Part shown: piece by piece, positions 1 to 64,000 of the stretch
How positions within the stretch are numbered: the stretch's first letter is position 1
How the letters are laid out: every line of letters starts with the position of its first letter
DNA from: Antedon mediterranea
Taxonomy: Eukaryota > Animalia > Echinodermata
Direction: 5' to 3'
DNA: 64,000 nucleotides
NCBI RefSeq assembly: GCF_964355755.1
Contig: NC_092674.1
Location: 29,264,001 to 29,328,000 of the forward strand
Notes under the pieces: generated by a model
What the model saw: the letters and a program-made list of their open reading frames with translations, nothing else
The model's database searches: none
Told to the model about the DNA's origin: nothing
Made by a program: the position numbers and the translations under genes

Positions 1-3000
1 AACAAGAGCGTGATCATTACTTTAATCTCTTGAAAGAAAGGAATGAAGAAGTGAGCAAGTTAAAAACACTAAATGATCAAATGAACATCCAGATGAAGGA
101 AGGAGAGAAGCACTTTGAAGATTTTCGAAAACAGAATGAAAACTTGTCACAGTGGGTAGAGATGAACAGTAAAAAAACAAATGATGTACAGGAAGAGAAG
201 GAACAACTCATAAAGTTGTTAGAGGAAAAGAATTTTAGTAATCAGGAGTTAAAAAGGACAAATGAAGATTTTAGAAAAAGGTTGAAAGCAAGTGATAAAA
301 AACTGGGTTTGCTTAACAATGAGAATGAAGATTTGAAATTGACATTAGAAGAGAAAAATAAAGAAAATGATGATGCACTAAAAGAGAAGGAAAAAATGTT
401 TATTGAGTTAAAAGAATCCAGATATGAGGTAATAACATTTACTAAATTGGAAATACTATTTGTGTATTTCCTCCCTGTGTGCTCACATTATGTGCACCAT
501 ATGCTTTGTTCACTTCCATATGTTTTGAAAAATGCTTAAAGTACCTGTCACACCATACAGCCTAGACTTGCGGCAATGCCCAAGTCTGTAGTTATTGTCT
601 TTTTCATGTTAGTCCACCTGTCGGCTTTTTAATTTTTGTCCAAACAAGCTCAATGTATGAGCTTCATATCAGTATCAGTTCATGTATGAAACGCCATATG
701 TGCCAAATTTTTTATCTTTTTACTAATATTGAGTCAAAACTTTGTCTATAACCTAGACTACATACAGCATAATATTGAATCAGTAAAATAGTGAATATTT
801 ATCATCCAATCAGGTTGCTTCTTTGACCGAGGAAACTGATAGACAGAAGTCAGAAATTAAAGTTATAAGTAAAAGAATCAACGAAGACAAGCAGAGGTAC
901 AGAGCTAAGATTGTTGCTTTAGATAATGAGCTCAATGCTGTTCATAGCGCCCTCACAGCAAGCAAGTCCGCAGATGCAAAAGGCAAGTGCGTTTTCTTAT
1001 TGACACTGATTGTTAAAAGCAGTCTTGTAATCTATCTTTGTAAACTCCATTCTTCTATTCTCTTTTATACAGCAATGCAAATGGCTGAAAACATGCACCA
1101 GGATATGACATCAAAAAGGTCCCAGATCGACTCTCTGATAAGCAAGGTTCATTGGCTAGAGGAAAGTCTAGAGGCAGCACGCAATGTAAACTTTTATAAA
1201 TTGAAACACTCAAAAACTTAATTGTTCTCACAAATTCCTTTGAATTTTCTAAATTTTATTTTAAACTTTCTAGAAAAACCAGTATTTAGGCTGACTTCAA
1301 AGTTGACACATACTATTCTACTATTATTATTATTGTAAACTTGTTTTTAAATATCATTGATTTCAGGATAACAAAACGACAGAAGCAACCAAGGACAAGT
1401 ATCATTTACGATGTTCTAGGCTTGCTGAGGAGCTGGAGAAACTTGGCCTTGAGTTAGAAGAAGTAAGGCACCAACACAGCAAGCAGACAGCGTACGTCAC
1501 AAAACTAGAAATAGCCTTAGACAAGGTACTTTTACTTATTTTCACCTCTTGCTTTCAAAGTAATTTGGCTTTTACAGAGCAGCTTTCTTCTATCTAGCAT
1601 CTTCCTGGAAAGTTGTTTCATAACAAATTAATGGTAGATCTGTGAATTTCTTTAGGCCGCTTCACTGCATGCTGACGTGAAAACAGCAGCAGAAAACCAA
1701 GAACAAGAGATGACAAGAACCAAACTGAGATATAGCCTGGAAATAAAAGTATGTTTACTTTCCTAATTAGCTTTCCTTGGGAAGTATTTTCATGAATTAG
1801 ACACTTATTTCCAACCATGTTTTCATTGGCTCCTCATTACTAACTTACATTTGGATTATTATTGTGTTTCTAGGAGTTGCAACAAGCCTTAGAAGCCGTT
1901 ACAAAAACAAATAAATCTCTAAGCCAATCTTCTAAGAGAGATCCAGTAAAGGAATCTAGGACTAAAACATCAAGACCAACATCGGCCAGAATGGAAGAAT
2001 CAAAGAAGCCAGAAAGAAAAGTTGTAAAAAAATCAGACTTTTCTTCTAAGAAAGACAAAGTATGTCATGTTAACATGAACTATGTTTAATGAGACCAGGG
2101 AAGAGTGAGATTAAATCTGTTACTTCTTCACTATACTTTCTGAACCAATAACAGAATATTGTATACTAGTGCAATGCATTATAAATTATTCTTTCATTTT
2201 TATTAGAAGGTGGATAGCGACATGAATAGTGAACTGAGACAGCTGCTTGGCGAGATGAAGACGATGTTGTCAAATGGAATGGTAAACCAACAAAGAGAAC
2301 CTCCTAATACAAACCAGAGCAACTCACAACATAATGCTAGGTACTGTTCAACAGTTTTAAATTCTGTACCTTATAGCATTACACCATTCTGAACTTGGAT
2401 TAATCTGCCATTTATATACCTTGCTAAAGAGACATTTAGAGTCAATCTAGTCAAAGTAGAAAACATTAGGCTTAAACTCACAATCAGTATCAGTACATGT
2501 ATATATCTTTATTCATCCCTCATGGGGCAATTAACAAACGAAGGAAATGGATTACATCAGCTTACAATAAAAAGTACAAATTGGATTTGCCTACTTTCTG
2601 TGTAAAAATATATACAAATATATTTAAATACAATGTCAACAGGTTTATTGCTTGAACTCACCAATACACTTGTTATGTTTTAGTAATAGTTCAACTTCGA
2701 TTGATGAAAAATATACCAGGCCAAGCTCAAGAGGCTTGCCAACTGATAGATACCAGCAGACAAAGAATGAACCTATTCTTCGTTCAGCAACTCCACCAGA
2801 AAGACTAACCGGTATTATATTCGAATCAATATTTCACAACAGAGTCAACTTTATAAGCAATTTTCTTTTAAAAATGTGTGAAAAATTGTTAATAGGGTCA
2901 ACCAAGCATTTAACTTGTAACAGTCACCATCATAGAAATATTATAAAGCTCTGTCTAGACTATCAAACTAGTTTGACAAATATGGTAGTGATATGACATC

Positions 3001-3895
3001 ATCATGTCCATATATGGGCACATTACATTTTTTGTCACATAAAGTTTGATAGTGTAGACAGAGCTTTAACTACAGTACATTTACACTTCAATTTGAATTT
3101 CTTTTCAGATTTTAGCTCTCCATTACATGCATCATCACCATTCCACCACCCAGTAGATTCAACAACAGATGTCCACAGCCAGCCTAGGACAACCCAGCTA
3201 TCCCCTGTTGAGAAGCTACTGCTCCAACAGCCCAACAGGCAGACAACATTCCATCATAGGTCAGGGAAAAGCAGGGCTCAACGAAAGTATGATGGATACC
3301 ATGAGAAGGCTTACTGGGACAGTGATGAAACATCCACAAGCATAACCAACTCTGATACAGGTAACCTACTAAAAGCATGTAATAAAACAGGTTTAGACCT
3401 GCTTCTGAGTGGTACAAGTAACATATCTTTTAATATTTCTGCATGCTTGATATAATAAATGTTTAAATATATGATTGAAAATTATTGCAGAAATGCAGGC
3501 AAGAAATCAACAATATTCATTAAAGAAACTTGAAGAGCGTTTACAAAGTTTATCAAAGATTGGTGGGAATTTAAAAGATGGAAATGAAGGTATGTATAAT
3601 TACTACAATACAGTAACATCTGGAATTTTTTTGTTTTATATATTTCTGTAATTTTTGTTGTGCCAACATTTAATAAATTAAATCAAACATTTTATGAATC
3701 AGTACATCAAGTATTGATTTCTCATGTTGCAATGTTAAATGTTACATTTGGTAATTCAGATGTCATACACTATTTCTAATGTCCTTGAATGTGTTTATTA
3801 TAGCAATGGCGTCACTGATTCAAAACCAGGGATTGAAACTGAAACAATGTCGACAACATGAAATGCAATTAAAAACGAAGAAGGAGATTCGATGA
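1..3895 (+). CDS. CCDC158: Coiled-coil domain-containing protein 158-like, 3' exons (5' end outside window)
   Basis: Spliced exons include <1-428, 814-982, 1073-1185, 1367-1525, 1656-1748, 1874-~2059, several more exons, and a last exon 3804-3895 (TGA). Peptides [63 protein letters not shown] and C-terminal LEERLQSL..NEAMASLIQNQ match the vertebrate CCDC158 pattern as I recall it. Confidence 0.8.
2944..3068. mobile_element. Palindromic MITE family 1 (TIR AGCTCTGTCTACACTATCAAACT)
   Basis: taaagctctgtctagactatcaaact...agtttgatagtgtagacagagcttta. Related copies at ~28013-28280 (two), 29020-29158, 54693-55013, 56943-57091, 57883-58000 and an interrupted one at ~59575-60030. TAA/TTA flanks suggest PIF/Harbinger type. 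Confidence 0.75.
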
Positions 3896-4190
3896 CAAGC
3901 AAGAACGTTCAATTATAAATGTTTCCTGAAATTTAGTGAAAGAGGGAGTGGGGGGAGGGGAAGTAGTTCTAGTGGTGATGGTTTACACATAAATATTACA
4001 TAACACATTTATAAGTGCAGTTTAAATTTATTTCTCTACACTAAGCATTTTATACATACAGTATATACATTTCTGAGGAAAAGAGAAAAAGTCTAAACTA
4101 AATGTTAAAAATAGATGAGAAAACTTGCAATAAAGTCTATTAATCAAATTGATCCAAATTTAGTTTAGAACCGTAATCTTATGCTTGATA

Positions 4191-4351
4191 TAGCTTGGTT
4201 CCTACTTGGATGCAATGCAATTAGGAGGTAGGCGCAATGCAAGTGAGTTGACCAATCACAAACGAGAGTTCAGTTGATCCATTGGGTTGTGATTGGTCAA
4301 ATTACTTATTACTAATTTGCATGTGTTGCATTTTAAGTGAGAACCAGGCTT
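4191..4351. mobile_element. MITE family 2, degenerate copy
   Basis: agcttggttcctact...gtgagaaccaggct termini with internal ccaatcacaa/ttgtgattgg inverted repeat, as in the intact copies at 43626, 45786, 46760 and 63250. Confidence 0.6.
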
Positions 4352-5720
4352 ATGCAGATGGCCTATTATAATTGTACAGTACTTACACTTAGCAGTATTA
4401 ATAATATTTAGTTTATAAATAATTAATATTGATTATAATCATAATATATTACCTATAAAATCTACTTGTTCTCTGTTCATTACATAGTTCAGGTAATTAT
4501 GTAGAAAACTACGTCTATGCAAACATTAATAAATCTTCCACAAACAGGAAATTTAAATATAAAAACAATATGATATTGAAACTATGCAATCTTTTACATT
4601 TCATTATGACCAGGCTGCTTTACTGATTTTTATCCAGAGACAAGACAAGTTTGCAAAACTGTACAGCATACAACTTTTTTTATAAATAAAATGATGTACT
4701 ATTTAATGATAATGTACTATTATAATGATGTACTATTTAATGATAATGTACTATATAATGATGTACTATATACTAGAGTAAAAGCAGTTCTTCCAAAAGT
4801 AAAGCATTGTATATAATTAACTTATTTTGGTAATTTACTTATAATTCTTACCTAAGTGGGGTTATATTAATTTTTTCAACTTATAGTTACAATGTTTAAA
4901 AAAATATAATGCACTTATACTAGAGTAAAAGCAGTTCTTCCAAAAGCAAAGCATTGTATATAATTAACTTATTTTGGTAATTTACTTTGTATGATTATTA
5001 CTATTGTTGGTTTCTATTTATTTTAAGTTATAATTTATAATTTTTCGATTAGAATATACATATTATTACGATATTGGTATCCGTATTCTATAATTATATA
5101 AGATATCTATGCAAGAATAAAGTTTAAAGAGCAACTCATTCACACATTTTAAACTCATTTCGTTATAATTTTGAAGCTTTTTATAGTAGGTAGCCCTACA
5201 GTTTTCTAATAAATAAAGTAATAATGAAAGTATACTGTCGTTGCTGGAAACTGTATTTTTCGTATTTACAATTTGATTTACAAAATGGACAGACATTTTC
5301 ATTTTCTATGATGTTTAAATTACACCACATTACTTGTTTTTTTTAACTTCTCATATGCAAATAACACATTGCGACTGTATTGCATTTTTATTCGTTTCTG
5401 ACCTTTCCTCCGTCGAAACACATGTCATTTTTACTATCAACCATAACATGGTCCAATTCAAAGTCGTACAGTAATCATACCTTGGTTTTTGTCATCAAAC
5501 AATCTAAAGCCTGTTTTCCAGTCGACGCTATCGTTATCATTTCAACTTGATCGTTTTCAAACGATTGTCGTCAAGAAAACAGGCTTAAATACAGTAAACT
5601 AAGTTTTGTGTTACATTGTCATAATTAATACGTGTAAATTAATTAAACAAGAAAGAGTTTTAAAGTTTAATAATGAGCAAGTTAGAGTGTAAAGAAATGA
5701 TAATGTTCAGTTCGTGTTTA

Positions 5721-6690
5721 TCATGGATATAGTCTTGTTTTCTCCAAATATAATGGATATGGTATCATCCATATTGTGAGTGTACAACTGCAGAGAGGTT
5801 CTGTTGGTTCTGTCACTACCCGGATGCTTGTATTCCCAGTTGCATGCCAATACATATTAGATACATCACATGTTAAAAGTTGTTGGTCATTTTCCTGACG
5901 AATCTCCCGGATGCAGTATTGATTCGAGTTGTTGTGCATCTCATCTTCCGTACCATTTCTCGACCACAAGTACTCGACATTCAGAAGACTCCCTGCAGTT
6001 ATAGCACAAATGAAGCAAATTAATTTTAATCGATTTTGGAATAATATGGAGAGTATTCGTAAAACATCTTTGCACAGGTTGTTTTGCACTTTCACACATA
6101 AACGAAATATCCGTGTCATTTGTCATAACAGTGTAAGTGTAACTTTGATTTACTGTTTTGAGAAAACGTGTATTACCGTTTCCAACATCGTATAAGTAGA
6201 GTCTCACCTGGTCTGAAAGTTCATCCTCACAAAATACATTCACTAAATCTCCAATACCTGCGGACATAGGTATCGGACCGCAGACTATGTTTGACATACA
6301 TTTTGGAAGAACGACCAAATTTGTAACGTGCATTGTATACAATCCAGAATCTGCCAGGGCAGCATCAGTTATTGTCAGTGTATTGGTTGTGTAATTATTA
6401 TACGTTTCTTTACATTGTTTTATCGACAAACTAAAACGATCTTGACGTAGACCCAGTACATTTGTATTAAATTTATATTGGTAATTCGAAAGCCACAAGT
6501 CAGTACAAAATACACGTATATACCAAAATAGAACGGATTTTTCTCCTGCTGAACAATCAGTACTACATCTCATGGTCACGTTCTCTTCTTCATAAACCGT
6601 GACATTATGCATTACAACATTCACATTACAGGTTACACGATGCAGAGCCGAAATCAAGAATAGCACCACTGACAATGCAAACAACGTCAT
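5721..6690 (-). pseudogene. Ig-receptor family A, copy A1 (disrupted; could yield a truncated secreted product)
   Basis: Paralogous to A2/A3. A 27-nt in-frame deletion at ~6336 removes RCQVVEANY (second Ig Cys). A deletion/frameshift lies at ~6018-6030. The TM and tail are deleted at ~5741-5760. Confidence 0.85.
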
Positions 6691-7539
6691 TATCTTCGAC
6701 TACTGTAGGTATATAACCGTTATAGTTACAAACAATGCTATGATGTTCATTTTTTTTTTAAAGTGAATCAAAACTTACTTTCTATTATAAGAACTGTACC
6801 ATTAGGTACAGTTGGGTTTGTTTGTTCGATAATATTGTTTGTCATGGATAATATAATTTGATCAGTGGCAATCAACCAATATTAAAATGAAACTACTACA
6901 ATAATTACAAAACTAACAATAATGTAGACTATACACGCAATATTGCCTATATATCATAATCATATATTGCATATTTTAATTTATCTAGTAATATTATTAA
7001 TCACGTTTTAAAAGTACTACTATACTATTACGTAATATTACGATACGCAAGAGTTTCTATATTATTAGTTTGTCTTACACGATATGATATCGATATTGTT
7101 ACTGGCATAACATTAAATTTAGAATTATTATAATAGCTACCGTTAACATTGGTTAAATATATGAAAAGTTTCTTAACTTAAAAATAAGAAAGAGTTTAAC
7201 TCCGAATAAAGATAATTTGATATAATCATTATTATCTTATTATTTAAAGCTCGTTGTAATATATACAACATATATAGGTTAAAATATAAGTATAATCATT
7301 CTACAGTATAAATGTGTACATACGTATATAGGCCTATTATGTCATTTATTTGTCAAAATTGTCGTCGTTCGTTAAAATTACCTTGTTTCTTCAAAGTAAT
7401 ATATTATCTACTACCAAACTGGTGTCATGCTGCTCTGGCAACCGATTAACCAAAGAGTAATACGTGTAACAACAGTGAGCAAGGTGGCAGAGTGTAAAGA
7501 AATGTTCAGTTCGTTTTTATCATGGATAGTCTTGTTTTC

Positions 7540-8664
7540 TTACAGTCTACCGTCATATATATCAACAACCTCTATCTGTGCATCCTCTGTGTTGTCAGTA
7601 CATTTGATGTTGTTACACCTCTTACATATCACAATGAGAACAGCTATCATTAAGAAGACTTTGATTATCAATGGTATCATCCATATTGAGAGTGAACAAC
7701 TGCAGAGAGGTTCTGTTGGTCCTGTCACTACTCGGATGCTTGTGTTCCCAGTTGCATGCCAATATTTATTAGATACATCACATGATAGAAGTTGTTGGTC
7801 ACCTTCCTGACGAATCTCCCGGATGCAGTATTGATTTGAGTTGTGCATCTCGTATGTGGTACCATTTCTTGACCACGAGAACTCGACATTCAGAATACTC
7901 CCTGTAGTTATAGCACAAATGAAGCATACTTTATCACCATCGTAGAATGGCGTGTTGTTTAGCGGCAGGACTTGGATCGATGCTGTTTCAATAACATGGA
8001 GAGTATTCGTAAAACATTTTTGCCCTCGTACACTCTCACACATAAACGAAATACTTGTGTCATTTGTCATTACAGTGTAAACGTATCTTAGTGTTTCTTG
8101 GTTTAAGGTTTTGAGAAAACGTGTATTACTGTTTTCAACATTGTACAAGTAGAGTTTCAACGGGTCTGTATGTTCATCTTCACAAAATACATTCACTAAA
8201 TCACCAATACCTGCGGACATAGGTATCGGACCACAGACTATGTTTGACGTACATTTTGGAAGAACGACCAAATTTGTAACGTGCATTGTGTAGTTTGCTT
8301 CTACAACTTGGCATCTATACAATCCAGAATCTTCCTGGGCAGCATCAGTTATTGTCAGTGTATTTGTTGTGTAATTATTGTAAGTTTCAGTACACTGTTT
8401 TACCGACAAACTAAAACGATCTTGACGTTGACCCAGTGCATTTTTGTTAAATTTATATTGGTAATCAGAAAGCCACAAGTCAGTGCAAAATACACGTAGA
8501 AACCAAAATAAAACGGATTTTTCTCCTGTTGAACAATCGGCACTGCATCTCATGGTCACGTTCTCTCCTTCATAAACCGTAACATTATTGGCATCTGCAG
8601 CATTCTCATAACATGTTACACAACGCAAGGCCGAAATCAAGTACAGCACGTACAATGCAAGCAT
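7540..8664 (-). CDS. Ig-receptor A2: single-exon, 3 Ig-like domains, TM with Lys, short tail (374 aa)
   Basis: Signal peptide; V-like D1 (GENVTMRC..W..LTITDAAQEDSGLYRC); two further Cys-paired domains; TM IWMIPLIIKVFLMIAVLIVIC; tail ending DIYDGRL; many NxS/T sequons. Confidence 0.9.
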   Translation of the reverse strand: MLALYVLYLISALRCVTCYENAADANNVTVYEGENVTMRCSADCSTGEKSVLFWFLRVFCTDLWLSDYQYKFNKNALGQRQDRFSLSVKQCTETYNNYTTNTLTITDAAQEDSGLYRCQVVEANYTMHVTNLVVLPKCTSNIVCGPIPMSAGIGDLVNVFCEDEHTDPLKLYLYNVENSNTRFLKTLNQETLRYVYTVMTNDTSISFMCESVRGQKCFTNTLHVIETASIQVLPLNNTPFYDGDKVCFICAITTGSILNVEFSWSRNGTTYEMHNSNQYCIREIRQEGDQQLLSCDVSNKYWHATGNTSIRVVTGPTEPLCSCSLSIWMIPLIIKVFLMIAVLIVICKRCNNIKCTDNTEDAQIEVVDIYDGRL

Positions 8665-9225
8665 CCTGAATTTATCCGACTTGTAGAACCACTATTGTTT
8701 TAGTTACAAAAACTGCTATGATGTTCATTTTATTTCGAAAGTGAATCAAAACATACTTTCTATTATAGGAACTGTACCATTAGGTACAGTTGGGTTTGTT
8801 TGTTCGATAATATCGTTTGTTGGATAATATAATTTGATCAGTGGCAATCAACCAATATTAAAAATGAAACTACTACAATAATTACAAAACTAACAATAAT
8901 GTAGACTATACACGCAATATTGCGTAGGCATATCATAATCATATATTGCATATTTTAATTTATCTAGTAATATTATTAATCACGTTTTAAAAATACTACT
9001 ATACTATTAAGTAAAATTACGATACGCAAGAGTTTCTATATTATTAGTTTGTCTTACACGATATGATAACGATATTGTTACTGGCATAACATTAAATTTA
9101 GAATTATTATAATAGCTACCGTTAACATTGGTTAAATATATGAAAAGTTTCTTAACTTAAAAATGAGAAACAGTTTAACTCCGAATAAAGATACTTTGAT
9201 ATAATCATTATTATCTTATTATTTA

Positions 9226-9536
9226 CGAGTGAGTGAGTGGCCGAGCGGTTACAGTGGAACCGTAATTACGTAGCCATAACATCGGCAGGGGTTCGAGGCT
9301 CCATGGTTCTGGTGGTAGAACGAATCTTCTCGGATAAGGACTATAAACCGTAGGTCCAGTGTACACATAGCTCGTGTGCACTTTAAAGAACCTAGTACAT
9401 CTTTCGAGACGAGTAGGGGGTTACCCCGGTGTATTAGTACATCACAGCCACTGGGCCCTCTGGGAGACCAGTCTTTGACTGAAGAGATTACCCAGTATAA
9501 ATATATATTTCAATCAATCAATTTCAATTCAATTTC
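9226..9536 (+). mobile_element. tRNA-derived SINE with Deu/Nin-like central domain
   Basis: Box A TGGCCGAGCGG, box B GGTTCGAGGC, core ggataaggactataaaccgtaggtcc..gtgcactttaaagaacc, (caat)n-like tail. Absent from the paralogous spacer (empty site tattta|aagctcg at ~7246). Second copy at ~28478-28750. Confidence 0.85.
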
Positions 9537-9844
9537 AAGCTCGTTGTAATATATACATTATATATTGGTTAAAATATAAGTATAATCATTGTACAGTATA
9601 AATGTGTACATACGTATATAGGCCTAAACATAGGCCTATTATGTCATTTAGTTGTCAAAATTGTCGTCGTTCGTTAAAATTACCTTGTTTCTTCGAAGTA
9701 ATATATTATCTACAGTACTACCAAACTGGTGTCATGCTCTGGCAAACGATTAACAAAAGAGTGAATACGAGTAACAACGGTGAGCAAGGTGGCAGAGTGT
9801 AAAGAAATATTCAGCTCGTTTTTATCATGGATAGTCTGGTTTCC

Positions 9845-10960
9845 TTACAGTCTACCGTCATATATATCAACAACCTCTATCTGTGCATCCTCTGTGTTGT
9901 CAGTAGGTTTGATGTTGTTACACCTCTTACATATCACAATGAGAACAGCTATCATTAAAAAGACTTTGATTACCAATGGTATCATCCATATTGTGAGTGT
10001 ACAACTGGAGAGAGGTTCTGTTGGTTCTGTCAATACCCGGATGCTTGTGTTCCCAGTTGCATACCAATACGTATTAGATACATCACATGTTAAAACTTGT
10101 TGGTCATCTTCCTGACGAATCTCCCGGATGCAATATTGATTTGAGTTGTGCATCTCGTATGTGCTACCATTTCTCGACCACGAGTATTTGACATTCAGAA
10201 GACTCCCTGCAGTTATAGCACAAATGAAGCATATCTGGTCACCAGCGTAGAATGTAGTTCTATTGATCGGAACAACTTGAATCGATTTTGGAATAACATG
10301 GAGAGTGTTCGTAAAACATCTTTGCACAGGTTGTTTTCCACTTTCACACATAAACGAAATATCGGTGTCATTTGTCGTCACGGTGTAAGTGTAACTTTGA
10401 TTTGATGTTTTGAGAAAACGTGTATTACCGTTTCCAATATCGTATAAGTAGAGTCTAATCTCATCTGAAAGTTCATCCTCACAAAATACATTCACTAAAT
10501 CACCAATACCTGCGGACATGGGGATCGGATTGCAGACTATGTTTGATAGACATTTGGAAAGAATGACCAAATTCAATGTTAACAAAATCGTTGAGTTTGA
10601 AACTGTTATCATTCCACATTTATACCAACCAGAATCTACCTGGACAGCATCTGTTATTGTCAGTGTACTTGTTGTGTAATTATTATACGTTTCATTGCAT
10701 CGCTTTACCGATATATCAAAACGATCTTCTTGAGGCGAGTCCAATATATAATGGTTAAATTCATATCGGTGATCAGAAAGCCACACGTAAATGGAGCCTA
10801 TACGTAGATACCAAAGTAGAACGGTTTCTCCTGCTGAGCAATCTGAACTACATCTCATGGTAACGTTTTCTCCTTCATAAACCGTGACGTTATTCGTTTC
10901 AAAATGTATATGACATGTTACACAAACCAGGGCCAAAATCAAGTATAGCAACATAGACAT
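9845..10960 (-). CDS. Ig-receptor A3: divergent D1, TM with Lys, short tail (371 aa)
   Basis: Same architecture as A2. D1 is diverged (LRIGSIYVWLSDHRYEF..DSGWYKC); D2 resembles A1. Confidence 0.9.
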   Translation of the reverse strand: MSMLLYLILALVCVTCHIHFETNNVTVYEGENVTMRCSSDCSAGETVLLWYLRIGSIYVWLSDHRYEFNHYILDSPQEDRFDISVKRCNETYNNYTTSTLTITDAVQVDSGWYKCGMITVSNSTILLTLNLVILSKCLSNIVCNPIPMSAGIGDLVNVFCEDELSDEIRLYLYDIGNGNTRFLKTSNQSYTYTVTTNDTDISFMCESGKQPVQRCFTNTLHVIPKSIQVVPINRTTFYAGDQICFICAITAGSLLNVKYSWSRNGSTYEMHNSNQYCIREIRQEDDQQVLTCDVSNTYWYATGNTSIRVLTEPTEPLSSCTLTIWMIPLVIKVFLMIAVLIVICKRCNNIKPTDNTEDAQIEVVDIYDGRL

Positions 10961-11342
10961 CTTTTCAAGCGAACGTTTAATTTACTCTGACATGATATGA
11001 TTGCTTTGATTATCATCAACGGGTTTTTTTTTCGAAAGTAAAATCTCAATACCTATATTAAATATACACTGTACTTTAAATTGGTTTTGTTTTGACAAAC
11101 GACAAACATTCACTTTTCAACAAGTTTTCGTAAGCCACTAACACGAAACCCATATGATCAATTTTAAAAGTTGGATATGCGTTTGTGGAGTTGGCCTAAT
11201 TTAGATTAAAGCTTGTTGAAAAGAATCCACCTCACAACATTATGTAGGCCTCACTGCAGTATAATCATTGAGTTACAGACATTACATTGTGGTACCAACC
11301 TCGAGGTGTATATGCAAATTAATTTGATTCAGTTCACCCACG

Positions 11343-13226
11343 TTATAAATTGTCAGTTTCTTCGTAGTCATTATTAATATGATCCACAACCAAACCGATA
11401 CCATGATCAGGCAACCAATCTTGATATCTTGGTTCCTCTAAAACATGATATAATTGGCCCATCGTCGTATCCACAGATCGCTCTTCTCGAAGCGTGTCGT
11501 CATGAAGTCTTCGATTGTCAATAGGCTGTGACGTCATCTGGTGACGAGTGATTGCAGAATTCTGTTCAGCACTTATTTCATCATCAGGTATTTCTTGATA
11601 TACATTAGTTACGTCATCTGTGGACAATATTTTGTTATCTTTTTCTAACCATGATCTCTGTTCTTCTTTAACGGGTTCAACAACCTGCTGCGGAGTCCTC
11701 GGAGCAAATGAAGATCTCTGCCTTTGTATTCTTCTTCTATCATCGGATATTTCGTTATAAACACGCGATACATTATTTTTCGGGCGAATTGGTACTAACA
11801 ATATCTTGTCTTGTTCATAAACGTGTTCTTGATCTAGTTCACCAAAATGTCTTTTCCGATTATCTTGGATATTGCCATCGAATTCCCGTTCTGGTGACTG
11901 CTGCTCCTGATGCTGTCTACCAACAAGTGAATGATCTTGATTGTTGCTATCAACTTCTTGTTCTTGCTGTTCCTGGTCAAGTGTACTTAAAGGAACTGAT
12001 TGACGATTGCCATCAAATATTTGTGGCTGGTCCTCTTCTTCGACGCCGTGAGTAATTGTATGTGGATGGTTGATTCCATTGTGATAGATATTTTCTGCTA
12101 AAGTGACGCCTGTAGATTCATTCATTTGAATTAATTGTACATTGTCAGTGTTGATCAAGGGTTTAACGCGTATACAACTCTTACAGCATATCGCAAGGAG
12201 CACAACTATTATGACGCAGATGATGACTGGCACAAAGAACCATAACATACGTTTCCATCTTAGTAAATAATGTAAATCTATCACCAGTGTTGTATTTCCA
12301 GTTGCATGCCAATACTTATTAGATACAACACATGTTACAACTTGTTGGTCATCTTCCTGACGAATCTCCTGGATGCAGTATTGATTTGAGTTCTGCATCT
12401 CATCTTCGGTACTATTTCTCGACCAAAAGTACTCAACATCTACAAGACTCCCTGCAGTTATTATGCAAACAAAGCATACTTTATCACCAGCGTAGAATGG
12501 GGTGTTGTTTAGTGAAAGGACTTGGATGGATGTTGTTTCAATAACATGGAGAGTATTTGTAAAACATGTTTGTCCTTGTTTATTTTCACACATAAACGAA
12601 ATATCTGTGTCGTTTCTCGTAACGGTGTAATTGTAACTTAACTCTTTAGTATGGTTTAATATTGTAAGAAAACGTGTACCACCTTTTGTACCGAAATACA
12701 AGTGGAGTGTCAGCTGGTCTGAAAGTTCATCCTTACAAAATACATTCACTAAATCTCCAATACCTGCGGACTTGGGTATAGGACCGCAGACTATGTTTGA
12801 CGTACATTTTGGAAGAACGACCAAATTTGTAACGTGCATTGTGTAGTTTGCTTCTACAACTTGGCATCTATACAGTCCAGAATCTGCCTGGGCAGCATCA
12901 GTTATTATCAGTGTATTTGTTGTGTAATTATTATACGTTTCTTTACATTGTTTTACCGACAAACTAAAACGATCTTGACGTTGACTCAGTGCATTTTTGT
13001 TCAATTTATATTTGTAATCAGAAAGCCACAAGTCAGTGCAAAATACGCGTAGAGACCAAAATAAAACGGATTTTTCTCCTGTTGAACAATCAGCACTGCA
13101 TCTCATGGTAACGTTCTCTCCTTCATAAACTGTAACATTATTCGTTTCAAAATTCACATCACATGTTACACTACGTAGAGACGCCAAGTACAGTATAACC
13201 AACACAAGTGTTCTAGTAAGCGTCAT
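11343..13226 (-). CDS. Ig-receptor A4: long Tyr-rich cytoplasmic tail (627 aa from ATG 13226)
   Basis: Family A ectodomain; uncharged TM MLWFFVPVIICVIIVVLLAICC; ~275-aa Q/E-rich tail with ENIY, EHVY, VYNEI, VYQEI, LYHVL and NDYEE. The first true ATG precedes the signal peptide. Confidence 0.9.
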   Translation of the reverse strand: MTLTRTLVLVILYLASLRSVTCDVNFETNNVTVYEGENVTMRCSADCSTGEKSVLFWSLRVFCTDLWLSDYKYKLNKNALSQRQDRFSLSVKQCKETYNNYTTNTLIITDAAQADSGLYRCQVVEANYTMHVTNLVVLPKCTSNIVCGPIPKSAGIGDLVNVFCKDELSDQLTLHLYFGTKGGTRFLTILNHTKELSYNYTVTRNDTDISFMCENKQGQTCFTNTLHVIETTSIQVLSLNNTPFYAGDKVCFVCIITAGSLVDVEYFWSRNSTEDEMQNSNQYCIQEIRQEDDQQVVTCVVSNKYWHATGNTTLVIDLHYLLRWKRMLWFFVPVIICVIIVVLLAICCKSCIRVKPLINTDNVQLIQMNESTGVTLAENIYHNGINHPHTITHGVEEEDQPQIFDGNRQSVPLSTLDQEQQEQEVDSNNQDHSLVGRQHQEQQSPEREFDGNIQDNRKRHFGELDQEHVYEQDKILLVPIRPKNNVSRVYNEISDDRRRIQRQRSSFAPRTPQQVVEPVKEEQRSWLEKDNKILSTDDVTNVYQEIPDDEISAEQNSAITRHQMTSQPIDNRRLHDDTLREERSVDTTMGQLYHVLEEPRYQDWLPDHGIGLVVDHINNDYEETDNL

Positions 13227-13665
13227 TTTAGTGGATGGATGGTGTCGAACAATTATGAATGAATGAGTGAACGGAGAATATACTTTTTGTTCATACACTC
13301 ACTTTTCTGTGAAATATAATTTCTAAACCAGGAAATTGCGTAATTTGTTTCGTATCTGTTTCCGAAACAACATTATATAATAATATGCTCTATAATGTTA
13401 ATTGCGTATAGTTGATATTAGTATCTCGTGATGAGAAATAACTTATTTTCAAGGTAAACGTATTATCTTTCACGTATCAATGATACCAGCGGCTAACTAT
13501 AGTTTAGACTAGTGAGAGTAGTAAGTAGTGTACATGGATTGACACCGTGTAGAATTGTCCAGTCCATGGTATGGTCCGATACCCATTTTCCCTAAATTTA
13601 TAATAGTAATATTATACACACCTTCAACAGTAATAGACTTTGTCATCTCTCATTAATGTAAGCAT

Positions 13666-15042
13666 TTAATGACTGAGTGTTGTGCAGTATAATTGACCGC
13701 CCTGAGTAGATTTGAAACTATCATTAGAACCAGGCCGAGATACACGCATTCGCTCAATAGTATCCGCATACACGTGTCCTGGATAAGGTGGTTTTCTAAC
13801 TTCGTGCTCTTTGTCAGCTAGCCCAGAGTATTTCTTTTGATCATTCTGACGAACATCATTCTTAATAGTGTCGTAAATCGATTCCTTTCGGTCATTTGAC
13901 TGTCGTTTAAGCTTTCTTGTTTTGGAACAAATCACAACAGCCAGGCACACAATTGTGATTATGAAAACCGTATTAGTTGATAACAACAGAAGTATAATGA
14001 TAAACATGGTTGAAGGATCGGCGAACGTTGGTAGGTTAGAAGTAAGTCCAGTCGTCTGGTCAGATGAAATAAGTATCGGTGTTACCGCAACATTGATGGG
14101 CGCGCTTACAGCTGCATACTGGTGGCGGTGCTTAGTAGACACGTTGCAGAAAATGAGCTCCTTACCATTTGTAGCTTCAACCTCATTGACGCAGTACTGG
14201 TTTGATCCAGGATGCTGGTCATTTTCATGACTTGTTGACCACCAATATTCAACGTCTGTAAAACCTTCTCCACGGATTACGCAGACGAAACACATCCGGT
14301 TGACATCTTGTTGCCAGAGCTGTAGAACTTCAACTATCATCTTCTGGATAATATGCATGTTGTTTGTGACACAACCTCTTTGTTCTTGGTTCCGGTTATT
14401 CACCAGTTCACATACGAAATATACAATAGTATCATCACTGCTAACGGTGTAAACGTGACTTAGCGTCAGGTTTGTAATCTGACGGTTTACTGTCTGAAGT
14501 AAACGCTTTATATGATCTTTCTCGTTAAACGCATACAGATTTAACTCCGTATTTTGGTCTTTACCGTCAGCCACACACGACAAGGTCACTAAATCACCAG
14601 GAACGGCAGATATTGGTACTCGATTGCAGGTTGGATTTTGCAAACACAGATCAACAACTTTGAATTCTATAGAACTTACAGAATTCGTACCAGCAACACC
14701 GCATTGATATACCCCAGCATCGCCTTGATCCGCGCCAGTTATCGACAGTGTACTTGTGATGTTCATTACGTCGTCTGCGTTGCGTTTCTTGTAAACGGAC
14801 ACACTGTAACGGTTTTGGCGGGAATCCAGAAGATCAAGATTCAATTTGTCAAATACATCGACAAGCCACATTTTCCCGGTGTACCATAATATGCTTTCTG
14901 TATTCCCAGAAGACGTGATCGAACAACTGAGAGTCGCCGTTTCTCCTTTGTAAATTTGAAAATCTGGGGTTCGTACAATCTCAACCCCATCTGCATAATA
15001 TATGAACACTAACTGTAGAAATATTTTAGTAACAACTGCCAT
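13666..15042 (-). CDS. Ig-receptor family B, copy B1 (458 aa)
   Basis: Signal peptide; V-like domain (GETATLSC..W..LSITGADQGDAGVYQC); two more Ig-like domains; S/T stalk; TM; tail with SIYDTI, KYSGL, HVYAD and QLYC. Single ORF. Confidence 0.9.
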   Translation of the reverse strand: MAVVTKIFLQLVFIYYADGVEIVRTPDFQIYKGETATLSCSITSSGNTESILWYTGKMWLVDVFDKLNLDLLDSRQNRYSVSVYKKRNADDVMNITSTLSITGADQGDAGVYQCGVAGTNSVSSIEFKVVDLCLQNPTCNRVPISAVPGDLVTLSCVADGKDQNTELNLYAFNEKDHIKRLLQTVNRQITNLTLSHVYTVSSDDTIVYFVCELVNNRNQEQRGCVTNNMHIIQKMIVEVLQLWQQDVNRMCFVCVIRGEGFTDVEYWWSTSHENDQHPGSNQYCVNEVEATNGKELIFCNVSTKHRHQYAAVSAPINVAVTPILISSDQTTGLTSNLPTFADPSTMFIIILLLLSTNTVFIITIVCLAVVICSKTRKLKRQSNDRKESIYDTIKNDVRQNDQKKYSGLADKEHEVRKPPYPGHVYADTIERMRVSRPGSNDSFKSTQGGQLYCTTLSH

Positions 15043-15769
15043 TTTTAAAACAAAAAATTGTTTTTGCTAAATTATATTTCGCAATACGACTACTATCCAG
15101 GTCTCTCGTCCATGGAAAGACAAATGCAACATTGGTTTCTATAAATATTTAAAAGATAATCAAAAGTTATCTTATCTTTTTTTTTATTTCGAAAGCTATT
15201 ATAACTGATTCACTTTCAGATTAGATCAATGGCTATATGCGATTTGTTTAGATAATAATATAGTGTATACAAACAGTACGTACATACAATTATAGGCTAC
15301 ACAATCATTTGTTTTGATGTATTTGTGCGGGCCCTTGTGAAAAAAGTAATGTTATCAAACTGACCTGCGCCAGAGATGGTTTTGATCTTTAAAGAAGACT
15401 AACAAAAGATAAACAATTTAAATGAGTACCGCATCGCATAACTTTGTTTCTTGATTATGTATTATATTAAAAAAATGTAAAATTGCCAAGAACGCTTTTT
15501 TCACACGCATTCGTTTTGTCGCCGTTTTGTTGTTGTAGTTTTTTGACAGCTCATGAATATGTAAAACCAGTTGTTAACACACTAGCGTTGTGTGTGAACA
15601 CACACTAGCATTGTGTGTGAACGCACCTGTATTTGCTTTGCGTTGTAAAAAGACCTTGCTATTTGCAACGCAGTGTATATATACAGCAACTACATCAGTC
15701 CATAGAGATATTATAAAATCTCTTCTCGAGTATCTGAACAAAGAGAGGCAAAAGTTCAAACCGTTTCTC

Positions 15770-16026
15770 AGTACACGGATGTCAGCATCAAGGGAAAAAA
15801 AGCCAGTTTCTTCCCTAAACCGAGTAAGTACTAGGTTACAATAAAAATATAGAGGAAGCAAGCCTAGAATATAGATTGATTCCAATGGTGACAAGAAAGC
15901 AATATTTGGTAAACGATAAATTTTTAGGACCACAATGGAAATAAGTTTGCCGTCTCGGTACTTTTTTGTGTTTTTTATCCTATTGATTTTATATCAGAAT
16001 AAAGGAAAAAAAAAAAATGTGGATCT
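15770..16026 (-). pseudogene. Orphan, decayed copy of the ALG8 terminal exon
   Basis: Encodes IAFLSPLESIYILGLLPLYFYCNLV as in 25703-25964. Its 3' part is deleted and ~90 bp are inserted just after the acceptor. Confidence 0.85.
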
Positions 16027-16438
16027 CTGTAAAACAATAACAAAACAACTTTTTGAAACAATTTGTTAGTTTTAAAAAGCAATAATCTTTATTAATTAAA
16101 AAAAAAGTATTAAAGCATTCAATATTTCAAATTAATTGATCAACATTATTAAAACGTTTTCTATTCAATAGATCATAAAATATGTAAAAATAAAATAAAT
16201 TAGAATTCTATATAGGTATCAAAAGTAACAATGTTTTTACATTGTTTATTCACTTCAGAAATCTGACCAATCATTAGTTGTTTTAAAGTCATGTGATAAA
16301 ATGTAAATGATCTGAATGAATACGTGTAAATTACATACATTAAACAAGAAAGAGTTTTAAAGTTTAATAGTGAGCAAGTTAGAGTGTAAAGAAATGATAA
16401 ATTTCAGTTCGTTTTTATCATAGTTGTTGTTTTCTTAG

Positions 16439-17569
16439 TCAACGGTCATATATGTCAACAACCTCCATCTGTGCATCAACTGTGTTGTCAGTAGGTTTGA
16501 TATTGTTACACCTCTTACAGATCACAATGAGGACAGCTATCATTAAGAAGACTTTGATTACCAATGGTATCATCCATATTGTGAGTGTACAACTGCAGAG
16601 AGGTTCTGTTGGTTCTGCCACTACCCGGATGCTTGTATTCCCAGTTGCATGCCAATACTTATTAGATACAACACATGTTACAACTTGTTGGTCATCTTCC
16701 TGACGAATCTCCTGGATGCAGTATTGATTTGAGTTCTGCATCTCATCTTCGGTACTATTTCTCGACCAAAAGTACTCAACATCTACAAGACTCCCTGCAG
16801 TTATTATGCAAACAAAGCATACTTTATCACCAGCGTAGAATGGGGTGTTGTTTAGTGAAAGGACTTGGATGGATGTTGTTTCAATAACATGGAGAGTATT
16901 TGTAAAACATGTTTGTCCTTGTTTATTTTCACACATAAACGAAATATCTGTGTCGTTTCTCGTAACGGTGTAATTGTAACTTAACTCTTTAGTATGGTTT
17001 AATATTGTAAGAAAACGTGTACCACCTTTTGTACCGAAATACAAGTGGAGTGTCAGCTGGTCTGAAAGTTCATCCTTACAAAATACATTCACTAAATCTC
17101 CAATACCTGCGGACTTGGGTATAGGACCGCAGACTATGTTTGACGTACATTTTGGAAGAATGACCAAATTTGTAACGTGCATTGTGTAGTTTGCTTCTAC
17201 AACTTGGCAGCTATACAATCCAGAATCTGCCTGGGCAGCATCAGTTATTATCAGTGTATTTGTTGTGTAATTATTATACGTTTCTTTACATTGTTTTACC
17301 GACAAACTAAAACGATCTTGACGTTGACCCAGTGCATTTTTGTTCAATTTATATTTGTAATCAGAAAGCCACAAGTCAGTGCAAAATACGCGTAGAGACC
17401 AAAATATAACGGATTTTTCTCCTGTTGAACAATCAGCACTGCATCTCATGGTAACGTTCTCTCCTTCATAAACTGTAACATTATTCGTTTCAAAATTCAC
17501 ATCACATGTTACACTACGTAGAGACGCCAAGTACAGTATAACCAACACAAGTGTTCTAGTAAGCGTCAT
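16439..17569 (-). CDS. Ig-receptor A5: A4-type ectodomain with short Lys-TM tail (376 aa)
   Basis: Ectodomain differs from A4 at 4 residues. After YWHATGNT it switches to SIRVVAEPTEPLCSCTLTIWMIPLVIKV..DIYDR. Confidence 0.9.
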   Translation of the reverse strand: MTLTRTLVLVILYLASLRSVTCDVNFETNNVTVYEGENVTMRCSADCSTGEKSVIFWSLRVFCTDLWLSDYKYKLNKNALGQRQDRFSLSVKQCKETYNNYTTNTLIITDAAQADSGLYSCQVVEANYTMHVTNLVILPKCTSNIVCGPIPKSAGIGDLVNVFCKDELSDQLTLHLYFGTKGGTRFLTILNHTKELSYNYTVTRNDTDISFMCENKQGQTCFTNTLHVIETTSIQVLSLNNTPFYAGDKVCFVCIITAGSLVDVEYFWSRNSTEDEMQNSNQYCIQEIRQEDDQQVVTCVVSNKYWHATGNTSIRVVAEPTEPLCSCTLTIWMIPLVIKVFLMIAVLIVICKRCNNIKPTDNTVDAQMEVVDIYDR

Positions 17570-18011
17570 TTTAGTGGATGGATGGTGTCGAACAATTATG
17601 AATGAATGAGTGAACGGAGAATATACTTTTTGTTCATACACTCACTTATCTGTGAAATATAATTTCTAAACCAGGAAATTGCGTAATTTGTTTCGTATCT
17701 GTTTCCGAAACAACATTATATAATAATATGCTCTATAATGTTAATTGCGTATAGTTGATATTATTAGTATCTCGTGATGAGAAATAACTTATTTTCAAGG
17801 TAAACGTATTATCTTTCACGTATCAATGATACCAGCGGCTAACTATAGTTTAGACTAGTGAGAGTAGTAAGTAGTGTACATGGATTGACACCGTGTAGAA
17901 TTGTCCAGTCCATGGTATGGTCCGATACCCATTTTCCCTAAATTTATAATAGTAATATTATACACACCTTCAACAGTAATAGACTTTGTCATCTCTCATT
18001 AATGTAAGCAT

Positions 18012-19388
18012 TTAATGACTGAGTGTTGTGCAGTATAATTGACCGCCCTGAGTAGATTTGAAACTATCATTAGAACCAGGCCGAGATACACGCATTCGCT
18101 CAATAGTATCCGCATACACGTGTCCTGGATAAGGTGGTTTTCTAACTTCGTGCTCTTTGTCAGCTAGCCCAGAGTATTTCTTTTGATCATTCTGACGAAC
18201 ATCATTCTTAATAGTGTCGTAAATCGATTCCTTTCGGTCATTTGACTGTCGTTTAAGCTTTCTTGTTTTGGAACAAATCACAACAGCCAGGCACACAATT
18301 GTGATTATGAAAACCGTATTAGTTGATAACAACAGAAGTATAATGATAAACATGGTTGAAGGATCGGCGAACGTTGGTAGGTTAGAAGTAAGCCCAGTCG
18401 TCTGGTCAGATGAAATAAGTATCGGTGTTACCACAACTTTGATAGGCGCACTTGCAGCTGTATACTGGTGGCGGTGCTTAGTAGACACGTTGCAGAAAAT
18501 GAACTCCTTACCATTTGTACCTTCAACCTCATTGACGCAGTACTGGTTTGATCCCGGATGCTGGTCAATGTCACGACTTGTTGTCCACCAATATTCAACG
18601 TCTGTAAAACCGTCTCCACGAATTACGCAGACGAAACACACCCGGTTGACATCTTGTTGCCAAAGCTGTAGAACTTCAACTATCATCTTCTGGATAACAT
18701 GCATGTTGTTTGTGACACAACCTCTTTGTTCTTGGTTCCGCTCATTCACCAGTTCACATACGAAATACACAATAGTATCATCACTGCTGACGGTGTAAAC
18801 GTGGCTTAGCGTCAGGTTTGTAATCTGACGGTTTACTGTCTGAAGTAAACGCTTTATCTGATCTTTCGCGTCAAACGCATACAGACTTAACTCGGTATTT
18901 TGGTCTTTACCGTCAGCCACACACGACAAGGTCACTAAATCACCAGGAACAGCAGATATTGGTACTCGATTGCAGGTTGGGTTTTGCAAACACAGTTCAA
19001 CAACTTTGAATTCTATAGAACTTACAGAATTCGTACCAGCAACACCGCATTGATACACCCCAGCATCGCCTTGATCCGCGCCAGTTATCGACAGTGTACT
19101 TGTGATGTTCATTACGTCGTCTGCGTTGCGTTTCTTGTAAACGGACACACTGTAACGGTTTTGGCGGGAACCCAGAAGATCGAGATTCAATTTGTCAAAT
19201 ACATCGACAAGCCAAATTTGCCTGGTGTACCATAATATGCTTTCTGTATTTCCAGAAGACGTGATCGAACAACTGAGAGTCGCCGTTTCTCCTTTATAAA
19301 TCTGAAAATCTGGGGTTTGTACAATCTCAACCCCATCTGCATAATATATGAACACTAACTGTAGAAATATTTTAGTAACAACTGCCAT
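18012..19388 (-). CDS. Ig-receptor B2 (458 aa)
   Basis: Near-identical paralog of B1/B3 with an intact ORF. Confidence 0.9.
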   Translation of the reverse strand: MAVVTKIFLQLVFIYYADGVEIVQTPDFQIYKGETATLSCSITSSGNTESILWYTRQIWLVDVFDKLNLDLLGSRQNRYSVSVYKKRNADDVMNITSTLSITGADQGDAGVYQCGVAGTNSVSSIEFKVVELCLQNPTCNRVPISAVPGDLVTLSCVADGKDQNTELSLYAFDAKDQIKRLLQTVNRQITNLTLSHVYTVSSDDTIVYFVCELVNERNQEQRGCVTNNMHVIQKMIVEVLQLWQQDVNRVCFVCVIRGDGFTDVEYWWTTSRDIDQHPGSNQYCVNEVEGTNGKEFIFCNVSTKHRHQYTAASAPIKVVVTPILISSDQTTGLTSNLPTFADPSTMFIIILLLLSTNTVFIITIVCLAVVICSKTRKLKRQSNDRKESIYDTIKNDVRQNDQKKYSGLADKEHEVRKPPYPGHVYADTIERMRVSRPGSNDSFKSTQGGQLYCTTLSH

Positions 19389-20263
19389 TTTTAAAACAAA
19401 AAATTGTTTTTGCTAAATTAGATTTCGCAATACGACTACTATCCAGGTCTCTCGTCCATGGAAAGACAAATGCAACATTGGTTTCTATAAATATTTAAAA
19501 GATAATCAAAAGTTATCTTAAATGTTTTTTATTTCAGTATAACTGATTCACTTTCAGATTAGATATGGCTATATGCCATTTGTTTAGATAATATAATAGT
19601 TTATACAAACAGTAACATTCTGTTTATTTGAATACATATAAGCTACACATAGCTATAGGTTCCGATCATAATCATTTTTTTTGATGTTGCGGGCCCTTGT
19701 AAAAAAGTAATGTTATCAAACTGACCTGGGCCAGAGCTATATATGGTTTTGATCCTAAAAGAGAACTAACAACATATAAACAATTTAAATTAGTACTTTG
19801 TTTATGTATTATATCAAGCCAAGAAAGCTACAGTTTTGTTGTTTATTGACAGCTATGAATATGTAAAAGCCAGTTAACACACTAGCTTTGTGTGTGAACA
19901 CACACTATCGTTGTATGTGAACACACACTATCGTTGTCTGTGAACGCACTTGTATTTACTTTGCGTTGTAAATCGACCTTGCCATTTACAACGCAGTGTT
20001 ATATACAACAACTACATCAGTCCACAGAGATATTATAAAATCTCTGAGTATCTGAACAATGAGAGGCAAAAGCTCAAACCGTTTCTATGCATTTATTTTA
20101 TATATTCATTTTACCATTGATTTACAAAAAATTTAAAATAATTTCTTATACTATTTTAAATATATACTGTAATCTTTAACTTTTACTAATAAACCTTTGT
20201 TGTGACATTTTTCCTATTATTTGTAAGTAGTACTGAGGCCGAAATATAAATTTAACATGATTT

Positions 20264-20526
20264 CTGAATGCGCTTATCTTTCTGTGAATGTATCTTCCCC
20301 TCCCGCTTTAATGAATTATAATAAAATTTAAACCAGGCCCATGAAACACCTGCTGCACAGTAGACGGATGTCAGCATCAAGGGAAAGAAAGCCAGTTTCT
20401 CCCTAAACCAAGTAAGTAATGTACTAAGTTACAATACAAATATAGAGGAAGTAAGCCTAGAATAATATAGATTGATTCCAATGGTGACAAGAAAGCAATG
20501 TGTGGTAAATGATACGTTTTTGGATC
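20264..20526 (-). pseudogene. Orphan copy of the ALG8 terminal exon
   Basis: Nearly identical to 25703-25964 with the acceptor intact. It has a 1-nt deletion (ttctccctaaa vs ttctcccctaaa), a 3-nt insertion and TAG changed to CAG. Confidence 0.88.
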
Positions 20527-20828
20527 TCTGTAAAACAATAACAAAACAAACTTTTTGATACAAATTGTTAGTTTTAAAAAGCAATAATCTTTTTATAATT
20601 AATTATGAAAGTGATTGTTAAACAAAACAAAACTATAAACAATGAAACAGGAAGAATAATAAATAAATAAAAACAAAAAGAAGTAGCAGAGCATTAAATA
20701 TTTCAAATTAATTGATCAACATTATTAAAACGTTAACGTTTTTTATTCAATAGATCATACAATATGTAAAAATAAAATAAATTAGAATTCTATATAGGTA
20801 TCAAAAGTAACAATGTTTTTACATTGTT

Positions 20829-21665
20829 TTTATTTATTTTTATTTATTTTATTTATTTAATCGGTATAAAAAGACTCAAAATACAACTCATAGTTGAAAT
20901 GAAGAGCTTACATATGAAAATGATAATTCACATAGCCTAAACAAAGTTAAACGAAGAAAAAACACATTAAAGCCTAAGAAACAGTAATAATTACTGTATA
21001 ATTCGTTAAACTTAAAATTACTATAAAAAATGCACAAATTCTTAAATATACAATTTTAAAAAATAGAGACTAATATTAATAATCACATTATTTTTAAACA
21101 CCAATAAAATATATGTAAAATTCATTAAACTAAAAGTACAATAAAAATTGCACAAAATTCAAATTCAAAGGATGATATTAATAATTACAAATTCTTATAT
21201 TATATTTACAAATTTAAAAAATTGAATCTTATAAATCACATTTTTATAGTCCCATAAGTAGTTACAAAAAAAAATTTAAAGCATAAAACAACCACTTGAC
21301 AAAGAGACAATAGAACATACTCTTCGAAATGTCTTTAAAGGTTAATTGTCCAAATCTATTCATTATTTAAGAGTCCAATAACAGTTGGAATTGTTGATGC
21401 AGCAAGTCTTTTAGTCCGACATCGTGGCACATCAAACTTATTAACTTTACGCAAACACCTTGTCGGCTTTTCTTTTTCAGGGATCCATTCCTTAAAGCGA
21501 TCCGACTTTAGCAGCCCCTTTCCAAAGTTATAAAGAAGAACCTGACGTCTATGCTGCAATGTCTTTAACTTGAGGGTTTCAAGTGATTTTGCGTAACTAA
21601 CATAGTTTTGATATCCAATAATAAGTTTTACAACACGCTTTTGGATGAATTCAAGTTGATCACTC
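20829..21665 (-). mobile_element. 5'-truncated non-LTR retrotransposon (CR1/L2/Crack-like ORF2 C-terminus, 3' UTR, (TAAA)n tail)
   Basis: Peptide LEFIQKRVVKLI..Y..SL..LKL.TL..RR..PRCRTKR..STIP..LLN. The tttat repeats at 20830-20859 form the tail. Flanked by tgttt on both sides; empty site attgtttattcacttcag at ~16241. Confidence 0.85.
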
Positions 21666-21859
21666 TGTTTATTCACTTCAGAAATCTGACCAATCATTGG
21701 TTGTTTTAAAGTCATGTGATAAATGTAAATGATCTGAATGATCACGTGTAAATTACATACATTAAACAAGAAAGAGTTTTAAAGTTTAATAGTGAGCAGT
21801 TAGGGTGTAAAGGAATGATAAATTTCAGTTCGTTTTTATCATAGTTGTTGTTTTCTTAG

Positions 21860-22990
21860 TCAACGGTCATATATGTCAACAACCTCCATCTGTGCATCAA
21901 CTGTGTTGTCAGTAGGTTTGATGTTGTTACACCTCTTACAGATCACAATGAGGACAGCTACCATAAAGAAGACTTTGATTACCAATGGTATCATCCATAT
22001 TGTGAGTGTACAACTGCAGAGAGGTTCTGTTGGTTCTGCCACTAACCGGATACTTGTATTCCCAATTGCATGCCAATACTTATTAGATACATCACATGTT
22101 ACAAGTTGTTGGTCATCTTCCTGACGAATCTCCTGGATGCAGTATTGATTTGAGTTCTGCATCTCATCTTCGGTACTATTTCTCGACCAAAAGTACTCAA
22201 CATCTACAAGACTCCCTGCAGTTATTATGCAAACAAAGCATACTTTATCACCAGCGTAGAATGGGGTGTTGTTTAGTGAAAGGACTTGGATGGATGTTGT
22301 TTCAATAACGTGGAGAGTATTTGTAAAACATGTTTGTCCTTGTTTATTTTCACACATAAACGAAATATCTGTGTCGTTTCTCGTAACGGTGTAAATGTAA
22401 CTTAACTCTTTAGTATGGTTTAATATTGTAAGAAAACGTGTACCACCTTTTGTACCAAAATACAAGTGGAGTGTCAGCTGGTCTGAAAGTTCATCCTTAC
22501 AAAATACATTCACTAAATCTCCAATACCTGCGGACTTGGGTATACGACCGCAGACTATGTTTGACGTACATTTTGGAAGAACGACCAAATTTGTAACGTG
22601 CATTGTGTAGTTTGCTTCTACAACTTGGCAGCTATACAGTCCAGAATCTGCCTGGGCAGCATCAGTTATTATCAGTGTATTTGTTGTGTAATTATTGTAA
22701 GTTTCATTACATTCTTTTACCGACAAACTAAAACGATCTTGACGTTGACCCAGTGCATTTTTGTTAAATTTATATTTGTAATCAGAAAGCCACAAGTCAG
22801 TGCAAAATACGCGTAGAGACCACAGTAGATTGGATTTGTTTCCTGCTGAACAATCTGAACTGCATCTCATGGTAACGTTCTCTCCTTCATAAACCGTGAC
22901 ATTATTCGTTTCCACATTCTCATCACATGTTACACTACGCAGAGACGTCAAGTACAGTATAATCAACACAAGTATTCTAGTAAGCGTCAT
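21860..22990 (-). CDS. Ig-receptor A6: short Lys-TM tail (376 aa)
   Basis: Paralog of A5 with a variant D1 N-terminal patch (CSSDCSAGNKSNLLW). Confidence 0.9.
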   Translation of the reverse strand: MTLTRILVLIILYLTSLRSVTCDENVETNNVTVYEGENVTMRCSSDCSAGNKSNLLWSLRVFCTDLWLSDYKYKFNKNALGQRQDRFSLSVKECNETYNNYTTNTLIITDAAQADSGLYSCQVVEANYTMHVTNLVVLPKCTSNIVCGRIPKSAGIGDLVNVFCKDELSDQLTLHLYFGTKGGTRFLTILNHTKELSYIYTVTRNDTDISFMCENKQGQTCFTNTLHVIETTSIQVLSLNNTPFYAGDKVCFVCIITAGSLVDVEYFWSRNSTEDEMQNSNQYCIQEIRQEDDQQLVTCDVSNKYWHAIGNTSIRLVAEPTEPLCSCTLTIWMIPLVIKVFFMVAVLIVICKRCNNIKPTDNTVDAQMEVVDIYDR

Positions 22991-23421
22991 TTTTAGTGGA
23001 TGGATGGTGTCGAACAATTATGAATGAAAGAGTTAACGGAGAATATACTTTTTGTGCATACACTCACTTATCTGTGAAATATAATTTCTAAACCAGGAAA
23101 TTGCGTAATTTGTTTCGTATCTGTTTAATTAATTATTAATTGCGTATAGTTGATATTAGTATCTCGTGATGAGAAATAACTTATTTTCAAGGTAAACATA
23201 TCGTATTATCTGTCACGTATCAATGACACCAGCGGCAAACTCTTATAGTTTAGACTAAGCAGTAGTGAGAGTAGTAAGTAGTGTAAATGCATTAACACCG
23301 TGTAGAATTATCCAGTCCATGGTATGGTCCGATACCTCTTTTCCCAAAATTTATAATAATAATAATATGATACACACCTTCAACAGTAATAGACTTTGTC
23401 ATCTCTTATTAATGTAAGCAT

Positions 23422-24798
23422 TTAATGACCGAGTGTTGTGCAGTATAATTGACCGCCCTGAGTAGATTTGAAACTGTCATTAGAACCAGCCCGAGATACA
23501 CGCATTCGCTCAATAGTATCCGCATACACGTGTCCCGGATAAGGTGCTTTTCTAACTTCGTGCTCTTTGTCAGCTAGCCCAGAGTATTTCTTTTGATCAT
23601 TCTGACGAACATCATTCTTAATAGTGTCATAAATCGATTCCTTTCGGTCATTTGACTGTCGTTTAAGCTTTCTTGTTTTGGAACAAATCACAACAGCCAG
23701 GCACACAATTGTGATTATGAAAACCGTATTAGTTGATAACAACAGAAGTAGAATGATAAACATGGTTGACGGATCGTCGAACGTTGGTAGGTTAGAAGTA
23801 AGCCCAGTCGTCTGGTCAGATGAAATAAGTATCGGTGTTACCAAAACATTGATGGGCGCACTTGCAGCTGCATACTGGTGGCGGTGCTTAGTAGACACGT
23901 TGCAGAAAATGAACTCCTTACCATTTGTACCTTCAACCTCATTGACGCAGTACTGGTTTGATCCCGGATGCTGGTCAATGTCACGACTTGTTGTCCACCA
24001 ATATTCAACGTCTGTAAAACCGTCTCCACGAATTACGCAGACGAAACACACCCGGTTGACATCTTGTTGCCAAAGCTGTAGAACTTCAACTATCATCTTC
24101 TGGATAACATGCATGTTGTTTGTGACACAACCTCTTTGTTCTTGGTTCCGCTCATTCACCAGTTCACATACGAAATACACAATAGTATCATCACTGCTGA
24201 CGGTGTAAACGTGACTTAGCGTCAGGTTTGTAATCTGACGGGTTACTGTCTGAAGTAAACGCTTTATCTGATCTTTCTCGTTAAACGCATACAGATTTAA
24301 CTCCGTATTTTGGTCTTTACCGTCAGCCACACAAGACAACGTCACTAAATCACCAGGAACGGCAGATAGTGGTACTCGATTGCAGGTTGGATTTTGCAAA
24401 CACAGTTCAACAACTTTGAATTCTATAGAACTTACAGAATTCGTACCAGCAACACCGCATTGATACACCCCAGCATCCCCTTGATCCGCGCCAGTTATCG
24501 ACAGTGTACTTGTGATGTTCATTACGTCGTCTGCGTTGCGTTTCTTGTAAACGGACACACTGTAACGGTTTTGGCGGAAACCCAGAAGATCAAGATTCAA
24601 TTTGTCAAATACATCGACAAGCCAAATTTGCCCGGTGTACCATAATATGCTTTCTGTATTCCCAGAAGACGTGATCGAACAACTGAGAGTCGCCGTTTCT
24701 CCTTTGTAAATTTGAAAATCTGGGGTTCGTACAATCTCAACCCCATCTGCATAATATATGAACACTAACTGTAGAAATATTTTAGTAACAACTGCCAT
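23422..24798 (-). CDS. Ig-receptor B3 (458 aa)
   Basis: Near-identical paralog of B1/B2 with an intact ORF. Confidence 0.9.
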   Translation of the reverse strand: MAVVTKIFLQLVFIYYADGVEIVRTPDFQIYKGETATLSCSITSSGNTESILWYTGQIWLVDVFDKLNLDLLGFRQNRYSVSVYKKRNADDVMNITSTLSITGADQGDAGVYQCGVAGTNSVSSIEFKVVELCLQNPTCNRVPLSAVPGDLVTLSCVADGKDQNTELNLYAFNEKDQIKRLLQTVTRQITNLTLSHVYTVSSDDTIVYFVCELVNERNQEQRGCVTNNMHVIQKMIVEVLQLWQQDVNRVCFVCVIRGDGFTDVEYWWTTSRDIDQHPGSNQYCVNEVEGTNGKEFIFCNVSTKHRHQYAAASAPINVLVTPILISSDQTTGLTSNLPTFDDPSTMFIILLLLLSTNTVFIITIVCLAVVICSKTRKLKRQSNDRKESIYDTIKNDVRQNDQKKYSGLADKEHEVRKAPYPGHVYADTIERMRVSRAGSNDSFKSTQGGQLYCTTLGH

Positions 24799-25702
24799 TT
24801 TTAAAACAAAAAATTGTTTTTGCTAAATTATATTTCGCAATACGACTACTATCCAGGTCTCTCGTCCATGGAAAGACAAATGCAACATTGGTTTCTATAA
24901 ATATTTAAAAGATAATCAAAAGTTATCTTAAATGTTTTTTTTTTATTTCGAAAGCTATTACAGTATAACTGATTCACTTTCAGATTAGATATGGCTATAT
25001 GCTATTTGTTTAGATAATATAATAGTTTATACAAACAGTAACATTCTGTTTATTTGAATACATATAAGCTACACATACAGTAGCTATAGGTTCCTATCAT
25101 AATCATTTGTTTTGATGTTGCGGGCCCTTGTAAAAAAGTAATGTTATCAAACTGACCTGGGCCAGAGCATATAAACAATTTAAATTAGTACATGTATCGC
25201 ATCGCAAAACTTTGTTTATGTATTATGTCAAGACAAGAAAGCTACAGTTTTGTTGTTTATTGACAGCTTATGAATATGTAAAAGCCAGTTGTTAACACAC
25301 TAGCTTTGTGTGTGAACACACACTATCGTTGTATGTGAACACACACTATCGTTGTATGTGAACACACACTATCGTTGTGTATGAACGCATTTGTATTTAC
25401 TTTGCGTTGTAAATCGACCTTGCCATTTACACCGCAGTGTTATATACAACAACTACATCAGTCCACAAAGATATTACAAAATCTCTGAGTATCTGAACAA
25501 AGAGAGGCAAAAGCTCAAACCGTTTCTCTGCACTTATTTTATATATTTATTTTATCATTGATTTAAAAACAAATTTAAAATAATTTCGTATACTATTTTA
25601 AATATATACTGTATTCTTTAACATTTACTAATAAACCTTTGTTGTGACATTTTTCCTATTATTTGTAAGTAGTACTGAGGCCGAAATATAAAGTTAACAT
25701 TT

Positions 25703-31611
<5,909 letters not shown>

Positions 31612-31868
31612 TTTTCATCCGGTTCAGCAACAAATGAGGGCAGTATTTTGGTTGACCTGGGGAGGGGAATACCTGGAGGAATGCGACTGGACTGGACACT
31701 TGGGAGGAGAGGAGATACTGAGCTGCAACTGCGCGATTTAAACGATGGCGCTCAAGTTGCGCAATTTGAAATTGAAACCTGCTGAATCTATCATTTTATT
31801 AACAACCACACCATACTACTACCACAATGTGCCAATTTAAAAATTTAAAATACGATTGATTAAAAATG

Positions 31869-32193
31869 TTAAAGATGTATTGTCCCCCAAAAACATGAAA
31901 AATTAAGATTAATTAAATCAGAATTAGAATATTTTATTTTGTAGTTTTAATAAAGTTAATCACTTCCATAGAAAAAAAACCGAAAAAATTATGTTTTCAC
32001 TTACAATATGACAAAATAAATGGTTAAATTCAACCGAAAATCCATTGGCTGGCAGCCAATTTGACCATTTTCTCGTTAAATTACATTTTTTGTCAGGTAA
32101 ATACATTTTTCTTCGATCCAATTTTTGGTCAAAGTGGATAACTATTATAATTTGTTTAAGAATTATTTTTTCAGGGGGATAATACATTTTTAA
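31869..32193. mobile_element. TTAA-flanked MITE family 3 (Kolobok-like)
   Basis: ttaaagatgtattgtcccc...gggggataatacatttttaa imperfect TIRs. Related copies at ~30079-30400, ~37669-38045 and ~58923-59046. Confidence 0.6.
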
Positions 32194-35171
32194 TGTTACC
32201 ATTGTACCATTTTGTGCAGTAAAGTTCCATTTAACGTAGCCTACATGAAATGTGACAGTACATTATGTAAGGCCTATTTATTGTTTAGGTTTCACCGTGC
32301 ATGTTCAACTTCTTCCTATGAAACGCACAGTTGTTATTTTAAAATGTCCCGGGAGGCTTGTGAGTCAACATGAAACACTTTTTGTCATCTTTCTTTCTGG
32401 ATCGAGTGGGACCACTATTACATGTTGTGTTTTGTACTAATTTTTTAAACGTGCGTAATCGTTGGTGGTCGCTACTAATAAATTTAACATTATTTACAAT
32501 TTTTATATATGTGCAATAATGATTCGTCACTCACAGAACACTGTTATAATTATGGTGTAAATAGCCTTTTAATTTCTTACGCAAGTGCAAGTACTTTTAC
32601 GTTTAGCAAAGATCAATATTAAAGGCTAATTGAGCTTCGACATCAATAAATATGCTAGGCCTACTCCTTGATCCTTTGCAAGCTGTATTGAAATATATCT
32701 ACACGTGATGCGAGACCCAAATTCAAATATCGTATTGCTAGTCTAGATAGCTTGTTAGTGAACAAATAAGCATCATTTGTTCTTGTTCTAAGTGAAGTTC
32801 AATTCTTCTTTGATGACGTCACTATGGCTTTAACTGAGTTGGTGACATTAAATGCAATGAAGATGAAGAATCCTTGAAGTGAGTTCAGAATCGTGTAGAT
32901 GAACCACAATACAACGTGATCTACGTACGCTGCAATGAATCCAAGACACCATGTCACCCCCATGACTGTCGAAATCTGCAAAAAAAAACATTAACAAATA
33001 GTATCATTATTTTGTTAATAATGTACGGTAGAGGCTAGCTACGAAAGTATCGTTAAGTGGGAAAGCTTTACGTATTCCTAACTCAATATGATATGAAATA
33101 GTTTCCTTAATGTAGGCATATTAAGTGGCTCTGAGACTTTTGGTGAATTTTCAATCTCCTAGTGCCGTTTGAACATTATTAAGGAAGTATTGAGAAACGT
33201 CAGTTCTGTAATCTCTAATCTGGACTGGAAGTCAAAATCTGTTTGTCACAATAACCATTGCAGTTGTATATTGATGAAGAAGGGTTAATGGTAAAATGGA
33301 ATTCATTATACAACCATGCAAAAACTTACCCTTATGTAAATGATAATTTCTTCCGTCAGTTGCTGTTTTTTCGACTTATCACCATTGACAACCGAAGTTG
33401 TTTTCTTCGTCTCTCTGATTCCTGTAATTGTTGCAACAAATAGTATCAGGTTGGGCAGAATGATCACAGCTAACGGGATACCGAACCAGTAGAGATTAGC
33501 GAGTTCATCTCGAATCCAGCAGATTGTATCATCACCGTATCTGACATTCACACCAGTGCAATCACAGTAAATCAAGCCTACGATGATACCTACGTATATT
33601 GATGGCACTCCCCAACTGTAGATATTGTAAAAGATGAAAGATGTTCGCTGCGATGCCTTGCTTCTTGCTGACGTTCTAAAAAACATGAATGTTCGGAAAA
33701 GTTCAAATGCTAACGTGTTCATCCAAAGGAAACAAGAAAGCCATATGAAATGAAGGAATACTGCCACAATCTTGCAAGCTAACTTCCACTTGATGAACGA
33801 GTTTTGAAAAGTAGTCATCAACAAACCACAGAACAAAGATATTGAAATATTCATAATGATCTTTCCACAAAGTGTTCTTAATTCCTTAAACATCATACGG
33901 AAAATAATTGTAATGAAGAGACCAACAAGCGACAAACTGATTCCTACAATATTGATAATGTTAAGGTATACATTATCTTTATTTTCCATGAATTGTTTTG
34001 GTAAATTCTGTGATTCAGAATTGTTAAGAAAGGTACAGACGCCGATACTACTATTTGTATCATCTGATACAATATAATCCATCTCTTCAAATATCTTTCC
34101 ATTATACTTATAAACTAGAGTTCCGTTGCCATGATTCATAAAAGCTGATGAATCCAGATAAATCAGGGAACACACGTCACAAGTCAATACCGATAGACTA
34201 CTATAGACGTAACTAGACTCATTTCCAAACTGGTGGACAACTTCCAACACATACTCTTCATCAGGAATTTCAGCAGAAAGGTTACCGTAACGTAAATTTC
34301 GCGTAGAATTGTCAAAACTCTCAAAAAGATCGTCTGTGAGCGTAAACACGTCAAAGTCACATGATGGGTATTCGGGAATAATTTTAAGTGAACAATTCTG
34401 CCGAATGATCACCAGTCGTATAAATACTGTCGCACAACTTACAGCATTTATTGACACTTCTAAATTGGTCATATTTGCATATTCTATCACGTGATGTGAA
34501 TAGCTCATACCACTGTCATTTAGATGCCCTATGAAGACTTCTACAGCTACAAATTTATTCTCTTCCTTCACATATTGAAAGGCAACATGTATTGAATGGT
34601 TTAGAAGCTCGCATAAACAGTAGATTTCTTTTGGTGTATGAATAGCCTTCGTTTCGCAACCTGAAGAAGTCAGTAGGCCTACTGAAGGAACACATGTTGA
34701 GCCTTCATACGTAAAACTAGGTTTACAAGAAATCTGAAGTTGTATACACTCTCCAGAGAACGGGTCAACAAACACTTCTTCTGCAGCACATGTGTTTATT
34801 TCTGTAATAGAAGCTTGCGTACTACTAGACGTCTGCACACTAATGCTGTTTTGAGTAGAAAAATCAAATATGATGGTTAATGGACTAAATGGTGGAGCTT
34901 CTCCATGTAGGTCATCATCACCATAGCAATTGGAAATTGAAGATTTAGACCTAAGCGTATAATTGTTGCAAATGACAATATGTGGACTGAAGTATGGGAT
35001 ATCATTACGGTAAATAACAGCCTTATACGTTTACATGTCGAATCCGAAGAATTGGAGCAAACGATTTTAGCCTTCGGGTTACACACTCTTCTGTTATCCG
35101 TTTTACCGGGCGGTGGAGTAAATTCAATATTTCCACATTTAACAGCCTGGTCTATTGTATCTAATGCGTCA

Positions 35172-35277
35172 GATGATGATGATTCGGATGATGATGATGA
35201 TCCAGATGATGATGATCCAGATGATGATGATGATTTAGATAGTATAACAAATGCATATGATGATGACGATGATGATG
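35172..35277. repeat. (GAT/TCA)n microsatellite encoding poly-Ser in GPCR copy 1
   Basis: Runs of gatgatgat; the matching region of copy 2 (~42682-42710) is short. Confidence 0.9.
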
Positions 35278-36088
35278 GTAAATGACAGTTGAATGTCGTT
35301 TTCCACGCAAACACGTTCTGTAAAGGAACACCATTACACAATGCACAGTACACATTCTTGTAAATATTGTTATCTGTATCGGAAACGATAACCTTTAAAA
35401 GAATGTTATCCGGATCAGGATTTTCACATTTGGCAATGGTCTCAGTATCGACTGAACTATCGCATAAAGCAATTGTATAGTATCCGGCGGCCCGAATGTC
35501 AAACGACGATCCGCGTTCCACACATTTGAGACGGTTAGAATCTGCTGTCAATGTAAACGTAACATTTGGTCTGCACGCGGTCACATAGTCGTAGCAACAG
35601 TCACCATAGTATTCACACGCCGCATCACAACCACAATCATCCTCCTCCAACGTACGGAGCCAAGCCACATTTTGTAATGTTATCTCTTCTATTTACACAG
35701 TTATGTGTCAGAGGACATTTCACGTCATCAATTAGTTCTAAATAATAATATTTAAAAGACATTAATGTATTACAAATTTTTTTATATGTGAACTTTATTC
35801 AATCAATCGTACATTTGTTATAATGGTAACCACAATAAGGTATAATATTACAGTAGATTTTTACAAACAAAAAAAACAAGACCAATAAAAATATAAATTA
35901 TAAAATATATACAATGATTATTTACAGTAATGATAAAAATAAAAATTAATTGTTTATATTGACTATTATTGGAAACAGAAGTTGAATAATAAAATACTGG
36001 AAAGTTTAGTTAGAGGTTTACAATCAATGGAAAAGATGAAAACATATAATATTGTATCTTGAAAGAATTTCATTTAGCTTCGATTTTG

Positions 36089-36204
36089 TATAGATGACAA
36101 ATTTCGTTTTTGTAAAAGCACAAGTTAACGGAGTACTTACTCGAACGTTCGAGTAAGTACTCCGTTAACTTGTGCTTTTACAAAAACGAAATTTGTCATC
36201 TATA
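36089..36204. repeat. 116-bp perfect palindrome with no spacer
   Basis: tatagatgac...ctcgaac|gttcgag...gtcatctata, centred at 36146/36147. Confidence 0.97.
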
Positions 36205-38127
36205 TAATATTGTAAGTATTAAAAGTAGCATTGTTTAGAGAGATTACTGTATATTGGCAACGGCCTACAGTTGAACATGGTTTTAAGCAAAAGTTATATA
36301 TTGATTGATTGAATCGGGCATCACTGTAAGCAAAGCTTTAAAATGTGATGTCCTATGTAAGAATTAAAAATTGGAAAAATTAAATAAATAAATAAATTAC
36401 AATAAAAACAATAACAATTAGTAAATATATATAAATAAATAAACGTATATAAATAAATTTGTATACGTTATAAAAACATGCAAAAAGAAATTTGCAAGTT
36501 ACAAGATGTATGTAAGCGCACCGAATCAGCTCTTATAATAATATTTGTTTCTAGCCTATTATATGTAGTGTTTCTATTAAATTTTTCAATGTAAGATCTA
36601 TGAGGCGTACAACTTGTAGAGAAGGCCTTCGTGGTACTTTCTACACACAGTACACACACAAACAAAAGTGCCTTTATCCACTTAGAGACTAATAAAAAGA
36701 ATTGACTGGGGGAGATATCATTTTCAAAGAATTATTTTTGTATTCGCCCCTGACATGACATCAAATCGAAAAATGAAACCACCATAAAGCCAGAAGACTT
36801 ACCATCATATTTTGTGCAGTTCTCTGCTCCATGAATAACAACACTCAGTGACGTAATATAGAAGACTACAATAAAGACACTGGATTTATATGGTTGCATT
36901 TTAAAGTCTAAAATATCAAATATAATATTATTAATAACCTAAACGTCTCTAAATTAAATACTTACATTGCGTAAAGATAATCAGTTTTAAACTAGAAAGG
37001 AGTCTTCAATTTTGTTCAGGAATATATTTTTTATCATAAATAAAAATAAAATACGTTTTATAAAGTCATAGGCCTACACACTTTTTGTAGTTGAGGTTGC
37101 AGAAATAAAAAGAATTCGGGCTCTGCAGTAAAGTAGTAGCGGTTAGACGCCAATAATTTATCAAAATAATTCCCTAAACTTATTCCATGCATTTGTCAGA
37201 AACGAAAACTAAAACTACAACTATATCCGTACACTTTGCCGTGAGTAGTAATGTAGGATTATACTGTCAGTACGGACCAGTGGAAACGTCGAAACACATA
37301 ATGAGTTTTGTATTGGAGATATATTTTAACGTTTTGTACATATAGGCCTATAGGCAAAACATACGCACCTGAACAACCTGTTCTTCTGGCCTCCTTTGTG
37401 ACAGAATTGATTGAATGCTTTTTCGATGAGCACCAGTAACAGAATGACTCGATAACTTATTGGTGCAAAATAAAACTTATTCATCCTGATTGTCTCTTTC
37501 TTAAATGCATTCTATTTCTACTTATAATTTCAAAAGACCAGCTTGATAAAACCATCATTTTTATTATTAATTATCAGATTATGCATTAATTTCTTTATAT
37601 TGATTGATTGATTGAAGTAAAATTGACACAAACGATTTAGTTGAAAAGACTCAGAAGCTTAATTAAGGTTAAATATGTATTTTATCTCCCCCCCCCCCCC
37701 CCACCAAAAAAAAATAAATAAATGAAGATTAATTAAGATCAGACTTTGAATAGATTATAATATAGTTTTAATAAAGTTAATCACTTCCGTAGGAAAAAAA
37801 AGCGAAAACAACAATAACAAACCAGACCAACAAAATGGCAAAGTTCAACCTAAAACCCATGAGCTGCTGGCATCCAATTTGAGTATTGTTTGCTTTAAAT
37901 TACAGTTTTTCAGGTAAGTACATTTTTTTTTCGATTTCATTTTTGGCTAACGTTGATAACTATTATTAAAATTAAATTACAATGGTATATTCAACAAAAT
38001 AAATGTTTCAAAACTTTTTTTTCATGGGATTAATACATCTTTTATAATAAATTGAAAAGTTTACATTTTTTCAATATCATTTTACATAAGAATATGAAAT
38101 TTCGTCACAATAGTTCTATAATTATAA

Positions 38128-38700
38128 CTAGAAAGCCACTCCGAGAGTGCATACCTCCGCCTACTTTAAAATTCGTTTACATAAAATTAAGTCTCCGGAA
38201 AAATTGTGTGTCTTAATGCTGTGTGTGATTTAGACTTATTTCACTACAAGCATGTGTATGCGAGTTTGGTGTGATGGTTTATGTAACCAGCCTTTCAACT
38301 AACAATAGCTTCAGCTGACTAACAATAGAACAGCAACGCAAAAAACAAACAAATGAATTTGAAAAGAAATAGGTATTACTTGCTTCAAAAAACGTGTACA
38401 TTAAATCTAATTAAATTCATTCATTCATTCATTCATCTTTTTATTTCGGATTATCATGGTGCCTCTTGAACAAAAATGAAATTTTTTGGACAAGTAGTTC
38501 TCGAGAAAATGCATTTTTAGTTTACTTGTTACTGGAGATTGTTCACCGGCTTTTGAAAATTCTGTCCTATCTTTTAACACTAGCAGATCTGAAAATAATT
38601 CTAAAAAGTGGTCCAAAATTAGGACCGTGCATGGTCCGGATTGCTTCTAAAATTTAATGTAGTGGTCCTTGACCACATATCTATCTGTAATTTCATTTTA
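38128..38700. mobile_element. Possible Helentron/HINE-like non-autonomous element remnant
   Basis: Begins aactagaaagccactccgagagtgcatacctccgcc (CTAG plus small hairpin), resembling HINE-type termini. The right boundary is uncertain. Confidence 0.35.
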
Positions 38701-39081
38701 GAAAAGATCTTGAAATTACATTTTAAGTCATCCCGGAAAAGCTTGTGTCACCATAAAGGTGTTCTTCCACAAGGCCGTGATCAACTAACAGTAATACATT
38801 ACAAATTTTAAAATAACAAATTTTAAAAATAACAAACAGAAACCTTAATTAAATGTATGCTAAGAGTACAAAATAAATCATAAATTACACCAATAATTTT
38901 TTTAAAGTATTTAAATTTGTTTTTCTAGAGTATTCCATAATCTAGCACCATGATATGAAAAACTTTTTTAATATATTCTGTTTTGGGTTTATCCAATTTT
39001 AATACATCCTTTGATCTTGTATTGTATTGTATAAGTCCTGTATTTAGGTTAAAACAAACTATGCTATATACAAGTATACAC

Positions 39082-40207
39082 CACGTGATGCGAGGCCAAC
39101 TTCAATTACCGTACTGCTAGTCTTTAGTAATAATATATCTACACGTGATGCGAGGCCAACTTCAATTACCGTACTGCTAGTCTTTAGTAGTAATATATCT
39201 ACACGTGATGCGAGGCCAACTTCAAATACCGTACTGCTAGTCTTTAGTAGTAATATATCTACACGTGATACGAGGCCAACTTCAATTACCGTACTGCTAG
39301 TCTTTAGTAGTAATATATCTACACGTGATGCGAGGCCAACTTCAATTACCGTACTGCTAGTCTTTAGTAGTAATATCTACACGTGATGCGAGACCAACTT
39401 CAATTACCGTACTGCTAGTCTTTAGTAGTAATATATCTACACGTGATGCGAGACCAACTTCAATTACCGTACTGCTAGTCTCTAGTAGTAATATATCTAC
39501 ACGTGATGCGAGACCAACTTCAATTACCATACTGCTAGTCTTTAGTAGTAATATATCTACACGTGATGCGAGACCAACTTCAATTACCGTACTGCTAGTC
39601 TTTAGTAGTAATATATCTACACGTGATGCGAGGCCAACTCCAATTACCGTACTGCTAGTCTTTAGTCGTAATATTTCTACACGTGATGCGAGGCCAACTT
39701 CAATTACCGTACTGCTAGTCTTTAGTAGTAATTATTATATCTACACGTGATGCGAGACCAACTTCAATTACCGTACTGCTAGTCTTTAGTAGTAATATAT
39801 CTACACGTGATGCGAGACCAACTTCAATTACCGTACTGCTAGTCTTTAGTAGTAATATATCTACACGTGATGCGAGGCCAACTTAAATTACCGTACTGCT
39901 AGTCTTTAGTAGTAATATCTACACGTGATGCGAGACCAACTTCAATTACCGTACTGCTAGTCTTTAGTAGTAATATATCTACACGTGATGCGAGACCAAC
40001 TTCAATTACCGTACTGCTAGTCTTTAGTAGTAATATATCTACACGTGATGCGAGGCCAACTTCAATTACCGTACTGCTAGTCTTTAGTAGTAATATATCT
40101 ACACGTGATGCGAGGCCAACTTCAATTACCGTACTGCTAGTCTTTAGTAGTAATATATCTACACGTGATGCGAGACCAACTTCAATTACCGTACTGCTAG
40201 TCTTTAG
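39082..40207. repeat. 60-bp minisatellite, ~19 units
   Basis: Unit acacgtgatgcgag(g/a)ccaacttcaattaccgtactgctagtctttagtagtaatatatct; a few units are 58 or 63 bp. Confidence 0.98.
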
Positions 40208-43200
40208 TCGACAAAGAAGTGTCAATTGTTCTTGTTTTAGACGATGTTTGTTTCTTCTTTGATGACGTCACTATGGCTTTAACTGAGTTGGTGACATTAA
40301 ACGCGATGAAGATGAAGAATCCTTGGAGTGAGTTCAGAATCGTGTAGATGAACCACAATACCATGTGATCTACGTACGCCGCAATGAATCCAAGATACCA
40401 TGTCACCCCCATGACTGTTGAAATCTGCAAAAAAACACGTTAATAGTATCATTATTTTGTTAATAATGTACGGTAGAGGCTAGCTACGAAAGTATCGTTA
40501 AGTGGGAAAGCTTTACGTATTCCTAACTCACTATGATATGAAATAGTCTCCTTTATGTAGGCCTATTAAGTGGGTCTGAGACTTTTGGTGAATTTGCAAT
40601 CTCCTAGTGCCGTTTGAACATTCTTGAGGAAGTATTGAGAAACGTCAGTTCTGTAATCTCTAATCTGGACTGGAAGTCAAAATCTGTTTGTCACAATAAC
40701 CATTGCAGTTGTATATTGATGAAGAAGGGTTAATGGTAAAATGGAATTCATTATACAACCATGCAAAAACTTACCCTTATGTAAATGATAATTTCTTCCG
40801 TCAGTTGCTGTTTTTTCGACTTATCACCATTGACAACCGAAGTTGTTTTCTTCGTCTCTCTGATTCCTGTAATTGTTGCAACAAATAGTATCAGGTTGGG
40901 CAGAATGATCACAGCTAACGGGATACCGAACCAGTAGAGATTAGCGAGTTCATCTCGAATCCAGCAGATTGTATCATCACCGTATCTGACATTCACATCA
41001 GTGCAATCACAGTAACTCAAGCCTACGATGATACCTACGTATATTGATGGCACTCCCCAACTGTAGATATTGTAAAAAATGAAAGATGTTCGCTGCGATG
41101 CCTTGCTTCTTGCTGACGCTCTAAAAAACCTGAATGTTCGGAAAAGTTCAAATGCCAGCGTGTTCATCCAAAGGAAACAGGAAAGCCATATGAAATGAAG
41201 GAATACGGCCACAATCTTGCAAGCTAACTTCCATTTGATAAACGAATTTTGAAAAGTAGTCATCAACAAACCACAGAACAAAGATATTGAAATATTCATA
41301 ATGATCTTTCCACAAAGTGTTCTTAATTCCTTAAACATCATACGGAAAATAATTGTAATGAAGAGACCAACAAGCGACAAACTGATTCCTACAATATTGA
41401 TAATGTTAAGGTATACATTATCTTTATTTTCCATGAATTGTTTTGGTAAATTCTGTGATTCAGAATTGTTAAGAAAGGTACAGACGCCGATACTACTATT
41501 TGTATCATCTGATACAATATAATCCATCTCTTCAAATATCTTTCCATTATACTTATAAACTAGAGTTCCGTTGCCATGATTAAAAAAAGCTGATGAATCC
41601 AGATGAATCAGGGAACACACGTCACACGTCAATACCGATAGACTACTACAGACGTCAGCAGACTCATTTCCTAACTGGTGGATAACTTCTAACACATAAT
41701 CTTCATCAGGAATTTCAGCAGAAAGGTTACCGTAACGTAAATTTCGCGTAGAATTGTCAAAACTCTCAAAAAGATCGTCTGTGAGCGTAAACACGTCAAA
41801 CTCACATGATAGGTATTCGAGATTAATTTTAAGTGAACAATTCTGCCGAATGATCACCAGTCGTAACTGTGTACTATTTGTGCTGATGATTTCTCGATTT
41901 ATGAAATTCGATATGTTAAATACTGTCGTGCAATCTACCGCATTTATTGACACTTCTAAAATCGTCATAATTATTTGCATATTCTATCACGTGACGTGAA
42001 TAGCTTATACCACTGTCACTGAGATGCTCTATGAAGACTTCTACATCTACAAATGCCTTCTCTTCCTTCACATATTGAAAGGCAACATTCATTGACTGGT
42101 TTAAAAGCTCGCATAAACAGTAGATTTCCTCTGGTGTTTGAATAGCCTTCGTTTCGCAACCTGAAGAAGTCAGTAGGCCTACTGAAGGAACACATGTTGA
42201 GCCTTCATACGTAAACCAGGTTTACAAGTAATCTGAAGTTGTATGCACTCTCTTGAGAACGGGTCAAACACTTCCCCTGCAGCACATGTGCTTATTTCTG
42301 TAATAGAAGGCCTACTACTAGACGTCTGTACACCAATGCTGTTTTGAGCAGAAAAATCAAATATGATGGTTAATGGACTTGTTAATGTATCCGGTCCAAA
42401 TATATTTCTCCGTCTTTTTCCCTCATCATAGCATATGAAAATTGAAGATTTAGGCCTAAGCGTATGCCTATTATTGTTGCAAATGACAATATGTGGATTG
42501 AAGTATGGGATATTATTACGGTAAACAACAGCCTTATATGTCATACATGTCGAATCGGAATAATTGGAGCAAACGATTTTAGCATTCGGGTTACAAACTC
42601 TTCTGTTATCCCTTTTATCGGGCGGTGGAGTAAATTTAATATTTCCACATTTAACAGCCTGGTCTATTTTATCCAATGCGTCAGATGGTGATGACTCAGA
42701 AGCTGATATTTCAGCAATAGGACAGTTGAATGTAGCTTTCCACGCAGACACGTTTGGTAAAGGAACACCATGACACAGTGCACAGTACACATTCTTGTAA
42801 ATATTGTTATCTGTATCGGAAACGATAACCCTCAAAAGAATGTTATCCGGATCAGGATTTTCACATTTGCTAATGGTCTCAGTATCGACTGAACTATCGC
42901 ATAAAGCAATTGTATAGTAACTGGTGGCATTGTTATCAAACGAAGATCCAGGTTCCACACATTTGAGATGGTTTGAATCTGCCTTTATTGTCGATGTAGA
43001 TATCACTGGCCTGCACGCGGTCATATAGTCGTAGCAACAATCACTATAGTATTCACATGCCGCATCACAACCACAATCATCCTCCTCCAACGGAGCCAAG
43101 CCACATTTTGTAATGTTATCTTTTCTACTTACACAGTTATGTGTATTTGGACATTTCACCTCATCAATGAGTTCTAAATGTTTTTTTTTTTTAAAGTAAA

Positions 43201-43933
43201 AAAGAATGATAATAATGTTAACAACCGTCGAAGAAAATATAGCGTACCGTTAGATTCCAGTTCGGTGCGTTAATTCATTTTTATTTGGGTGGTGTTGAGG
43301 TTGTAAGATATAAGTTGTAAGTTTTAAAATTGCAACCAACGCGTTGCACCGCGAACTGTGATTGGGGAACTCATATTGTGTTGTTGCGTCTACGTCATTG
43401 CGTTGCGTCAAATTGAGGCCTTATCATGTTTAATACGATCAGGTTTTTATATCAAGTAAAATAAAACAGGTTAAACAAGCGAGGAAACAGAAATCTCTGC
43501 CCGTCCGAACATTTTTCATATTTAAATCGCCTACATAATTCGAACACCGTGAATAAACTCCGAAGAAACACCAGAGCGTCTCCAGAGTTTGCATGCTGGA
43601 CGCGCGATGTGAAAACACAAGTAGTAAAGCTTGGTTCCCACTAGAACGTAACGCAAGGACGTAAACGCAACGCAAGCGTTTTAACCAATGACAAGCGAAG
43701 TTATAGACAGTTAGCAATCACAAGCGAATTAGCCATCGCTTGTGATTGGTCAATTCATTTGCGCTGCGTTACGTCCTTGTGTTGCGTCGCTAGTGGGAAC
43801 CACGCTTTAGTGGGAACCAAGTATCAGAAGACTTACCGTCATATTGTGTGCAGTTCTCTGCTCCGTGAATAACAACACTCAGTGACGTAATAAAGAGGAC
43901 TACAATAAAGACAAGCAACTTGTCTTGTTGCAT
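40197..43933 (-). pseudogene. Somatomedin-B domain adhesion/Methuselah-like GPCR, copy 2 (frameshifted)
   Basis: Exons 43837-43933, 40775-43173 and 40197-40424. Same motifs as copy 1. -1 nt at ~42214 (stop at 42179) and +4 nt at ~41970. Confidence 0.85.
43626..43808. mobile_element. MITE family 2 (TIR AGC(T/G)TGGTTCCCACTAG)
   Basis: Near-identical ~180-bp copies at 45786-45965, 46760-46937 and 63250-63430 (inverted). Degenerate relatives at ~45097, 45579, 47378 and 60537. Confidence 0.85.
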
Positions 43934-45378
43934 TTTAAAATCTGAAACAGATAATGTTTTCCATTATTTTGAACATCCTACTAACAAATACAAACAATAA
44001 AATGTTTTAAGAAATCATTGAAAAAAGGGCAATTGAAAGACAATTTTCTAGACAAAAATTTAGGCATTGATTCCTTACAACACGGCAACCATGGAAAACT
44101 GAGAATGAAGTTGAAAGCGAGAAAAATAGGAACGAGTTTTCCGAAACATTGTTTTGAACATGTTTACCCACATTAACAAATTAGAAAATATTTTATGGTA
44201 AAGTATAAATGTTTACCTACCTGCTGAACGCATCCTTTGAGCTATATGTATGTGTATAACGGCGTCTAAACAACAACACCTCTGTCGTCTGCCCATCGGA
44301 CAGATTCTTCCTGTTTTATAACTAGTTGCACGCTTCGATGAACATCAGTAAAGTATGTCCTCACAGGTACTCGATCATTATTGGTGGAAAGTAACTTAGA
44401 TATTAATTTCTAAGCATTGACTGCATGAAACGTATTATTTATAAAGTTCTTCATTAGAGGATTTGACTTTCCAGTTTAAATGTGATACAATGTTTAAATA
44501 ACTAATTTATATAATTTTAAAAGACCAGTAGTTTAATAATGAGGTTAACACGAAACCATAATTTCGTTATCAATATAATATGTTCCATTTATTAACAATT
44601 ATACAGTATTGATTTCTTTTTTATTAAATTGATTGGAATATCTAATCAAATTGTTTTACCGCAGATAACAAATGCTTATTGTTGTTCCATACGAAAATTC
44701 ACTTTTAATTGCACAAAAATACGCATTTGGAAATTAACTTTCGTTAATACATCTTAATAATTGTAGTTATTTGTGTTAAATGTACAATACTGTAGGTTTA
44801 AAATTACATCCTATAAATAACCTAGGATGCAAATTAGTGCATATTTATAGAATGAGAGACTAATCAAATTTCACATTGTAAAGTAAAGTCATTGATCGAT
44901 CGAACAAACGAAGAAGTTTCGTTATCGGAATGACATCCGTTATCGGAATGTACGCCGTTGTCAATTGAAGTGCTGCTGTATCAAAAACACTGCACCATCA
45001 CTGTAATACATCGAGTCCTAGTTTAAAGCCGTTAGGGCACAAAGTGTTTAGAAACAAGCATTATAGTATTCAAATCATGATTACGTAAACGTTCTAAAGC
45101 TTGGTTCCCACTGGAGAACGTAGACGCAGCGAGTTGTCCAATGAAAAGCGACACTTAATCCATCGCTTGTGATTGGTCAATTCACTTACGTTGCGTTACG
45201 TCATTGTGATGCGTCTCTAGCATTAGGACGCGATGGATTATTACCCAAACTGTTGCTTGTGATTGGTCAACTCACGCGTTGTGCATACGTCGTTGCGTAC
45301 AAGTGCGATCCTCATTATTGCAATGTGGTCTTCTAATAAAAAAAAACCGGAACCGGAAGTTGCGCCACTGAACATTCA

Positions 45379-48282
45379 CTATGATTTTACTTCATGAAAA
45401 ATGTTAACAGTTGTTTTATGGCATTTTCTAAAGTCCATATCACAATAGCCAACGGAAAATCTTGATTTAGTTGGTTTAAAATAGTCCAGACCACGTCCAA
45501 TCTTAATAATCCAACCACTATCTAATCTAATTAAGAGAAAGGGAGGAAAATAAAAAAAAAACTCACAAATACAGTTTTAAAGCGTGGTTCCCACTAGATC
45601 GCAGCGCAGCGACGTATCGATGCAAAGTTCTGTATTGCGTAATAAGTGGGAACCGACGATACAAAAGCTGAAAACATTTTAGGTTTGATTTTGATTTTAC
45701 GCAGGCGGGGGAAAACACAATTATGGGAAGGCCATTTTCTTACGTTGCGTAGATTGCGTTACTTTGCGTCGCTAGTGGGAACTTAAGCTTGGTTCCCACT
45801 AGAACGTTACGCAAGGACGTAAACGCAACAAAAGCGTTTTAATCAATGACAAGCGAAGTTATAGACAGTTAGCAATCACAAGCGAATAAGCCATCGCTTG
45901 TGATTGGTCAATTCACTTGCGTTGCTTTACGTCCTTGTGTTGCGTCGCTAGTGGGAACCACGCTTAATTAATTATTGACGCGTCTTGCGTTCAGGTAATA
46001 ATAATGTACGCACACGCTCGATTGACGGCTAACGTCATTATTAACTATTACTACTATACAGCAAAACATTCATTTTATGCATGTATAGTATAATATGTAT
46101 GTCAAGTATTATTGCATTTTATTTAACATCTTAGCAATATGCTAAAATATTTCTATATTTTGTTCAATTATTTTGTGTCATCAGCCATTCATTTCTTATA
46201 AATACAGATTAATATATCGCACCTTATGGCCCTGTCGTGTAATGTGGCTGAATATCGTACTTCTAACGTTACACCGTGCTGTGCTAAACTCTCAGTTAAT
46301 TCATTCAAACCACTTGATTGTTGTTGACTGGTTTTCTGTAAACAAAGAGGAAACATGGCAGATTGTGGTTCAAGGGTTCATCGTGGTTTCAAACGAACTT
46401 CCATAGAACAAGATCGATCACAAATATGATTTCTAGTTTACCCTCTTCTTTAACACAAGTTTGAAAATAATATAATTTTGAGCAGATGATTAGGTTTAGT
46501 GACGTTTCGAAAATTACTGTATATTGCATTGGTTCAACTCAAGTGTCCACCCAAGTCCAAGAACACGTTTTCTGGAGTTCCAAAAGTACGCTAGGATTTC
46601 ACATCATGACAACAAAAATAAATATATAACGCAACATTATTGGGTGCACTGATTGACTTGCACATAAGCTAAAGGCCAATTTACACAGACGAGCGGTAAC
46701 GTTAAAACAAATATAGAATCTCTGTTATTCCTTATGACCACAACGCGGAGAGGATAGGCGGTGGTTCCCACTAGAACGTAACGTAAGGACGTAAACGCAA
46801 CGCAAGCGTTTTAACCAATGACAAGCGAAGTTATAGACAGTTAGCAATCACAAGTGAATAAGCCATCGCTTGTGATTGGTCAATTTTCTTGCGTTGCGTT
46901 ACGTCATTGCGTTGCGTCGCTAGTGGGAACTACGCTTTAGGATAGATACAGATTCTACACGGGACAAGCTATCGGTTTTCCACTTACCGCTCGCCTGTGT
47001 AAATTGGCTTTTAATTTAGGCCTACAATGTCAAAATAGAAGGAGTCTTTTTATACCTCGTCTTGTCCAGTCGTTAGAACGATTCTTTTAACTGAGGATGA
47101 TTTCTTTTTGACAAGTTCACAGAAGCGAAGAAAGTTAAAGAGTTGATGTGTAGTTCGGATGTAAGGATCTTCGACCTCTACGCTATCAGTGATCTTGTTG
47201 AGAAAACTTCCAAACACTCGCTCATAACTGTTTCCAGTCGAGTCATCTTCAATGTGAATCTCTTCGTGAAACTTTCCAGCTTTAAATAAAAAGAACTTGA
47301 TATTGAGTTTACTAAAAAGGAAGGGGAAGATAATGCGCGTAAAGAGTATTTATTTTATGGGAGTGTTACACCTTCAGAAGCTTGGTTCCCACTAGGACGC
47401 AACGAGACAATTTGACTAATCAGAAGTGACAGACTATCCGAACATTGCTTATCATTGAGGTTGCGGCTACGTTGTCATTGCGTGCTTTGCACCCTACTTG
47501 TAGGAACCAAACATTAGTACGCATTCGATCGTCATGTATTCTATATCGTCCAGTAGGGATACCACCAGAGTAGGTAGTTCAGGTTCCTTAATAAATAGTG
47601 TTGAAATAATTATTACAAGAGTTTGTCTAGGCTGCCAGACATATTCCAATACTCTACACAGAACGATAGTTTAATCATCAGCAATTCAAAATGTCAAGTC
47701 CCAAGTTTTACAGTTAAAATGCTTTTTGTGGTTGACTTTTCACACGTTTTGAGATTTTACCTTTCTTTTGTTCTTCAACAACCTTCTTTAATTTTTCAGC
47801 CCTTGACATATAATTTTCTATTTTCTCTCGAATTCCTTTCTTTAAAGTCTCGTTTGTCTGTTCTGAAAGAAACAGTGTCGTTTACTATTACTATACTCGC
47901 TCTCAGTTACAGGTGAATGTCTTAATTAATGATTGATCTGTTTTTTTTCCCGTTTTTTTTCTTTTTGCAAAATTTTTGGTTGTTTTTAGTTTCAATGTTA
48001 TTATTTTTCATGGTTTTCACAAGCGCCTTGAGCACTTTGTGGATACGTGCGCTCTATACATTTTTATTATCTTATCTTATCTTAATTTATAAAAGGAATT
48101 GTTTGGCCTTACGGGAGACTACGGACACAAGGAATTAAAAATATAAAATGACAATATTAATTACCTTTAAAAACATTCAAGAGAATTTGAATTCCTTCTT
48201 GGTAGCAAATAGATGCCTCTGTGTAGCGCTTCTCTTTGTCAAGTTCAACTGCCCGAGCCAATACACTCCCTGCTGCTTCCAT
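45379..48282 (-). CDS. MITD1: MIT domain-containing protein 1 (five coding exons)
   Basis: Not in the ORF track. Exons encode [35 protein letters not shown]; [13 protein letters not shown]; [38 protein letters not shown]; [11 protein letters not shown]; [42 protein letters not shown]. Introns are GT-AG. Confidence 0.95.
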
Positions 48283-49043
48283 GCTTCTCCTAGATTAGGC
48301 CTAATTCTCCTCCTACTTATAGCTAGTACACTATAAAGTAGTAGTATTAGTAACTGCAGTGAGACTTCAGGGAAACTCAGCCTACAACAACAATATTGAT
48401 TTTTTTTTTAAAAACGAACTTTCAAGATAAATTAAAGCATTAGCATAAAATAAAGCATTATACCATTTACACAATTTTTAAAATAGGCCTACCACCGAGT
48501 GTTTGAGGCTTATTAAACATATATTCAATGCTACTATAGGCCCTATAGCTTGCTGGTTTAGGTTCTGGTAGGCCCATGGAGGTATCCTCCATCGTAGGCC
48601 TAACTAGCACTCTAGATCTGCAGTAGAGTCGAGTAGGAGCTAGCCTAACTAGTTGTTTGTAGCCTACACTACATCTACTAGTTACAGTATATACTACACG
48701 GCAAAGAAAACAATATTTATTAACATATCTGGTAATTTATTAACTATATGTTAACTTATAGCCTTCAGTACTACTTACTTACTGCATACGTTTAGCTTTG
48801 ACAATTAAAAGTCTTATATAAACCCTTTTTAAGGCATTTATTATTATAGAGAGGACCACTCTGCGTTTCCATTTATTCAACATAAACAATTAGGGAATTT
48901 CCCTTATTTGCGCCCTCTATAGTATGTTGGGAGGTAAATATGAGAGTCACGTGGGGTACGGTGGGTACGGTGTAAACATTGTGCGGTAACCAAGGAAAGG
49001 ACGTGTTTTGTATAGAGGAGAGGTGGTAAAGAGAGAGAAAAGA
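48283..49043. promoter_or_regulatory. Divergent MITD1/SPATA4 promoter region with RFX X-box-like site
   Basis: Start codons are ~760 bp apart head to head. GTAACCAAGGAAAG at 48986-48999 resembles the X-box typical of ciliary genes. Confidence 0.5.
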
Positions 49044-52000
49044 ATGGCTACTCTGCCACGAGATGTACACAAATGGCTTCAAAGTTTAGATTTATCCTTT
49101 CCCGTAAGAAATCCGAGAAGGTAAATGTTAAGTGTGTTTGGACGGCCAAGTGAATAAAATGCGAACTGGTGCTTCTCTCGATCAATCATCTTCTCATCAT
49201 TCCTTTATCCGGCGGATCATTCAACCGGTCCAACCAGGCCAGGCCAGGCCCTGGGTAGGCCATAGCCTAGGCCTATGTAATGTATGCCTATAGCCTATGA
49301 TGCTAGGCCTAGCACAGTAGTCGGATCAACTGCCGTTTTGGCTCCGGAGTTTTTTTTGTGGTTATTCCATTATTAAAGTGGGGGTGTGTGGTTATGAATA
49401 TTGTGTGCAGGTACGTCAATAGAAATGACATTGAGAGCCCTCTTCTGTCAGTTGACTGGTTCCCGGTCTACCGCCTTGTAATTGACTTAATCATGATCGA
49501 ATTCCAACAACTTAAGAATATACAAAATGTTTACATAATTATATAACAATGTAGATCTATCTAATAATGTTTTTATTTTTTTGCAGATAAAGGAGGATCA
49601 TCAATAAAATAAAATGATAAAAATTCCAGGCATTTAATATACGGTTTACTGATAAAATATAATGTACCAATGAAATAAACCTGGTGTTCTGAAACATATT
49701 TTAATAACTTTTGCCGGCCTAGCGCCTTTGTGTATCTAAATCTATCTAAATAATTAAGTTAGTACAGTATTAACAAATAAAGGGTTAGGGTTATGTATAA
49801 TAAAATGATAGAAATGAGGCATTATCTAATAATGTTTTTATTGATTTTTTTTTCAGATTTTTATAGTTTTAAAATTCAAGTACCGTTTTTATAGCGTTAC
49901 TGTATGTATCCTGTAAATGCTAACCTAAAAATGTTATCTGAATGTTTCTTTTTACGTTATAGAAATGTAATAAAATAACGGTTATTAGTGAACCTAAACA
50001 TTAACCAAACACTAACGTTAGAAAACCACTATGTGTTTGCTGGACTGCCACAATGGAACAATAGACCTAGGCATGTTAAACAAAGAAATCACGTCAAAGC
50101 AGGGTGGAGACGGAATTTTAAGACAAAGGCGTTCTATACAAATGCAAATCATTCATGTATACTTTTTACAAATTTTGTTTAGTTTCTTTATTAAAAGATT
50201 TTGATATGTTGTTATATATAAATATTCTAATACATAGAATAGCAAAATTATCATAATACATAGGATAGCAAAAAATAAACCAAACATAACAACAACAAAA
50301 TTAAATTGACAATGTATTTTTATTTAGAAATTCATTTCAATAATATAAATATTTTTTATTAAATTTCATCATTATTTACTTACAATTAATTAATTACTTA
50401 ACTTACATTACAGTAACTGAATAAATGGTACATAAAATTACTAAATAATTGCACATAAAATGCAGGTTATAATAAAGACATAAGTATACATATAATGGTA
50501 CAGGTTATAAATATTTAAATTACGCTTTTTAAATGTAATTATAATAATTAATGATGAGAACACTTACGGTTACGAGTAGACATGTACATTGGTACATTAC
50601 AGTACGAGCAATCCTTGGCAGTTGGATAAAAACCCCTTCGTTGGAAAAAGTCCAGGTAGTCATCAAATCCATTAAACAAATGTGGTCCTATCTTCGGCAG
50701 CATGGTCCTTGGTTTAAATCGCAGTAAAATCAAATCGAGAACGCAGTAAAATATCGGAGTTGTATAATATAGTTGAAAGTTTTTCGAAAAATGAGTGATT
50801 TGAAGACAACTGATCTTGGTTTATATGCATGTGCCATATTTTAGTTTGTACACATAGCTCCATGTCGGCATGAGTGATATTGTTATATGCTTTATTATGT
50901 AATATTGTAAGCTTCAATGAGACACCTTTGTGCAGCGATAAAAAAAAGTAAAACTATGCTACAGCGGTTTTTGTTTCTTAACCTGATTACATATATTTTA
51001 TTAATATTTATTCTTCCCAACCATTTTTTTTTAAACTCAAAATTTGAAACCCTACCGTTTAGCTTTTTCATTCAAATTTAAGATTGAACTTAATGAAATT
51101 TTACTGTACTGTTTAACAAATCAACATAACGGTACAATGGTTATGATTATTTCAAACCAAAATAGCTAGGTTTTTAAGGACTGATTTATCTTTAAAAAAT
51201 GCCTAGAAATAAAAGAGAGAGAGAGAGAATAGCAATTACGTGTTGGAATAATACAGTAGTAACGGTACAATATATAATCATTTTGGTAAAGAAAATCGAA
51301 TACTAGGTTTTTTAAGGTCTGATTAAACCCAAGTGTGACGTCGTCTGGAAGCAGGAATTTAATATTCATAATTAGGTGATCATTTAGAATAAAATGATCA
51401 CCTATTGTTATTGTATCAAATCTTTATTGGTTATCCGCAACGAAGTTGCTGATAACCTCTTGTGATTGTACGAAATCATCATCAACATCAACTTTTTATT
51501 TCTCTTCTTTCTTTCTGTATGATTTTTGTGCAACGCTTTTCTCTGAAACTTGCAAACATAACATTTTGTGACCTATGTTAACATTTTGACATTTATGTAA
51601 CGTCGTCAAGCGAAGCTTATATTAATTCATATAAAAATTAAGCCTATCGGATGTTGTGACGTTACCGTATGGCCAGTTGAAGTATTTTTTTCATCGCTTT
51701 CGTAAAAGTTATACAATTTTTAAATAGCGCGCGCCAAATTTTCTTCCAATTGTTATATTTTATTACTCAATTCATTATCTTTCGATATTGTTATCTTCAA
51801 GTTTATTTTGACAACGTCATCATACCAAAAAATTAGAACATGATGTGGGTCCCGTAATTTCACCTATGCTACACTGTATATAGATATACACAGTACAGTA
51901 TATACTGTACATATTGTATATGGCATATAATAGGCACAACTCAGCACTATAAGCGTATAATAGGATGGCATACATCAACATTTTCCGATTGTATGTTAAC

Positions 52001-55000
52001 GTAGGTGCATGTTTAAAAAATATGAATGTCAATAAAATGATAAAAATGATCACCTATAATTCGTCAAAGTGACGAATTAAATTCTAGTTACAAGTTGTAC
52101 TTGGATATCAAACTGTCTATTTGGTCGTCTTGAGCCTCAAGAGAATAGCAACTATGTAATGAGCTGTAATAAACAGTAAGTACAGTATAGAAATCATATA
52201 TCGACTAGCATTAAAATTACAAGTGGGAGTCTGTAGTACAGTGAAAAATTTCATTTCAAAATTTTAGCAAAATTGCTAATCAAACTGATTTAGTCGAGAA
52301 ACATAGTTTTGTATTGTATTTTTTGCTACACAATTTTCGAAATGTGTAGCAATAAGGTTGTTTTGTATAGCTTTTTGCTATGCCACACTGGCGAAAATTA
52401 TTCCTTGTAGTAGATAAAAGAGACGTTCAAAACAGGTTAAAAAAGAAAATCATAGTACGGTTATTATTGTACAGTATATATTAATTAAACAAGCTGAACA
52501 TTTTATATAGTGATTTAATACGCAAATAATGTTTCTACATTTTTTTTACTGCAGAGTTTACGTGAATTTCTGTCAGCATTGATCATGTTGTATTCCACCA
52601 CCAGATTTGCATTTGTATAGAACGCCTTTGTCTTAAAATTCCGTCTCCACCCTGCTTTGACGTGATTTCTTTGTTTAACATGCCTAGGTCTATTGTTCCA
52701 TTGTGGCAGTCCAGCAAACACATAGTGGTTTTCTAACGTTAGTGTTTGGTTAATGTTTAGGTTCACTAATAACCGTTATTTTATTACATTTCTATAACGT
52801 AAAAAGAAACATTCAGATAACATTTTTAGGTTAGCATTTACAGGATACATACAGTAACGCTATAAAAACGGTACTTGAATTTTAAAACTATAAAAATCTG
52901 AAAAAAAAATCAATAAAAACATTATTAGATAATGCCTCATTTCTATCATTTTATTATACATAACCCTAACCCTTTATTTGTTAATACTGTACTAACTTAA
53001 TTATTTAGATAGATTTAGATACACAAAGGCGCTAGGCCGGCAAAAGTTATTAAAATATGTTTCAGAACACCAGGTTTATTTCATTGGTACATTATATTTT
53101 ATCAGTAAACCGTATATTAAATGCCTGGAATTTTTATCATTTTATTTTATTGATGATCCTCCTTTATCTGCAAAAAAATAAAAACATTATTAGATAGATC
53201 TACATTGTTATATAATTATGTAAACATTTTGTATATTCTTAAGTTGTTGGAATTCGATCATGATTAAGTCAATTACAAGGCGGTAGACCGGGAACCAGTC
53301 AACTGACAGAAGAGGGCTCTCAATGTCATTTCTATTGACGTACCTGCACACAATATTCATAACCACACACCCCCACTTTAATAATGGAATAACCACAAAA
53401 AAAACTCCGGAGCCAAAACGGCAGTTGATCCCAGTAGTCTGGATATCTAATAATGCCATTTAATAAGTTATCCCACTTATTTTCAGGTCTAAGCTAGGCA
53501 TACTAGGCCTAGGTAGGGCCTAGCTAGGCCATATATAGCAGGCATTGCGATTAATATTATAAAATAAAAAAGTAGCCTAGGAGTAGGCCTAGGCTAGGCC
53601 TATATTTAGGCTATATGATGTTTTTATATTTTTCAATAATTAATAATCATGTTTAGCCTGTTGTTCAAATTTGTGTTTGGTTTTTTTGTACAATTTCAGG
53701 GATTTATCAAATGGCTTCCTTGTAGCTGAGATATTTTCGTGGTATTATCCATCTGACATCAACATGCATTCCTATAACAACGGTAACTCGCTTCCGACTA
53801 AACTTGGAAATTGGTCATTACTACAAAATGTAGGTTCTATATTAATATTAATAATATTAATATTAATATTACTTATTTTAGTAGACCTAGGATATATAAA
53901 TTTCCTTACTAGCCTAGGCCTATAGCATAAGCTTTAGGCCCAAGCTTTCATCAACAAATGTTTTCTAATCTCTTCTTTACATAAACGGTAATATTAAACT
54001 CTACCATGACATTTTGATGTGACAGTTTTAAATTTCCACTGGTTTCCTTTGCAGCTTTTCAAGCGCCGTAGCTTAGATGTACCAGAAGAGCTCGTTGACA
54101 GCACAATTCACTGCAGACCTGATGGAGCTGAACTATTTGTTCAATATTTATATACAAAATTAACCAATAGAAAGTAAGAATTTGTTTTCTTTTATTGTCT
54201 ATTTTTTGAAATTGTAAATATGAATATGACAAGCAAAGCAAGCAAATTACTTAAGATTGTATGGTATCAAGTACAAGTTCAAGTAATCTTTATTGTGTTT
54301 TTAACAACTGGTATAAAAAAACAAAATTGGTTGCTGCTGGTTGTTATGAGAAAAAGAAATGGATACCAAATACAAATATATAAAAAGCTATAAATAAGGC
54401 AACAATTTACAATATAAAAAAACATGCAAACGACATATAGAAAATGGAAACAATATAATACATCATATCACTATCATTAAAGCTGTCAGGGACTGTTTGT
54501 TGAAAAATTACCATATACTCCAAACTTTCGATTGTGTTTTTTTTGTTTGTATTTTTCATACAAGATAATAATATAGAGTACAGGTGATGACCAACCAAGT
54601 ACATGGTTATGTGTAATGTTCATACAAAATGATCCATATAGTTAACAATGCAATACATATTGTAAACATTTAAAAAAAAAATTATTTTATACCTGTCTAC
54701 ACTTTCAAACTATTTTGACAAAAAAGTGTGATGTGCCCAATATGGTAGTGATATGATTCAGGGAATAATTTCGCCAGTGTAGCATAGCAAAAAGCTATAC
54801 AAAACAGCCTTCTTGCTACACATATCTACAATTGTGTTGCAAAAATTTTGATAGAAAACTATGTTTCTCAACTCAAAAATCAGTTTGATTAGCAATATTG
54901 CTAAACAAAATTTTAAAATGAAATTTTTCCCTGTGATTTGATATCATCATGTCCATATTTGGGTACATCACATTGTTTTGTCACATAAAGTTTGATAGTG

Positions 55001-57551
55001 TAGACAGAGCTTTAGTACTAAACATTTGACTGGCTTTACTTACTCAACTGGTCTTCATAGAACTGCCCTTAATGTGACACCCAAGTCACACTTAATTAAT
55101 CACATTTTTATGAGGAAGTAAAATAATTAATTTATAATTTAATTTTACATCATTTTATTCCTTGCCGCCCATCATCCCAACATCCCAAAGGTCATCGCTA
55201 ATTAAAGAACGTGATTACCGTAACTATTTTGATTTAAAAACAACTTCAGATAAGCAATTGACATTAATACAAGCATGTTTGTATTAGAATTAAGCGTTTA
55301 GCATTGGAGCACGAAATCGATTTCACAGATCACAGCTATCAGATGAAACTGCCAATGCACGCCAGATCAACGGCATCAACCTCGGTAAAAACAAACTTGA
55401 AAATTACAGAATTCTCGACAGAACCAAATATTATAACCTGCCAACAAAAGGTAAATTAAAATAATTTAAAAATAATAATTTTATTCCTACTCATCCAACA
55501 GCAAGTAACTCGCCAATTACAGGATGGATAAACTATTTAATAATTTATCGTGCTTATAAACTAAGTCTCGTTTGAGGCTTAGGGAGTGGAGTTGAAAGAG
55601 TCATGAGTTACAACCCTGCACTAAGTCAGGATTGAACCCGGGACCTTGGGATTGGAAGGCAAGCACGTTAACCACCAAGCTACAGCTCCACTCCAATAAT
55701 AATAATAATATAATAATAATATTAAGGCCAATTTACATAGACGAGGTAACGGTAAGTGGAAAACCGCATAGCTTGTCCCACATAGAATCTGTATATATCT
55801 TCAGCGGAAACCGCCCGTCATAAGGGCGTGTGGCGTAGTGTGTTGGACGTTGGACTACCGCATTGCTTGTATCCGTAGGCAAGATACTTTACTTACGTTG
55901 CCTCTCTCCACCCAGGTGTATAAATGGGTACCCAGTTAGATCTAGACACAACTTTGCGCTGGTTACCGGCTGCATCATGGGAGTATGTTTCCATACGTGT
56001 TTGATCCCCAAAAAAATACTGGGGTAATAATGCTTGTAAAGCTCATGAAAAGGGCGCTATATAAATGTGGTATTATTATTATGAGGAATGACATAAATTC
56101 TATATTTTTATTACTCTTTCCACTTGTAAATTTGGTGTCTGGTGTAAATTGGCATTAACCCATTGAATTATCTCCGCATTGTAATGACTTTTTCTAACCA
56201 AATACCTGAAAATAAGAACAGACCTCTCCATGGATACATTCAAGTTCCCCACTGTTCTGGCCTCAGTTCAGTGGTGTAATGACTATGAGCGCTCACTGGC
56301 TAAACCCAAGGGCTCCGGAGCTTATGGAGGCCCTGGAAAACAGTGGCCAGAGGAAAAAACAGGAATTAAAATATGTCAAAAAAGGCTAAAAATGGCCGAG
56401 GCCTCCAGTGTTGGAGGGGTTTTAGTGAGGTACTTAACTTACCCACTGGTCCTTATGTGTTATCTGCCAAACATCACTTTAGTATTTTTTCTTTATAGGC
56501 TCAGGAGATAATAAATAGAAGGATAGAGCATCGACAAAAGGAGAGATATGAGGAACCAGATCGCTTTAAAGTACAACCCACCATTGGTCAAAGATCAGAC
56601 AGGAACGCTGCTAGTTTCACAAGTCAGGGAAACCTGTATGCAGGCAAAGGGTATACAGCTGGACAATCACCAACAGTGATACGTAAGTATTGAGAATTGT
56701 TAGGATGATGTTTACAACACTTTATCACAAATCAGGTTGTAGCTTTTTTTTATACTGGGTGACTTCTTCTTTTTATACTTGGTGACGTCTTCTTCAGCAA
56801 GACCGTTCTCTCAGAGGACCTAGTATAACTCACAAAGCAATTAAGAAAACGATATGCAATACATAGAAAGAAACACAACCACACATATAATTATTGTCAG
56901 CGTTCAAAGTGTTTCTTCTTGGAACAAGATTCAGTTTTTGTCTAAAGCTCTGTCGACACTATCAAACTAGTTTGATAAAAAAAATGTGATGTACACAGAT
57001 ATGGTAGTGATATCCCCAAATATAGTAGTGATATGACATCATCATAGCCATGGGCACATCACATTGTCACATAAAGTTTGACAGAGCTTTAGGACAAGAT
57101 TACCATTATAACTGAATCTGGTAGAAGGGTCTAGAGAATATTTTTAGACTAATTAAAACAAAGAATAAAATTTAAATGTGTAAACATAATGTATATGCAC
57201 ATTACAGTATGTTTTAAATTGTATTCTGAAAACATTAACAAAACATTACAGTATTTGACGATTTTGTGAAAGTACATTAAGGAAATATTATTTACATGTG
57301 TTACTTAACTAAAAAGAAACCCTTGTGCAACTGACTCTTTCTCACAAGTTTGTATTAAAAATTCACAATATTTAACCAATTTTGACATTTGTATCTTGTC
57401 TGTAGACATTGAGGATACAAGATTAAATGGCGCACATGCAATTGGCATCAAAGAAATCTCTGTCAACCAAATGGATCACACATCACAACCTGTCATCAGA
57501 CAGACAATTACGTCATCACCAGTCTTGCCTCCCATTGGTGGACAGTCATAG
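49044..57551 (+). CDS. SPATA4: Spermatogenesis-associated protein 4 (CH-like domain), six coding exons
   Basis: [26 protein letters not shown]|[22 protein letters not shown]|..[10 protein letters not shown]|..[22 protein letters not shown]|..[11 protein letters not shown]|..TAG at 57549-57551. Confidence 0.92.
49323..53431. mobile_element. Non-autonomous DNA transposon with 828-bp TIRs and 8-bp TSD, Merlin-like
   Basis: TIRs 49323-50150 and 52604-53431 (GGATCAACTGCCG...). TSD CAGTAGTC at 49315-49322 and 53432-53439. An internal minus-strand fragment [20 protein letters not shown] resembles a transposase N-terminal zinc ribbon. Confidence 0.9.
51422..52088 (+). mobile_element. Helitron/Helentron-like insertion nested in the TIR element
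   Basis: 5' hairpin ggttatccgcaac-gaa-gttgctgataacc; 3' hairpin taattcgtca-aag-tgacgaatta followed by CTAGT. Confidence 0.55.
54759..54933. mobile_element. CAGGGA...TCCCTG MITE nested in a family 1 MITE
   Basis: Short TIRs with tgatt on both flanks; an inverted relative lies at ~52239-52407. Confidence 0.6.
55571..55690 (-). mobile_element. tRNA-derived SINE head
   Basis: Reverse strand reads gagctgtagcttggtggttaa..ggtcccgggttcaatcc (boxes A and B); no proper acceptor stem. Confidence 0.55.
55822..56082 (+). mobile_element. SINE family 2, second copy
   Basis: Colinear with 29500-29780. Confidence 0.75.
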
Positions 57552-59666
57552 TACAAAGCTTGAGTCCTATTGGTGGACAGTCATAGTACACAGATTGTAA
57601 CTATGAGGTTATTTTTTACTATGATGATGATTCAGACAATACATCCTGTATAATGTGTAGTTTTAAATATGTTTTAGTGAAATTAAAAGTAAAAAACTTT
57701 GTTTTATTGTTATGTATCATTCTTGTTATATATAAATATTCTAACTTTTTTTTGTGAATGTAAATAAATTAAGACACCAAAGAATGTTTGTTTTATATTT
57801 ATACAAAAGAGAGCTTTTAATTAGCGATGATTTTTGTAATAAGTCGTCGGTTTTCTTCTTTTTTTCGCAAATCAAAATCTTATAAAGCTCTGTCTACACT
57901 CCTATCAAATTGTATGTAACAAAAATGTGATGTGCCCATATATGGACATCACTACCATATTTGAGCATATCACTAGTTTGATAGTGTAGACAGAGCTTTA
58001 TACGATTCAAACCTGGCCACATAGAATATCAAAATATGAATTCAAATCAGGATGGCTTTGGTAAAATGGACCACACCACCTAGGGGCGGAAGAGGGAACA
58101 CATAGGAGTAAATAGTTCAACCAACTCACCTTTAATTCAAAATTAAGTAGGTTTCTTAAAGTTATATTAATGATCTTTAACGCAGCTGCAGCCCAAAAAA
58201 CGGCCGAATTAAAAAAAATGTTTACCTAATTTTAAAACCGCAAGGTTATCCCAGTTCAGCCTAGTTTCTCACCCTCTTGATTTATCCCTTAATTGTGAAA
58301 AACATTAAGGTTAATTATATGTACATTAGCCCAGTAACGCCACCTGACCCAATAAAAACTATCCAGTATCCGCCATCCCACAGTGTGACCGGACTATTAA
58401 GTTTTAACCCATATTCCGCCGCGGTATACTCGCGTGTATTTTTCGAGATTGAATCGAATTCTTATGTAGACTTTTACTGTCTGATGTTACACATATTAGC
58501 TGATCATCGCGAGTCACCTGAGTTATACTTATTATACTGGGGTAGTTTCTGATTTCTGATCCGATGTTCAAACCTATCAAATCAATAGTACAAAGAAATC
58601 ATTCTATAAAATACGTAAATGCAAAGCGATCTAACAAGTGTAGGTAAGGTATATCAGGTATTACCGTACTTTTAAAAATCGAAAGAAATACGTTTTTGTG
58701 TTGAAATTAGTCTTTTACATAGTGACTCTATTCAATTTAATTCATACTCTCAAATCCTCCTTTATTTCAAATAAAATACATAAGAATAGGTAACAACCTT
58801 AACTGTCATCAAAACTCTGCATTGTAATTAATGCTTAGGCTTAATATATTTAAATTATGAGTCTTGCTAATTTTATTATAAATAAAAGCATAACAGTATT
58901 CATCTTGTAGCTCATATAAATGTTAAAGATATATTGTCCCCTAAACAATTTTGTTTATGCCATTTTAATGTCACGTAATAGTTATTCACTTTGACCAAAA
59001 ATTAATCTTCATTTTTCATGTTTTTGGAGGACAATACATATTTAATATTTTAATAGGCCTAAATATCAATATACAATGTAGAGTTTGGATGACAAGTACG
59101 ATTAGAAGTCTCCTCAAGCGATAGTTGGAGGAGACATATATCACCAACCGTGGTCGTTCCAAACCGCAGCTGGGATTGATTTTCTTTCCTCCATGTCGAA
59201 ATGACCGATAAAAATAAATTGAAAAGCCCATTTTTACTAATTTTCTTACACCAATCAAGGTCAGTGTGAACAGTTTATCAACCCTTTATTTTCCAATTAT
59301 TATATAAGCAGTTCGCCCAACTGACCTGACTCATGGGCTAAATAATTTTTGATTTGGGTTCGTGACAATTTTCGGTCATGTCCCCCGCATGTCCCTAACC
59401 CGGAAAGGTATTGTGACTTTTAGATAATGGCTATGTAAGCCTTTAATTAAGCCAGTTTCGTTGCGCCAAATGTTACGAACCATTATATCACTCATCCAAT
59501 TCAATAGAATTGAAATTTGATTAAATTTAATAAAATACAAGATAAAATGCCATTGGTTTAATTGGATTTGACCGAGTTATCAAACTCCAGTGTCAACAAA
59601 ATGTGATACGGTCCAGATGGACATGGTGATGTTATATCACTAGCATATTTTACCATATAACTACCA

Positions 59667-59980
59667 TTATATAACACCTATATAAATTCCTGTCATTTGA
59701 TTGGACGAATGTGGGTCACATGGCGTGCAATAGTACGCACTATTCAACGATCGTTAAATAGTACTTTTTGAAACATTTTTGTGTACGAAAAAAAAACGTC
59801 TAGATGTTATATAAAACAAATAATGAATGTTTTGTATTCGTGTAATGGTACAAATAATGGCACTTGGTGAATGATGAAAGGTTATATCAACTCGGCTTTG
59901 CCTCGTTGATATAACCTTTCATCATTCACCTCGTGCCATTATTTGTACCATTGCACTCATAAACATTCATTATTTGTACA
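59667..59980. mobile_element. Element ending in a long imperfect hairpin (Helentron/HINE-like), inserted in a family 1 MITE
   Basis: Arms at ~59816-59891 and ~59905-59977 pair around ctcggctttgcctcg. Family 1 MITE sequence flanks it on both sides. Confidence 0.6.
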
Positions 59981-61171
59981 TTATGAGCACATCACATTTG
60001 GTTGTCAAAAAGTTTGATAGTGTAGAGCTGTATATAAGCGTCTATGAATACTATTATAGCTACGGTACACTGTTCCCGGCGTTTCACGGAATGGAAGACG
60101 GCGCCATTGACTTATTTATATGATTTTCCATTATTATTTAACAGCACCGTACCGTTTTCCGTTCCGTAAAACGGAACGTGTGAATGTAGAGCTTAAATCG
60201 GTAAAAGAAATTATACGATGTGTATATTCAGCCGCCGAACCGGATCTGGGTTCATGTGAACGTAAGCTTTTAAATCAAATAAAAATCAGCCGATTCCACG
60301 CTTTCTCTCAAATGCTTTTTATTTTCCACCAAAAAAATTTAAAAAAACATTAACACTGATTGAAACTAATTGATTTTATTGTTTTTTCCCCCAAAATACT
60401 CCGGTCAGACGTCAACAGACGATCTGGCCGCATGGTTACGTACAGCAAACGTGTCTTAATGTTTATTACAATTCATACATTATAATGTATTTAACGTTCT
60501 GAGGCATCAATGATCTTATATTTTTGTTTTACTAATGCTTGACTCCCACTAGAGACGCAACGCAAGAACGTAAGCGGGCAACGCAAGTGATTTGACCAAT
60601 CACAAGCAATGAATGAACTGTCGCTCGCCATTGCTACGTTGCGTCATCGTCTCAGTGGGAAACCAAGCTCTACACCTTCACAGTTGTAGCCTGATTTAAA
60701 CATGGGACTTGAACGGTAGCCTAGTGTGATTTTACCATTTTACGTGCCCATTGGGTAAAGTTTTACCCAAGCTTTCTAACCTATAGACATGGGCAATTTT
60801 AACCGGAAGTTCCCAGCACGGAAAAAGGAGTCAAAGGCTACTGGAAATAACTAATTTAATTAAAATTATAGAAACTGCGTCTAATGTTGTAAAATGAAGA
60901 AGTGAAGAAACCGACCTAGATTTCATAAAGTTATTTTTATATCAAGTTGACGTACAGGAGAGTTTTAAAACGAAAGAAATACACCCTGTCAAAAAAACCG
61001 ATACCAGGCCCGAGCCAGCATGAGGCAGACGAGGCGCTTCCCTCGTCTAAAAATTTCAATTTTCACTACTCACCCGAACTACCCAGTCAAATCGTCATAT
61101 TTAATTTTATATTAATAATTCTATTTAAAGCATCTTTGCCTCGTTTGTTGTTCGCTACGGGCTTGAATACC

Positions 61172-61850
61172 GTATCATTTACACCCCTATAACATAAGTT
61201 TGCTTCCGTCTCGTATAATAAAAACTCATAAAATACATTAACAAATTAAATTCACATTGACGTCACAAAATGTAATGCTTTTATTTCAGTACCATTTACA
61301 CCCCAACAAGATAAGTTTGCTCCCGTCTCGTATAAATAAAAACTCATAAAATACATTAACAATATTAAATTCAGTGTGAAGTCACAACATATAATGCTTT
61401 TATTTCAGTATCATTTACACCCCCATCGGATAAGTTTGTTCCCGTCTCGTATAAATAAAACTCATAAAATACATTAACAATATTAAATTCAGTGTGAAGT
61501 CACAAAATGTAATGCTTTTATTTCAGTACCATTTACACCCCCATCGGATAAGTTTGTTCTCGTCTCGTATAAATAAAAACTCATAAAATACATTAACAAT
61601 ATTAAATTCAGTGTGAAGTCACAAAATGTAATGCTTTTATTTCAGTACCATTTACACCCCCATCGGATAAGTTTGTTCTCGTCTCGTATAAATAAAAACT
61701 CATAAAATACATTAACAATATTAAATTCAGTGTGAAGTGACAAAATATAATGCTTTTATTTCAGTACCATTTACACCCCCATCGGATAAGTTTGTTCTCG
61801 TCTCGTATAATAACAACTAATGAAGTACATTAAATTCATTGTGACGTCAC
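61172..61850. repeat. ~119-120 bp tandem repeat, ~5.7 units
   Basis: Unit cagtaccatttacacccccatcggataagtttgttctcgtctcgtataaataaaaactcataaaatacattaac...gtcacaaaatgtaatgcttttattt. Confidence 0.95.
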
Positions 61851-64000
61851 TATACTATAATACATACTGCTTTTATTGTAGACATACTGTAGTGGTCCAT
61901 AGTGGTACAACAGTGTATAAATAGAAAACAAAAACACTCCAGATTTCAAAAATATAGGCCTATACATAAGCTTCTCATCTTATTTCCTGTAAAAGGAAGA
62001 ATACGTAAAAAGTTTGCTCATAATGAGTTGTACAAGGCTATTGCCTGAATTAGTCCCCGCTCATAATACAGTCACATTATTATGTTCCTCTTTAATCAAT
62101 AGAATGAAAAAAAGTCGAGCGGAAACAACATACCACTGGCACTAGCAGTGTTTGAAGTTTTGTCAGTGAACATAAATGAAAACCATTATGGTTGTATTTC
62201 ATTCGAGGAAAGTTCATCTTTACCCTGACTGAATAACAAACTTATAGTATAGACACATGTTTTACTTTTCTACCTCATAAAATCTCTTCCCAGTTTTAAT
62301 ATCGTAATATTTTGACTACAGGTACTATATAAATTAAATCTCTATCAAAAATCAAAATCATCAGTAAGATTAACCAGCACCGGCGGCCCGATACCCATGA
62401 CATACTTTTTTATATCTAGGCCTAGTTTCCTCTCGAGTGCACCTTTCTGGATCTGGATCTGGATGAATACTGACGAAGGACTACATGGGTATATGCGCCA
62501 GGGGGTGCGTCTCTCGGTGTGCAAACATCATACTTTTGATATTACATCTGAGGCATCAATGGTAGTTATTATTTTTTTTTTTGGGTTAAAGATTGATTCC
62601 CATTGGACACAACAGGACATAAGCGCCACACAGTTTTGATCAATCATAAGCGATATATATCCATCGCGCTCGTAAACCTTGCGTTGCGCTTACGTCATAG
62701 AGTTGCGTCCTATGAACCAAACTTAAGTCTGTCATTTTTAAATGTTAAAACATTACGTTTGCCTTTTCTAGATAAAAGTACATTATTTTTAGGATATTAA
62801 ATAAAAATTACTTTTAAATCTAGTATCGTTGTCTGACGTTGTCACTCGTCCATACTTATTAATAGCAAGAAAGCGGCCCTTACCACCCTTTGCCGATTTC
62901 ACATGAATGTTTTGATTATCATATCGAAATTGTGTCATCAACGACTGAAACGACACAAAACATGAAGGTGGTTTGAATTTTCCTTGCCATAAAATATCAA
63001 AGTTTTCCTGACAAAGTAGGTTGTCCTTCGTGTTCTGAAAAACAAATGTATTAAAAGTAAATTAATTTATTAACTAAAGCATAATTTAGAAGTCCAAGGC
63101 TGTCTAGATCTAGTACAGAGATTCAATATACACTGATGAGCCGGGATTGGGTCAGGTGACCGGACAAAATCCGAGTTACATTCGTTTTGTTTTTTATCAC
63201 ACGCGTATGTTTTGTACGAAAATCTAGAATTCGCTAAAGCTTGGTTCTCAAGCGTGGTTCCCACTAGCGACGCAACGCAAGGACGTAACGCAACGCAAGT
63301 GAATTGACCAATCACAAGCGATGGCTTATTCGCTTGTGATTGCTAACTGTCTATAACTTCGCTTGTCATTGGTTAAAACGCTTGCGTTGCGTTTACGTCC
63401 TTGCGTTACGTTCTAGTGGGAACCAAGCTTGAGTGTGAAGCTCTATCAAGTTTACGTGTGTGTGAAATAACGAACAATACGTATGCATTTTACGTCTGTT
63501 GTCGGTTCTCTAAACATAAATGTCGCCTTTTCAACAATTAAAAGCATGGAGCATGTTGAATTATTAATCATCGAAGAAATTTCTTTTAGATTACGTGTTA
63601 ATTAAATAATAAAATTACGTTAAACTCAAATTACGTCAACGTCATTCATTTTTCTTTTTACGTCTGCTCTCTTGCATTTTTTTTTTATTGTCTTTTTTGT
63701 TCGAATTTTGTCTGAAAATAATTCTGAGCATCGATGAGTTTTATTTTTCGATTACGTAAATAATAAAATAACGTTAACCTCAGTTAAGTCCAAGTCAATT
63801 TTTTACGTCTGCTATTTTGCATTTTTGCGAAAACGTGTAAAGTCCAGTGAAAGATTTCTATTTTATTTTCCATTTATATAATGTACGTAAAGATAAGTGT
63901 TGTATTATTATTGTTTATAATGTAAAGAGGGACTCTACAGAGCGACAGGTCCATTGGTGGGCCTTTTGTAGTCTCTCGAATATATATTATATTATATGCC

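Follow-up and report, generated by a model that had tools for sequence, protein, structure and literature searches.

A tandem cluster of V-Ig-Ig membrane protein genes in the crinoid Antedon mediterranea and a candidate invertebrate paired-receptor system

What kind of system is encoded by a tandem cluster of three-Ig-domain genes in the echinoderm Antedon mediterranea? A first-pass annotation of the window analyzed here, a 64-kb stretch of DNA, had read the cluster as nine single-exon receptors forming an immune or allorecognition locus. Our preferred answer, to which we give slightly more credence than doubt, is that, within a tandem V-Ig-Ig cluster, recombination has joined a single ectodomain to two different membrane-and-tail modules, and that this cluster is likely an invertebrate paired-receptor immune system.

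Gene content and duplication history

Nine loci are present, all on the minus strand; as annotated, family A accounts for six and family B for three. They are not nine intact genes, for the cluster consists of eight intact ORFs and one broken pseudogene, A1p. A single ORF from leader to tail, claimed for every locus, is found at eight of the nine and fails at the ninth (5721-6690). Each intact ORF starts with an N-terminal hydrophobic leader and encodes a V-set domain followed by two more Ig domains and a single membrane segment, which hydropathy shows at eight of nine loci. All nine ORFs pass the Pfam V-set cut-off, and among the V-set hallmarks tested (B-F cysteines, C-strand Trp, and DxGxYxC) the second Cys is absent only in A1p. 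In domain 3 the cysteines and Trp follow the Ig pattern, and Pfam Ig models match. The products are type I membrane proteins of the immunoglobulin superfamily with V-Ig-Ig architecture. The term single-exon holds only for the reading frames, which are continuous: five family A start codons have splice-like signals 80-95 bases upstream, and in family B, whose leader is weak, codons 8-10 contain an acceptor-like stretch, so 5' introns are possible. Two plus-strand ORFs (18307-18798 and 23717-24208) were rejected as genes, being antisense shadows of family B.

The first-pass annotation placed the cluster between CCDC158 and ALG8. The Alg6_Alg8 Pfam model matches six of six tested exons of the flanking glycosyltransferase gene (25706-31139, minus strand), which presumably is ALG8 rather than ALG6, and whose last intron contains the duplication breakpoint. 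The CCDC158-like exons on the other side (3-1597, plus strand) gave weak matches to the CCDC158 model in three of six tested pieces, collinear on the profile and each under the curated cut-off.

Compared with A2, pseudogene A1p (5721-6690) has a 27-base deletion that takes out the second V-domain cysteine and, near 6022, a deletion of 38 bases that shifts the frame. It has also lost about 115 bases from 5758, and with them the membrane segment and tail. Four intact A genes are short forms, in which a lysine in the middle of the membrane segment is followed by a tail of only 25-27 residues: A2 (7540-8664; 374 aa, V-Ig-Ig; Lys335, codon 7660-7662; 27-residue tail with one tyrosine), A3 (9845-10960; 371 aa; Lys332, 9965-9967), A5 (16439-17569; 376 aa; Lys339, 16553-16555; two stalk cysteines), and A6 (21860-22990; 376 aa; Lys339, 21974-21976). 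A3 has the most divergent V domain, 63-66% identical to other A copies. The remaining intact A gene, A4L (11343-13226; 627 aa), is a long form. The three B genes each encode 458 residues. B1 (13666-15042) has V-Ig-Ig architecture, a membrane segment with a polar Ser-Thr-Asn-Thr run, and an 85-residue tail with the motif Yxx[IL]-x11-Yxx[IL]; B2 (18012-19388) has its ITAM-like motif at 18165-18221, the first tyrosine of which also lies within an ITIM consensus; and B3 (23422-24798) follows the ALG8 stop codon at a distance of about 900 bases.

Families A and B, at 33% identity, are paralogues that alternate along the cluster. The B-A units are segmental duplications in which the last ALG8 exon persists as dead minus-strand copies, one degenerate (15771-15924) and one frameshifted (20267-20532), and this accounts for the alternation. 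A functional coupling of B to A, read from their joint duplication, was rejected, since each unit also has the dead ALG8 exon. The 3' flank of A5 matches A1p at 109 of 115 bases, A2 at 59 of 62, and A3 at 43 of 46, while its 5' part is of A4L type; A5 and A6 look like chimeras of an A4L-type 5' part and an A1-type 3' end. In the history that we propose, a block that began in the last ALG8 intron and ended in the 3' flank of A1 would first have been duplicated, a deletion or unequal exchange would then have fused A4L-type 5' to A1-type 3' sequence in the ancestor of A5 and A6, this chimeric unit would have been duplicated once more, and a later conversion would have made A5 and A4L match again.

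Short and long forms on a shared ectodomain

A4L and A5 are identical at 931 of 937 coding bases and at 438 of 439 upstream bases, and fall under 50% identity beyond 12290. This switch point (12280-12300, near 12290) separates the shared ectodomain from the stalk, membrane segment and tail peculiar to the long or the short form. The homogenised tract occupies 12290-13665 on the A4L side and 16633-18011 in its partner. For comparison, the neighboring copies B1 and B2 agree at 1335 of 1377 bases (96.9%), and the excess identity of the A4L/A5 pair over that level has a binomial P of about 1e-11. The A4L and A5 ectodomain has recently been homogenised. Homogenisation of tandem neighbors can arise without selection.

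Past the switch, the membrane segment of A4L is uncharged, and its tail, 279 residues long, contains seven tyrosines. Three of these lie in [VIL]Yxx[IL] sites, a number matched in 8 of 20000 shuffles for a pattern picked after seeing the tail. The same tail has no match to the ITIM consensus [ILVS]xYxx[ILV] and none to an ITAM. The contrast of a short lysine form with a long tyrosine-rich form on a shared ectodomain, which is the main feature of the locus, had been overlooked in the first-pass annotation.

The short-form lysine falls within every best hydrophobic window of 17-21 residues, and windows chosen to avoid it drop from about 2.9 to 1.3-1.8. Among 152 Ig proteins fetched, a central Lys or Arg occurs in one of the 58 that bear a membrane segment, versus four of the eight intact genes here. 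The four lysines have a single origin, within DNA that is 91-97% identical, and for that reason are weak evidence of selection. None of the nine whole-ectodomain relatives, one of them devoid of a membrane segment, has a mid-membrane lysine, which limits the feature to this lineage. The possibility that the short tails are spliced to further exons was rejected: the tail contains no conserved donor, and AATAAA follows about 190 bases past the stop in three of the four genes.

In family B tails, the pattern Yxx[IL]x6-12Yxx[IL] was reached in 162 of 20000 shuffles. The motif is ITAM-like with loose spacing; its 11-residue spacer lies outside the Yxx[IL]x6-9Yxx[IL] by which the available part of PMC9546547 defines ITAMs of Hydractinia Alr proteins, and inside the wider x6-12 given in that of PMC13358205. 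The ITIM match in B is frequent by chance (2562 of 20000 shuffles).

Contigs derived from reads of four runs (X1, X5, X6, and X8), representing three studies and two organism labels, bear on whether the copies are real. X1, possibly the source sample, yielded pieces of A2, A3, A4L, B1, B2, and B3 matched with zero to two differences, and positions 5761-6183 of A1p match an X5 contig with zero differences. The A4L junction is bridged by contigs in all four runs, the loose end of the short form is seen in the same four, and both forms occur in contigs of two organisms. That the copies might be assembly artefacts was therefore not borne out, as far as these contig matches and the bridged junction test it. 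X5 contigs cover intergenic positions 19916-20527 and 20946-21654, and the run is treated as DNA, an RNA origin being only a guess; contig depths were left out as a measure of copy number. At residue 300, a derived Val is present in both A4L and A5 of this haplotype, while Asp is found in A2, A3, and A6 and in long-form contigs of X5, X6, and X8.

Between copies, ectodomain dN/dS is 0.27-0.65 in 12 of 13 pairs and 0.98 in a near-identical pair; at about 0.5 overall, these 13 comparisons show no positive selection. The differences are not focused on the V domain, A3 excepted. Ectodomain dS reaches 0.36 among the four short forms, whose frames are open and whose core cysteines are all kept. As judged from these coding sequences, dN/dS below 1 indicates constraint.

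Relatives and fold

The best single-stretch ectodomain matches, among those listed, are uncharacterised crinoid proteins with automatic names only: LOC117106493, LOC117102760, and LOC117102757 of Anneissia japonica and XP_071951796 of Antedon mediterranea itself (E 2.9e-21 to 2.2e-15; identity 20-28%). Of the 10 whole-ectodomain matches looked up among the 150 listed, eight are echinoderm proteins and one is a fish V-domain repeat. The crinoid relatives share 17 invariant columns with the window genes, including a CFxC motif in domain 3, and lack the mid-membrane lysine. One of them, P0005, has C-terminal ITIM- and ITSM-type motifs, and is probably a neighbor of another, P0009, as their locus numbers are near and their contigs equal in length. 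In a tree of 17 rows, none of them a nectin or IgLON, the crinoid relatives and window genes form one clade (support 100/99), within which the window genes make up a lineage-specific group of their own (85/82). With this monophyly and a common cysteine pattern in domains 2 and 3, the sequence comparisons place the window genes in an undescribed crinoid subfamily of echinoderm V-Ig-Ig proteins. The first-pass view of the locus, an undescribed IgSF cluster with fast turnover and tyrosine motifs in its tails, is supported. Orthology to a conserved non-immune family had been named as grounds for abandoning it; among the matches listed and in the 17-row tree, no one-to-one orthologue of A or B was found. 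Word-indexed searches with A5 and B2 as queries returned nothing, which reflects limited sensitivity, since another search did find relatives; the profile form, with the same limit, returned only P0008, already one of its rows. Matches in the ESM Atlas, at 0.94-0.95, were confined to generic Ig-receptor clusters, among them an echinoderm cluster with 93 members.

AlphaFold models of one A ectodomain (A5) and one B ectodomain (B2) show three beta-sandwich domains, with mean pLDDT 80.7 and 79.7, and Foldseek alignments to both span all three domains. Structure comparison to a V domain gave Z 13.3 over 105 residues. PDB profile matches are weak (E 5.7e-8 or worse) and include NITR10/11 V domains (E about 1e-4; Z 12.5). 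Nectins, IgLONs, P0, CRTAM, and NITR all tie as fold matches, and fold therefore leaves immune receptors and adhesion molecules inseparable.

Our search of the open literature found no description of this family or of paired Ig receptors with a charged membrane residue in echinoderms. Sea urchin immune-gene papers from 2006 reportedly mention V-domain membrane genes, so the wider echinoderm family may have been mentioned before.

Competing readings and known systems

Paired receptors are defined, in the available portions of PMC13358205, PMC5701461, and PMC4042635, by a shared ectodomain, a short tail with a positively charged membrane residue in one form, and gene conversion. A2, A3, A5, and A6 have the short tail and the charged residue, and A4L and A5 are neighboring genes whose near-alike ectodomains point to conversion; the consensus ITIMs expected in the long tail of a partner form are absent from A4L. 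By analogy, an immune role for the cluster is likely, and the first-pass immune interpretation gains support from the mid-membrane lysine with its short tail, the exchange of ectodomains between long and short forms, and the ITAM-like B tail. On coelomocytes or epithelia, the V domain would bind a surface ligand of microbial or self origin. Direct signaling would come from A4L and B, their phosphotyrosines recruiting SH2 proteins, and short forms, not signaling alone, would need a predicted partner in the membrane whose acidic or polar residue masks the lysine. Paired immune receptors as a class associate with ITAM adaptors that bear an acidic membrane residue (DAP12, FcR-gamma, or CD3-zeta type), and their two forms share cells and ligand but give opposite signals. 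One ligand would then produce different outputs depending on the form engaged. As A4L has no consensus ITIM, we leave unassigned which form activates and which inhibits. A bolder version, which we hold only tentatively and think somewhat doubtful, is a true activating/inhibitory echinoderm system, in which short receptors dock by lysine on an invertebrate signaling adaptor and conversion keeps them matched to a long-tailed partner, the charged-membrane logic of DAP12/FcR-gamma then being either pre-vertebrate or evolved twice.

Alternatively, though we find it unlikely, the proteins could be adhesion or tissue-recognition molecules of the nectin, IgLON, or CEACAM kind that bind through their V domains, with the lysine controlling assembly, for example of an A-B heterodimer in which B gives the tyrosine motif. 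A conserved adhesion gene usually has a single orthologue in each species; the window genes, for which such conserved orthology was not seen in the 17-row tree, are a clade of their own that includes a pseudogene and chimeras. Nectin, Necl, IgLON, and DIP structures do stand among the top Foldseek rows for the V-Ig-Ig ectodomains, and alternating A and B paralogues might suggest partners, but segmental duplication with its dead ALG8 exon already accounts for the alternation. The B membrane segment has an Asn-Thr pair that recalls (M/L)Fxx(D/N)TxL, the membrane motif of activating Fc receptors in the available text of PMC2413239, agreeing at three of five fixed positions, but no acidic membrane residue is present in B.

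Less probable again is an unstable segmental duplication in which function is limited to one or two genes (B, A4L). The short forms would then be decoys or by-products close to neutral, with a lysine that leads only to retention and degradation. The dead gene copy, two dead ALG8 exons, chimeric genes, dN/dS near 0.5, and single origin of the lysine would all fit. Four short forms have nevertheless kept frames and core cysteines, the short-form end also occurs in a second organism, and dN/dS below 1 suggests constraint. An allorecognition or gamete-recognition locus, with polymorphic V-domain matching deciding fusion or rejection, is improbable: Alr genes are likewise clustered V-set receptors with ITAM/ITIM-like tails (PMC9546547, in part), and X1 holds two A4L haplotypes that differ at 13 of 161 and 15 of 209 letters (eight listed differences being common to organism B), but this divergence sits in the membrane segment and membrane-proximal tail rather than the V domain, gene structure is not Alr-like, and nothing specific to allorecognition emerged for this half of the original proposal.

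Fish NITRs and hagfish APAR are V-domain receptors with activating and inhibitory forms, encoded by several exons and having one or two Ig domains. The likeness of the window genes to them is limited to the generic V fold. Nectins, Necls, and IgLONs share the three-Ig ectodomain with an N-terminal V domain; they differ in showing 12-18% identity, tied with many Ig proteins, in their tails, and in lacking conserved orthology with the window genes. Hydractinia Alr is likewise a clustered invertebrate family of V-set receptors that cross the membrane once, includes pseudogenes, and has ITAM or ITIM motifs in its tails, but has a separate exon per domain and an Fn3-like spacer before the membrane, compared with a continuous frame and three Ig domains here, and the available part of PMC9546547 mentions no charged membrane residue of the kind found in the window short forms.

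With this cluster, crinoid-like echinoderms gain an expanded receptor family of a kind not met in our literature search, and its small size, continuous frames, single ectodomain with two outputs, and single testable residue make the question directly workable. Its anatomy is that of vertebrate paired receptors such as Siglec-5/14 and KIR, likely reached by convergence. It differs from these in showing no orthology among the 10 matches looked up of the 150 listed, in its continuous frames, and in the absence of an ITIM consensus from A4L. It resembles the KIR, LILR, and Xenopus XFL paired receptors (PMC2413239, in the part available) and, as far as the available portions of PMC4042635, PMC5701461, and PMC13358205 describe them, the vertebrate pairs Siglec-5/Siglec-14 and Siglec-11/Siglec-16, in having chimeric and dead copies and adjacent genes with a conversion-homogenised ectodomain that provide two outputs, one through a short tail and a positive membrane residue and the other through a long tyrosine-bearing tail.

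Gene content and duplication history

An ORF listing under the standard code places nine minus-strand loci at 5721-24798, in the left-to-right order A1p, A2, A3, A4L, B1, A5, B2, A6, B3, where A and B are paralogous families of about 33% identity; tblastn found no tenth copy in the window. All nine ORFs pass the Pfam V-set cut-off, and eight loci have complete frames of 371-627 residues. The first-pass annotation had described nine uninterrupted ORFs, which stands for these eight but not for A1p, a pseudogene with a 27-base deletion that takes out the second cysteine of the V domain, a frameshift of 38 bases, and loss of the membrane segment. This frameshift is not an assembly error, because a contig from X5, a sequencing run from a second study, matches 5761-6183 of A1p with zero differences. 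The same annotation set the cluster between CCDC158 and ALG8. The ALG8 side is borne out by matches to all six ALG8-type exons tested; on the opposite flank, CCDC158-like exons gave weak matches only.

Segmental duplication, in blocks of about 4.6 kb, produced the three B-A units; its breakpoint is inside the last ALG8 intron, and the last ALG8 exon recurs in decayed form at 20267-20532 and 15771-15924. Ectodomain dN/dS falls between 0.27 and 0.65 in 12 of 13 pairs; the ectodomains are, by this measure, under constraint, and the 13 pairwise values give no sign of positive selection.

A high-copy interspersed repeat (9231-9507; second copy at 28479-28750) separates A2 and A3. Elsewhere in the window, a minus-strand tandem pair of secretin-family/adhesion-type GPCR genes with large exons, about 91% identical (32692-35743 and 40152-43249), has 7tm_2 matches (E 1e-25) and, in the N-terminal exon, a weak Somatomedin B match; a tandem array (39082-40208; 60-base period, 18.8 copies, 96% matches) lies between the two copies. 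Exons with an MIT_C match (47050-47349, E 5e-18) are what we take to be a MITD1-like gene, and those with a CH_2 match (53647-53925, E 4e-15) presumably represent a CH-domain sperm-flagellar-type gene. A perfect 828-base inverted repeat (49323-50150 and 52604-53431; 100% identity, 2.45 kb spacer) may be either a DNA transposon of recent origin or a product of the assembly. Four MITE-like palindromic elements of about 185 bases, 93-96% identical, occur at 43619-46940 and 63240-63439, and an array of 119-base period at 61172-61833.

Short and long forms of family A

The short forms (A2, A3, A5, A6) carry a lysine at the centre of their sole possible membrane segment, followed by a tail of 25-27 residues with one terminal tyrosine. 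Restricting the segment to lysine-free windows lowers mean hydropathy from about 2.9 to 1.3-1.8, and a central Lys or Arg occurs in 1 of the 58 membrane-bearing proteins among 152 Ig proteins fetched. The long form, A4L, has the A5 ectodomain, whereas beyond 12290, where the common ectodomain gives way to alternative stalk-membrane-tail modules, its stalk differs, its membrane segment is uncharged, and its tail has 279 residues and 7 tyrosines. Neither the lysine nor this switch figures in the first-pass annotation.

The A4L junction is real and common to the runs compared. Assembly artefact, a risk raised earlier for these copies, was checked at 12290, which is bridged by contigs in X1, possibly the source sample (12215-12327, zero differences), in X5 (12215-12442; one contig, depth 5.8), and in X6 and X8, which bear a second organism label, B (12171-12400, 16 differences, ungapped). 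The X5 long-form stalk differs in frame at 12250-12283, net 6 bases shorter, in this single low-depth contig. All four runs also show the short-form stalk, ending loosely at 12290; in organism B this view of the short form takes in the stalk but not the lysine codon. For the membrane segment and proximal tail of A4L (11883-12244), X1 contains two haplotypes (13/161 and 15/209 letters differ), and the second has 8 listed differences in common with organism B, 5 of them residue-changing, which suggests old (trans-species) polymorphism or introgression.

A4L and A5 are identical at 931/937 coding and 438/439 upstream bases, a closer agreement than that of B1 and B2 (1335/1377 bases; contrast P about 1e-11), which belong to these duplicated units. 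Upstream of B2, the sequence resembles unit 3 (98.3%) more than unit 1 (94.0%). This pattern of identity points to a recent conversion tract between A4L and A5. Both have Val at residue 300 in the window; in three other runs the long-form contigs have Asp, as do A2, A3 and A6. Since the match of the A5 3' flank to A1p (109/115 bases) reaches further than its matches to A2 and A3, A5 and A6 are best read as putative chimeras that join 5' sequence of A4L type to 3' sequence of A1 type bearing the lysine.

The A4L tail includes three [VIL]Yxx[IL] sites (8/20000 shuffles, for a post hoc pattern) and matches neither the ITIM nor the ITAM consensus, features that would likely make it a phosphotyrosine scaffold, activating or inhibitory. 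The B tail motif, Yxx[IL]-x11-Yxx[IL], was reached by 162/20000 shuffles; it is inside the x6-12 spacer of the ITAM definition in PMC13358205 and outside the x6-9 spacer of that in PMC9546547. The ITIM match in B is of a kind frequent by chance.

Relatives in other echinoderms

A profile of 8 ectodomains, searched against 1.84 billion proteins, gave 386 matches at E up to 0.001, mostly via repeated generic Ig matches; we named nine listed matches with a single long aligned stretch, and one further match. The best four among the nine are uncharacterised crinoid proteins from Anneissia japonica and Antedon mediterranea, and the weaker ones include Antedon, Diadema, Asterias and Amphiura. A domain-3 CFxC motif and 17 invariant columns are common to the four crinoid relatives, which form one group with the window genes in the tree (support 100/99). 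The window genes also cluster among themselves (85/82), and the tree marks long branches for some rows outside. The cluster thus falls in a hitherto undescribed crinoid branch of echinoderm V-Ig-Ig proteins, and on this placement the host is likely a crinoid and at the least an echinoderm. The mid-membrane lysine is found in 0 of 9 relatives examined. One relative, P0005, has ITIM- and ITSM-type motifs at its C-terminal end. Two crinoid relatives, P0004 and P0008, have three or four RefSeq accessions per identical protein, as would be expected if a single coding exon were flanked by untranslated exons that vary.

Candidate function and comparison with known receptors

In vertebrates, according to PMC13358205, PMC5701461 and PMC4042635, the combination of a short tail and a positively charged membrane residue denotes a receptor signalling via an adaptor, and conversion keeps the ligand-binding part matched to that of a long-tailed partner. 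Two of three sequence-level marks of paired receptors are present in the cluster, the ITIM in the long form being absent. By analogy, we lean, at slightly better than even confidence, towards a paired-receptor-like immune function, in which the short forms would signal via a predicted adaptor and conversion would keep their ectodomain matched to that of A4L.

AlphaFold models have three beta-sandwich domains, the first a V fold (Z 13.3, rmsd 2.2, 105 residues). Among their best fold matches, adhesion molecules occur alongside immune receptors, with neither group ahead. Roles in adhesion or as A-B heterodimers are conceivable if unlikely. That the genes are decoys or by-products seems somewhat less likely still. 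Allorecognition or gamete recognition is improbable.

Among openly accessible papers, the searches listed no prior description of the cluster. The first-pass annotation could assign no named family, and this holds: the tests applied placed the cluster in none of KIR/LILR, Siglec, NITR and Alr. If the paired-receptor reading is correct, it would work like the paired receptors of vertebrates.

Follow-up and report, generated by a model that had tools for sequence, protein, structure and literature searches.

Why should a receptor carry a lysine in the middle of its membrane helix, and what might that lysine be for? The 64-kb window studied here, that is, the whole stretch of DNA that was analysed, raises this question with a tandem array of immunoglobulin-superfamily (IgSF) genes (Table 1). 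Four of them, A2, A3, A5 and A6, are intact intronless ORFs whose products run from a signal peptide through three Ig-like domains and a single helix into a short tail. These are type I membrane proteins with an Ig-like ectodomain, and Pfam ig, Ig_3 and V-set are found over the cut-off (for A2, ig at 4.1e-10 and V-set at 7.9e-09). Across the tandem A array the ectodomains show mosaic gene conversion, and the cassette encoding the lysine helix has a low dS (0.03-0.17), which is consistent with recent gene conversion of this part of the genes. The deleted form of the A1 pseudogene is also present as a contig joint in sequencing run X5, presumably an RNA run, whose contigs are thin and patchy and were uninformative on splicing and transcript ends. 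A repeat at ~9220-9520 has a tRNA-derived look, and a tRNA scan of the window found none.

Table 1. Receptor genes and associated sequence features, in window coordinates
Feature	Positions	Strand	Remarks
A1, pseudogene	5721-6699	-	frameshifted, two overlapping ORF pieces; second helix half and tail missing (alignment)
A2, short-tailed three-Ig receptor gene	7540-8664	-	374 aa plus stop TAA at 7540-7542 (ORF, translation)
A2 helix	7624-7686	-	
A2 Lys335 codon	7660-7662	-	AAA
A2 tail	7543-7623	-	
A3, short-tailed receptor gene	9845-10960	-	371 aa; helix 9929-9991; Lys332 codon 9965-9967
A4, long-tailed sister gene	11343-13226	-	627 aa; helix 12183-12245
B1, three-Ig receptor, sister family of A	13666-15042	-	458 aa, 33% identical to A
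B1 helix region	13924-14004	-	contains the polar STNT cluster
B1 tail stretch	13819-13875	-	YDTI-x11-YSGL
A5, short-tailed receptor gene	16439-17569	-	376 aa; helix 16517-16579; Lys339 codon 16553-16555; stop TGA
B2, architecture as B1	18012-19388	-	ITAM-like stretch 18165-18221
A6, short-tailed receptor gene	21860-22990	-	376 aa; helix 21938-22000; Lys339 codon 21974-21976; stop TGA
B3, architecture as B1	23422-24798	-	ITAM-like stretch 23575-23631
GTAAGAG splice-donor-like heptamer	7619-7625, 9924-9930, 12178-12184, 16512-16518, 21933-21939	-	
AATAAA poly(A)-signal-like hexamer	7345-7350	-	190 nt past the A2 stop

The lysine within the helix

An earlier note on this DNA had placed a lysine inside the transmembrane (TM) helix of all short-tailed A receptors, and we found it in all four ORFs, within the 21-residue helix IWMIPL(I/V)IKVF(L/F)M(I/V)AVLIVIC, whose substitutions among the A copies are conservative only (I/V, L/F); positions 7600-7700 cover the A2 helix, its Lys codon and part of the tail. 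The same note proposed a check of the TM boundaries and held that a lysine lying at the membrane interface would speak against its reading. The lysine is residue 9 of 21, and since the hydrophobic stretch between it and the cytoplasmic KRC is just 12 residues long, it cannot be interfacial. It falls inside the best hydrophobic windows of all three sizes (19, 21 and 23 residues), and the AlphaFold2 helix of A2 (residues 329-351) encloses Lys335 in a model of low confidence (mean pLDDT 52.6, with the third domain under 50) that we used for helix extent only. Both approaches thus put a single basic residue in the hydrophobic core of the helix rather than at the interface, and the boundary check came out in favour of the note. 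A charged helix core is uncommon among the relatives: among the 19 HMMER hits whose TM window is clear, 2 have one, in both cases an Arg, and both come from a single teleost fish.

The identity of the lysine across the A copies is weak evidence by itself, since the cassettes are recent copies. Two contigs of a related species, one from run X6 and the other from X7, span 7500-7702 with 14 differences, none in the Lys codon, and within the helix these contigs show three synonymous changes and one V-to-I replacement. With 17 changes over 171 sites, the chance that the Lys codon stays untouched under neutrality is ~0.77, or ~0.64 when the related-species copy is added, and retention in five recent copies would therefore be expected under neutrality (P ~0.64-0.77, not significant).

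Could the helix simply tolerate its lysine without a partner? In that case the short-tailed A forms would be decoys that compete with A4 for ligand, or would signal by themselves through juxtamembrane cysteines and the tyrosine of the acidic C-terminus. Even with the lysine included, the 21-residue window is strongly hydrophobic (Wimley-White octanol -13.8 to -14.7 kcal/mol), the residue lies in the outer half of the helix, so that partial snorkelling would be possible, and no partner was found in the 64-kb window. Moreover, CKRC places two cysteines at the cytoplasmic end, with one or two more in the stalk, and juxtamembrane cysteines are possible sites of palmitoylation. However, the lysine is ~12 residues (~18 Å) from the inner boundary, and by geometry its amine should be unable to reach the outer interface; the tyrosine of A5 and A6 lacks a +3 residue; and in vertebrates, as PMC4536121 states, basic helix residues nearly always mark assembly sites. 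We consider a partner-free lysine improbable.

The short tail and the gene ends

The tail after the helix was thought to comprise ~28-31 residues, which proved slightly too long, as we measured 27 residues in A2 and A3 and 25 in A5 and A6. Its sequence is KRCNNIK(C/P)TDNT(E/V)DAQ(I/M)EVVDIYD, followed by GRL-stop in A2 and A3 or by R-stop in A5 and A6, and two different stop codons end the tail at positions within 2 codons of each other. No ITIM, ITSM, ITAM or Yxx(L/I/V) motif is found in these 25-27 residues. The single tyrosine previously described (DIYD) is indeed the only one, but it does not make a Yxx(L/I/V) motif because too few residues follow it in A5 and A6 (two) and because DGRL follows it in A2 and A3. 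An AATAAA hexamer lies past the stop of A2 (Table 1), and also 189 nt past that of A5 and 187 nt past that of A6, with none for A3.

The cytoplasmic tail is thus short and free of motifs, with one caveat, a splice-donor-like heptamer (GTAAGAG) at the end of the helix. If it were a used donor to further cytoplasmic exons, the short tail would be an artefact of annotation; alternatively, the copies might be silent. All five copies of the heptamer in the window span the same Cys-Lys-(Arg/Ser) codons at the helix/cytoplasm boundary of the five A genes, A4 included; they are built from rare codons (of the 13 Lys codons of A2 a single one is AAG, and AGG occurs once per short-tailed gene) and are retained in two cassettes without mutual BLASTN similarity. 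In addition, A1 has already become a pseudogene. Nevertheless, a count of 5 in the window is at chance level (5.9 expected), and the amino acid similarity between A4 and the short-tailed genes runs ~17 residues beyond the heptamer. The comparison of A2/A3 with A5/A6 gave no conserved block beyond ~70 nt after the stop, and neither the A4 tail nor the B tail has a copy downstream of the short-tailed genes; on these two grounds we rejected a hidden downstream tail exon common to the short-tailed genes. Finally, ectodomain dN/dS was 0.28-0.61 in all but one of 18 pairwise domain comparisons (D3 of A5-A6 gave 1.04), and values below 1 argue for A genes that are expressed and under selection. We therefore give both the artefact and the silent copies little chance, and the short tail of A2, A3, A5 and A6 looks real by these comparisons. 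Separately, the sequence GTAAGA at the stop of A2 and A3 was considered as a conserved donor and rejected, as it is missing in A5 and A6 through a 5-bp difference.

The long-tailed sister gene and a predicted partner for the lysine

The ectodomain of A4 is 98.1% identical to that of A5 over 314 aa (dS 0.015), and its helix, LWFFVPVIICVIIVVLLAICC, is free of Lys, with Ile (ATC, 12219-12221) opposite the lysine of the short-tailed genes. The two kinds of helix align without gaps and retain W, CKxC and KP, with just 26-34% amino acid identity across the 38 residues of helix and tail start, and the DNA similarity of A4 to A5 and A6 breaks off sharply at 12290 (BLASTN). Beyond the helix, A4 continues into a tail of 279 aa with 7 tyrosines, including YHN, YNEI, YQEI and YHVL, in which we found 0 matches to the canonical ITIM. 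The paired counterpart of an activating receptor would combine a related ectodomain with an ITIM tail, and A4 provides the ectodomain and a long tyrosine-bearing tail without that motif; since the canonical ITIM is lacking, that A4 is the inhibitory arm is itself something we infer. The earlier reading of the locus as encoding activating receptors is supported in part, by the sequence hallmarks of that design (the core lysine, the short motif-free tail and the A4 sister, which the note does not mention). At the level of sequence, A4 and the short-tailed A genes are a paired-receptor architecture.

This design matches the activating and inhibitory receptor pairs of vertebrates, and on this ground we predict that a separate signalling chain docks at the lysine. 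A link between positively charged helix residues and ITAM subunits is stated in PMC4536121 and PMC4016189. By the rule of vertebrate immunoreceptors, under which a basic helix residue with a short tail signifies assembly with an ITAM subunit whose helix is acidic, a lysine without a partner would be unfavourable in the bilayer, and a partner that masks it would permit surface expression; ligand bound by the Ig domains would then act through the tyrosine motif of the partner on Src- and Syk-type kinases, while the A4 and B genes would signal via their own tails. We regard as about evenly poised the proposal that, within a paired receptor family, the short-tailed A receptors form the activating-type arm, with a lysine predicted to require a membrane partner whose helix is acidic or polar and which would supply the signal. 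Within this proposal a small adaptor with an acidic helix is a tentative candidate, and a partner of another kind seems considerably less probable.

An ITAM-reading kinase is on record in echinoderms, through the sea-urchin SYK accessions given in PMC13344425. DAP12-family homologs are reported to be absent from ascidians in PMC11507803, and PMC4016189 records that neither sharks nor lamprey yielded an Fc receptor gamma chain; in view of these reports, the partner here is probably no homolog of the vertebrate adaptors. Within the 64-kb window no ORF combines an acidic helix with an ITAM. When the window was scanned for hydrophobic 21-mers that contain an acidic residue, two weak matches emerged (50210-50272 and 834-896); they belong to frames of 56 and 43 codons that hold no ITAM, and we judged them to be due to chance. 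An ITAM regular expression applied to the six frames of the window gave 46 matches, of which only the three B tails are in the frame of a gene.

The partner might instead be the neighbouring B receptor. Here the lysine of A would form hydrogen bonds with the Ser-Thr-Asn-Thr cluster of the B helix, and the B tail would signal, as in the linked pair fester/FcoR of Botryllus. A and B genes alternate three times (B3-A6, B2-A5 and B1-A4), B alone among the proteins of the window has polar residues clustered within its helix, and the in-frame ITAM-like matches of the window belong exclusively to the three B tails, all of which carry SIYDTI and YDTI-x11-YSGL; the first tyrosine of this stretch also fits the ITIM consensus (SIYDTI). 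In Botryllus, according to PMC11507803, receptors that lack signalling motifs are each encoded together with a type I co-receptor that has ITIM/hemITAM. By contrast, acidic residues are missing from the B helix, and its polar cluster is shifted outward by 2-5 residues relative to the lysine of A. The alternation is accounted for by a B-A unit that was duplicated as a segment; no B gene adjoins A2 or A3, and the neighbour of B1 is the Lys-free A4. The 11-residue spacer falls within the broad ITAM range of 6-12 but exceeds the narrow consensus of 6-9 given for Hydractinia (PMC9546547), and Pfam found no ITAM in the B tails at E up to 1. On balance, B is very unlikely to be the partner.

A broader proposal, which we hold to be possible yet rather unlikely, is that an echinoderm independently built a split immunoreceptor, with buried-lysine chains and a separate tyrosine-motif chain (an acidic-helix adaptor unrelated to DAP12, FcR-gamma and CD3-zeta, or else B), together with an A4 matched to A5 by gene conversion. 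Were this true with B as the partner, the locus would encode both receptor halves and the long-tailed counter-receptor A4.

Relatives and comparable systems

The nearest relatives of the A genes are crinoid three-Ig receptors, 25-29% identical at E 4.9e-11 to 8.1e-05, from Anneissia japonica (XP_033103746, XP_033099054 and XP_033099058) and Antedon mediterranea (XP_071951796 and XP_071966121). Like the A receptors, they have three Ig domains, a helix and a tail, and they share 8 invariant ectodomain cysteine columns, CFxC included (C135, C155, C211, C225, C260, C263, C294 and C309, invariant in 10 sequences, with C42 and C109 in 9 of 10). By this cysteine framework, one helix and a tail, the A genes belong to a crinoid three-Ig receptor family. 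Unlike the A receptors, all five relatives are long-tailed (59-265 aa) and have a helix core without charge, and the tail of the crinoid relative P0021 holds three ITIM and one ITSM consensus matches. With none of the five showing a charged core or a short tail, the buried-lysine, short-tail design appears to be confined to this locus and one related species. In a word-indexed protein search with A5, not one of 950 candidates came within an E-value of 0.001, and the A family profile search matched two crinoid proteins of the above set and a ray protein, with no others. A GPCR query returned a single amphioxus match that said nothing about the lineage, which is read from the crinoid matches. 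The sequence and PDB profile searches otherwise yielded mostly hemicentin-/titin-like multi-Ig proteins and generic IgSF structures, and the ESM Atlas neighbours are mixed generic IgSF clusters only. As the best matches are at most 30% identical, these searches do not make the A genes orthologs of KIR, LILR, SIRP, Siglec or CEACAM.

The same comparisons bear on whether the short-tailed A proteins could be auxiliary subunits of a multi-pass protein (a transporter, channel or GPCR), as basigin, embigin and neuroplastin are. The auxiliary subunits have a similar design, with an Ig ectodomain, a charged helix residue and a short tail, and with the low-confidence A2 model as query Foldseek ranked neuroplastin in the PMCA complex first (9gtb_B, E 1.2e-11, TM-score 0.24-0.27), a weak match because any Ig-plus-helix protein would give it. 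However, the helix residue of the basigin family is acidic, a conserved Glu, where A has Lys, and specific sequence similarity of A to basigin or neuroplastin was not found, the PDB profile matches being generic IgSF and the likeness lying at the level of the fold. Basigin, embigin and neuroplastin are not tandemly expanded paired families, and the rapid duplication of the tandem array, its paired long-tailed member and its mosaic conversion are typical of immune-type receptors rather than of chaperone subunits. An auxiliary-subunit role is accordingly one that we think has a slim probability.

Returning to the activating-type reading, the short-tailed A receptors are likely a partner-dependent receptor arm, a variant of a known design that would be new outside vertebrates; our survey of the open-access literature turned up no account of receptors like these from echinoderms. 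In PMC4536121 the split between ligand-binding and signalling chains is described as a basic trait of jawed-vertebrate immunity, and the ancestry of the signalling subunits as little known. The locus joins short-tailed receptors that have a buried lysine with a long-tailed counterpart that matches them. If the reading is confirmed in an echinoderm-like genome, the design either predates vertebrates or arises by convergence each time opposing selection acts on diversifying receptor families, and the lysine helix would be a concrete bait for the first non-vertebrate signalling adaptor.

Among known systems, the closest parallel comes from the paired IgSF receptors of vertebrates that couple to DAP12 or FcR-gamma, such as KIR2DS/KIR2DL, SIRP-beta/alpha, Siglec-16/11, PILR-beta/alpha and zebrafish Nitr9. 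They share with the A locus a type I Ig ectodomain, one lysine at about residue 9 of 21, a short motif-free tail and a sister gene whose ectodomain is nearly identical, whose homologous helix is uncharged and whose tail is long and tyrosine-bearing, and the tandem array with mosaic ectodomain gene conversion can be compared with SIGLEC11/16 (PMC5701461). They differ in that the similarity is only that of generic Ig domains (at most 30%), the A genes are intronless, A4 has no canonical ITIM, and the vertebrate adaptor family is reported to be absent outside vertebrates, whereas the A locus belongs to an echinoderm.

In Botryllus schlosseri, fester and FcoR likewise pair motif-less receptors with type I proteins bearing ITIM/hemITAM (PMC11507803, PMC12065747), and the authors of these studies suggested that an animal lacking DAP12 has in this way found an adaptor-like solution. 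The proteins belong to other families, however, for which a sequence relation to the A receptors is not expected, and no charged-helix rule is known for them; neither of these two papers was found to mention charged residues or lysine. Tandem IgSF families with activating- and inhibitory-type tyrosine motifs are further described for Hydractinia Alr (PMC9546547) and oyster CgIgIT2 (PMC11999971). There the motif sits on the receptor's own tail, an arrangement that the B genes resemble, whereas the short-tailed A receptors combine a motif-less tail with a buried lysine.

The receptor gene array

The window, AT-rich animal DNA, has a G+C content of about 34%, and its edges are occupied by multi-exon genes (ALG6/ALG8, MIT_C, a CH-domain gene and a CCDC158-like coiled coil). 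Uninterrupted ORFs of two sister receptor families, A and B, form a tandem array on the minus strand between 5.7 and 24.8 kb, and every intact one encodes a signal-peptide-like start followed by three Ig-like domains, a single hydrophobic helix and a tail, with matches above cut-off in array proteins to the Pfam models ig, Ig_3 and V-set. A and B proteins share 33% identity, and A proteins are 69-79% identical to A2, taken as reference. A2, A3, A5 and A6 are short-tailed, A4 is their long-tailed sister and A1 is a pseudogene, with a frameshift and loss of the second half of the helix and of the tail; a contig joint in a second sample of this organism shows the deleted form too.

Coordinates of the array genes, the A2 helix and the GTAAGAG heptamers
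Feature	Position	Strand	Basis or remark
A1	5721-6699	minus	frameshifted
A2	7540-8664	minus	ORF
A3	9845-10960	minus	ORF
A4	11343-13226	minus	ORF
A5	16439-17569	minus	ORF
A6	21860-22990	minus	ORF
B1	13666-15042	minus	ORF, 458 aa
B2	18012-19388	minus	ORF, 458 aa
B3	23422-24798	minus	ORF, 458 aa
A2 helix	7624-7686	minus	translation; Lys codon AAA at 7660-7662, within the 7600..7700 singled out by the earlier note
GTAAGAG heptamers	7619-7625, 9924-9930, 12178-12184, 16512-16518, 21933-21939	minus	window-wide count

The duplicated B-A units are unequally spaced because repetitive elements lie between A and B units (15574-15993 and 20380-20592, both on the minus strand; 21356-21778), which gave no Pfam match and had high depth in the runs. 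In each of four runs, the contigs over another repeat, at about 9220-9520, add up to a depth of about 50,000-490,000, and their loose ends resemble the head of a tRNA-derived SINE; ARAGORN called no tRNA in the window. Two tandem adhesion-GPCR-like gene copies (33306-35692 and 40751-43249, minus strand) encode a somatomedin B domain and a secretin-family 7TM (7tm_2), with a long poly-Ser stretch in one, and the interval between them holds 18.8 tandem copies (96% matches) of a 60-nt unit, an array (39082-40208) that is open in several frames.

The lysine in the membrane helix

A helix containing a lysine had been claimed for A2, A3, A5 and A6, and all four translations carry it, as IWMIPL(I/V)IKVF(L/F)M(I/V)AVLIVIC, with only I/V and L/F substitutions among the copies. 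Whether 19, 21 or 23 residues long, the best hydrophobic window includes the Lys and stops at the Cys preceding KRC; even with the Lys counted, the 21-residue window is strongly favourable, with a Kyte-Doolittle mean of 2.8-2.9 and a Wimley-White octanol value of -13.8 to -14.7 kcal/mol. Only 12 hydrophobic residues separate the Lys from the cytoplasmic KRC, too few for a bilayer, so that the 8-10 hydrophobic residues before the Lys must also lie in the membrane. At 1.5 Å per residue, simple geometry would put the Lys alpha-carbon about 18 Å away from the inner boundary and about 12 Å away from the outer one, both distances probably exceeding the snorkelling reach of its side chain. As far as can be told from sequence, the windows and the 12-residue spacing thus place the Lys within the helix and not at the membrane interface, the position that the earlier note had named as fatal to its reading. 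The AlphaFold2 model of A2 has a helix at 329-351 that includes Lys335; since it is poor (mean pLDDT 52.6), we used it for helix extent alone. Just before the helix, the membrane-proximal stalk holds two Cys (CSC) in A2, where their codons lie at about 7696-7704, in A5 and in A6, and one in A3; the A4 stalk has none, and these Cys may form interchain disulfides, either within a dimer or with a partner.

Pairwise dN/dS over the three Ig domains was 0.28-0.61, except for A5-A6 in D3 (1.04, in a pair with only five differences), and by this measure the A genes are under purifying selection. In a related species, two runs contribute one contig each over 7500-7702, with 14 differences, of which none falls in the Lys codon and those within the helix are three synonymous and one V to I; contigs over parts of the A4 tail were found too. 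The cassette of helix and tail shows 17 changes in 171 sites, and the neutral chance of an untouched Lys codon is about 0.77, or about 0.64 including the related species. Conservation of the Lys is therefore weak evidence, and the argument rests instead on the paired design and on the presence, in a gene under selection, of a buried Lys. A Lys simply tolerated in a protein of decoy or autonomous function seems to us unlikely.

The short tail and the long-tailed sister

After the helix, the short-tailed proteins read KRCNNIK(C/P)TDNT(E/V)DAQ(I/M)EVVDIYD and end with GRL-stop or R-stop; the single terminal Tyr noted earlier is present, and the tail length given with it, about 28-31 residues, is corrected to 27 or 25. 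No Yxx(L/I/V), ITIM, ITSM or ITAM pattern surrounds this sole Tyr, which just two residues follow in A5/A6. The stop is TAA in A2/A3 and TGA, two codons earlier, in A5/A6, two independent stops at nearly the same place, which favours a genuine short tail, as do the absence from A5/A6 of the GTAAGA that overlaps the A2/A3 stop and an AATAAA 187-190 nt past the stop in three of the four genes. Two further observations point the same way: between A2/A3 and A5/A6 no conservation extends more than about 70 nt past the stop, and downstream of the short-tailed genes there is no copy of the A4 tail or of a B tail.

Against certainty stands the heptamer GTAAGAG, which resembles a 5' splice site. The whole window has five copies, one in each intact A gene, where it falls on the Cys-Lys-(Arg/Ser) codons that mark the end of the helix. 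It is built of rare codons (of the 13 Lys codons of A2 one is AAG, and AGG occurs only once per short-tailed gene) and is retained in two cassettes that lack mutual BLASTN similarity. Past it, A4 and the short tails stay similar in amino-acid sequence for about 17 residues (KPLINTDNVQL versus KPTDNTEDAQI), and read-through is therefore old and coding. Each heptamer may mark a former exon end or one that still functions, at which alternative splicing may occur; of the sequencing runs on record, none registered as RNA contained the locus. We find it improbable that the short-tailed form is an annotation or expression artefact.

The A4 and A5 ectodomains are 98.1% identical over 314 residues (3 synonymous and 7 non-synonymous differences, dS 0.015), and the DNA similarity of A4 to A5 and A6 ends abruptly at 12290, past which the A4 helix reads LWFFVPVIICVIIVVLLAICC. 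It aligns with the short-tailed helix without gaps, W, CKxC and KP being kept and an Ile (ATC) standing opposite the Lys. The A4 tail has 279 residues and seven Tyr, including YHN, two VY(N/Q)EI(S/P)DD repeats and YHVL, with no canonical ITIM, and its helix and tail (11343-12289, minus strand) have no second copy in the window. A GQLY motif occurs in the A4 tail and near the end of the B tails, which hints at a common origin of the long tails. Together, near-identical ectodomains joined to anciently diverged helix/tail cassettes, with a basic residue and truncation in one, make up a paired-receptor architecture as in vertebrates. Sliding-window identity between A2 and A5 is 94-97% in domain 1 and 67-84% further on, and among all four short-tailed genes it is 92-97% in the cassette, a mosaic that points to repeated gene conversion.

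Relatives, candidate partners and known systems

An exhaustive HMMER search returned 84 proteins at E ≤0.001, 10 at ≤1e-10 and none at ≤1e-30. Five of the matches over most of the ectodomain are crinoid proteins (Anneissia japonica, Antedon mediterranea; 25-29% identity) whose cysteine framework agrees with that of the A proteins in each of the three domains, which makes an echinoderm origin of the window probable. Their helix cores are uncharged and their tails 59-265 residues long, one tail having three ITIM and one ITSM consensus matches. Among the 19 HMMER matches with a clear helix, two have a charged core residue, both Arg and from the same teleost, and sequence and structure comparisons revealed no orthology to a named vertebrate receptor family. 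This narrow phylogenetic spread of the buried-Lys design is a main weakness of our reading.

The architecture is observed, and for all assembly and signalling steps we reason from the vertebrate rule, as set out in PMC4536121 and PMC4016189. By that analogy, the chances appear evenly balanced that the short-tailed A proteins form the activating-type side of a paired receptor family and depend on a partner. Their buried Lys would be shielded by a second membrane protein, through an acidic or polar residue, and this partner would let the A proteins reach the cell surface and would supply the tyrosine motif; for A4 and the B proteins, signalling would run through their own tails. A Syk-type kinase is on record in sea urchins (accessions in PMC13344425). 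Masking by a multi-pass membrane partner, as for basigin or neuroplastin, has in our estimate a small probability.

Scans of the 64-kb window turned up no small ORF that has both an ITAM and an acidic helix, and its only in-frame ITAM-like sequences are those of the three B tails, YDTI-x11-YSGL, with a long spacer and a first Tyr that also fits the ITIM consensus, as SIYDTI. These sequences, the unusual Ser-Thr-Asn-Thr polar cluster inside the long B hydrophobic segment and the threefold alternation of B and A genes would suit a B receptor as signalling partner, as in Botryllus, where fester receptors and FcoR are described as pairs (PMC11507803). We think such a pairing rather improbable, since duplication of a B-A unit explains the alternation, the B helix has no acidic residue, and A2 and A3 lack an adjacent B.

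Searches of open-access papers and preprints yielded no account of paired receptors with a buried lysine in echinoderms, which is not proof of absence. The adaptor family (DAP12) is reported absent from ascidians (PMC11507803), sharks and lamprey yielded no Fc receptor gamma chain (PMC4016189), and the invertebrate IgSF receptors Hydractinia Alr (PMC9546547) and oyster CgIgIT2 (PMC11999971) differ from the short-tailed A proteins in carrying the tyrosine motifs on the receptors' own tails. The A design would work like that of vertebrate DAP12- or FcR-gamma-coupled receptors, although the A proteins are members of none of those families.

Follow-up and report, generated by a model that had tools for sequence, protein, structure and literature searches.

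Two adjacent intronless three-Ig receptor genes with near-identical ectodomains and different membrane and cytoplasmic ends: a candidate paired set in Antedon mediterranea

The window analysed here, a stretch of 64,000 nucleotides from Antedon mediterranea, contains an array of six A genes and three B genes within positions 5760-24798. One array relative, A1 (5760-6675), is frameshifted and truncated. Two of the A genes, A4 and A5, are spaced 4343 bases apart, and each encodes a leader, three Ig-like domains, a membrane helix and a tail within one frame. The genes and parts of genes discussed below are as follows.

11343..13226, minus strand: A4 gene, one open reading frame (627 codons and a stop) for a leader, three Ig-like domains, a membrane helix without charge and a long tail
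12291..13226, minus strand: codons 1-312 of A4, for the leader and ectodomain; 6 of 936 bases and 4 residues are different in A5
12183..12248, minus strand: A4 membrane helix, residues 327-348; no charged residues, Ile336 aligned to Lys339 of A5
11346..12182, minus strand: A4 cytoplasmic tail, 279 aa, acidic (54 D+E, 29 K+R)
13227..13665, minus strand: A4 5' flank, up to the B1 stop; 438 of 442 alignment columns identical to the A5 5' flank (17570-18011)
13666..15042, minus strand: B1, three-Ig receptor of 458 aa, upstream neighbour of A4; tail motifs SIYDTI (a canonical ITIM) and YSGL
16439..17569, minus strand: A5 gene, one open reading frame of 376 codons plus stop; A4-like ectodomain, Lys membrane helix and 25-aa tail
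16517..16585, minus strand: A5 membrane helix, residues 329-351; Lys339 codon AAA at 16553-16555
18012-19388: B2, upstream neighbour of A5
21860..22990, minus strand: A6, a Lys-helix gene; upstream neighbour B3 (23422-24798)

The A4 reading frame runs from stop to stop over 11343..13298 on the minus strand, with a Met at 13226 that gives a product of 627 aa. This product passes the curated Pfam cut-offs of three Ig models (Ig_3, 35.8 bits, cut-off 30; ig, 33.4, cut-off 21.8; V-set, 29.8, cut-off 26), which places it in the immunoglobulin superfamily with a V-set first domain. The membrane helix is uncharged, as an earlier sequence-only reading had stated. That reading gave the tail as ~275 aa with several YxxI/L motifs; the length is 279 aa, and the motifs YNEI (Y490), YQEI (Y543) and YHVL (Y593) are all present among its seven tyrosines, the others being at 381, 470, 601 and 621. 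It was also right that these are not canonical ITIMs, as none of the seven cytoplasmic tyrosines of A4 fits [ILVS]xYxx[ILV].

At the DNA level the A4 tail occurs only once in the window, and comparison of the tail with itself by BLASTP found no internal repeats. A resemblance between the A4 and B tails (E[NS]IY, xVY, GQLY) was considered and dropped because the best BLASTP match between them is not significant (E 2.8). When helix and tail were modelled from the single sequence, the helix had a pLDDT of 91-96 and 212 of the 318 residues fell below 50; the low values in the tail agree with disorder, as weak evidence from a model.

The A5 frame runs from stop to stop over 16439..17641, with a Met at 17569 and a product of 376 aa. 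Two stalk cysteines, Cys325 and Cys327, lie directly before its helix, and A4 lacks both. The predicted structure of A5 has three beta domains and a helix, at a mean pLDDT of only 61, and Foldseek pairs it with ectodomains of three Ig domains (E 1e-12 to 1e-9, TM-scores 0.2-0.3). The same Lys helix is found in A6 and in the genes at 9845-10960 and 7540-8664. The earlier description of A5 and A6 as having a Lys-bearing helix and a short tail is accurate. A6 is identical to A5 at 292 of 312 ectodomain residues and at 61 of 64 membrane and tail residues. A2 and A3 likewise have a Lys in the membrane helix and a short tail. This end of the protein, Lys helix plus short tail, is strongly conserved among A2, A3, A5 and A6: pairwise, 52-61 of its 64-66 residues are identical, against 194-292 of 300-312 residues of the ectodomain. 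A tblastn search downstream of the Lys-helix genes found no remnants of a long tail.

Comparison of A4 with A5 by blastn (11000-15500 against 15501-20500) gives a sole alignment, 12290-15429 with 16633-19796, at 96.2% identity over 3175 columns. Per 100 columns, 97-100 are identical from 12292 to 13988 and 93-99 from 13989 to 15188, and just below 12291 the count falls to 36 of 100. Within codons 1-312, 930 of 936 bases and 308 of 312 residues are identical; the differences are four replacements (L55I, S81G, R120S and V137I) and two silent changes, in codons 118 and 310. The match breaks off past base 1 of codon 313, which reads Thr in A4 and Ser in A5, and beyond that point only 16 of 61 aligned residues are identical, and dS rises from 0.010 in codons 1-312 to ~1.2 past the junction. 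The ectodomains thus differ at four residues and then diverge abruptly, just as had been read from the letters.

A long, nearly exact repeat of this kind invites assembly errors, and the junction could be a misjoin, or A4 and A5 two haplotypes of one gene set in tandem. The individual sampled in run X1, from the organism of the window itself, is highly heterozygous, with two alleles of the A4 tail that are 6-7% apart and each at about half depth, and no X1 contig bridging 12290 is among the 27 contig pieces listed of 42. However, runs X6 and X7, two samples of a second organism (organism B) from one study, each have one 230-base contig over 12171-12400 that spans the A4 junction free of gaps with 16 mismatches (~93% identity), and other contigs of the same runs depart at 12290, the identical base, into a Lys-type stalk. 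Additionally, the depth in X1 is 94 on a shared 425-base ectodomain contig and 53 on the tail contig, which agrees with an ectodomain present twice and a tail present once; this is about twice the single-copy flank, where haplotypes set in tandem would give half. The 3' flanks of the A4 and A5 copies also differ from one another, and each is unbroken in the window. Taken together, the data make an assembly artefact very improbable, and we treat A4 and A5 as two genes.

The long tail of A4 is genuine coding sequence. At the five places where the second X1 allele, X6 or X7 has indels in the tail, the net change is in every case a multiple of three, so divergent alleles hold the frame across all five. 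The listed variants, which cover 40 of 86 differing places, include 38 substitutions, none of which makes a stop or alters a tyrosine codon; among them is a change in X7 of the +3 Ile of YNEI to Met. The chance of the tail frame being open is 1.5e-10, and the other two frames contain 17 and 32 stops. A further run, X5, has a depth of ~5 on genes and on parts of their flanks, 266 bases of the A4 tail (11954-12219) among them; that X5 is RNA is a guess, and the run counts neither for nor against expression.

The listed tail substitutions comprise 26 replacements and 12 silent changes, a rough dN/dS of 0.56 that is not significantly below neutral (binomial p 0.07), and the variants indicate a tail that is evolving fast. 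This pattern would suit a relic that is silent or in decay: a long-tailed member of old standing that is no longer expressed and whose 5' part was overwritten by chance. None of the protein collections searched contains a homologue of the tail, and A1 is an example of decay within the array. Against this, the frame of A4 is intact over 627 codons, its tail is open far beyond chance and keeps its phase through every indel with no stop among the listed variants, and its 5' flank matches that of A5. We consider the relic improbable, and take A4 to be a gene with an intact long-tailed reading frame.

The ends of A4 and A5 beyond the junction are not unrelated. By BLASTP the A4 helix and juxtamembrane stretch match those of the Lys type with 12 of 38 identities (E 1e-6), and tblastn of the A4 helix and juxtamembrane segment against A2, A3, A5 and A6, the four intact Lys-helix genes, gives E values of 5e-4 to 0.011. 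On these matches the A4 and Lys-type segments are homologous but diverged long ago, and A4 has Ile in place of the Lys. Since an A4-type junction is also present in organism B, the A4 architecture predates the slight divergence between the A4 and A5 ectodomains. The sequence-only reading held that A4 and A5/A6 mirror vertebrate paired inhibitory/activating receptors created by tail swapping. The anatomy of a paired set within one cluster is borne out, but an origin by tail swapping is not: on the alignments, the recent event is the homogenisation of the ectodomain end, and the 3' ends are old diverged homologues.

The duplicated unit falls into two parts.

12291..13990, equivalent to 16634 to ~18336: recently homogenised block, running from the A ectodomain through the 5' flank into the 3' end of the B gene; the copies differ in 10 of 1700 columns
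13991..15429, equivalent to ~18337-19796: older part of the duplicated unit, comprising the B ectodomain and upstream sequence; the copies differ in 48 of the 1198 columns that reach to 15188

The difference between the two parts is significant (Fisher p 1e-10), so that a block at 0.6% divergence is nested in an older duplicate at 4%. The near-identity of A4 and A5 is best explained, from these alignments, by recent non-allelic exchange, most simply gene conversion, which would have made codon 312 and everything upstream of it, including the 5' flank, alike in the two genes.

The three A-B units share patches of 99-100% identity, non-coding flanks included, and the patches involve different pairs of units, a mark of conversion that is still ongoing. 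With conversion so rife among all three units, the identity of A4 and A5 may lack selected meaning. Both genes may work and yet owe their near-identity to neutral processes, gene conversion and unequal crossing-over being frequent in tandem arrays, with no selected sharing of a ligand and no functional pairing. Such mosaic patches occur between every pair of the three units, the homogenised block takes in 439 intergenic bases and the 3' end of a B gene, and its end at codon 313 would be forced, because past this codon only ~26% of residues are identical. However, divergent alleles and organism B preserve the reading frame of the long-tailed A4 form, and functional vertebrate pairs likewise show homogenisation confined to the ligand-binding part, in the portions of PMC3210942 and PMC5701461 that describe them; neutrality is still compatible with both observations. 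We regard incidental homogenisation as a real though rather unlikely account of the locus.

The best account of the locus is that A4 and A5 are real, tandem, intronless three-Ig receptor genes and a likely paired set, with one ligand and different, perhaps opposite, signals; judged from sequence, the chances of this are about evenly balanced. Near-identical ectodomains joined to different membrane and inner ends make a common ligand and differing signals likely, and the matching 5' flanks predict co-expression. To signal, A5 would depend on a partner chain whose acidic membrane residue pairs with Lys339, and the same would apply to A2, A3 and A6, by analogy with vertebrate activating receptors and DAP12 or FcR-gamma. 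A search of the window's open reading frames for an ITAM adaptor (Yxx[LI]x6-9Yxx[LI]) found no plausible acidic-helix chain in the window. A4 would signal on its own and may inhibit, activate or drive uptake, its disordered acidic tail being phosphorylated on tyrosine and then recruiting SH2 proteins; YNEI and YQEI presumably resemble Src-family SH2 sites, and we take YHN to resemble a Grb2-type site.

Section 3 of PMC3533184 describes paired activating and inhibitory receptors as having a highly conserved extracellular sequence, a place in a small gene cluster and expression on overlapping cells, the activating partner having a short cytoplasmic region, an Arg or Lys in the helix and an ITAM adaptor bound through an acidic membrane residue, and the inhibitory partner an ITIM. 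A4 and A5 have the conserved ectodomain and lie in a small cluster, and A5 has Lys339 and a 25-aa tail, but A4 has no ITIM on any of its seven tyrosines. The canonical ITIM of the cluster is on the B genes (SIYDTI) and A4 is thus not necessarily the inhibitory partner.

In vertebrates, one binding face on two signalling ends is a hallmark of innate immune regulation, and the ectodomains are held alike by gene conversion. A4 and A5 show the genetic anatomy of such pairs in a single-exon family of an invertebrate, without detectable relatives. Should the pair prove to be expressed and functional, it would be a tractable case for asking if receptors outside vertebrates couple to an adaptor through a charged membrane residue, and to which adaptor, and if selection on opposing receptors generally leads to a homogenised ligand-binding part. 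The locus is also flagged as a highly polymorphic receptor cluster, which could serve allorecognition or pathogen sensing. A wider and more tentative proposal, which we think unlikely but worth stating, is that an orphan intronless Ig family outside jawed vertebrates forms a complete NK-like system: Lys-helix receptors that need a putative acidic-helix signalling chain, adjoining ITIM-bearing B receptors and a long-tailed twin, A4, whose ligand-binding part conversion holds close to that of its Lys-helix partner. Were this true, charged-helix adaptor coupling and merohomogenisation, the homogenisation of part of a gene, would be either convergent or much older than thought.

Searches for relatives of the family gave few leads. 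Neither A5, the family alignment nor the A4 tail matched a collection of 5.8 billion protein clusters at E <= 0.001; the A4 tail had no match among 1.84 billion representatives, the metagenome contigs scanned contained no relative, and Rfam had no match within the window. Profile matches in the PDB are weak and mixed (FCRL5, 4e-8; TCR V-alpha, 3e-7; CEA, 9e-7; NITR, 9e-5). In a protein atlas, A5 falls near only generic chordate IgSF clusters (0.95-0.96) and the A4 tail reaches at most 0.84 (MUC1 tail, SCIMP and poxvirus A36R-like), matches that serve as leads only. Beyond the generic Ig fold, no kinship to the named vertebrate families KIR, LILR, Siglec, SIRP, CEACAM, NITR or FCRL was found.

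Vertebrate paired-receptor genes are split domain by domain, whereas A4 and A5 are each one open reading frame from leader to tail. A4 and A5 also differ from vertebrate pairs in that only generic Ig Pfam models match and the long tail of A4 has no ITIM. They resemble the paired IgSF receptors of vertebrates (KIR, LILR/PIR, SIRP, PILR, CD300 and Siglec pairs, as outlined in part of PMC3533184) in having near-identical ectodomains, a short-tailed member with a Lys helix, a member with an uncharged helix and a long tyrosine-bearing tail, and a small cluster.

The nearest parallel to the block itself is the merohomogenisation of Siglec-11/Siglec-16 and KLRC/KLRA/PIR, in which, according to the relevant portions of PMC5701461 and PMC3210942, conversion is confined to the ligand-binding region and the signalling ends have been distinct for longer. 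In A4 and A5, similarly, the 0.6% block stops at codon 313 within the 4% duplicate, the junction recurs at ~93% in organism B and the helices share only 12 of 38 residues. Unlike in those pairs, as they are described there, the block continues past the ectodomain, across the 5' flank and into the 3' end of the neighbouring B gene. For Siglec-11/Siglec-16, ligand sharing and co-expression have been demonstrated (in the part of PMC5701461 concerned); for A4 and A5 both are predicted.

Two invertebrate systems are also comparable. In the account of Botryllus given in part of PMC12065747, Fester combines an Ig domain and a sushi domain with three membrane helices, and FcoRs, which have a sushi domain, are alternatively spliced in the stretch that joins the Ig/sushi region to the helix, whereas A4 and A5 are intronless genes for three-Ig, single-helix proteins; the searches reported above brought up no sequence relation between the two systems. 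The fester/FcoR locus is nevertheless like the present one: outside the vertebrates, it too places the gene of a short-tailed receptor beside a long-tailed IgSF gene with an ITIM, hemITAM or bare Yxx[ILV] 'core' motif, and there the signalling motif can be swapped on one ectodomain through alleles or splice forms. The Alr genes of Hydractinia, as presented in part of PMC9546547, are unlike A4 and A5 in being multi-exon and alternatively spliced, with a third extracellular region that is Fn3-like, and charge is not mentioned there for a membrane helix, but they too form a tandem invertebrate family within the IgSF, encoding membrane proteins whose first domain is a V-set and some of whose tails have an ITAM or ITIM.

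The window is eukaryotic DNA (~34% G+C) and contains, from 5.7 to 24.8 kb, an array of single-ORF genes, all on the minus strand. Their products consist of a leader, three Ig-like domains, a single membrane helix and a tail. The features are as follows.

5760-6675, minus strand: A1, frameshifted, truncated A-type relic
7540-8664, minus strand: A2, Lys-helix gene
9845-10960, minus strand: A3, Lys-helix gene
11343-13226, minus strand: A4, uncharged helix, 279-aa tail
13666-15042, minus strand: B1, upstream of A4
15577-15626, 19877-19949 and 25295-25386: 23-base tandem repeat
16439-17569, minus strand: A5, helix with Lys339, 25-aa tail
16517-16600, minus strand: A5 stalk cysteines Cys325 and Cys327, with equivalents in A2, A3 and A6
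18012-19388, minus strand: B2, upstream of A5
21860-22990, minus strand: A6, Lys-helix gene
23422-24798, minus strand: B3, upstream of A6
25706-26029 and 27593-27895: exon-sized pieces of ALG6/ALG8
33309-35692 and 40754-43249, minus strand: tandem pair of secretin/adhesion-type 7TM receptor genes (7tm_2, E 3e-24 and 3e-25)
47053-47349 and 53647-53922: further exon-sized pieces (MIT_C and a CH domain among those listed)

A4, A5 and A6 each have a B gene as their immediate upstream neighbour, so that the array consists of A-B units. The ordinary genes of the window (an ALG6/ALG8 glycosyltransferase, MIT_C and a CH domain) appear as exon-sized pieces; since these other genes have introns, the intronless state is a property of the receptor family and not of the genome. 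A1 breaks off within the stalk and has no membrane helix; it is an array member that has decayed. In both 7TM copies the N-terminal end carries a somatomedin-B domain, and each copy is split over two long ORFs. The segment 15914-16147 is a very high-copy dispersed repeat: its depth in X1, a sequencing run from the same organism as the window, is 8006 against ~50 for single-copy DNA, and all four runs show high depth here, along with many loose contig ends.

The sequence-only reading had proposed that A4 and A5 have nearly the same ectodomain joined to different ends, and this is confirmed. The two regions give a single blastn alignment (12290-15429 with 16633-19796, 96.2% over 3175 columns). 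In codons 1-312 only six bases differ, giving L55I, S81G, R120S, V137I and two silent changes, so that 308 of 312 residues are the same, and identity ends right after the first base of codon 313. All four replacements are in the first, V-type domain (chance 0.04, too few events to lean on). Beyond the junction, A4 has, as described, an uncharged helix (327-348) and a long tail (279 aa; ~275 had been estimated), whereas A5 has Lys339 in its helix and a tail of 25 aa. Additionally, in the Lys-type genes A2, A3, A5 and A6 the stalk carries a pair of cysteines (CSC) close to the outer face of the membrane; A4 lacks both. Within these four genes, conservation is highest in the Lys helix and short tail, with 52-61 of 64-66 residues the same (dN 0.02-0.07), in comparison with 194-292 of 300-312 in the ectodomain (dN 0.03-0.22).

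Such a structure could be an assembly error, with two haplotypes placed in tandem. No contig bridging the junction was among those listed for X1. However, in X6 and X7, two samples of one study of a second organism (organism B), a 230-base contig spans 12171-12400 without a gap (120 bases beyond the junction towards the tail and 110 within the ectodomain), and other contigs depart from the ectodomain at exactly 12290 to enter a Lys-type stalk. The two kinds of junction are thus also seen independently of the assembly. The X1 depth of the shared ectodomain contig (12340-12764, no mismatch) is 94 compared with 53 for a single-copy contig (11000-11612), which fits two copies rather than tandem haplotypes. 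An artefact is unlikely, and we give an assembly error behind the A4/A5 structure hardly any weight.

Several lines indicate that the long A4 tail is real coding sequence. A run of 315 open codons at this composition has a chance of 1.5e-10, and the other two frames contain 17 and 32 stops. X1 carries two tail alleles, 6-7% apart and each at about half depth (11583-12244): one is identical to the window (depth 32-34) and the other has 12-15 mismatches per ~210 bases (depth 27-29). X6 and X7 carry a third set of variants, and polymorphism at this locus is very high. Many variants of the second X1 allele are common to the organism-B runs. At all five indel places in these tails (11612, 11772-11774, 11825, 11911 and 11964-11965) the net change is a multiple of three. 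At least 38 substitutions, taken from 40 of 86 differing places, comprise 12 silent changes and 26 replacements, with no stop and no altered Tyr codon among those listed. Read by eye, the X6/X7 contigs continue from their loose end at 11375 into the same C-terminus; the frame is kept, two codons are added and the last Tyr is retained. The rough dN/dS is 0.56, not significantly below neutral (p 0.07, on the substitutions listed), and the tail is therefore fast-evolving and probably disordered, its frame nevertheless kept. A single-sequence structure model of the helix and tail predicts the helix confidently and gives pLDDT <50 for 212 of 318 residues, which lends the predicted disorder some weak support. 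That A4 is silent seems to us improbable.

The proposal that the pair arose by a tail swap was not upheld as worded. The A4 helix and juxtamembrane stretch is homologous to the Lys-type one (BLASTP, 12/38 identities, E 1e-6; tblastn against the four intact Lys-helix genes A2, A3, A5 and A6, E 5e-4 to 0.011); both have the pattern CKxCxxxKPxxNT, and Ile336 lies opposite Lys339. The A4 junction is present in organism B at ~93% identity, so it long predates the 0.6% divergence between A4 and A5. The duplicated unit is two-tiered, with 10 of 1700 columns differing in 12291-13990 against 48 of 1198 in 13991-15188 (Fisher p 1e-10). The three A-B units share patches of 99-100% identity in which the pairing changes from patch to patch, and the 5' flanks of A4 and A5 are identical at 438 of 442 positions. 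In the simplest history, the Lys-helix A genes would have parted long ago, at their 3' ends, from an old A gene with a long tail, and the 5' parts of both, flank included, would have gone on being homogenised by conversion or unequal exchange. Exchanges cannot pass codon 313 because homology ends there. It is possible, though less likely than not, that the near-identity is a neutral by-product of rampant conversion.

B1, B2 and B3 form a mosaic of conversion tracts. B1 and B2 (13669-15042 and 18015-19388) have one silent difference across stalk, helix and tail and 41 differences in the ectodomain, 25 of them replacements; part of the B2 ectodomain is instead 99-100% identical to B3. Their binding part is possibly diversifying. 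Every A-B unit has the 23-base repeat, in 2.2 to 4 copies, at its upstream end; the repeat is a possible substrate or mark of unequal exchanges.

A4 matches only generic Ig models in Pfam (Ig_3, 35.8 bits; ig, 33.4; V-set, 29.8; all above cut-offs). A structure model of A5, whose mean pLDDT is only 61, consists of three beta domains plus a helix spanning 328-355. Foldseek matched it to three-Ig ectodomains (E 1e-12 to 1e-9, TM-scores 0.2-0.3), including Necl-4, nectins, SIRP-alpha, CEACAM6 and CD22, and a family profile gave weak, mixed matches to PDB sequences (FCRL5, TCR V-alpha, CEA, Fc-epsilon-RI-alpha and NITR). No relatives of the family were found in the protein and metagenome collections searched, which may be poor in animal genomes, and none of the distal A4 tail in the window, 5.8 billion clusters or 1.84 billion representatives.

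Three signalling types are represented in the cluster. If A5 works like vertebrate activating receptors (PMC3533184, section 3), Lys339 would let it associate with a signalling chain that has an acidic helix. The high conservation of the Lys helix and short tail is expected of a helix that docks to a partner chain; no such chain is encoded within the 64-kb window. Cys325 and Cys327 could join the protein by disulfide bonds to a partner or to a second copy of itself. A4 would signal by itself through phosphotyrosines, with either sign possible. Its tail contains 54 acidic and 29 basic residues, and its tyrosines are at 381, 470, 490, 543, 593, 601 and 621; none of the seven matches the canonical ITIM [ILVS]xYxx[ILV], as had been noted for the YxxI/L motifs. 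The bare Yxx[IL] sites (YNEI, YQEI and YHVL) could equally be sorting signals. In work on Botryllus, sites of this sort are termed 'core' motifs whose function is unknown and are linked to an activating role (PMC12065747). The cluster has one canonical ITIM, SIYDTI, with YSGL 11 residues later; it is confined to the B genes, whose 458-aa products have three Ig domains and an uncharged helix. Inhibition may fall to B and not to A4, and the B receptors may be the real inhibitory counterparts of the Lys-helix A receptors, despite ectodomains only 33-34% identical to that of A5. For a functional pairing of A4 with A5 we judge the chances to be even.

The open-access papers and preprints covered in our search contained no description of an intronless three-Ig family with Lys-helix and long-tailed forms on one ectodomain, or of charged-membrane-residue coupling in an invertebrate. 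ITIM- or ITAM-tailed IgSF receptors are reported from Hydractinia (PMC9546547), Botryllus (PMC12065747) and oysters. Paired receptors with homogenised binding parts are of a kind well known in vertebrates. Gene conversion is described for Siglec-11/16 (PMC5701461) and merohomogenisation for KLRC, KLRA, PIR and others (PMC3210942), and A4 and A5 show the same pattern.

Follow-up and report, generated by a model that had tools for sequence, protein, structure and literature searches.

Organization of the locus

The window analysed here is a stretch of 64 000 nucleotides from Antedon mediterranea (GCF_964355755.1 NC_092674.1:29264001-29328000), and positions are counted from its first letter. Its base composition is that of AT-rich animal DNA. 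To the left of ALG8 the window carries nine intronless receptor genes, all on the minus strand, which belong to two paralogous types, A and B, that are 31% identical. Eight of the nine are intact (A2–A6 and B1–B3). A1 (5721–6699) is a dead gene: it has a 38 bp frameshifting deletion and has lost approximately 125 bp, once coding for its membrane span and tail and including the stop codon. Its 3′ flank, denoted a1 (5624–5739, minus strand), has an outer end, 5624–5627, that corresponds to the left breakpoint of the first of the duplications proposed below. A2 (7540–8664) and A3 (9845–10960) are intact three-Ig receptors whose tail is short and whose membrane span includes a Lys residue. A4 (11343–13226) encodes 627 amino acids and has its own divergent, uncharged membrane span followed by a tail of about 290 residues with several Tyr motifs; its homology to A5 and A6 begins at 12290. 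A5 (16439–17569) and A6 (21860–22990) are intact chimeric receptor genes of 376 amino acids each. The B-type genes B1 (13666–15042), B2 (18012–19388, intact) and B3 (23422–24798, intact) each encode 458 amino acids; B1 is a paralogous three-Ig receptor with the motif SIYDTI in its tail.

ALG8 also lies on the minus strand, where nine open reading frames match the Alg6_Alg8 profile in profile order from 31139 down to 25706. In tblastn comparisons several of its exons are 100% identical to the 536-residue A. mediterranea ALG8 protein, including the penultimate exon (26490–26564, amino acids 426–450), which lies outside the duplication. The functional last exon (25706–26029, about amino acids 451–536) lies inside the duplicated block.

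Receptor proteins

Matches to Ig domains above the Pfam cut-offs were obtained for all nine receptor genes. For A5 the scores were 41.2 bits for Ig_3 (cut-off 30), 33.5 for ig (21.8) and 31.6 for V-set (26), and those for A4 and B2 were similar. The predicted fold of A5 consists of three β-sandwich domains and one membrane helix (model pLDDT 69), and the top Foldseek matches of this model were 5zo1_A (E = 9e-14), 5vl3_S, 4p2y_A and 2wng. The predicted three-Ig fold is like that of the nectins and nectin-like proteins (nectin-like 4), CD22 d1–d3, RAGE and SIRP-alpha, but with sequence identities of 11–20% and whole-chain TM-scores of 0.2–0.3 it does not indicate membership of any one of these families.

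Word-indexed protein searches with A5 and B2, covering proteins in a near-length range, returned nothing at E ≤ 0.001. An exhaustive search of representatives of approximately 15 billion predicted proteins returned 84 matches at this threshold, none of which exceeded 38% identity save for a stretch of 21 residues at 49%. Among proteins built in the same way, the nearest were uncharacterised ones of 450–660 amino acids from Anneissia japonica and A. mediterranea (22–29% identity), and in the Protein Atlas only generic vertebrate Ig clusters were matched. The tail of A4 showed no significant similarity to two longer Ig proteins from the exhaustive search, the 660-residue Anneissia japonica protein P0138 (best E = 2.3) and the 622-residue P0157, for which the best match (E = 0.011) fell in a signal-peptide-like stretch. 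As judged by these searches, the receptor genes appear to be crinoid-specific and unannotated.

The Lys residue of the membrane span lies in IPLVIKVFLMIAVLIVIC in A3, A5 and A6 and in LIIK in A2; A4 and the B genes have none. In vertebrate paired receptors the partner with the short tail typically has a basic residue within its membrane span; further features of such pairs are an adaptor with an acidic membrane residue, opposite signalling and expression in immune cells. The ectodomains of A4 and A5 differ at four residues before the switch described below, and their tails cannot be aligned. A canonical ITIM has the form (S/I/V/L)xYxx(I/V/L). The Tyr motifs of the A4 tail are YNEI, YQEI and YHVL, none of which has the required residue at position −2, so that the tail has no canonical ITIM; the motif SIYDTI is found only in the neighbouring gene B.

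Two joins between the ALG8 intron and the A1 flank

An earlier note on this DNA had proposed that a junction near 16315–16319 connects the end of a copy of an ALG8 intron to a copy of the A1 3′ flank, and that the same junction recurs at about 21737. Both joins were found. At join 1 (16315–16319) the end of the copied ALG8 last intron meets the start of the a1 copy, with about four bases that could belong to either side. On its left, 16256–16315 matches 26281–26339 with one mismatch and two one-base gaps; the segment 26283–26339 lies within the last intron of ALG8, between the penultimate and last exons. On its right, the sequence beginning with aatacgtgtaaatt at 16319 equals that from 5627 onwards save for a five-base indel, and the a1 copy starts at 16316–16319, equivalent to 5624–5627, about 110 bp downstream of the former stop codon of A1. 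The corresponding right breakpoint of the first duplication lies at 26339–26342, in the ALG8 last intron and about 310 bp upstream of the last exon. When 15400–16700 was compared with the window using BLAST, 15769–16318 matched 25797–26342 (590 columns, 71.9%, E = 6.7e-90), 16304–16436 matched 5612–5739 (133 columns, 84.2%, E = 7.4e-32) and 16243–16700 matched 21666–22121 (96.7%, E = 6.9e-176). The last of these matches spans join 2 (21737–21741), a copy of join 1.

The A5 and A6 flanks might have resembled those of A2 and A3 more closely than that of A1, which would have spoken against the note's proposal. They do not: the A1 flank gave the highest score for both. For A5 the scores were 88 with A1 (108/125), 45 with A2, 38 with A3 and 15 with A4, and for A6 they were 77, 38, 32 and 12, respectively. 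Shuffled controls for the A5–A1 score of 88 (n = 200) had a mean of 14.1, a standard deviation of 2.1 and a maximum of 23. The distance between the A1 and A5 flanks is approximately 3.7% to 6.5%, depending on how the indel-rich last 20 bases are aligned.

The outer flanks are unrepeated, as 4600–5626 and 26343–27000 match only themselves in the window; small internal repeats occur inside 4687–4987. A comparison of 5327–5927 with 26040–26640 revealed no extended homology between the breakpoints (best local match E = 0.14), and at most three to four bases at the join are ambiguous (a/atg). The first join is non-homologous. Short inverted repeats are present near both breakpoints and are not taken to be causal.

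Chimeric structure of A5 and A6

A5 and A6 are chimeras. In A5, the 3′ flank, the cytoplasmic tail, the Lys-containing membrane span and the stalk (16316–16632, minus strand) derive from A1, and the change from A1-like to A4-like sequence falls within 16633–16659 (minus strand; 22054–22080 in A6). In the protein the switch comes directly after the third Ig domain (...HATGNT|SIRVVAEPTEP...). The flank (16316–16438) is A1-like over its whole length, with partial matches only to A2 and A3 and none to A4. The membrane span and tail (16439–16563) are 90% identical to A2 and 92% to A3; A4 gives no match, and in A1 the segment is absent. As the A1 anchor is now lost, A5 and A6 presumably preserve its former sequence. 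The stalk (16564–16632) is identical to that of A1 at 68 of 69 positions, to that of A2 at 64 and to that of A3 at 66, and cannot be aligned with A4. Over the first 268 bp of the ectodomain (16633–16900), A5 agrees with A4 at 267 positions (267/268), compared with 88.8% for A1, 86.2% for A2 and 81.9% for A3.

The A1-type stalk claimed in the note is thus present, the peptide EPTEPLCSCTLTIWMIP being identical in A1, A5 and A6; A2 and A3 differ from it by one to three residues and A4 is unrelated. The trees calculated separately for the two halves agree with the segment identities. The tail tree contains (A1,(A5,A6)) at 100/100 against (A2,A3), and the ectodomain tree contains ((A4,A5) 95/94, A6) at 100/100 with A1 outside. 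With 100% support in each half, the fusion of an A4 ectodomain to an A1 tail, as had been suggested, is borne out.

ALG8 last-exon copies and an insertion in unit 2

The last exon of ALG8 is present three times in the window and is intact only in the rightmost copy (25706–26029). Two decayed copies were located using tblastn, both on the minus strand. The copy in unit 1 (15771–15924) has a 95 bp high-copy insertion (15925–16020), a 4 bp deletion and a 270 bp deletion of its 3′ part. In the copy in unit 2 (20267–20583) a 1 bp deletion has shifted the frame, 3 bp have been inserted and the stop codon has been lost (TAG to CAG). Because the right break of the first duplication lies in the last intron, each new unit carries a spare last exon; a tandem duplication broken once within that intron would be expected to leave the terminal exon of this housekeeping gene in three copies, the inner two of them decaying. 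The repeated exon gives the polarity of the duplication and independent proof of it, and the decayed inner copies argue against units 2 and 3 being alleles.

Unit 2 alone contains a 5′-truncated, high-copy, retroelement-like insert of 844 bp (20830–21673, minus strand). Its tail at 20830 is an A-rich simple repeat and its target site is duplicated over a short length (tgttt..); in the reads other copies of the element continue past 21673. Pfam gave no match for the open reading frame of the insert (21356–21670). On the basis of the tail, the 5′ truncation, the target duplication, the high copy number and a C-terminal motif, the insert is taken as a later retroelement insertion of the non-LTR type.

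Comparison of the three units

Unit 1 (12290–16318), unit 2 (16633–21739) and unit 3 (22054–26342) were aligned and every variable site was classed according to which units agree. The closest paralogue shifts abruptly along the unit (coordinates of unit 1). In the block 12290–14021, units 1 and 2 share 61 sites and units 2 and 3 share four; units 1 and 2 are 0.41% apart and unit 3 is 3.8% away. In 14047–14450 the counts are one and 20, respectively, with units 2 and 3 0.99% apart and unit 1 5.2–5.7% away. In 15101–16179 they are 11 and 50, with units 2 and 3 2.6% apart and unit 1 7.1% away. In the final block, 16180–16318, they are nine and one, with units 1 and 2 2.3% apart and unit 3 about 8% away; three indels in this block repeat the pattern in which units 1 and 2 agree. 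Two of the switches have Fisher p values of 1.4e-22 and 1.4e-5. In the remaining block, 14451–15100, the counts are six and six and units 1 and 3 are the closest pair (1.85% versus 3.08%), which fits none of the five steps proposed below.

In the unconverted blocks units 2 and 3 are 1.0–2.6% apart and unit 1 is 5.2–7.2% from both. Units 2 and 3 are hence the younger pair wherever later exchange has not overwritten the signal, which supports the note's suggestion that a shortened unit consisting of one A and one B gene was duplicated again. Our reading of the final block is that, in unit 2, the roughly 135 bp leading up to the join come from unit 1, as would be expected had the third unit arisen by unequal crossover between the two ALG8 blocks; join 2 would then be a copy of join 1 and not a new break. 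For the second duplication an exchange of this kind is the most likely mechanism, with the exchange point some 140 bp short of the join, near 16180 (equivalent positions 20762 and 26191), where the segment 16180–16315 begins. The origin of unit 2 by a simple unequal crossover inside the A–B part was also considered and was rejected, as the left/right pattern that it would give is opposite to the one seen.

At the other end of the unit, A4–B1 and A5–B2 are 99.6% alike over about 1.7 kb. This tract (12301–14021; partner 16644–18367) extends from the start of the homology between A4 and A5 to a point within B. Being much younger than both duplications, it represents a recent gene-conversion tract between units 1 and 2, and owing to this conversion the closest pair is A4 with A5 and not A5 with A6. 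Among the 30 sites at which A6 differs from a state common to A4 and A5, seven are shared-derived in A4/A5, 11 are specific to A6 and 12 are ambiguous.

Short-read evidence

Three runs of the same sample gave contigs that cross 16315/16316 and extend 31 letters or more to either side (X1, 16285–16368; X3, 16271–16368; X4, 16285–16376). In four of four runs (X1–X4) the reads also branch at 16315 into TTGGCCTTCTAACAG, the undisturbed intron from 26340 onwards. The read graph branches again at 16247, into the tail of the unit 2 retroelement, and the variants of join 1 and of join 2 are both present in short-read contigs. The read support for the join comes from a single sample, possibly the one that was assembled. 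Run X5, a presumed RNA run, yielded contigs that cover portions of A5 and B2 and others that match the retroelement. The retroelement and a portion of the A5 ectodomain are likewise matched by contigs of run X6 (organism B), of which none lies over the join at 97% likeness.

Proposed history of the array

The joins most probably mark where a block of about 10.7 kb (5624–16318) was duplicated head to tail. The history set out in the earlier note (duplication of the block, recombination between A1 and A4, and renewed duplication of the shortened unit) is supported, with refinements, by the joins, the trees and the block pattern. We consider a history in five steps to be the best explanation of the locus and, taken in full, a probable one. 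The alignments show directly the two joins, the mixed ancestry of A5 and A6, the copied exons and the way in which similarity changes from block to block; we infer the order and the mechanism of the events, the order from divergence alone in one haplotype.

In the first step, a non-homologous join would have duplicated the segment containing a1, A1, A2, A3, A4, B and the 3′ end of ALG8, with the right break in the last intron of ALG8. In the second, an exchange between A1 and A4 in the right-hand copy, just after the third Ig domain, would have removed about 6.5 kb and produced a hybrid gene in which the A4 ectodomain sits on the stalk, Lys-bearing membrane span and short tail of A1. Next, the two ALG8 blocks would have undergone an unequal crossover some 140 bp short of the join, giving a third unit and a second copy of the join. 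Later, a retroelement would have inserted into unit 2, the spare ALG8 exons would have decayed and A1 would have lost its anchor and reading frame. In the fifth and most recent step, a gene conversion of 1.7 kb would have homogenised A4–B1 with A5–B2. For a classical crossover in the second step the position of the switch is odd, at most 27 bp from where the homology between A1 and A4 begins; the switch may instead have been a template switch, or its boundary may have been moved by later conversion.

Template switching could also account for the first two steps together. A single replication-based rearrangement might have switched from the ALG8 last intron to the A1 flank and then from the A1 stalk to the start of the A4 ectodomain, and neither a full second array nor a deletion would have existed. 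Such an origin needs one event and not two, and it accords with a first join that is non-homologous and has at most three to four ambiguous bases. The proximity of the second switch to the edge of the homology (27 bp or less) mildly favours it, and the identical runs of 9–18 bp there suit short-homology template switching better than classical crossover. The final sequence would, however, be exactly the same as that left by duplication and deletion, so that nothing at the locus discriminates between the two routes, and the later conversion involving A4 stops at the same homology edge and could have shifted a crossover that was originally more distal. We regard the single rearrangement as unlikely. 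Very improbable, in our view, is a history in which A4 is the chimera, A5 and A6 having kept the ancestral short tail, with only the segment containing A, B and the ALG8 end being duplicated and A4 gaining a foreign long tail. Short tails with Lys are indeed the majority form (A2, A3, A5 and A6), and the tail of A4 (left of 12290), which has no detectable relative, shows a likeness of only some 70% to the other tails across the membrane span. However, A5 agrees with A1 at 68/69 positions of the stalk but at only 166/187 (88.8%) of the ectodomain next to it, which makes A5 a recombinant relative to A1 whatever the history of A4. Moreover, the flanks of A5 and A6 are of the A1 type and not of the A2/A3 type expected of an internal member of the array, and an extra event would be needed.

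That units 2 and 3, or all of the extra units, are alleles or mis-joined contigs is scarcely credible. At the likeness of 93–96% seen between the units an assembler may duplicate haplotypes, and the reads come from a single sample; nevertheless, k-mer contigs made independently of the assembler bridge the join and carry the variants of both joins. The ALG8 exon of unit 2 is frameshifted and has lost its stop codon; were it an allele of the genuine exon, it would be null for ALG8. Unit 2 ends like unit 1, an internal unit, and not like the terminal one, and there are unit-specific insertions and deletions.

Relation to known systems

Head-to-tail duplication with a non-homologous breakpoint junction has been described for copy-number variants. 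The locus is like such segmental duplications in its distal-to-proximal join and unique outer flanks, in the lack of breakpoint homology with few ambiguous bases at the join, and in the partial neighbouring gene (the ALG8 last exon) that was carried along and is decaying. It is unlike a plain head-to-tail duplication in that the second copy was cut to one hybrid and B and then re-amplified, and in that the join flanks a unit of 4.6–5.4 kb and not the 10.7 kb block. The duplication scar is of a known and ordinary kind of event in the growth of such gene families.

In the vertebrate KIR, LILR, Ly49 and CEACAM clusters expansion by unequal crossing-over has led to hybrid genes. Papers on these families deal with LILR copy number (PMC3894450) and with CEACAM (PMC2832619). 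The crinoid array is like these clusters in being a tandem array of Ig-type genes with further copies made by unequal exchange, and in having a hybrid whose ectodomain comes from a long-tailed member and whose short tail and charged membrane span come from another. It differs from them in belonging to an echinoderm, a crinoid, in having intronless genes and in lacking detectable orthology (the best relatives are 22–30% identical). The gene conversion of paired opposing receptors has been termed 'merohomogenization' (Fossum et al., 2011; PMC3210942). The tract between A4 and A5 is like this process, with ectodomains that are 99.6% identical, membrane spans and tails that are unalike and a tract that stops at a domain boundary. 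It is unlike the process in running through the spacer into the 3′ third of gene B, to 14021, and in having a left limit that is simply the end of homology. A narrow literature search found no report of paired receptors of this kind in echinoderms.

With near-identical ectodomains on dissimilar anchors, A4 and A5 resemble vertebrate paired receptors, and the array may function in the manner of such a locus. We do not classify it as one, since the long tail of A4 contains no canonical ITIM. A further idea, which we put forward tentatively and hold to be rather doubtful, is that the crinoid built a paired-receptor locus independently of vertebrates, the Lys anchor of A1 having been rescued onto the A4 ectodomain and conversion keeping the two ectodomains in step (0.4%).

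Beyond the earlier note, the present analysis adds the copies of the ALG8 last exon, the non-homologous nature of the first join, the probably homology-driven second duplication and the recent conversion. The interest of the locus is modest unless the idea of pairing proves true. In that event opposing receptors of an echinoderm, belonging to a family missed by genome annotation, would have undergone 'merohomogenization', and if the long-tailed A4 and its Lys-anchored counterparts signal in opposite directions the locus would be an independent echinoderm instance of the design of vertebrate innate paired receptors. The locus keeps nearly every stage in the growth of a receptor family: a datable scar, a pseudo-exon, a hybrid formed at a domain boundary, an expansion of the array and a fresh conversion.

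Repeats and duplications in the window

Both breakpoints of the first, head-to-tail duplication of the receptor array are adjoined by short inverted repeats (5507-5586 and 26334-26381). The left repeat has 20-nt arms and lies about 40 bp left of 5624, the outer end of the A1 3' flank, and the right repeat has 10-nt arms and spans 26339, in the last intron of ALG8. Their presence at these sites may be due to chance. Units 1, 2 and 3, the repeated blocks holding A4-B1, A5-B2 and A6-B3, each carry a copy of the ALG8 last exon. The unit 1 copy is broken by a 95-bp insert (15925-16020) with an A-run at its end. This insert is a member of a repeat of very high copy number in the reads; in two short-read DNA runs of one sample (X1 and X2), depth over it was two orders of magnitude greater than in adjacent bins.

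A further tandem duplication (32692-35743 and 40152-43179) holds two minus-strand adhesion-GPCR-like genes, with open reading frames at 33306-35692 and 40751-43249 and a 7tm_2 match at 32802-32990. The copies are 87-95% alike, and the interval between the genes contains a minisatellite (39082-40208) that spans about 1.1 kb and repeats every 60 bp. An inverted repeat with 828-bp arms that are 100% identical (49323-50150 and 52604-53431), spaced about 2.45 kb apart, may have arisen by inverted duplication very recently, mark the ends of a transposon or be an assembly artefact. Four copies of an element of about 180 bp (43627-43810, 45781-45965, 46762-46940 and 63247-63434) are 93-97% alike and self-match in both orientations; the element looks like a palindromic miniature transposon. 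A dispersed repeat occurs in the A2-A3 spacer (9231-9507) and an ALG8 intron (28479-28750), the two copies being 81% alike, and about 5.5 tandem copies of a unit of about 118 bp lie at 61172-61833.

Divergence among the receptor genes

The stretch of the B genes encoding the signal peptide and first Ig domain (B1, 14451-15100; B2, 18797-19446; B3, 24207-24856) is closest between units 1 and 3 (1.85% versus 3.08% difference). None of the proposed events accounts for this closeness, which could reflect an additional conversion or a higher rate of change in B2.

The corresponding stretches of A6 (22640-22990), A4 (12875-13226) and A5 (17218-17569) were also compared. Here, A6 differs from A5 by 14 residues versus six silent changes, with the replacements concentrated at residues 24-56 and 93-95. 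This pattern could result from relaxed or diversifying change in the likely ligand-binding domain.
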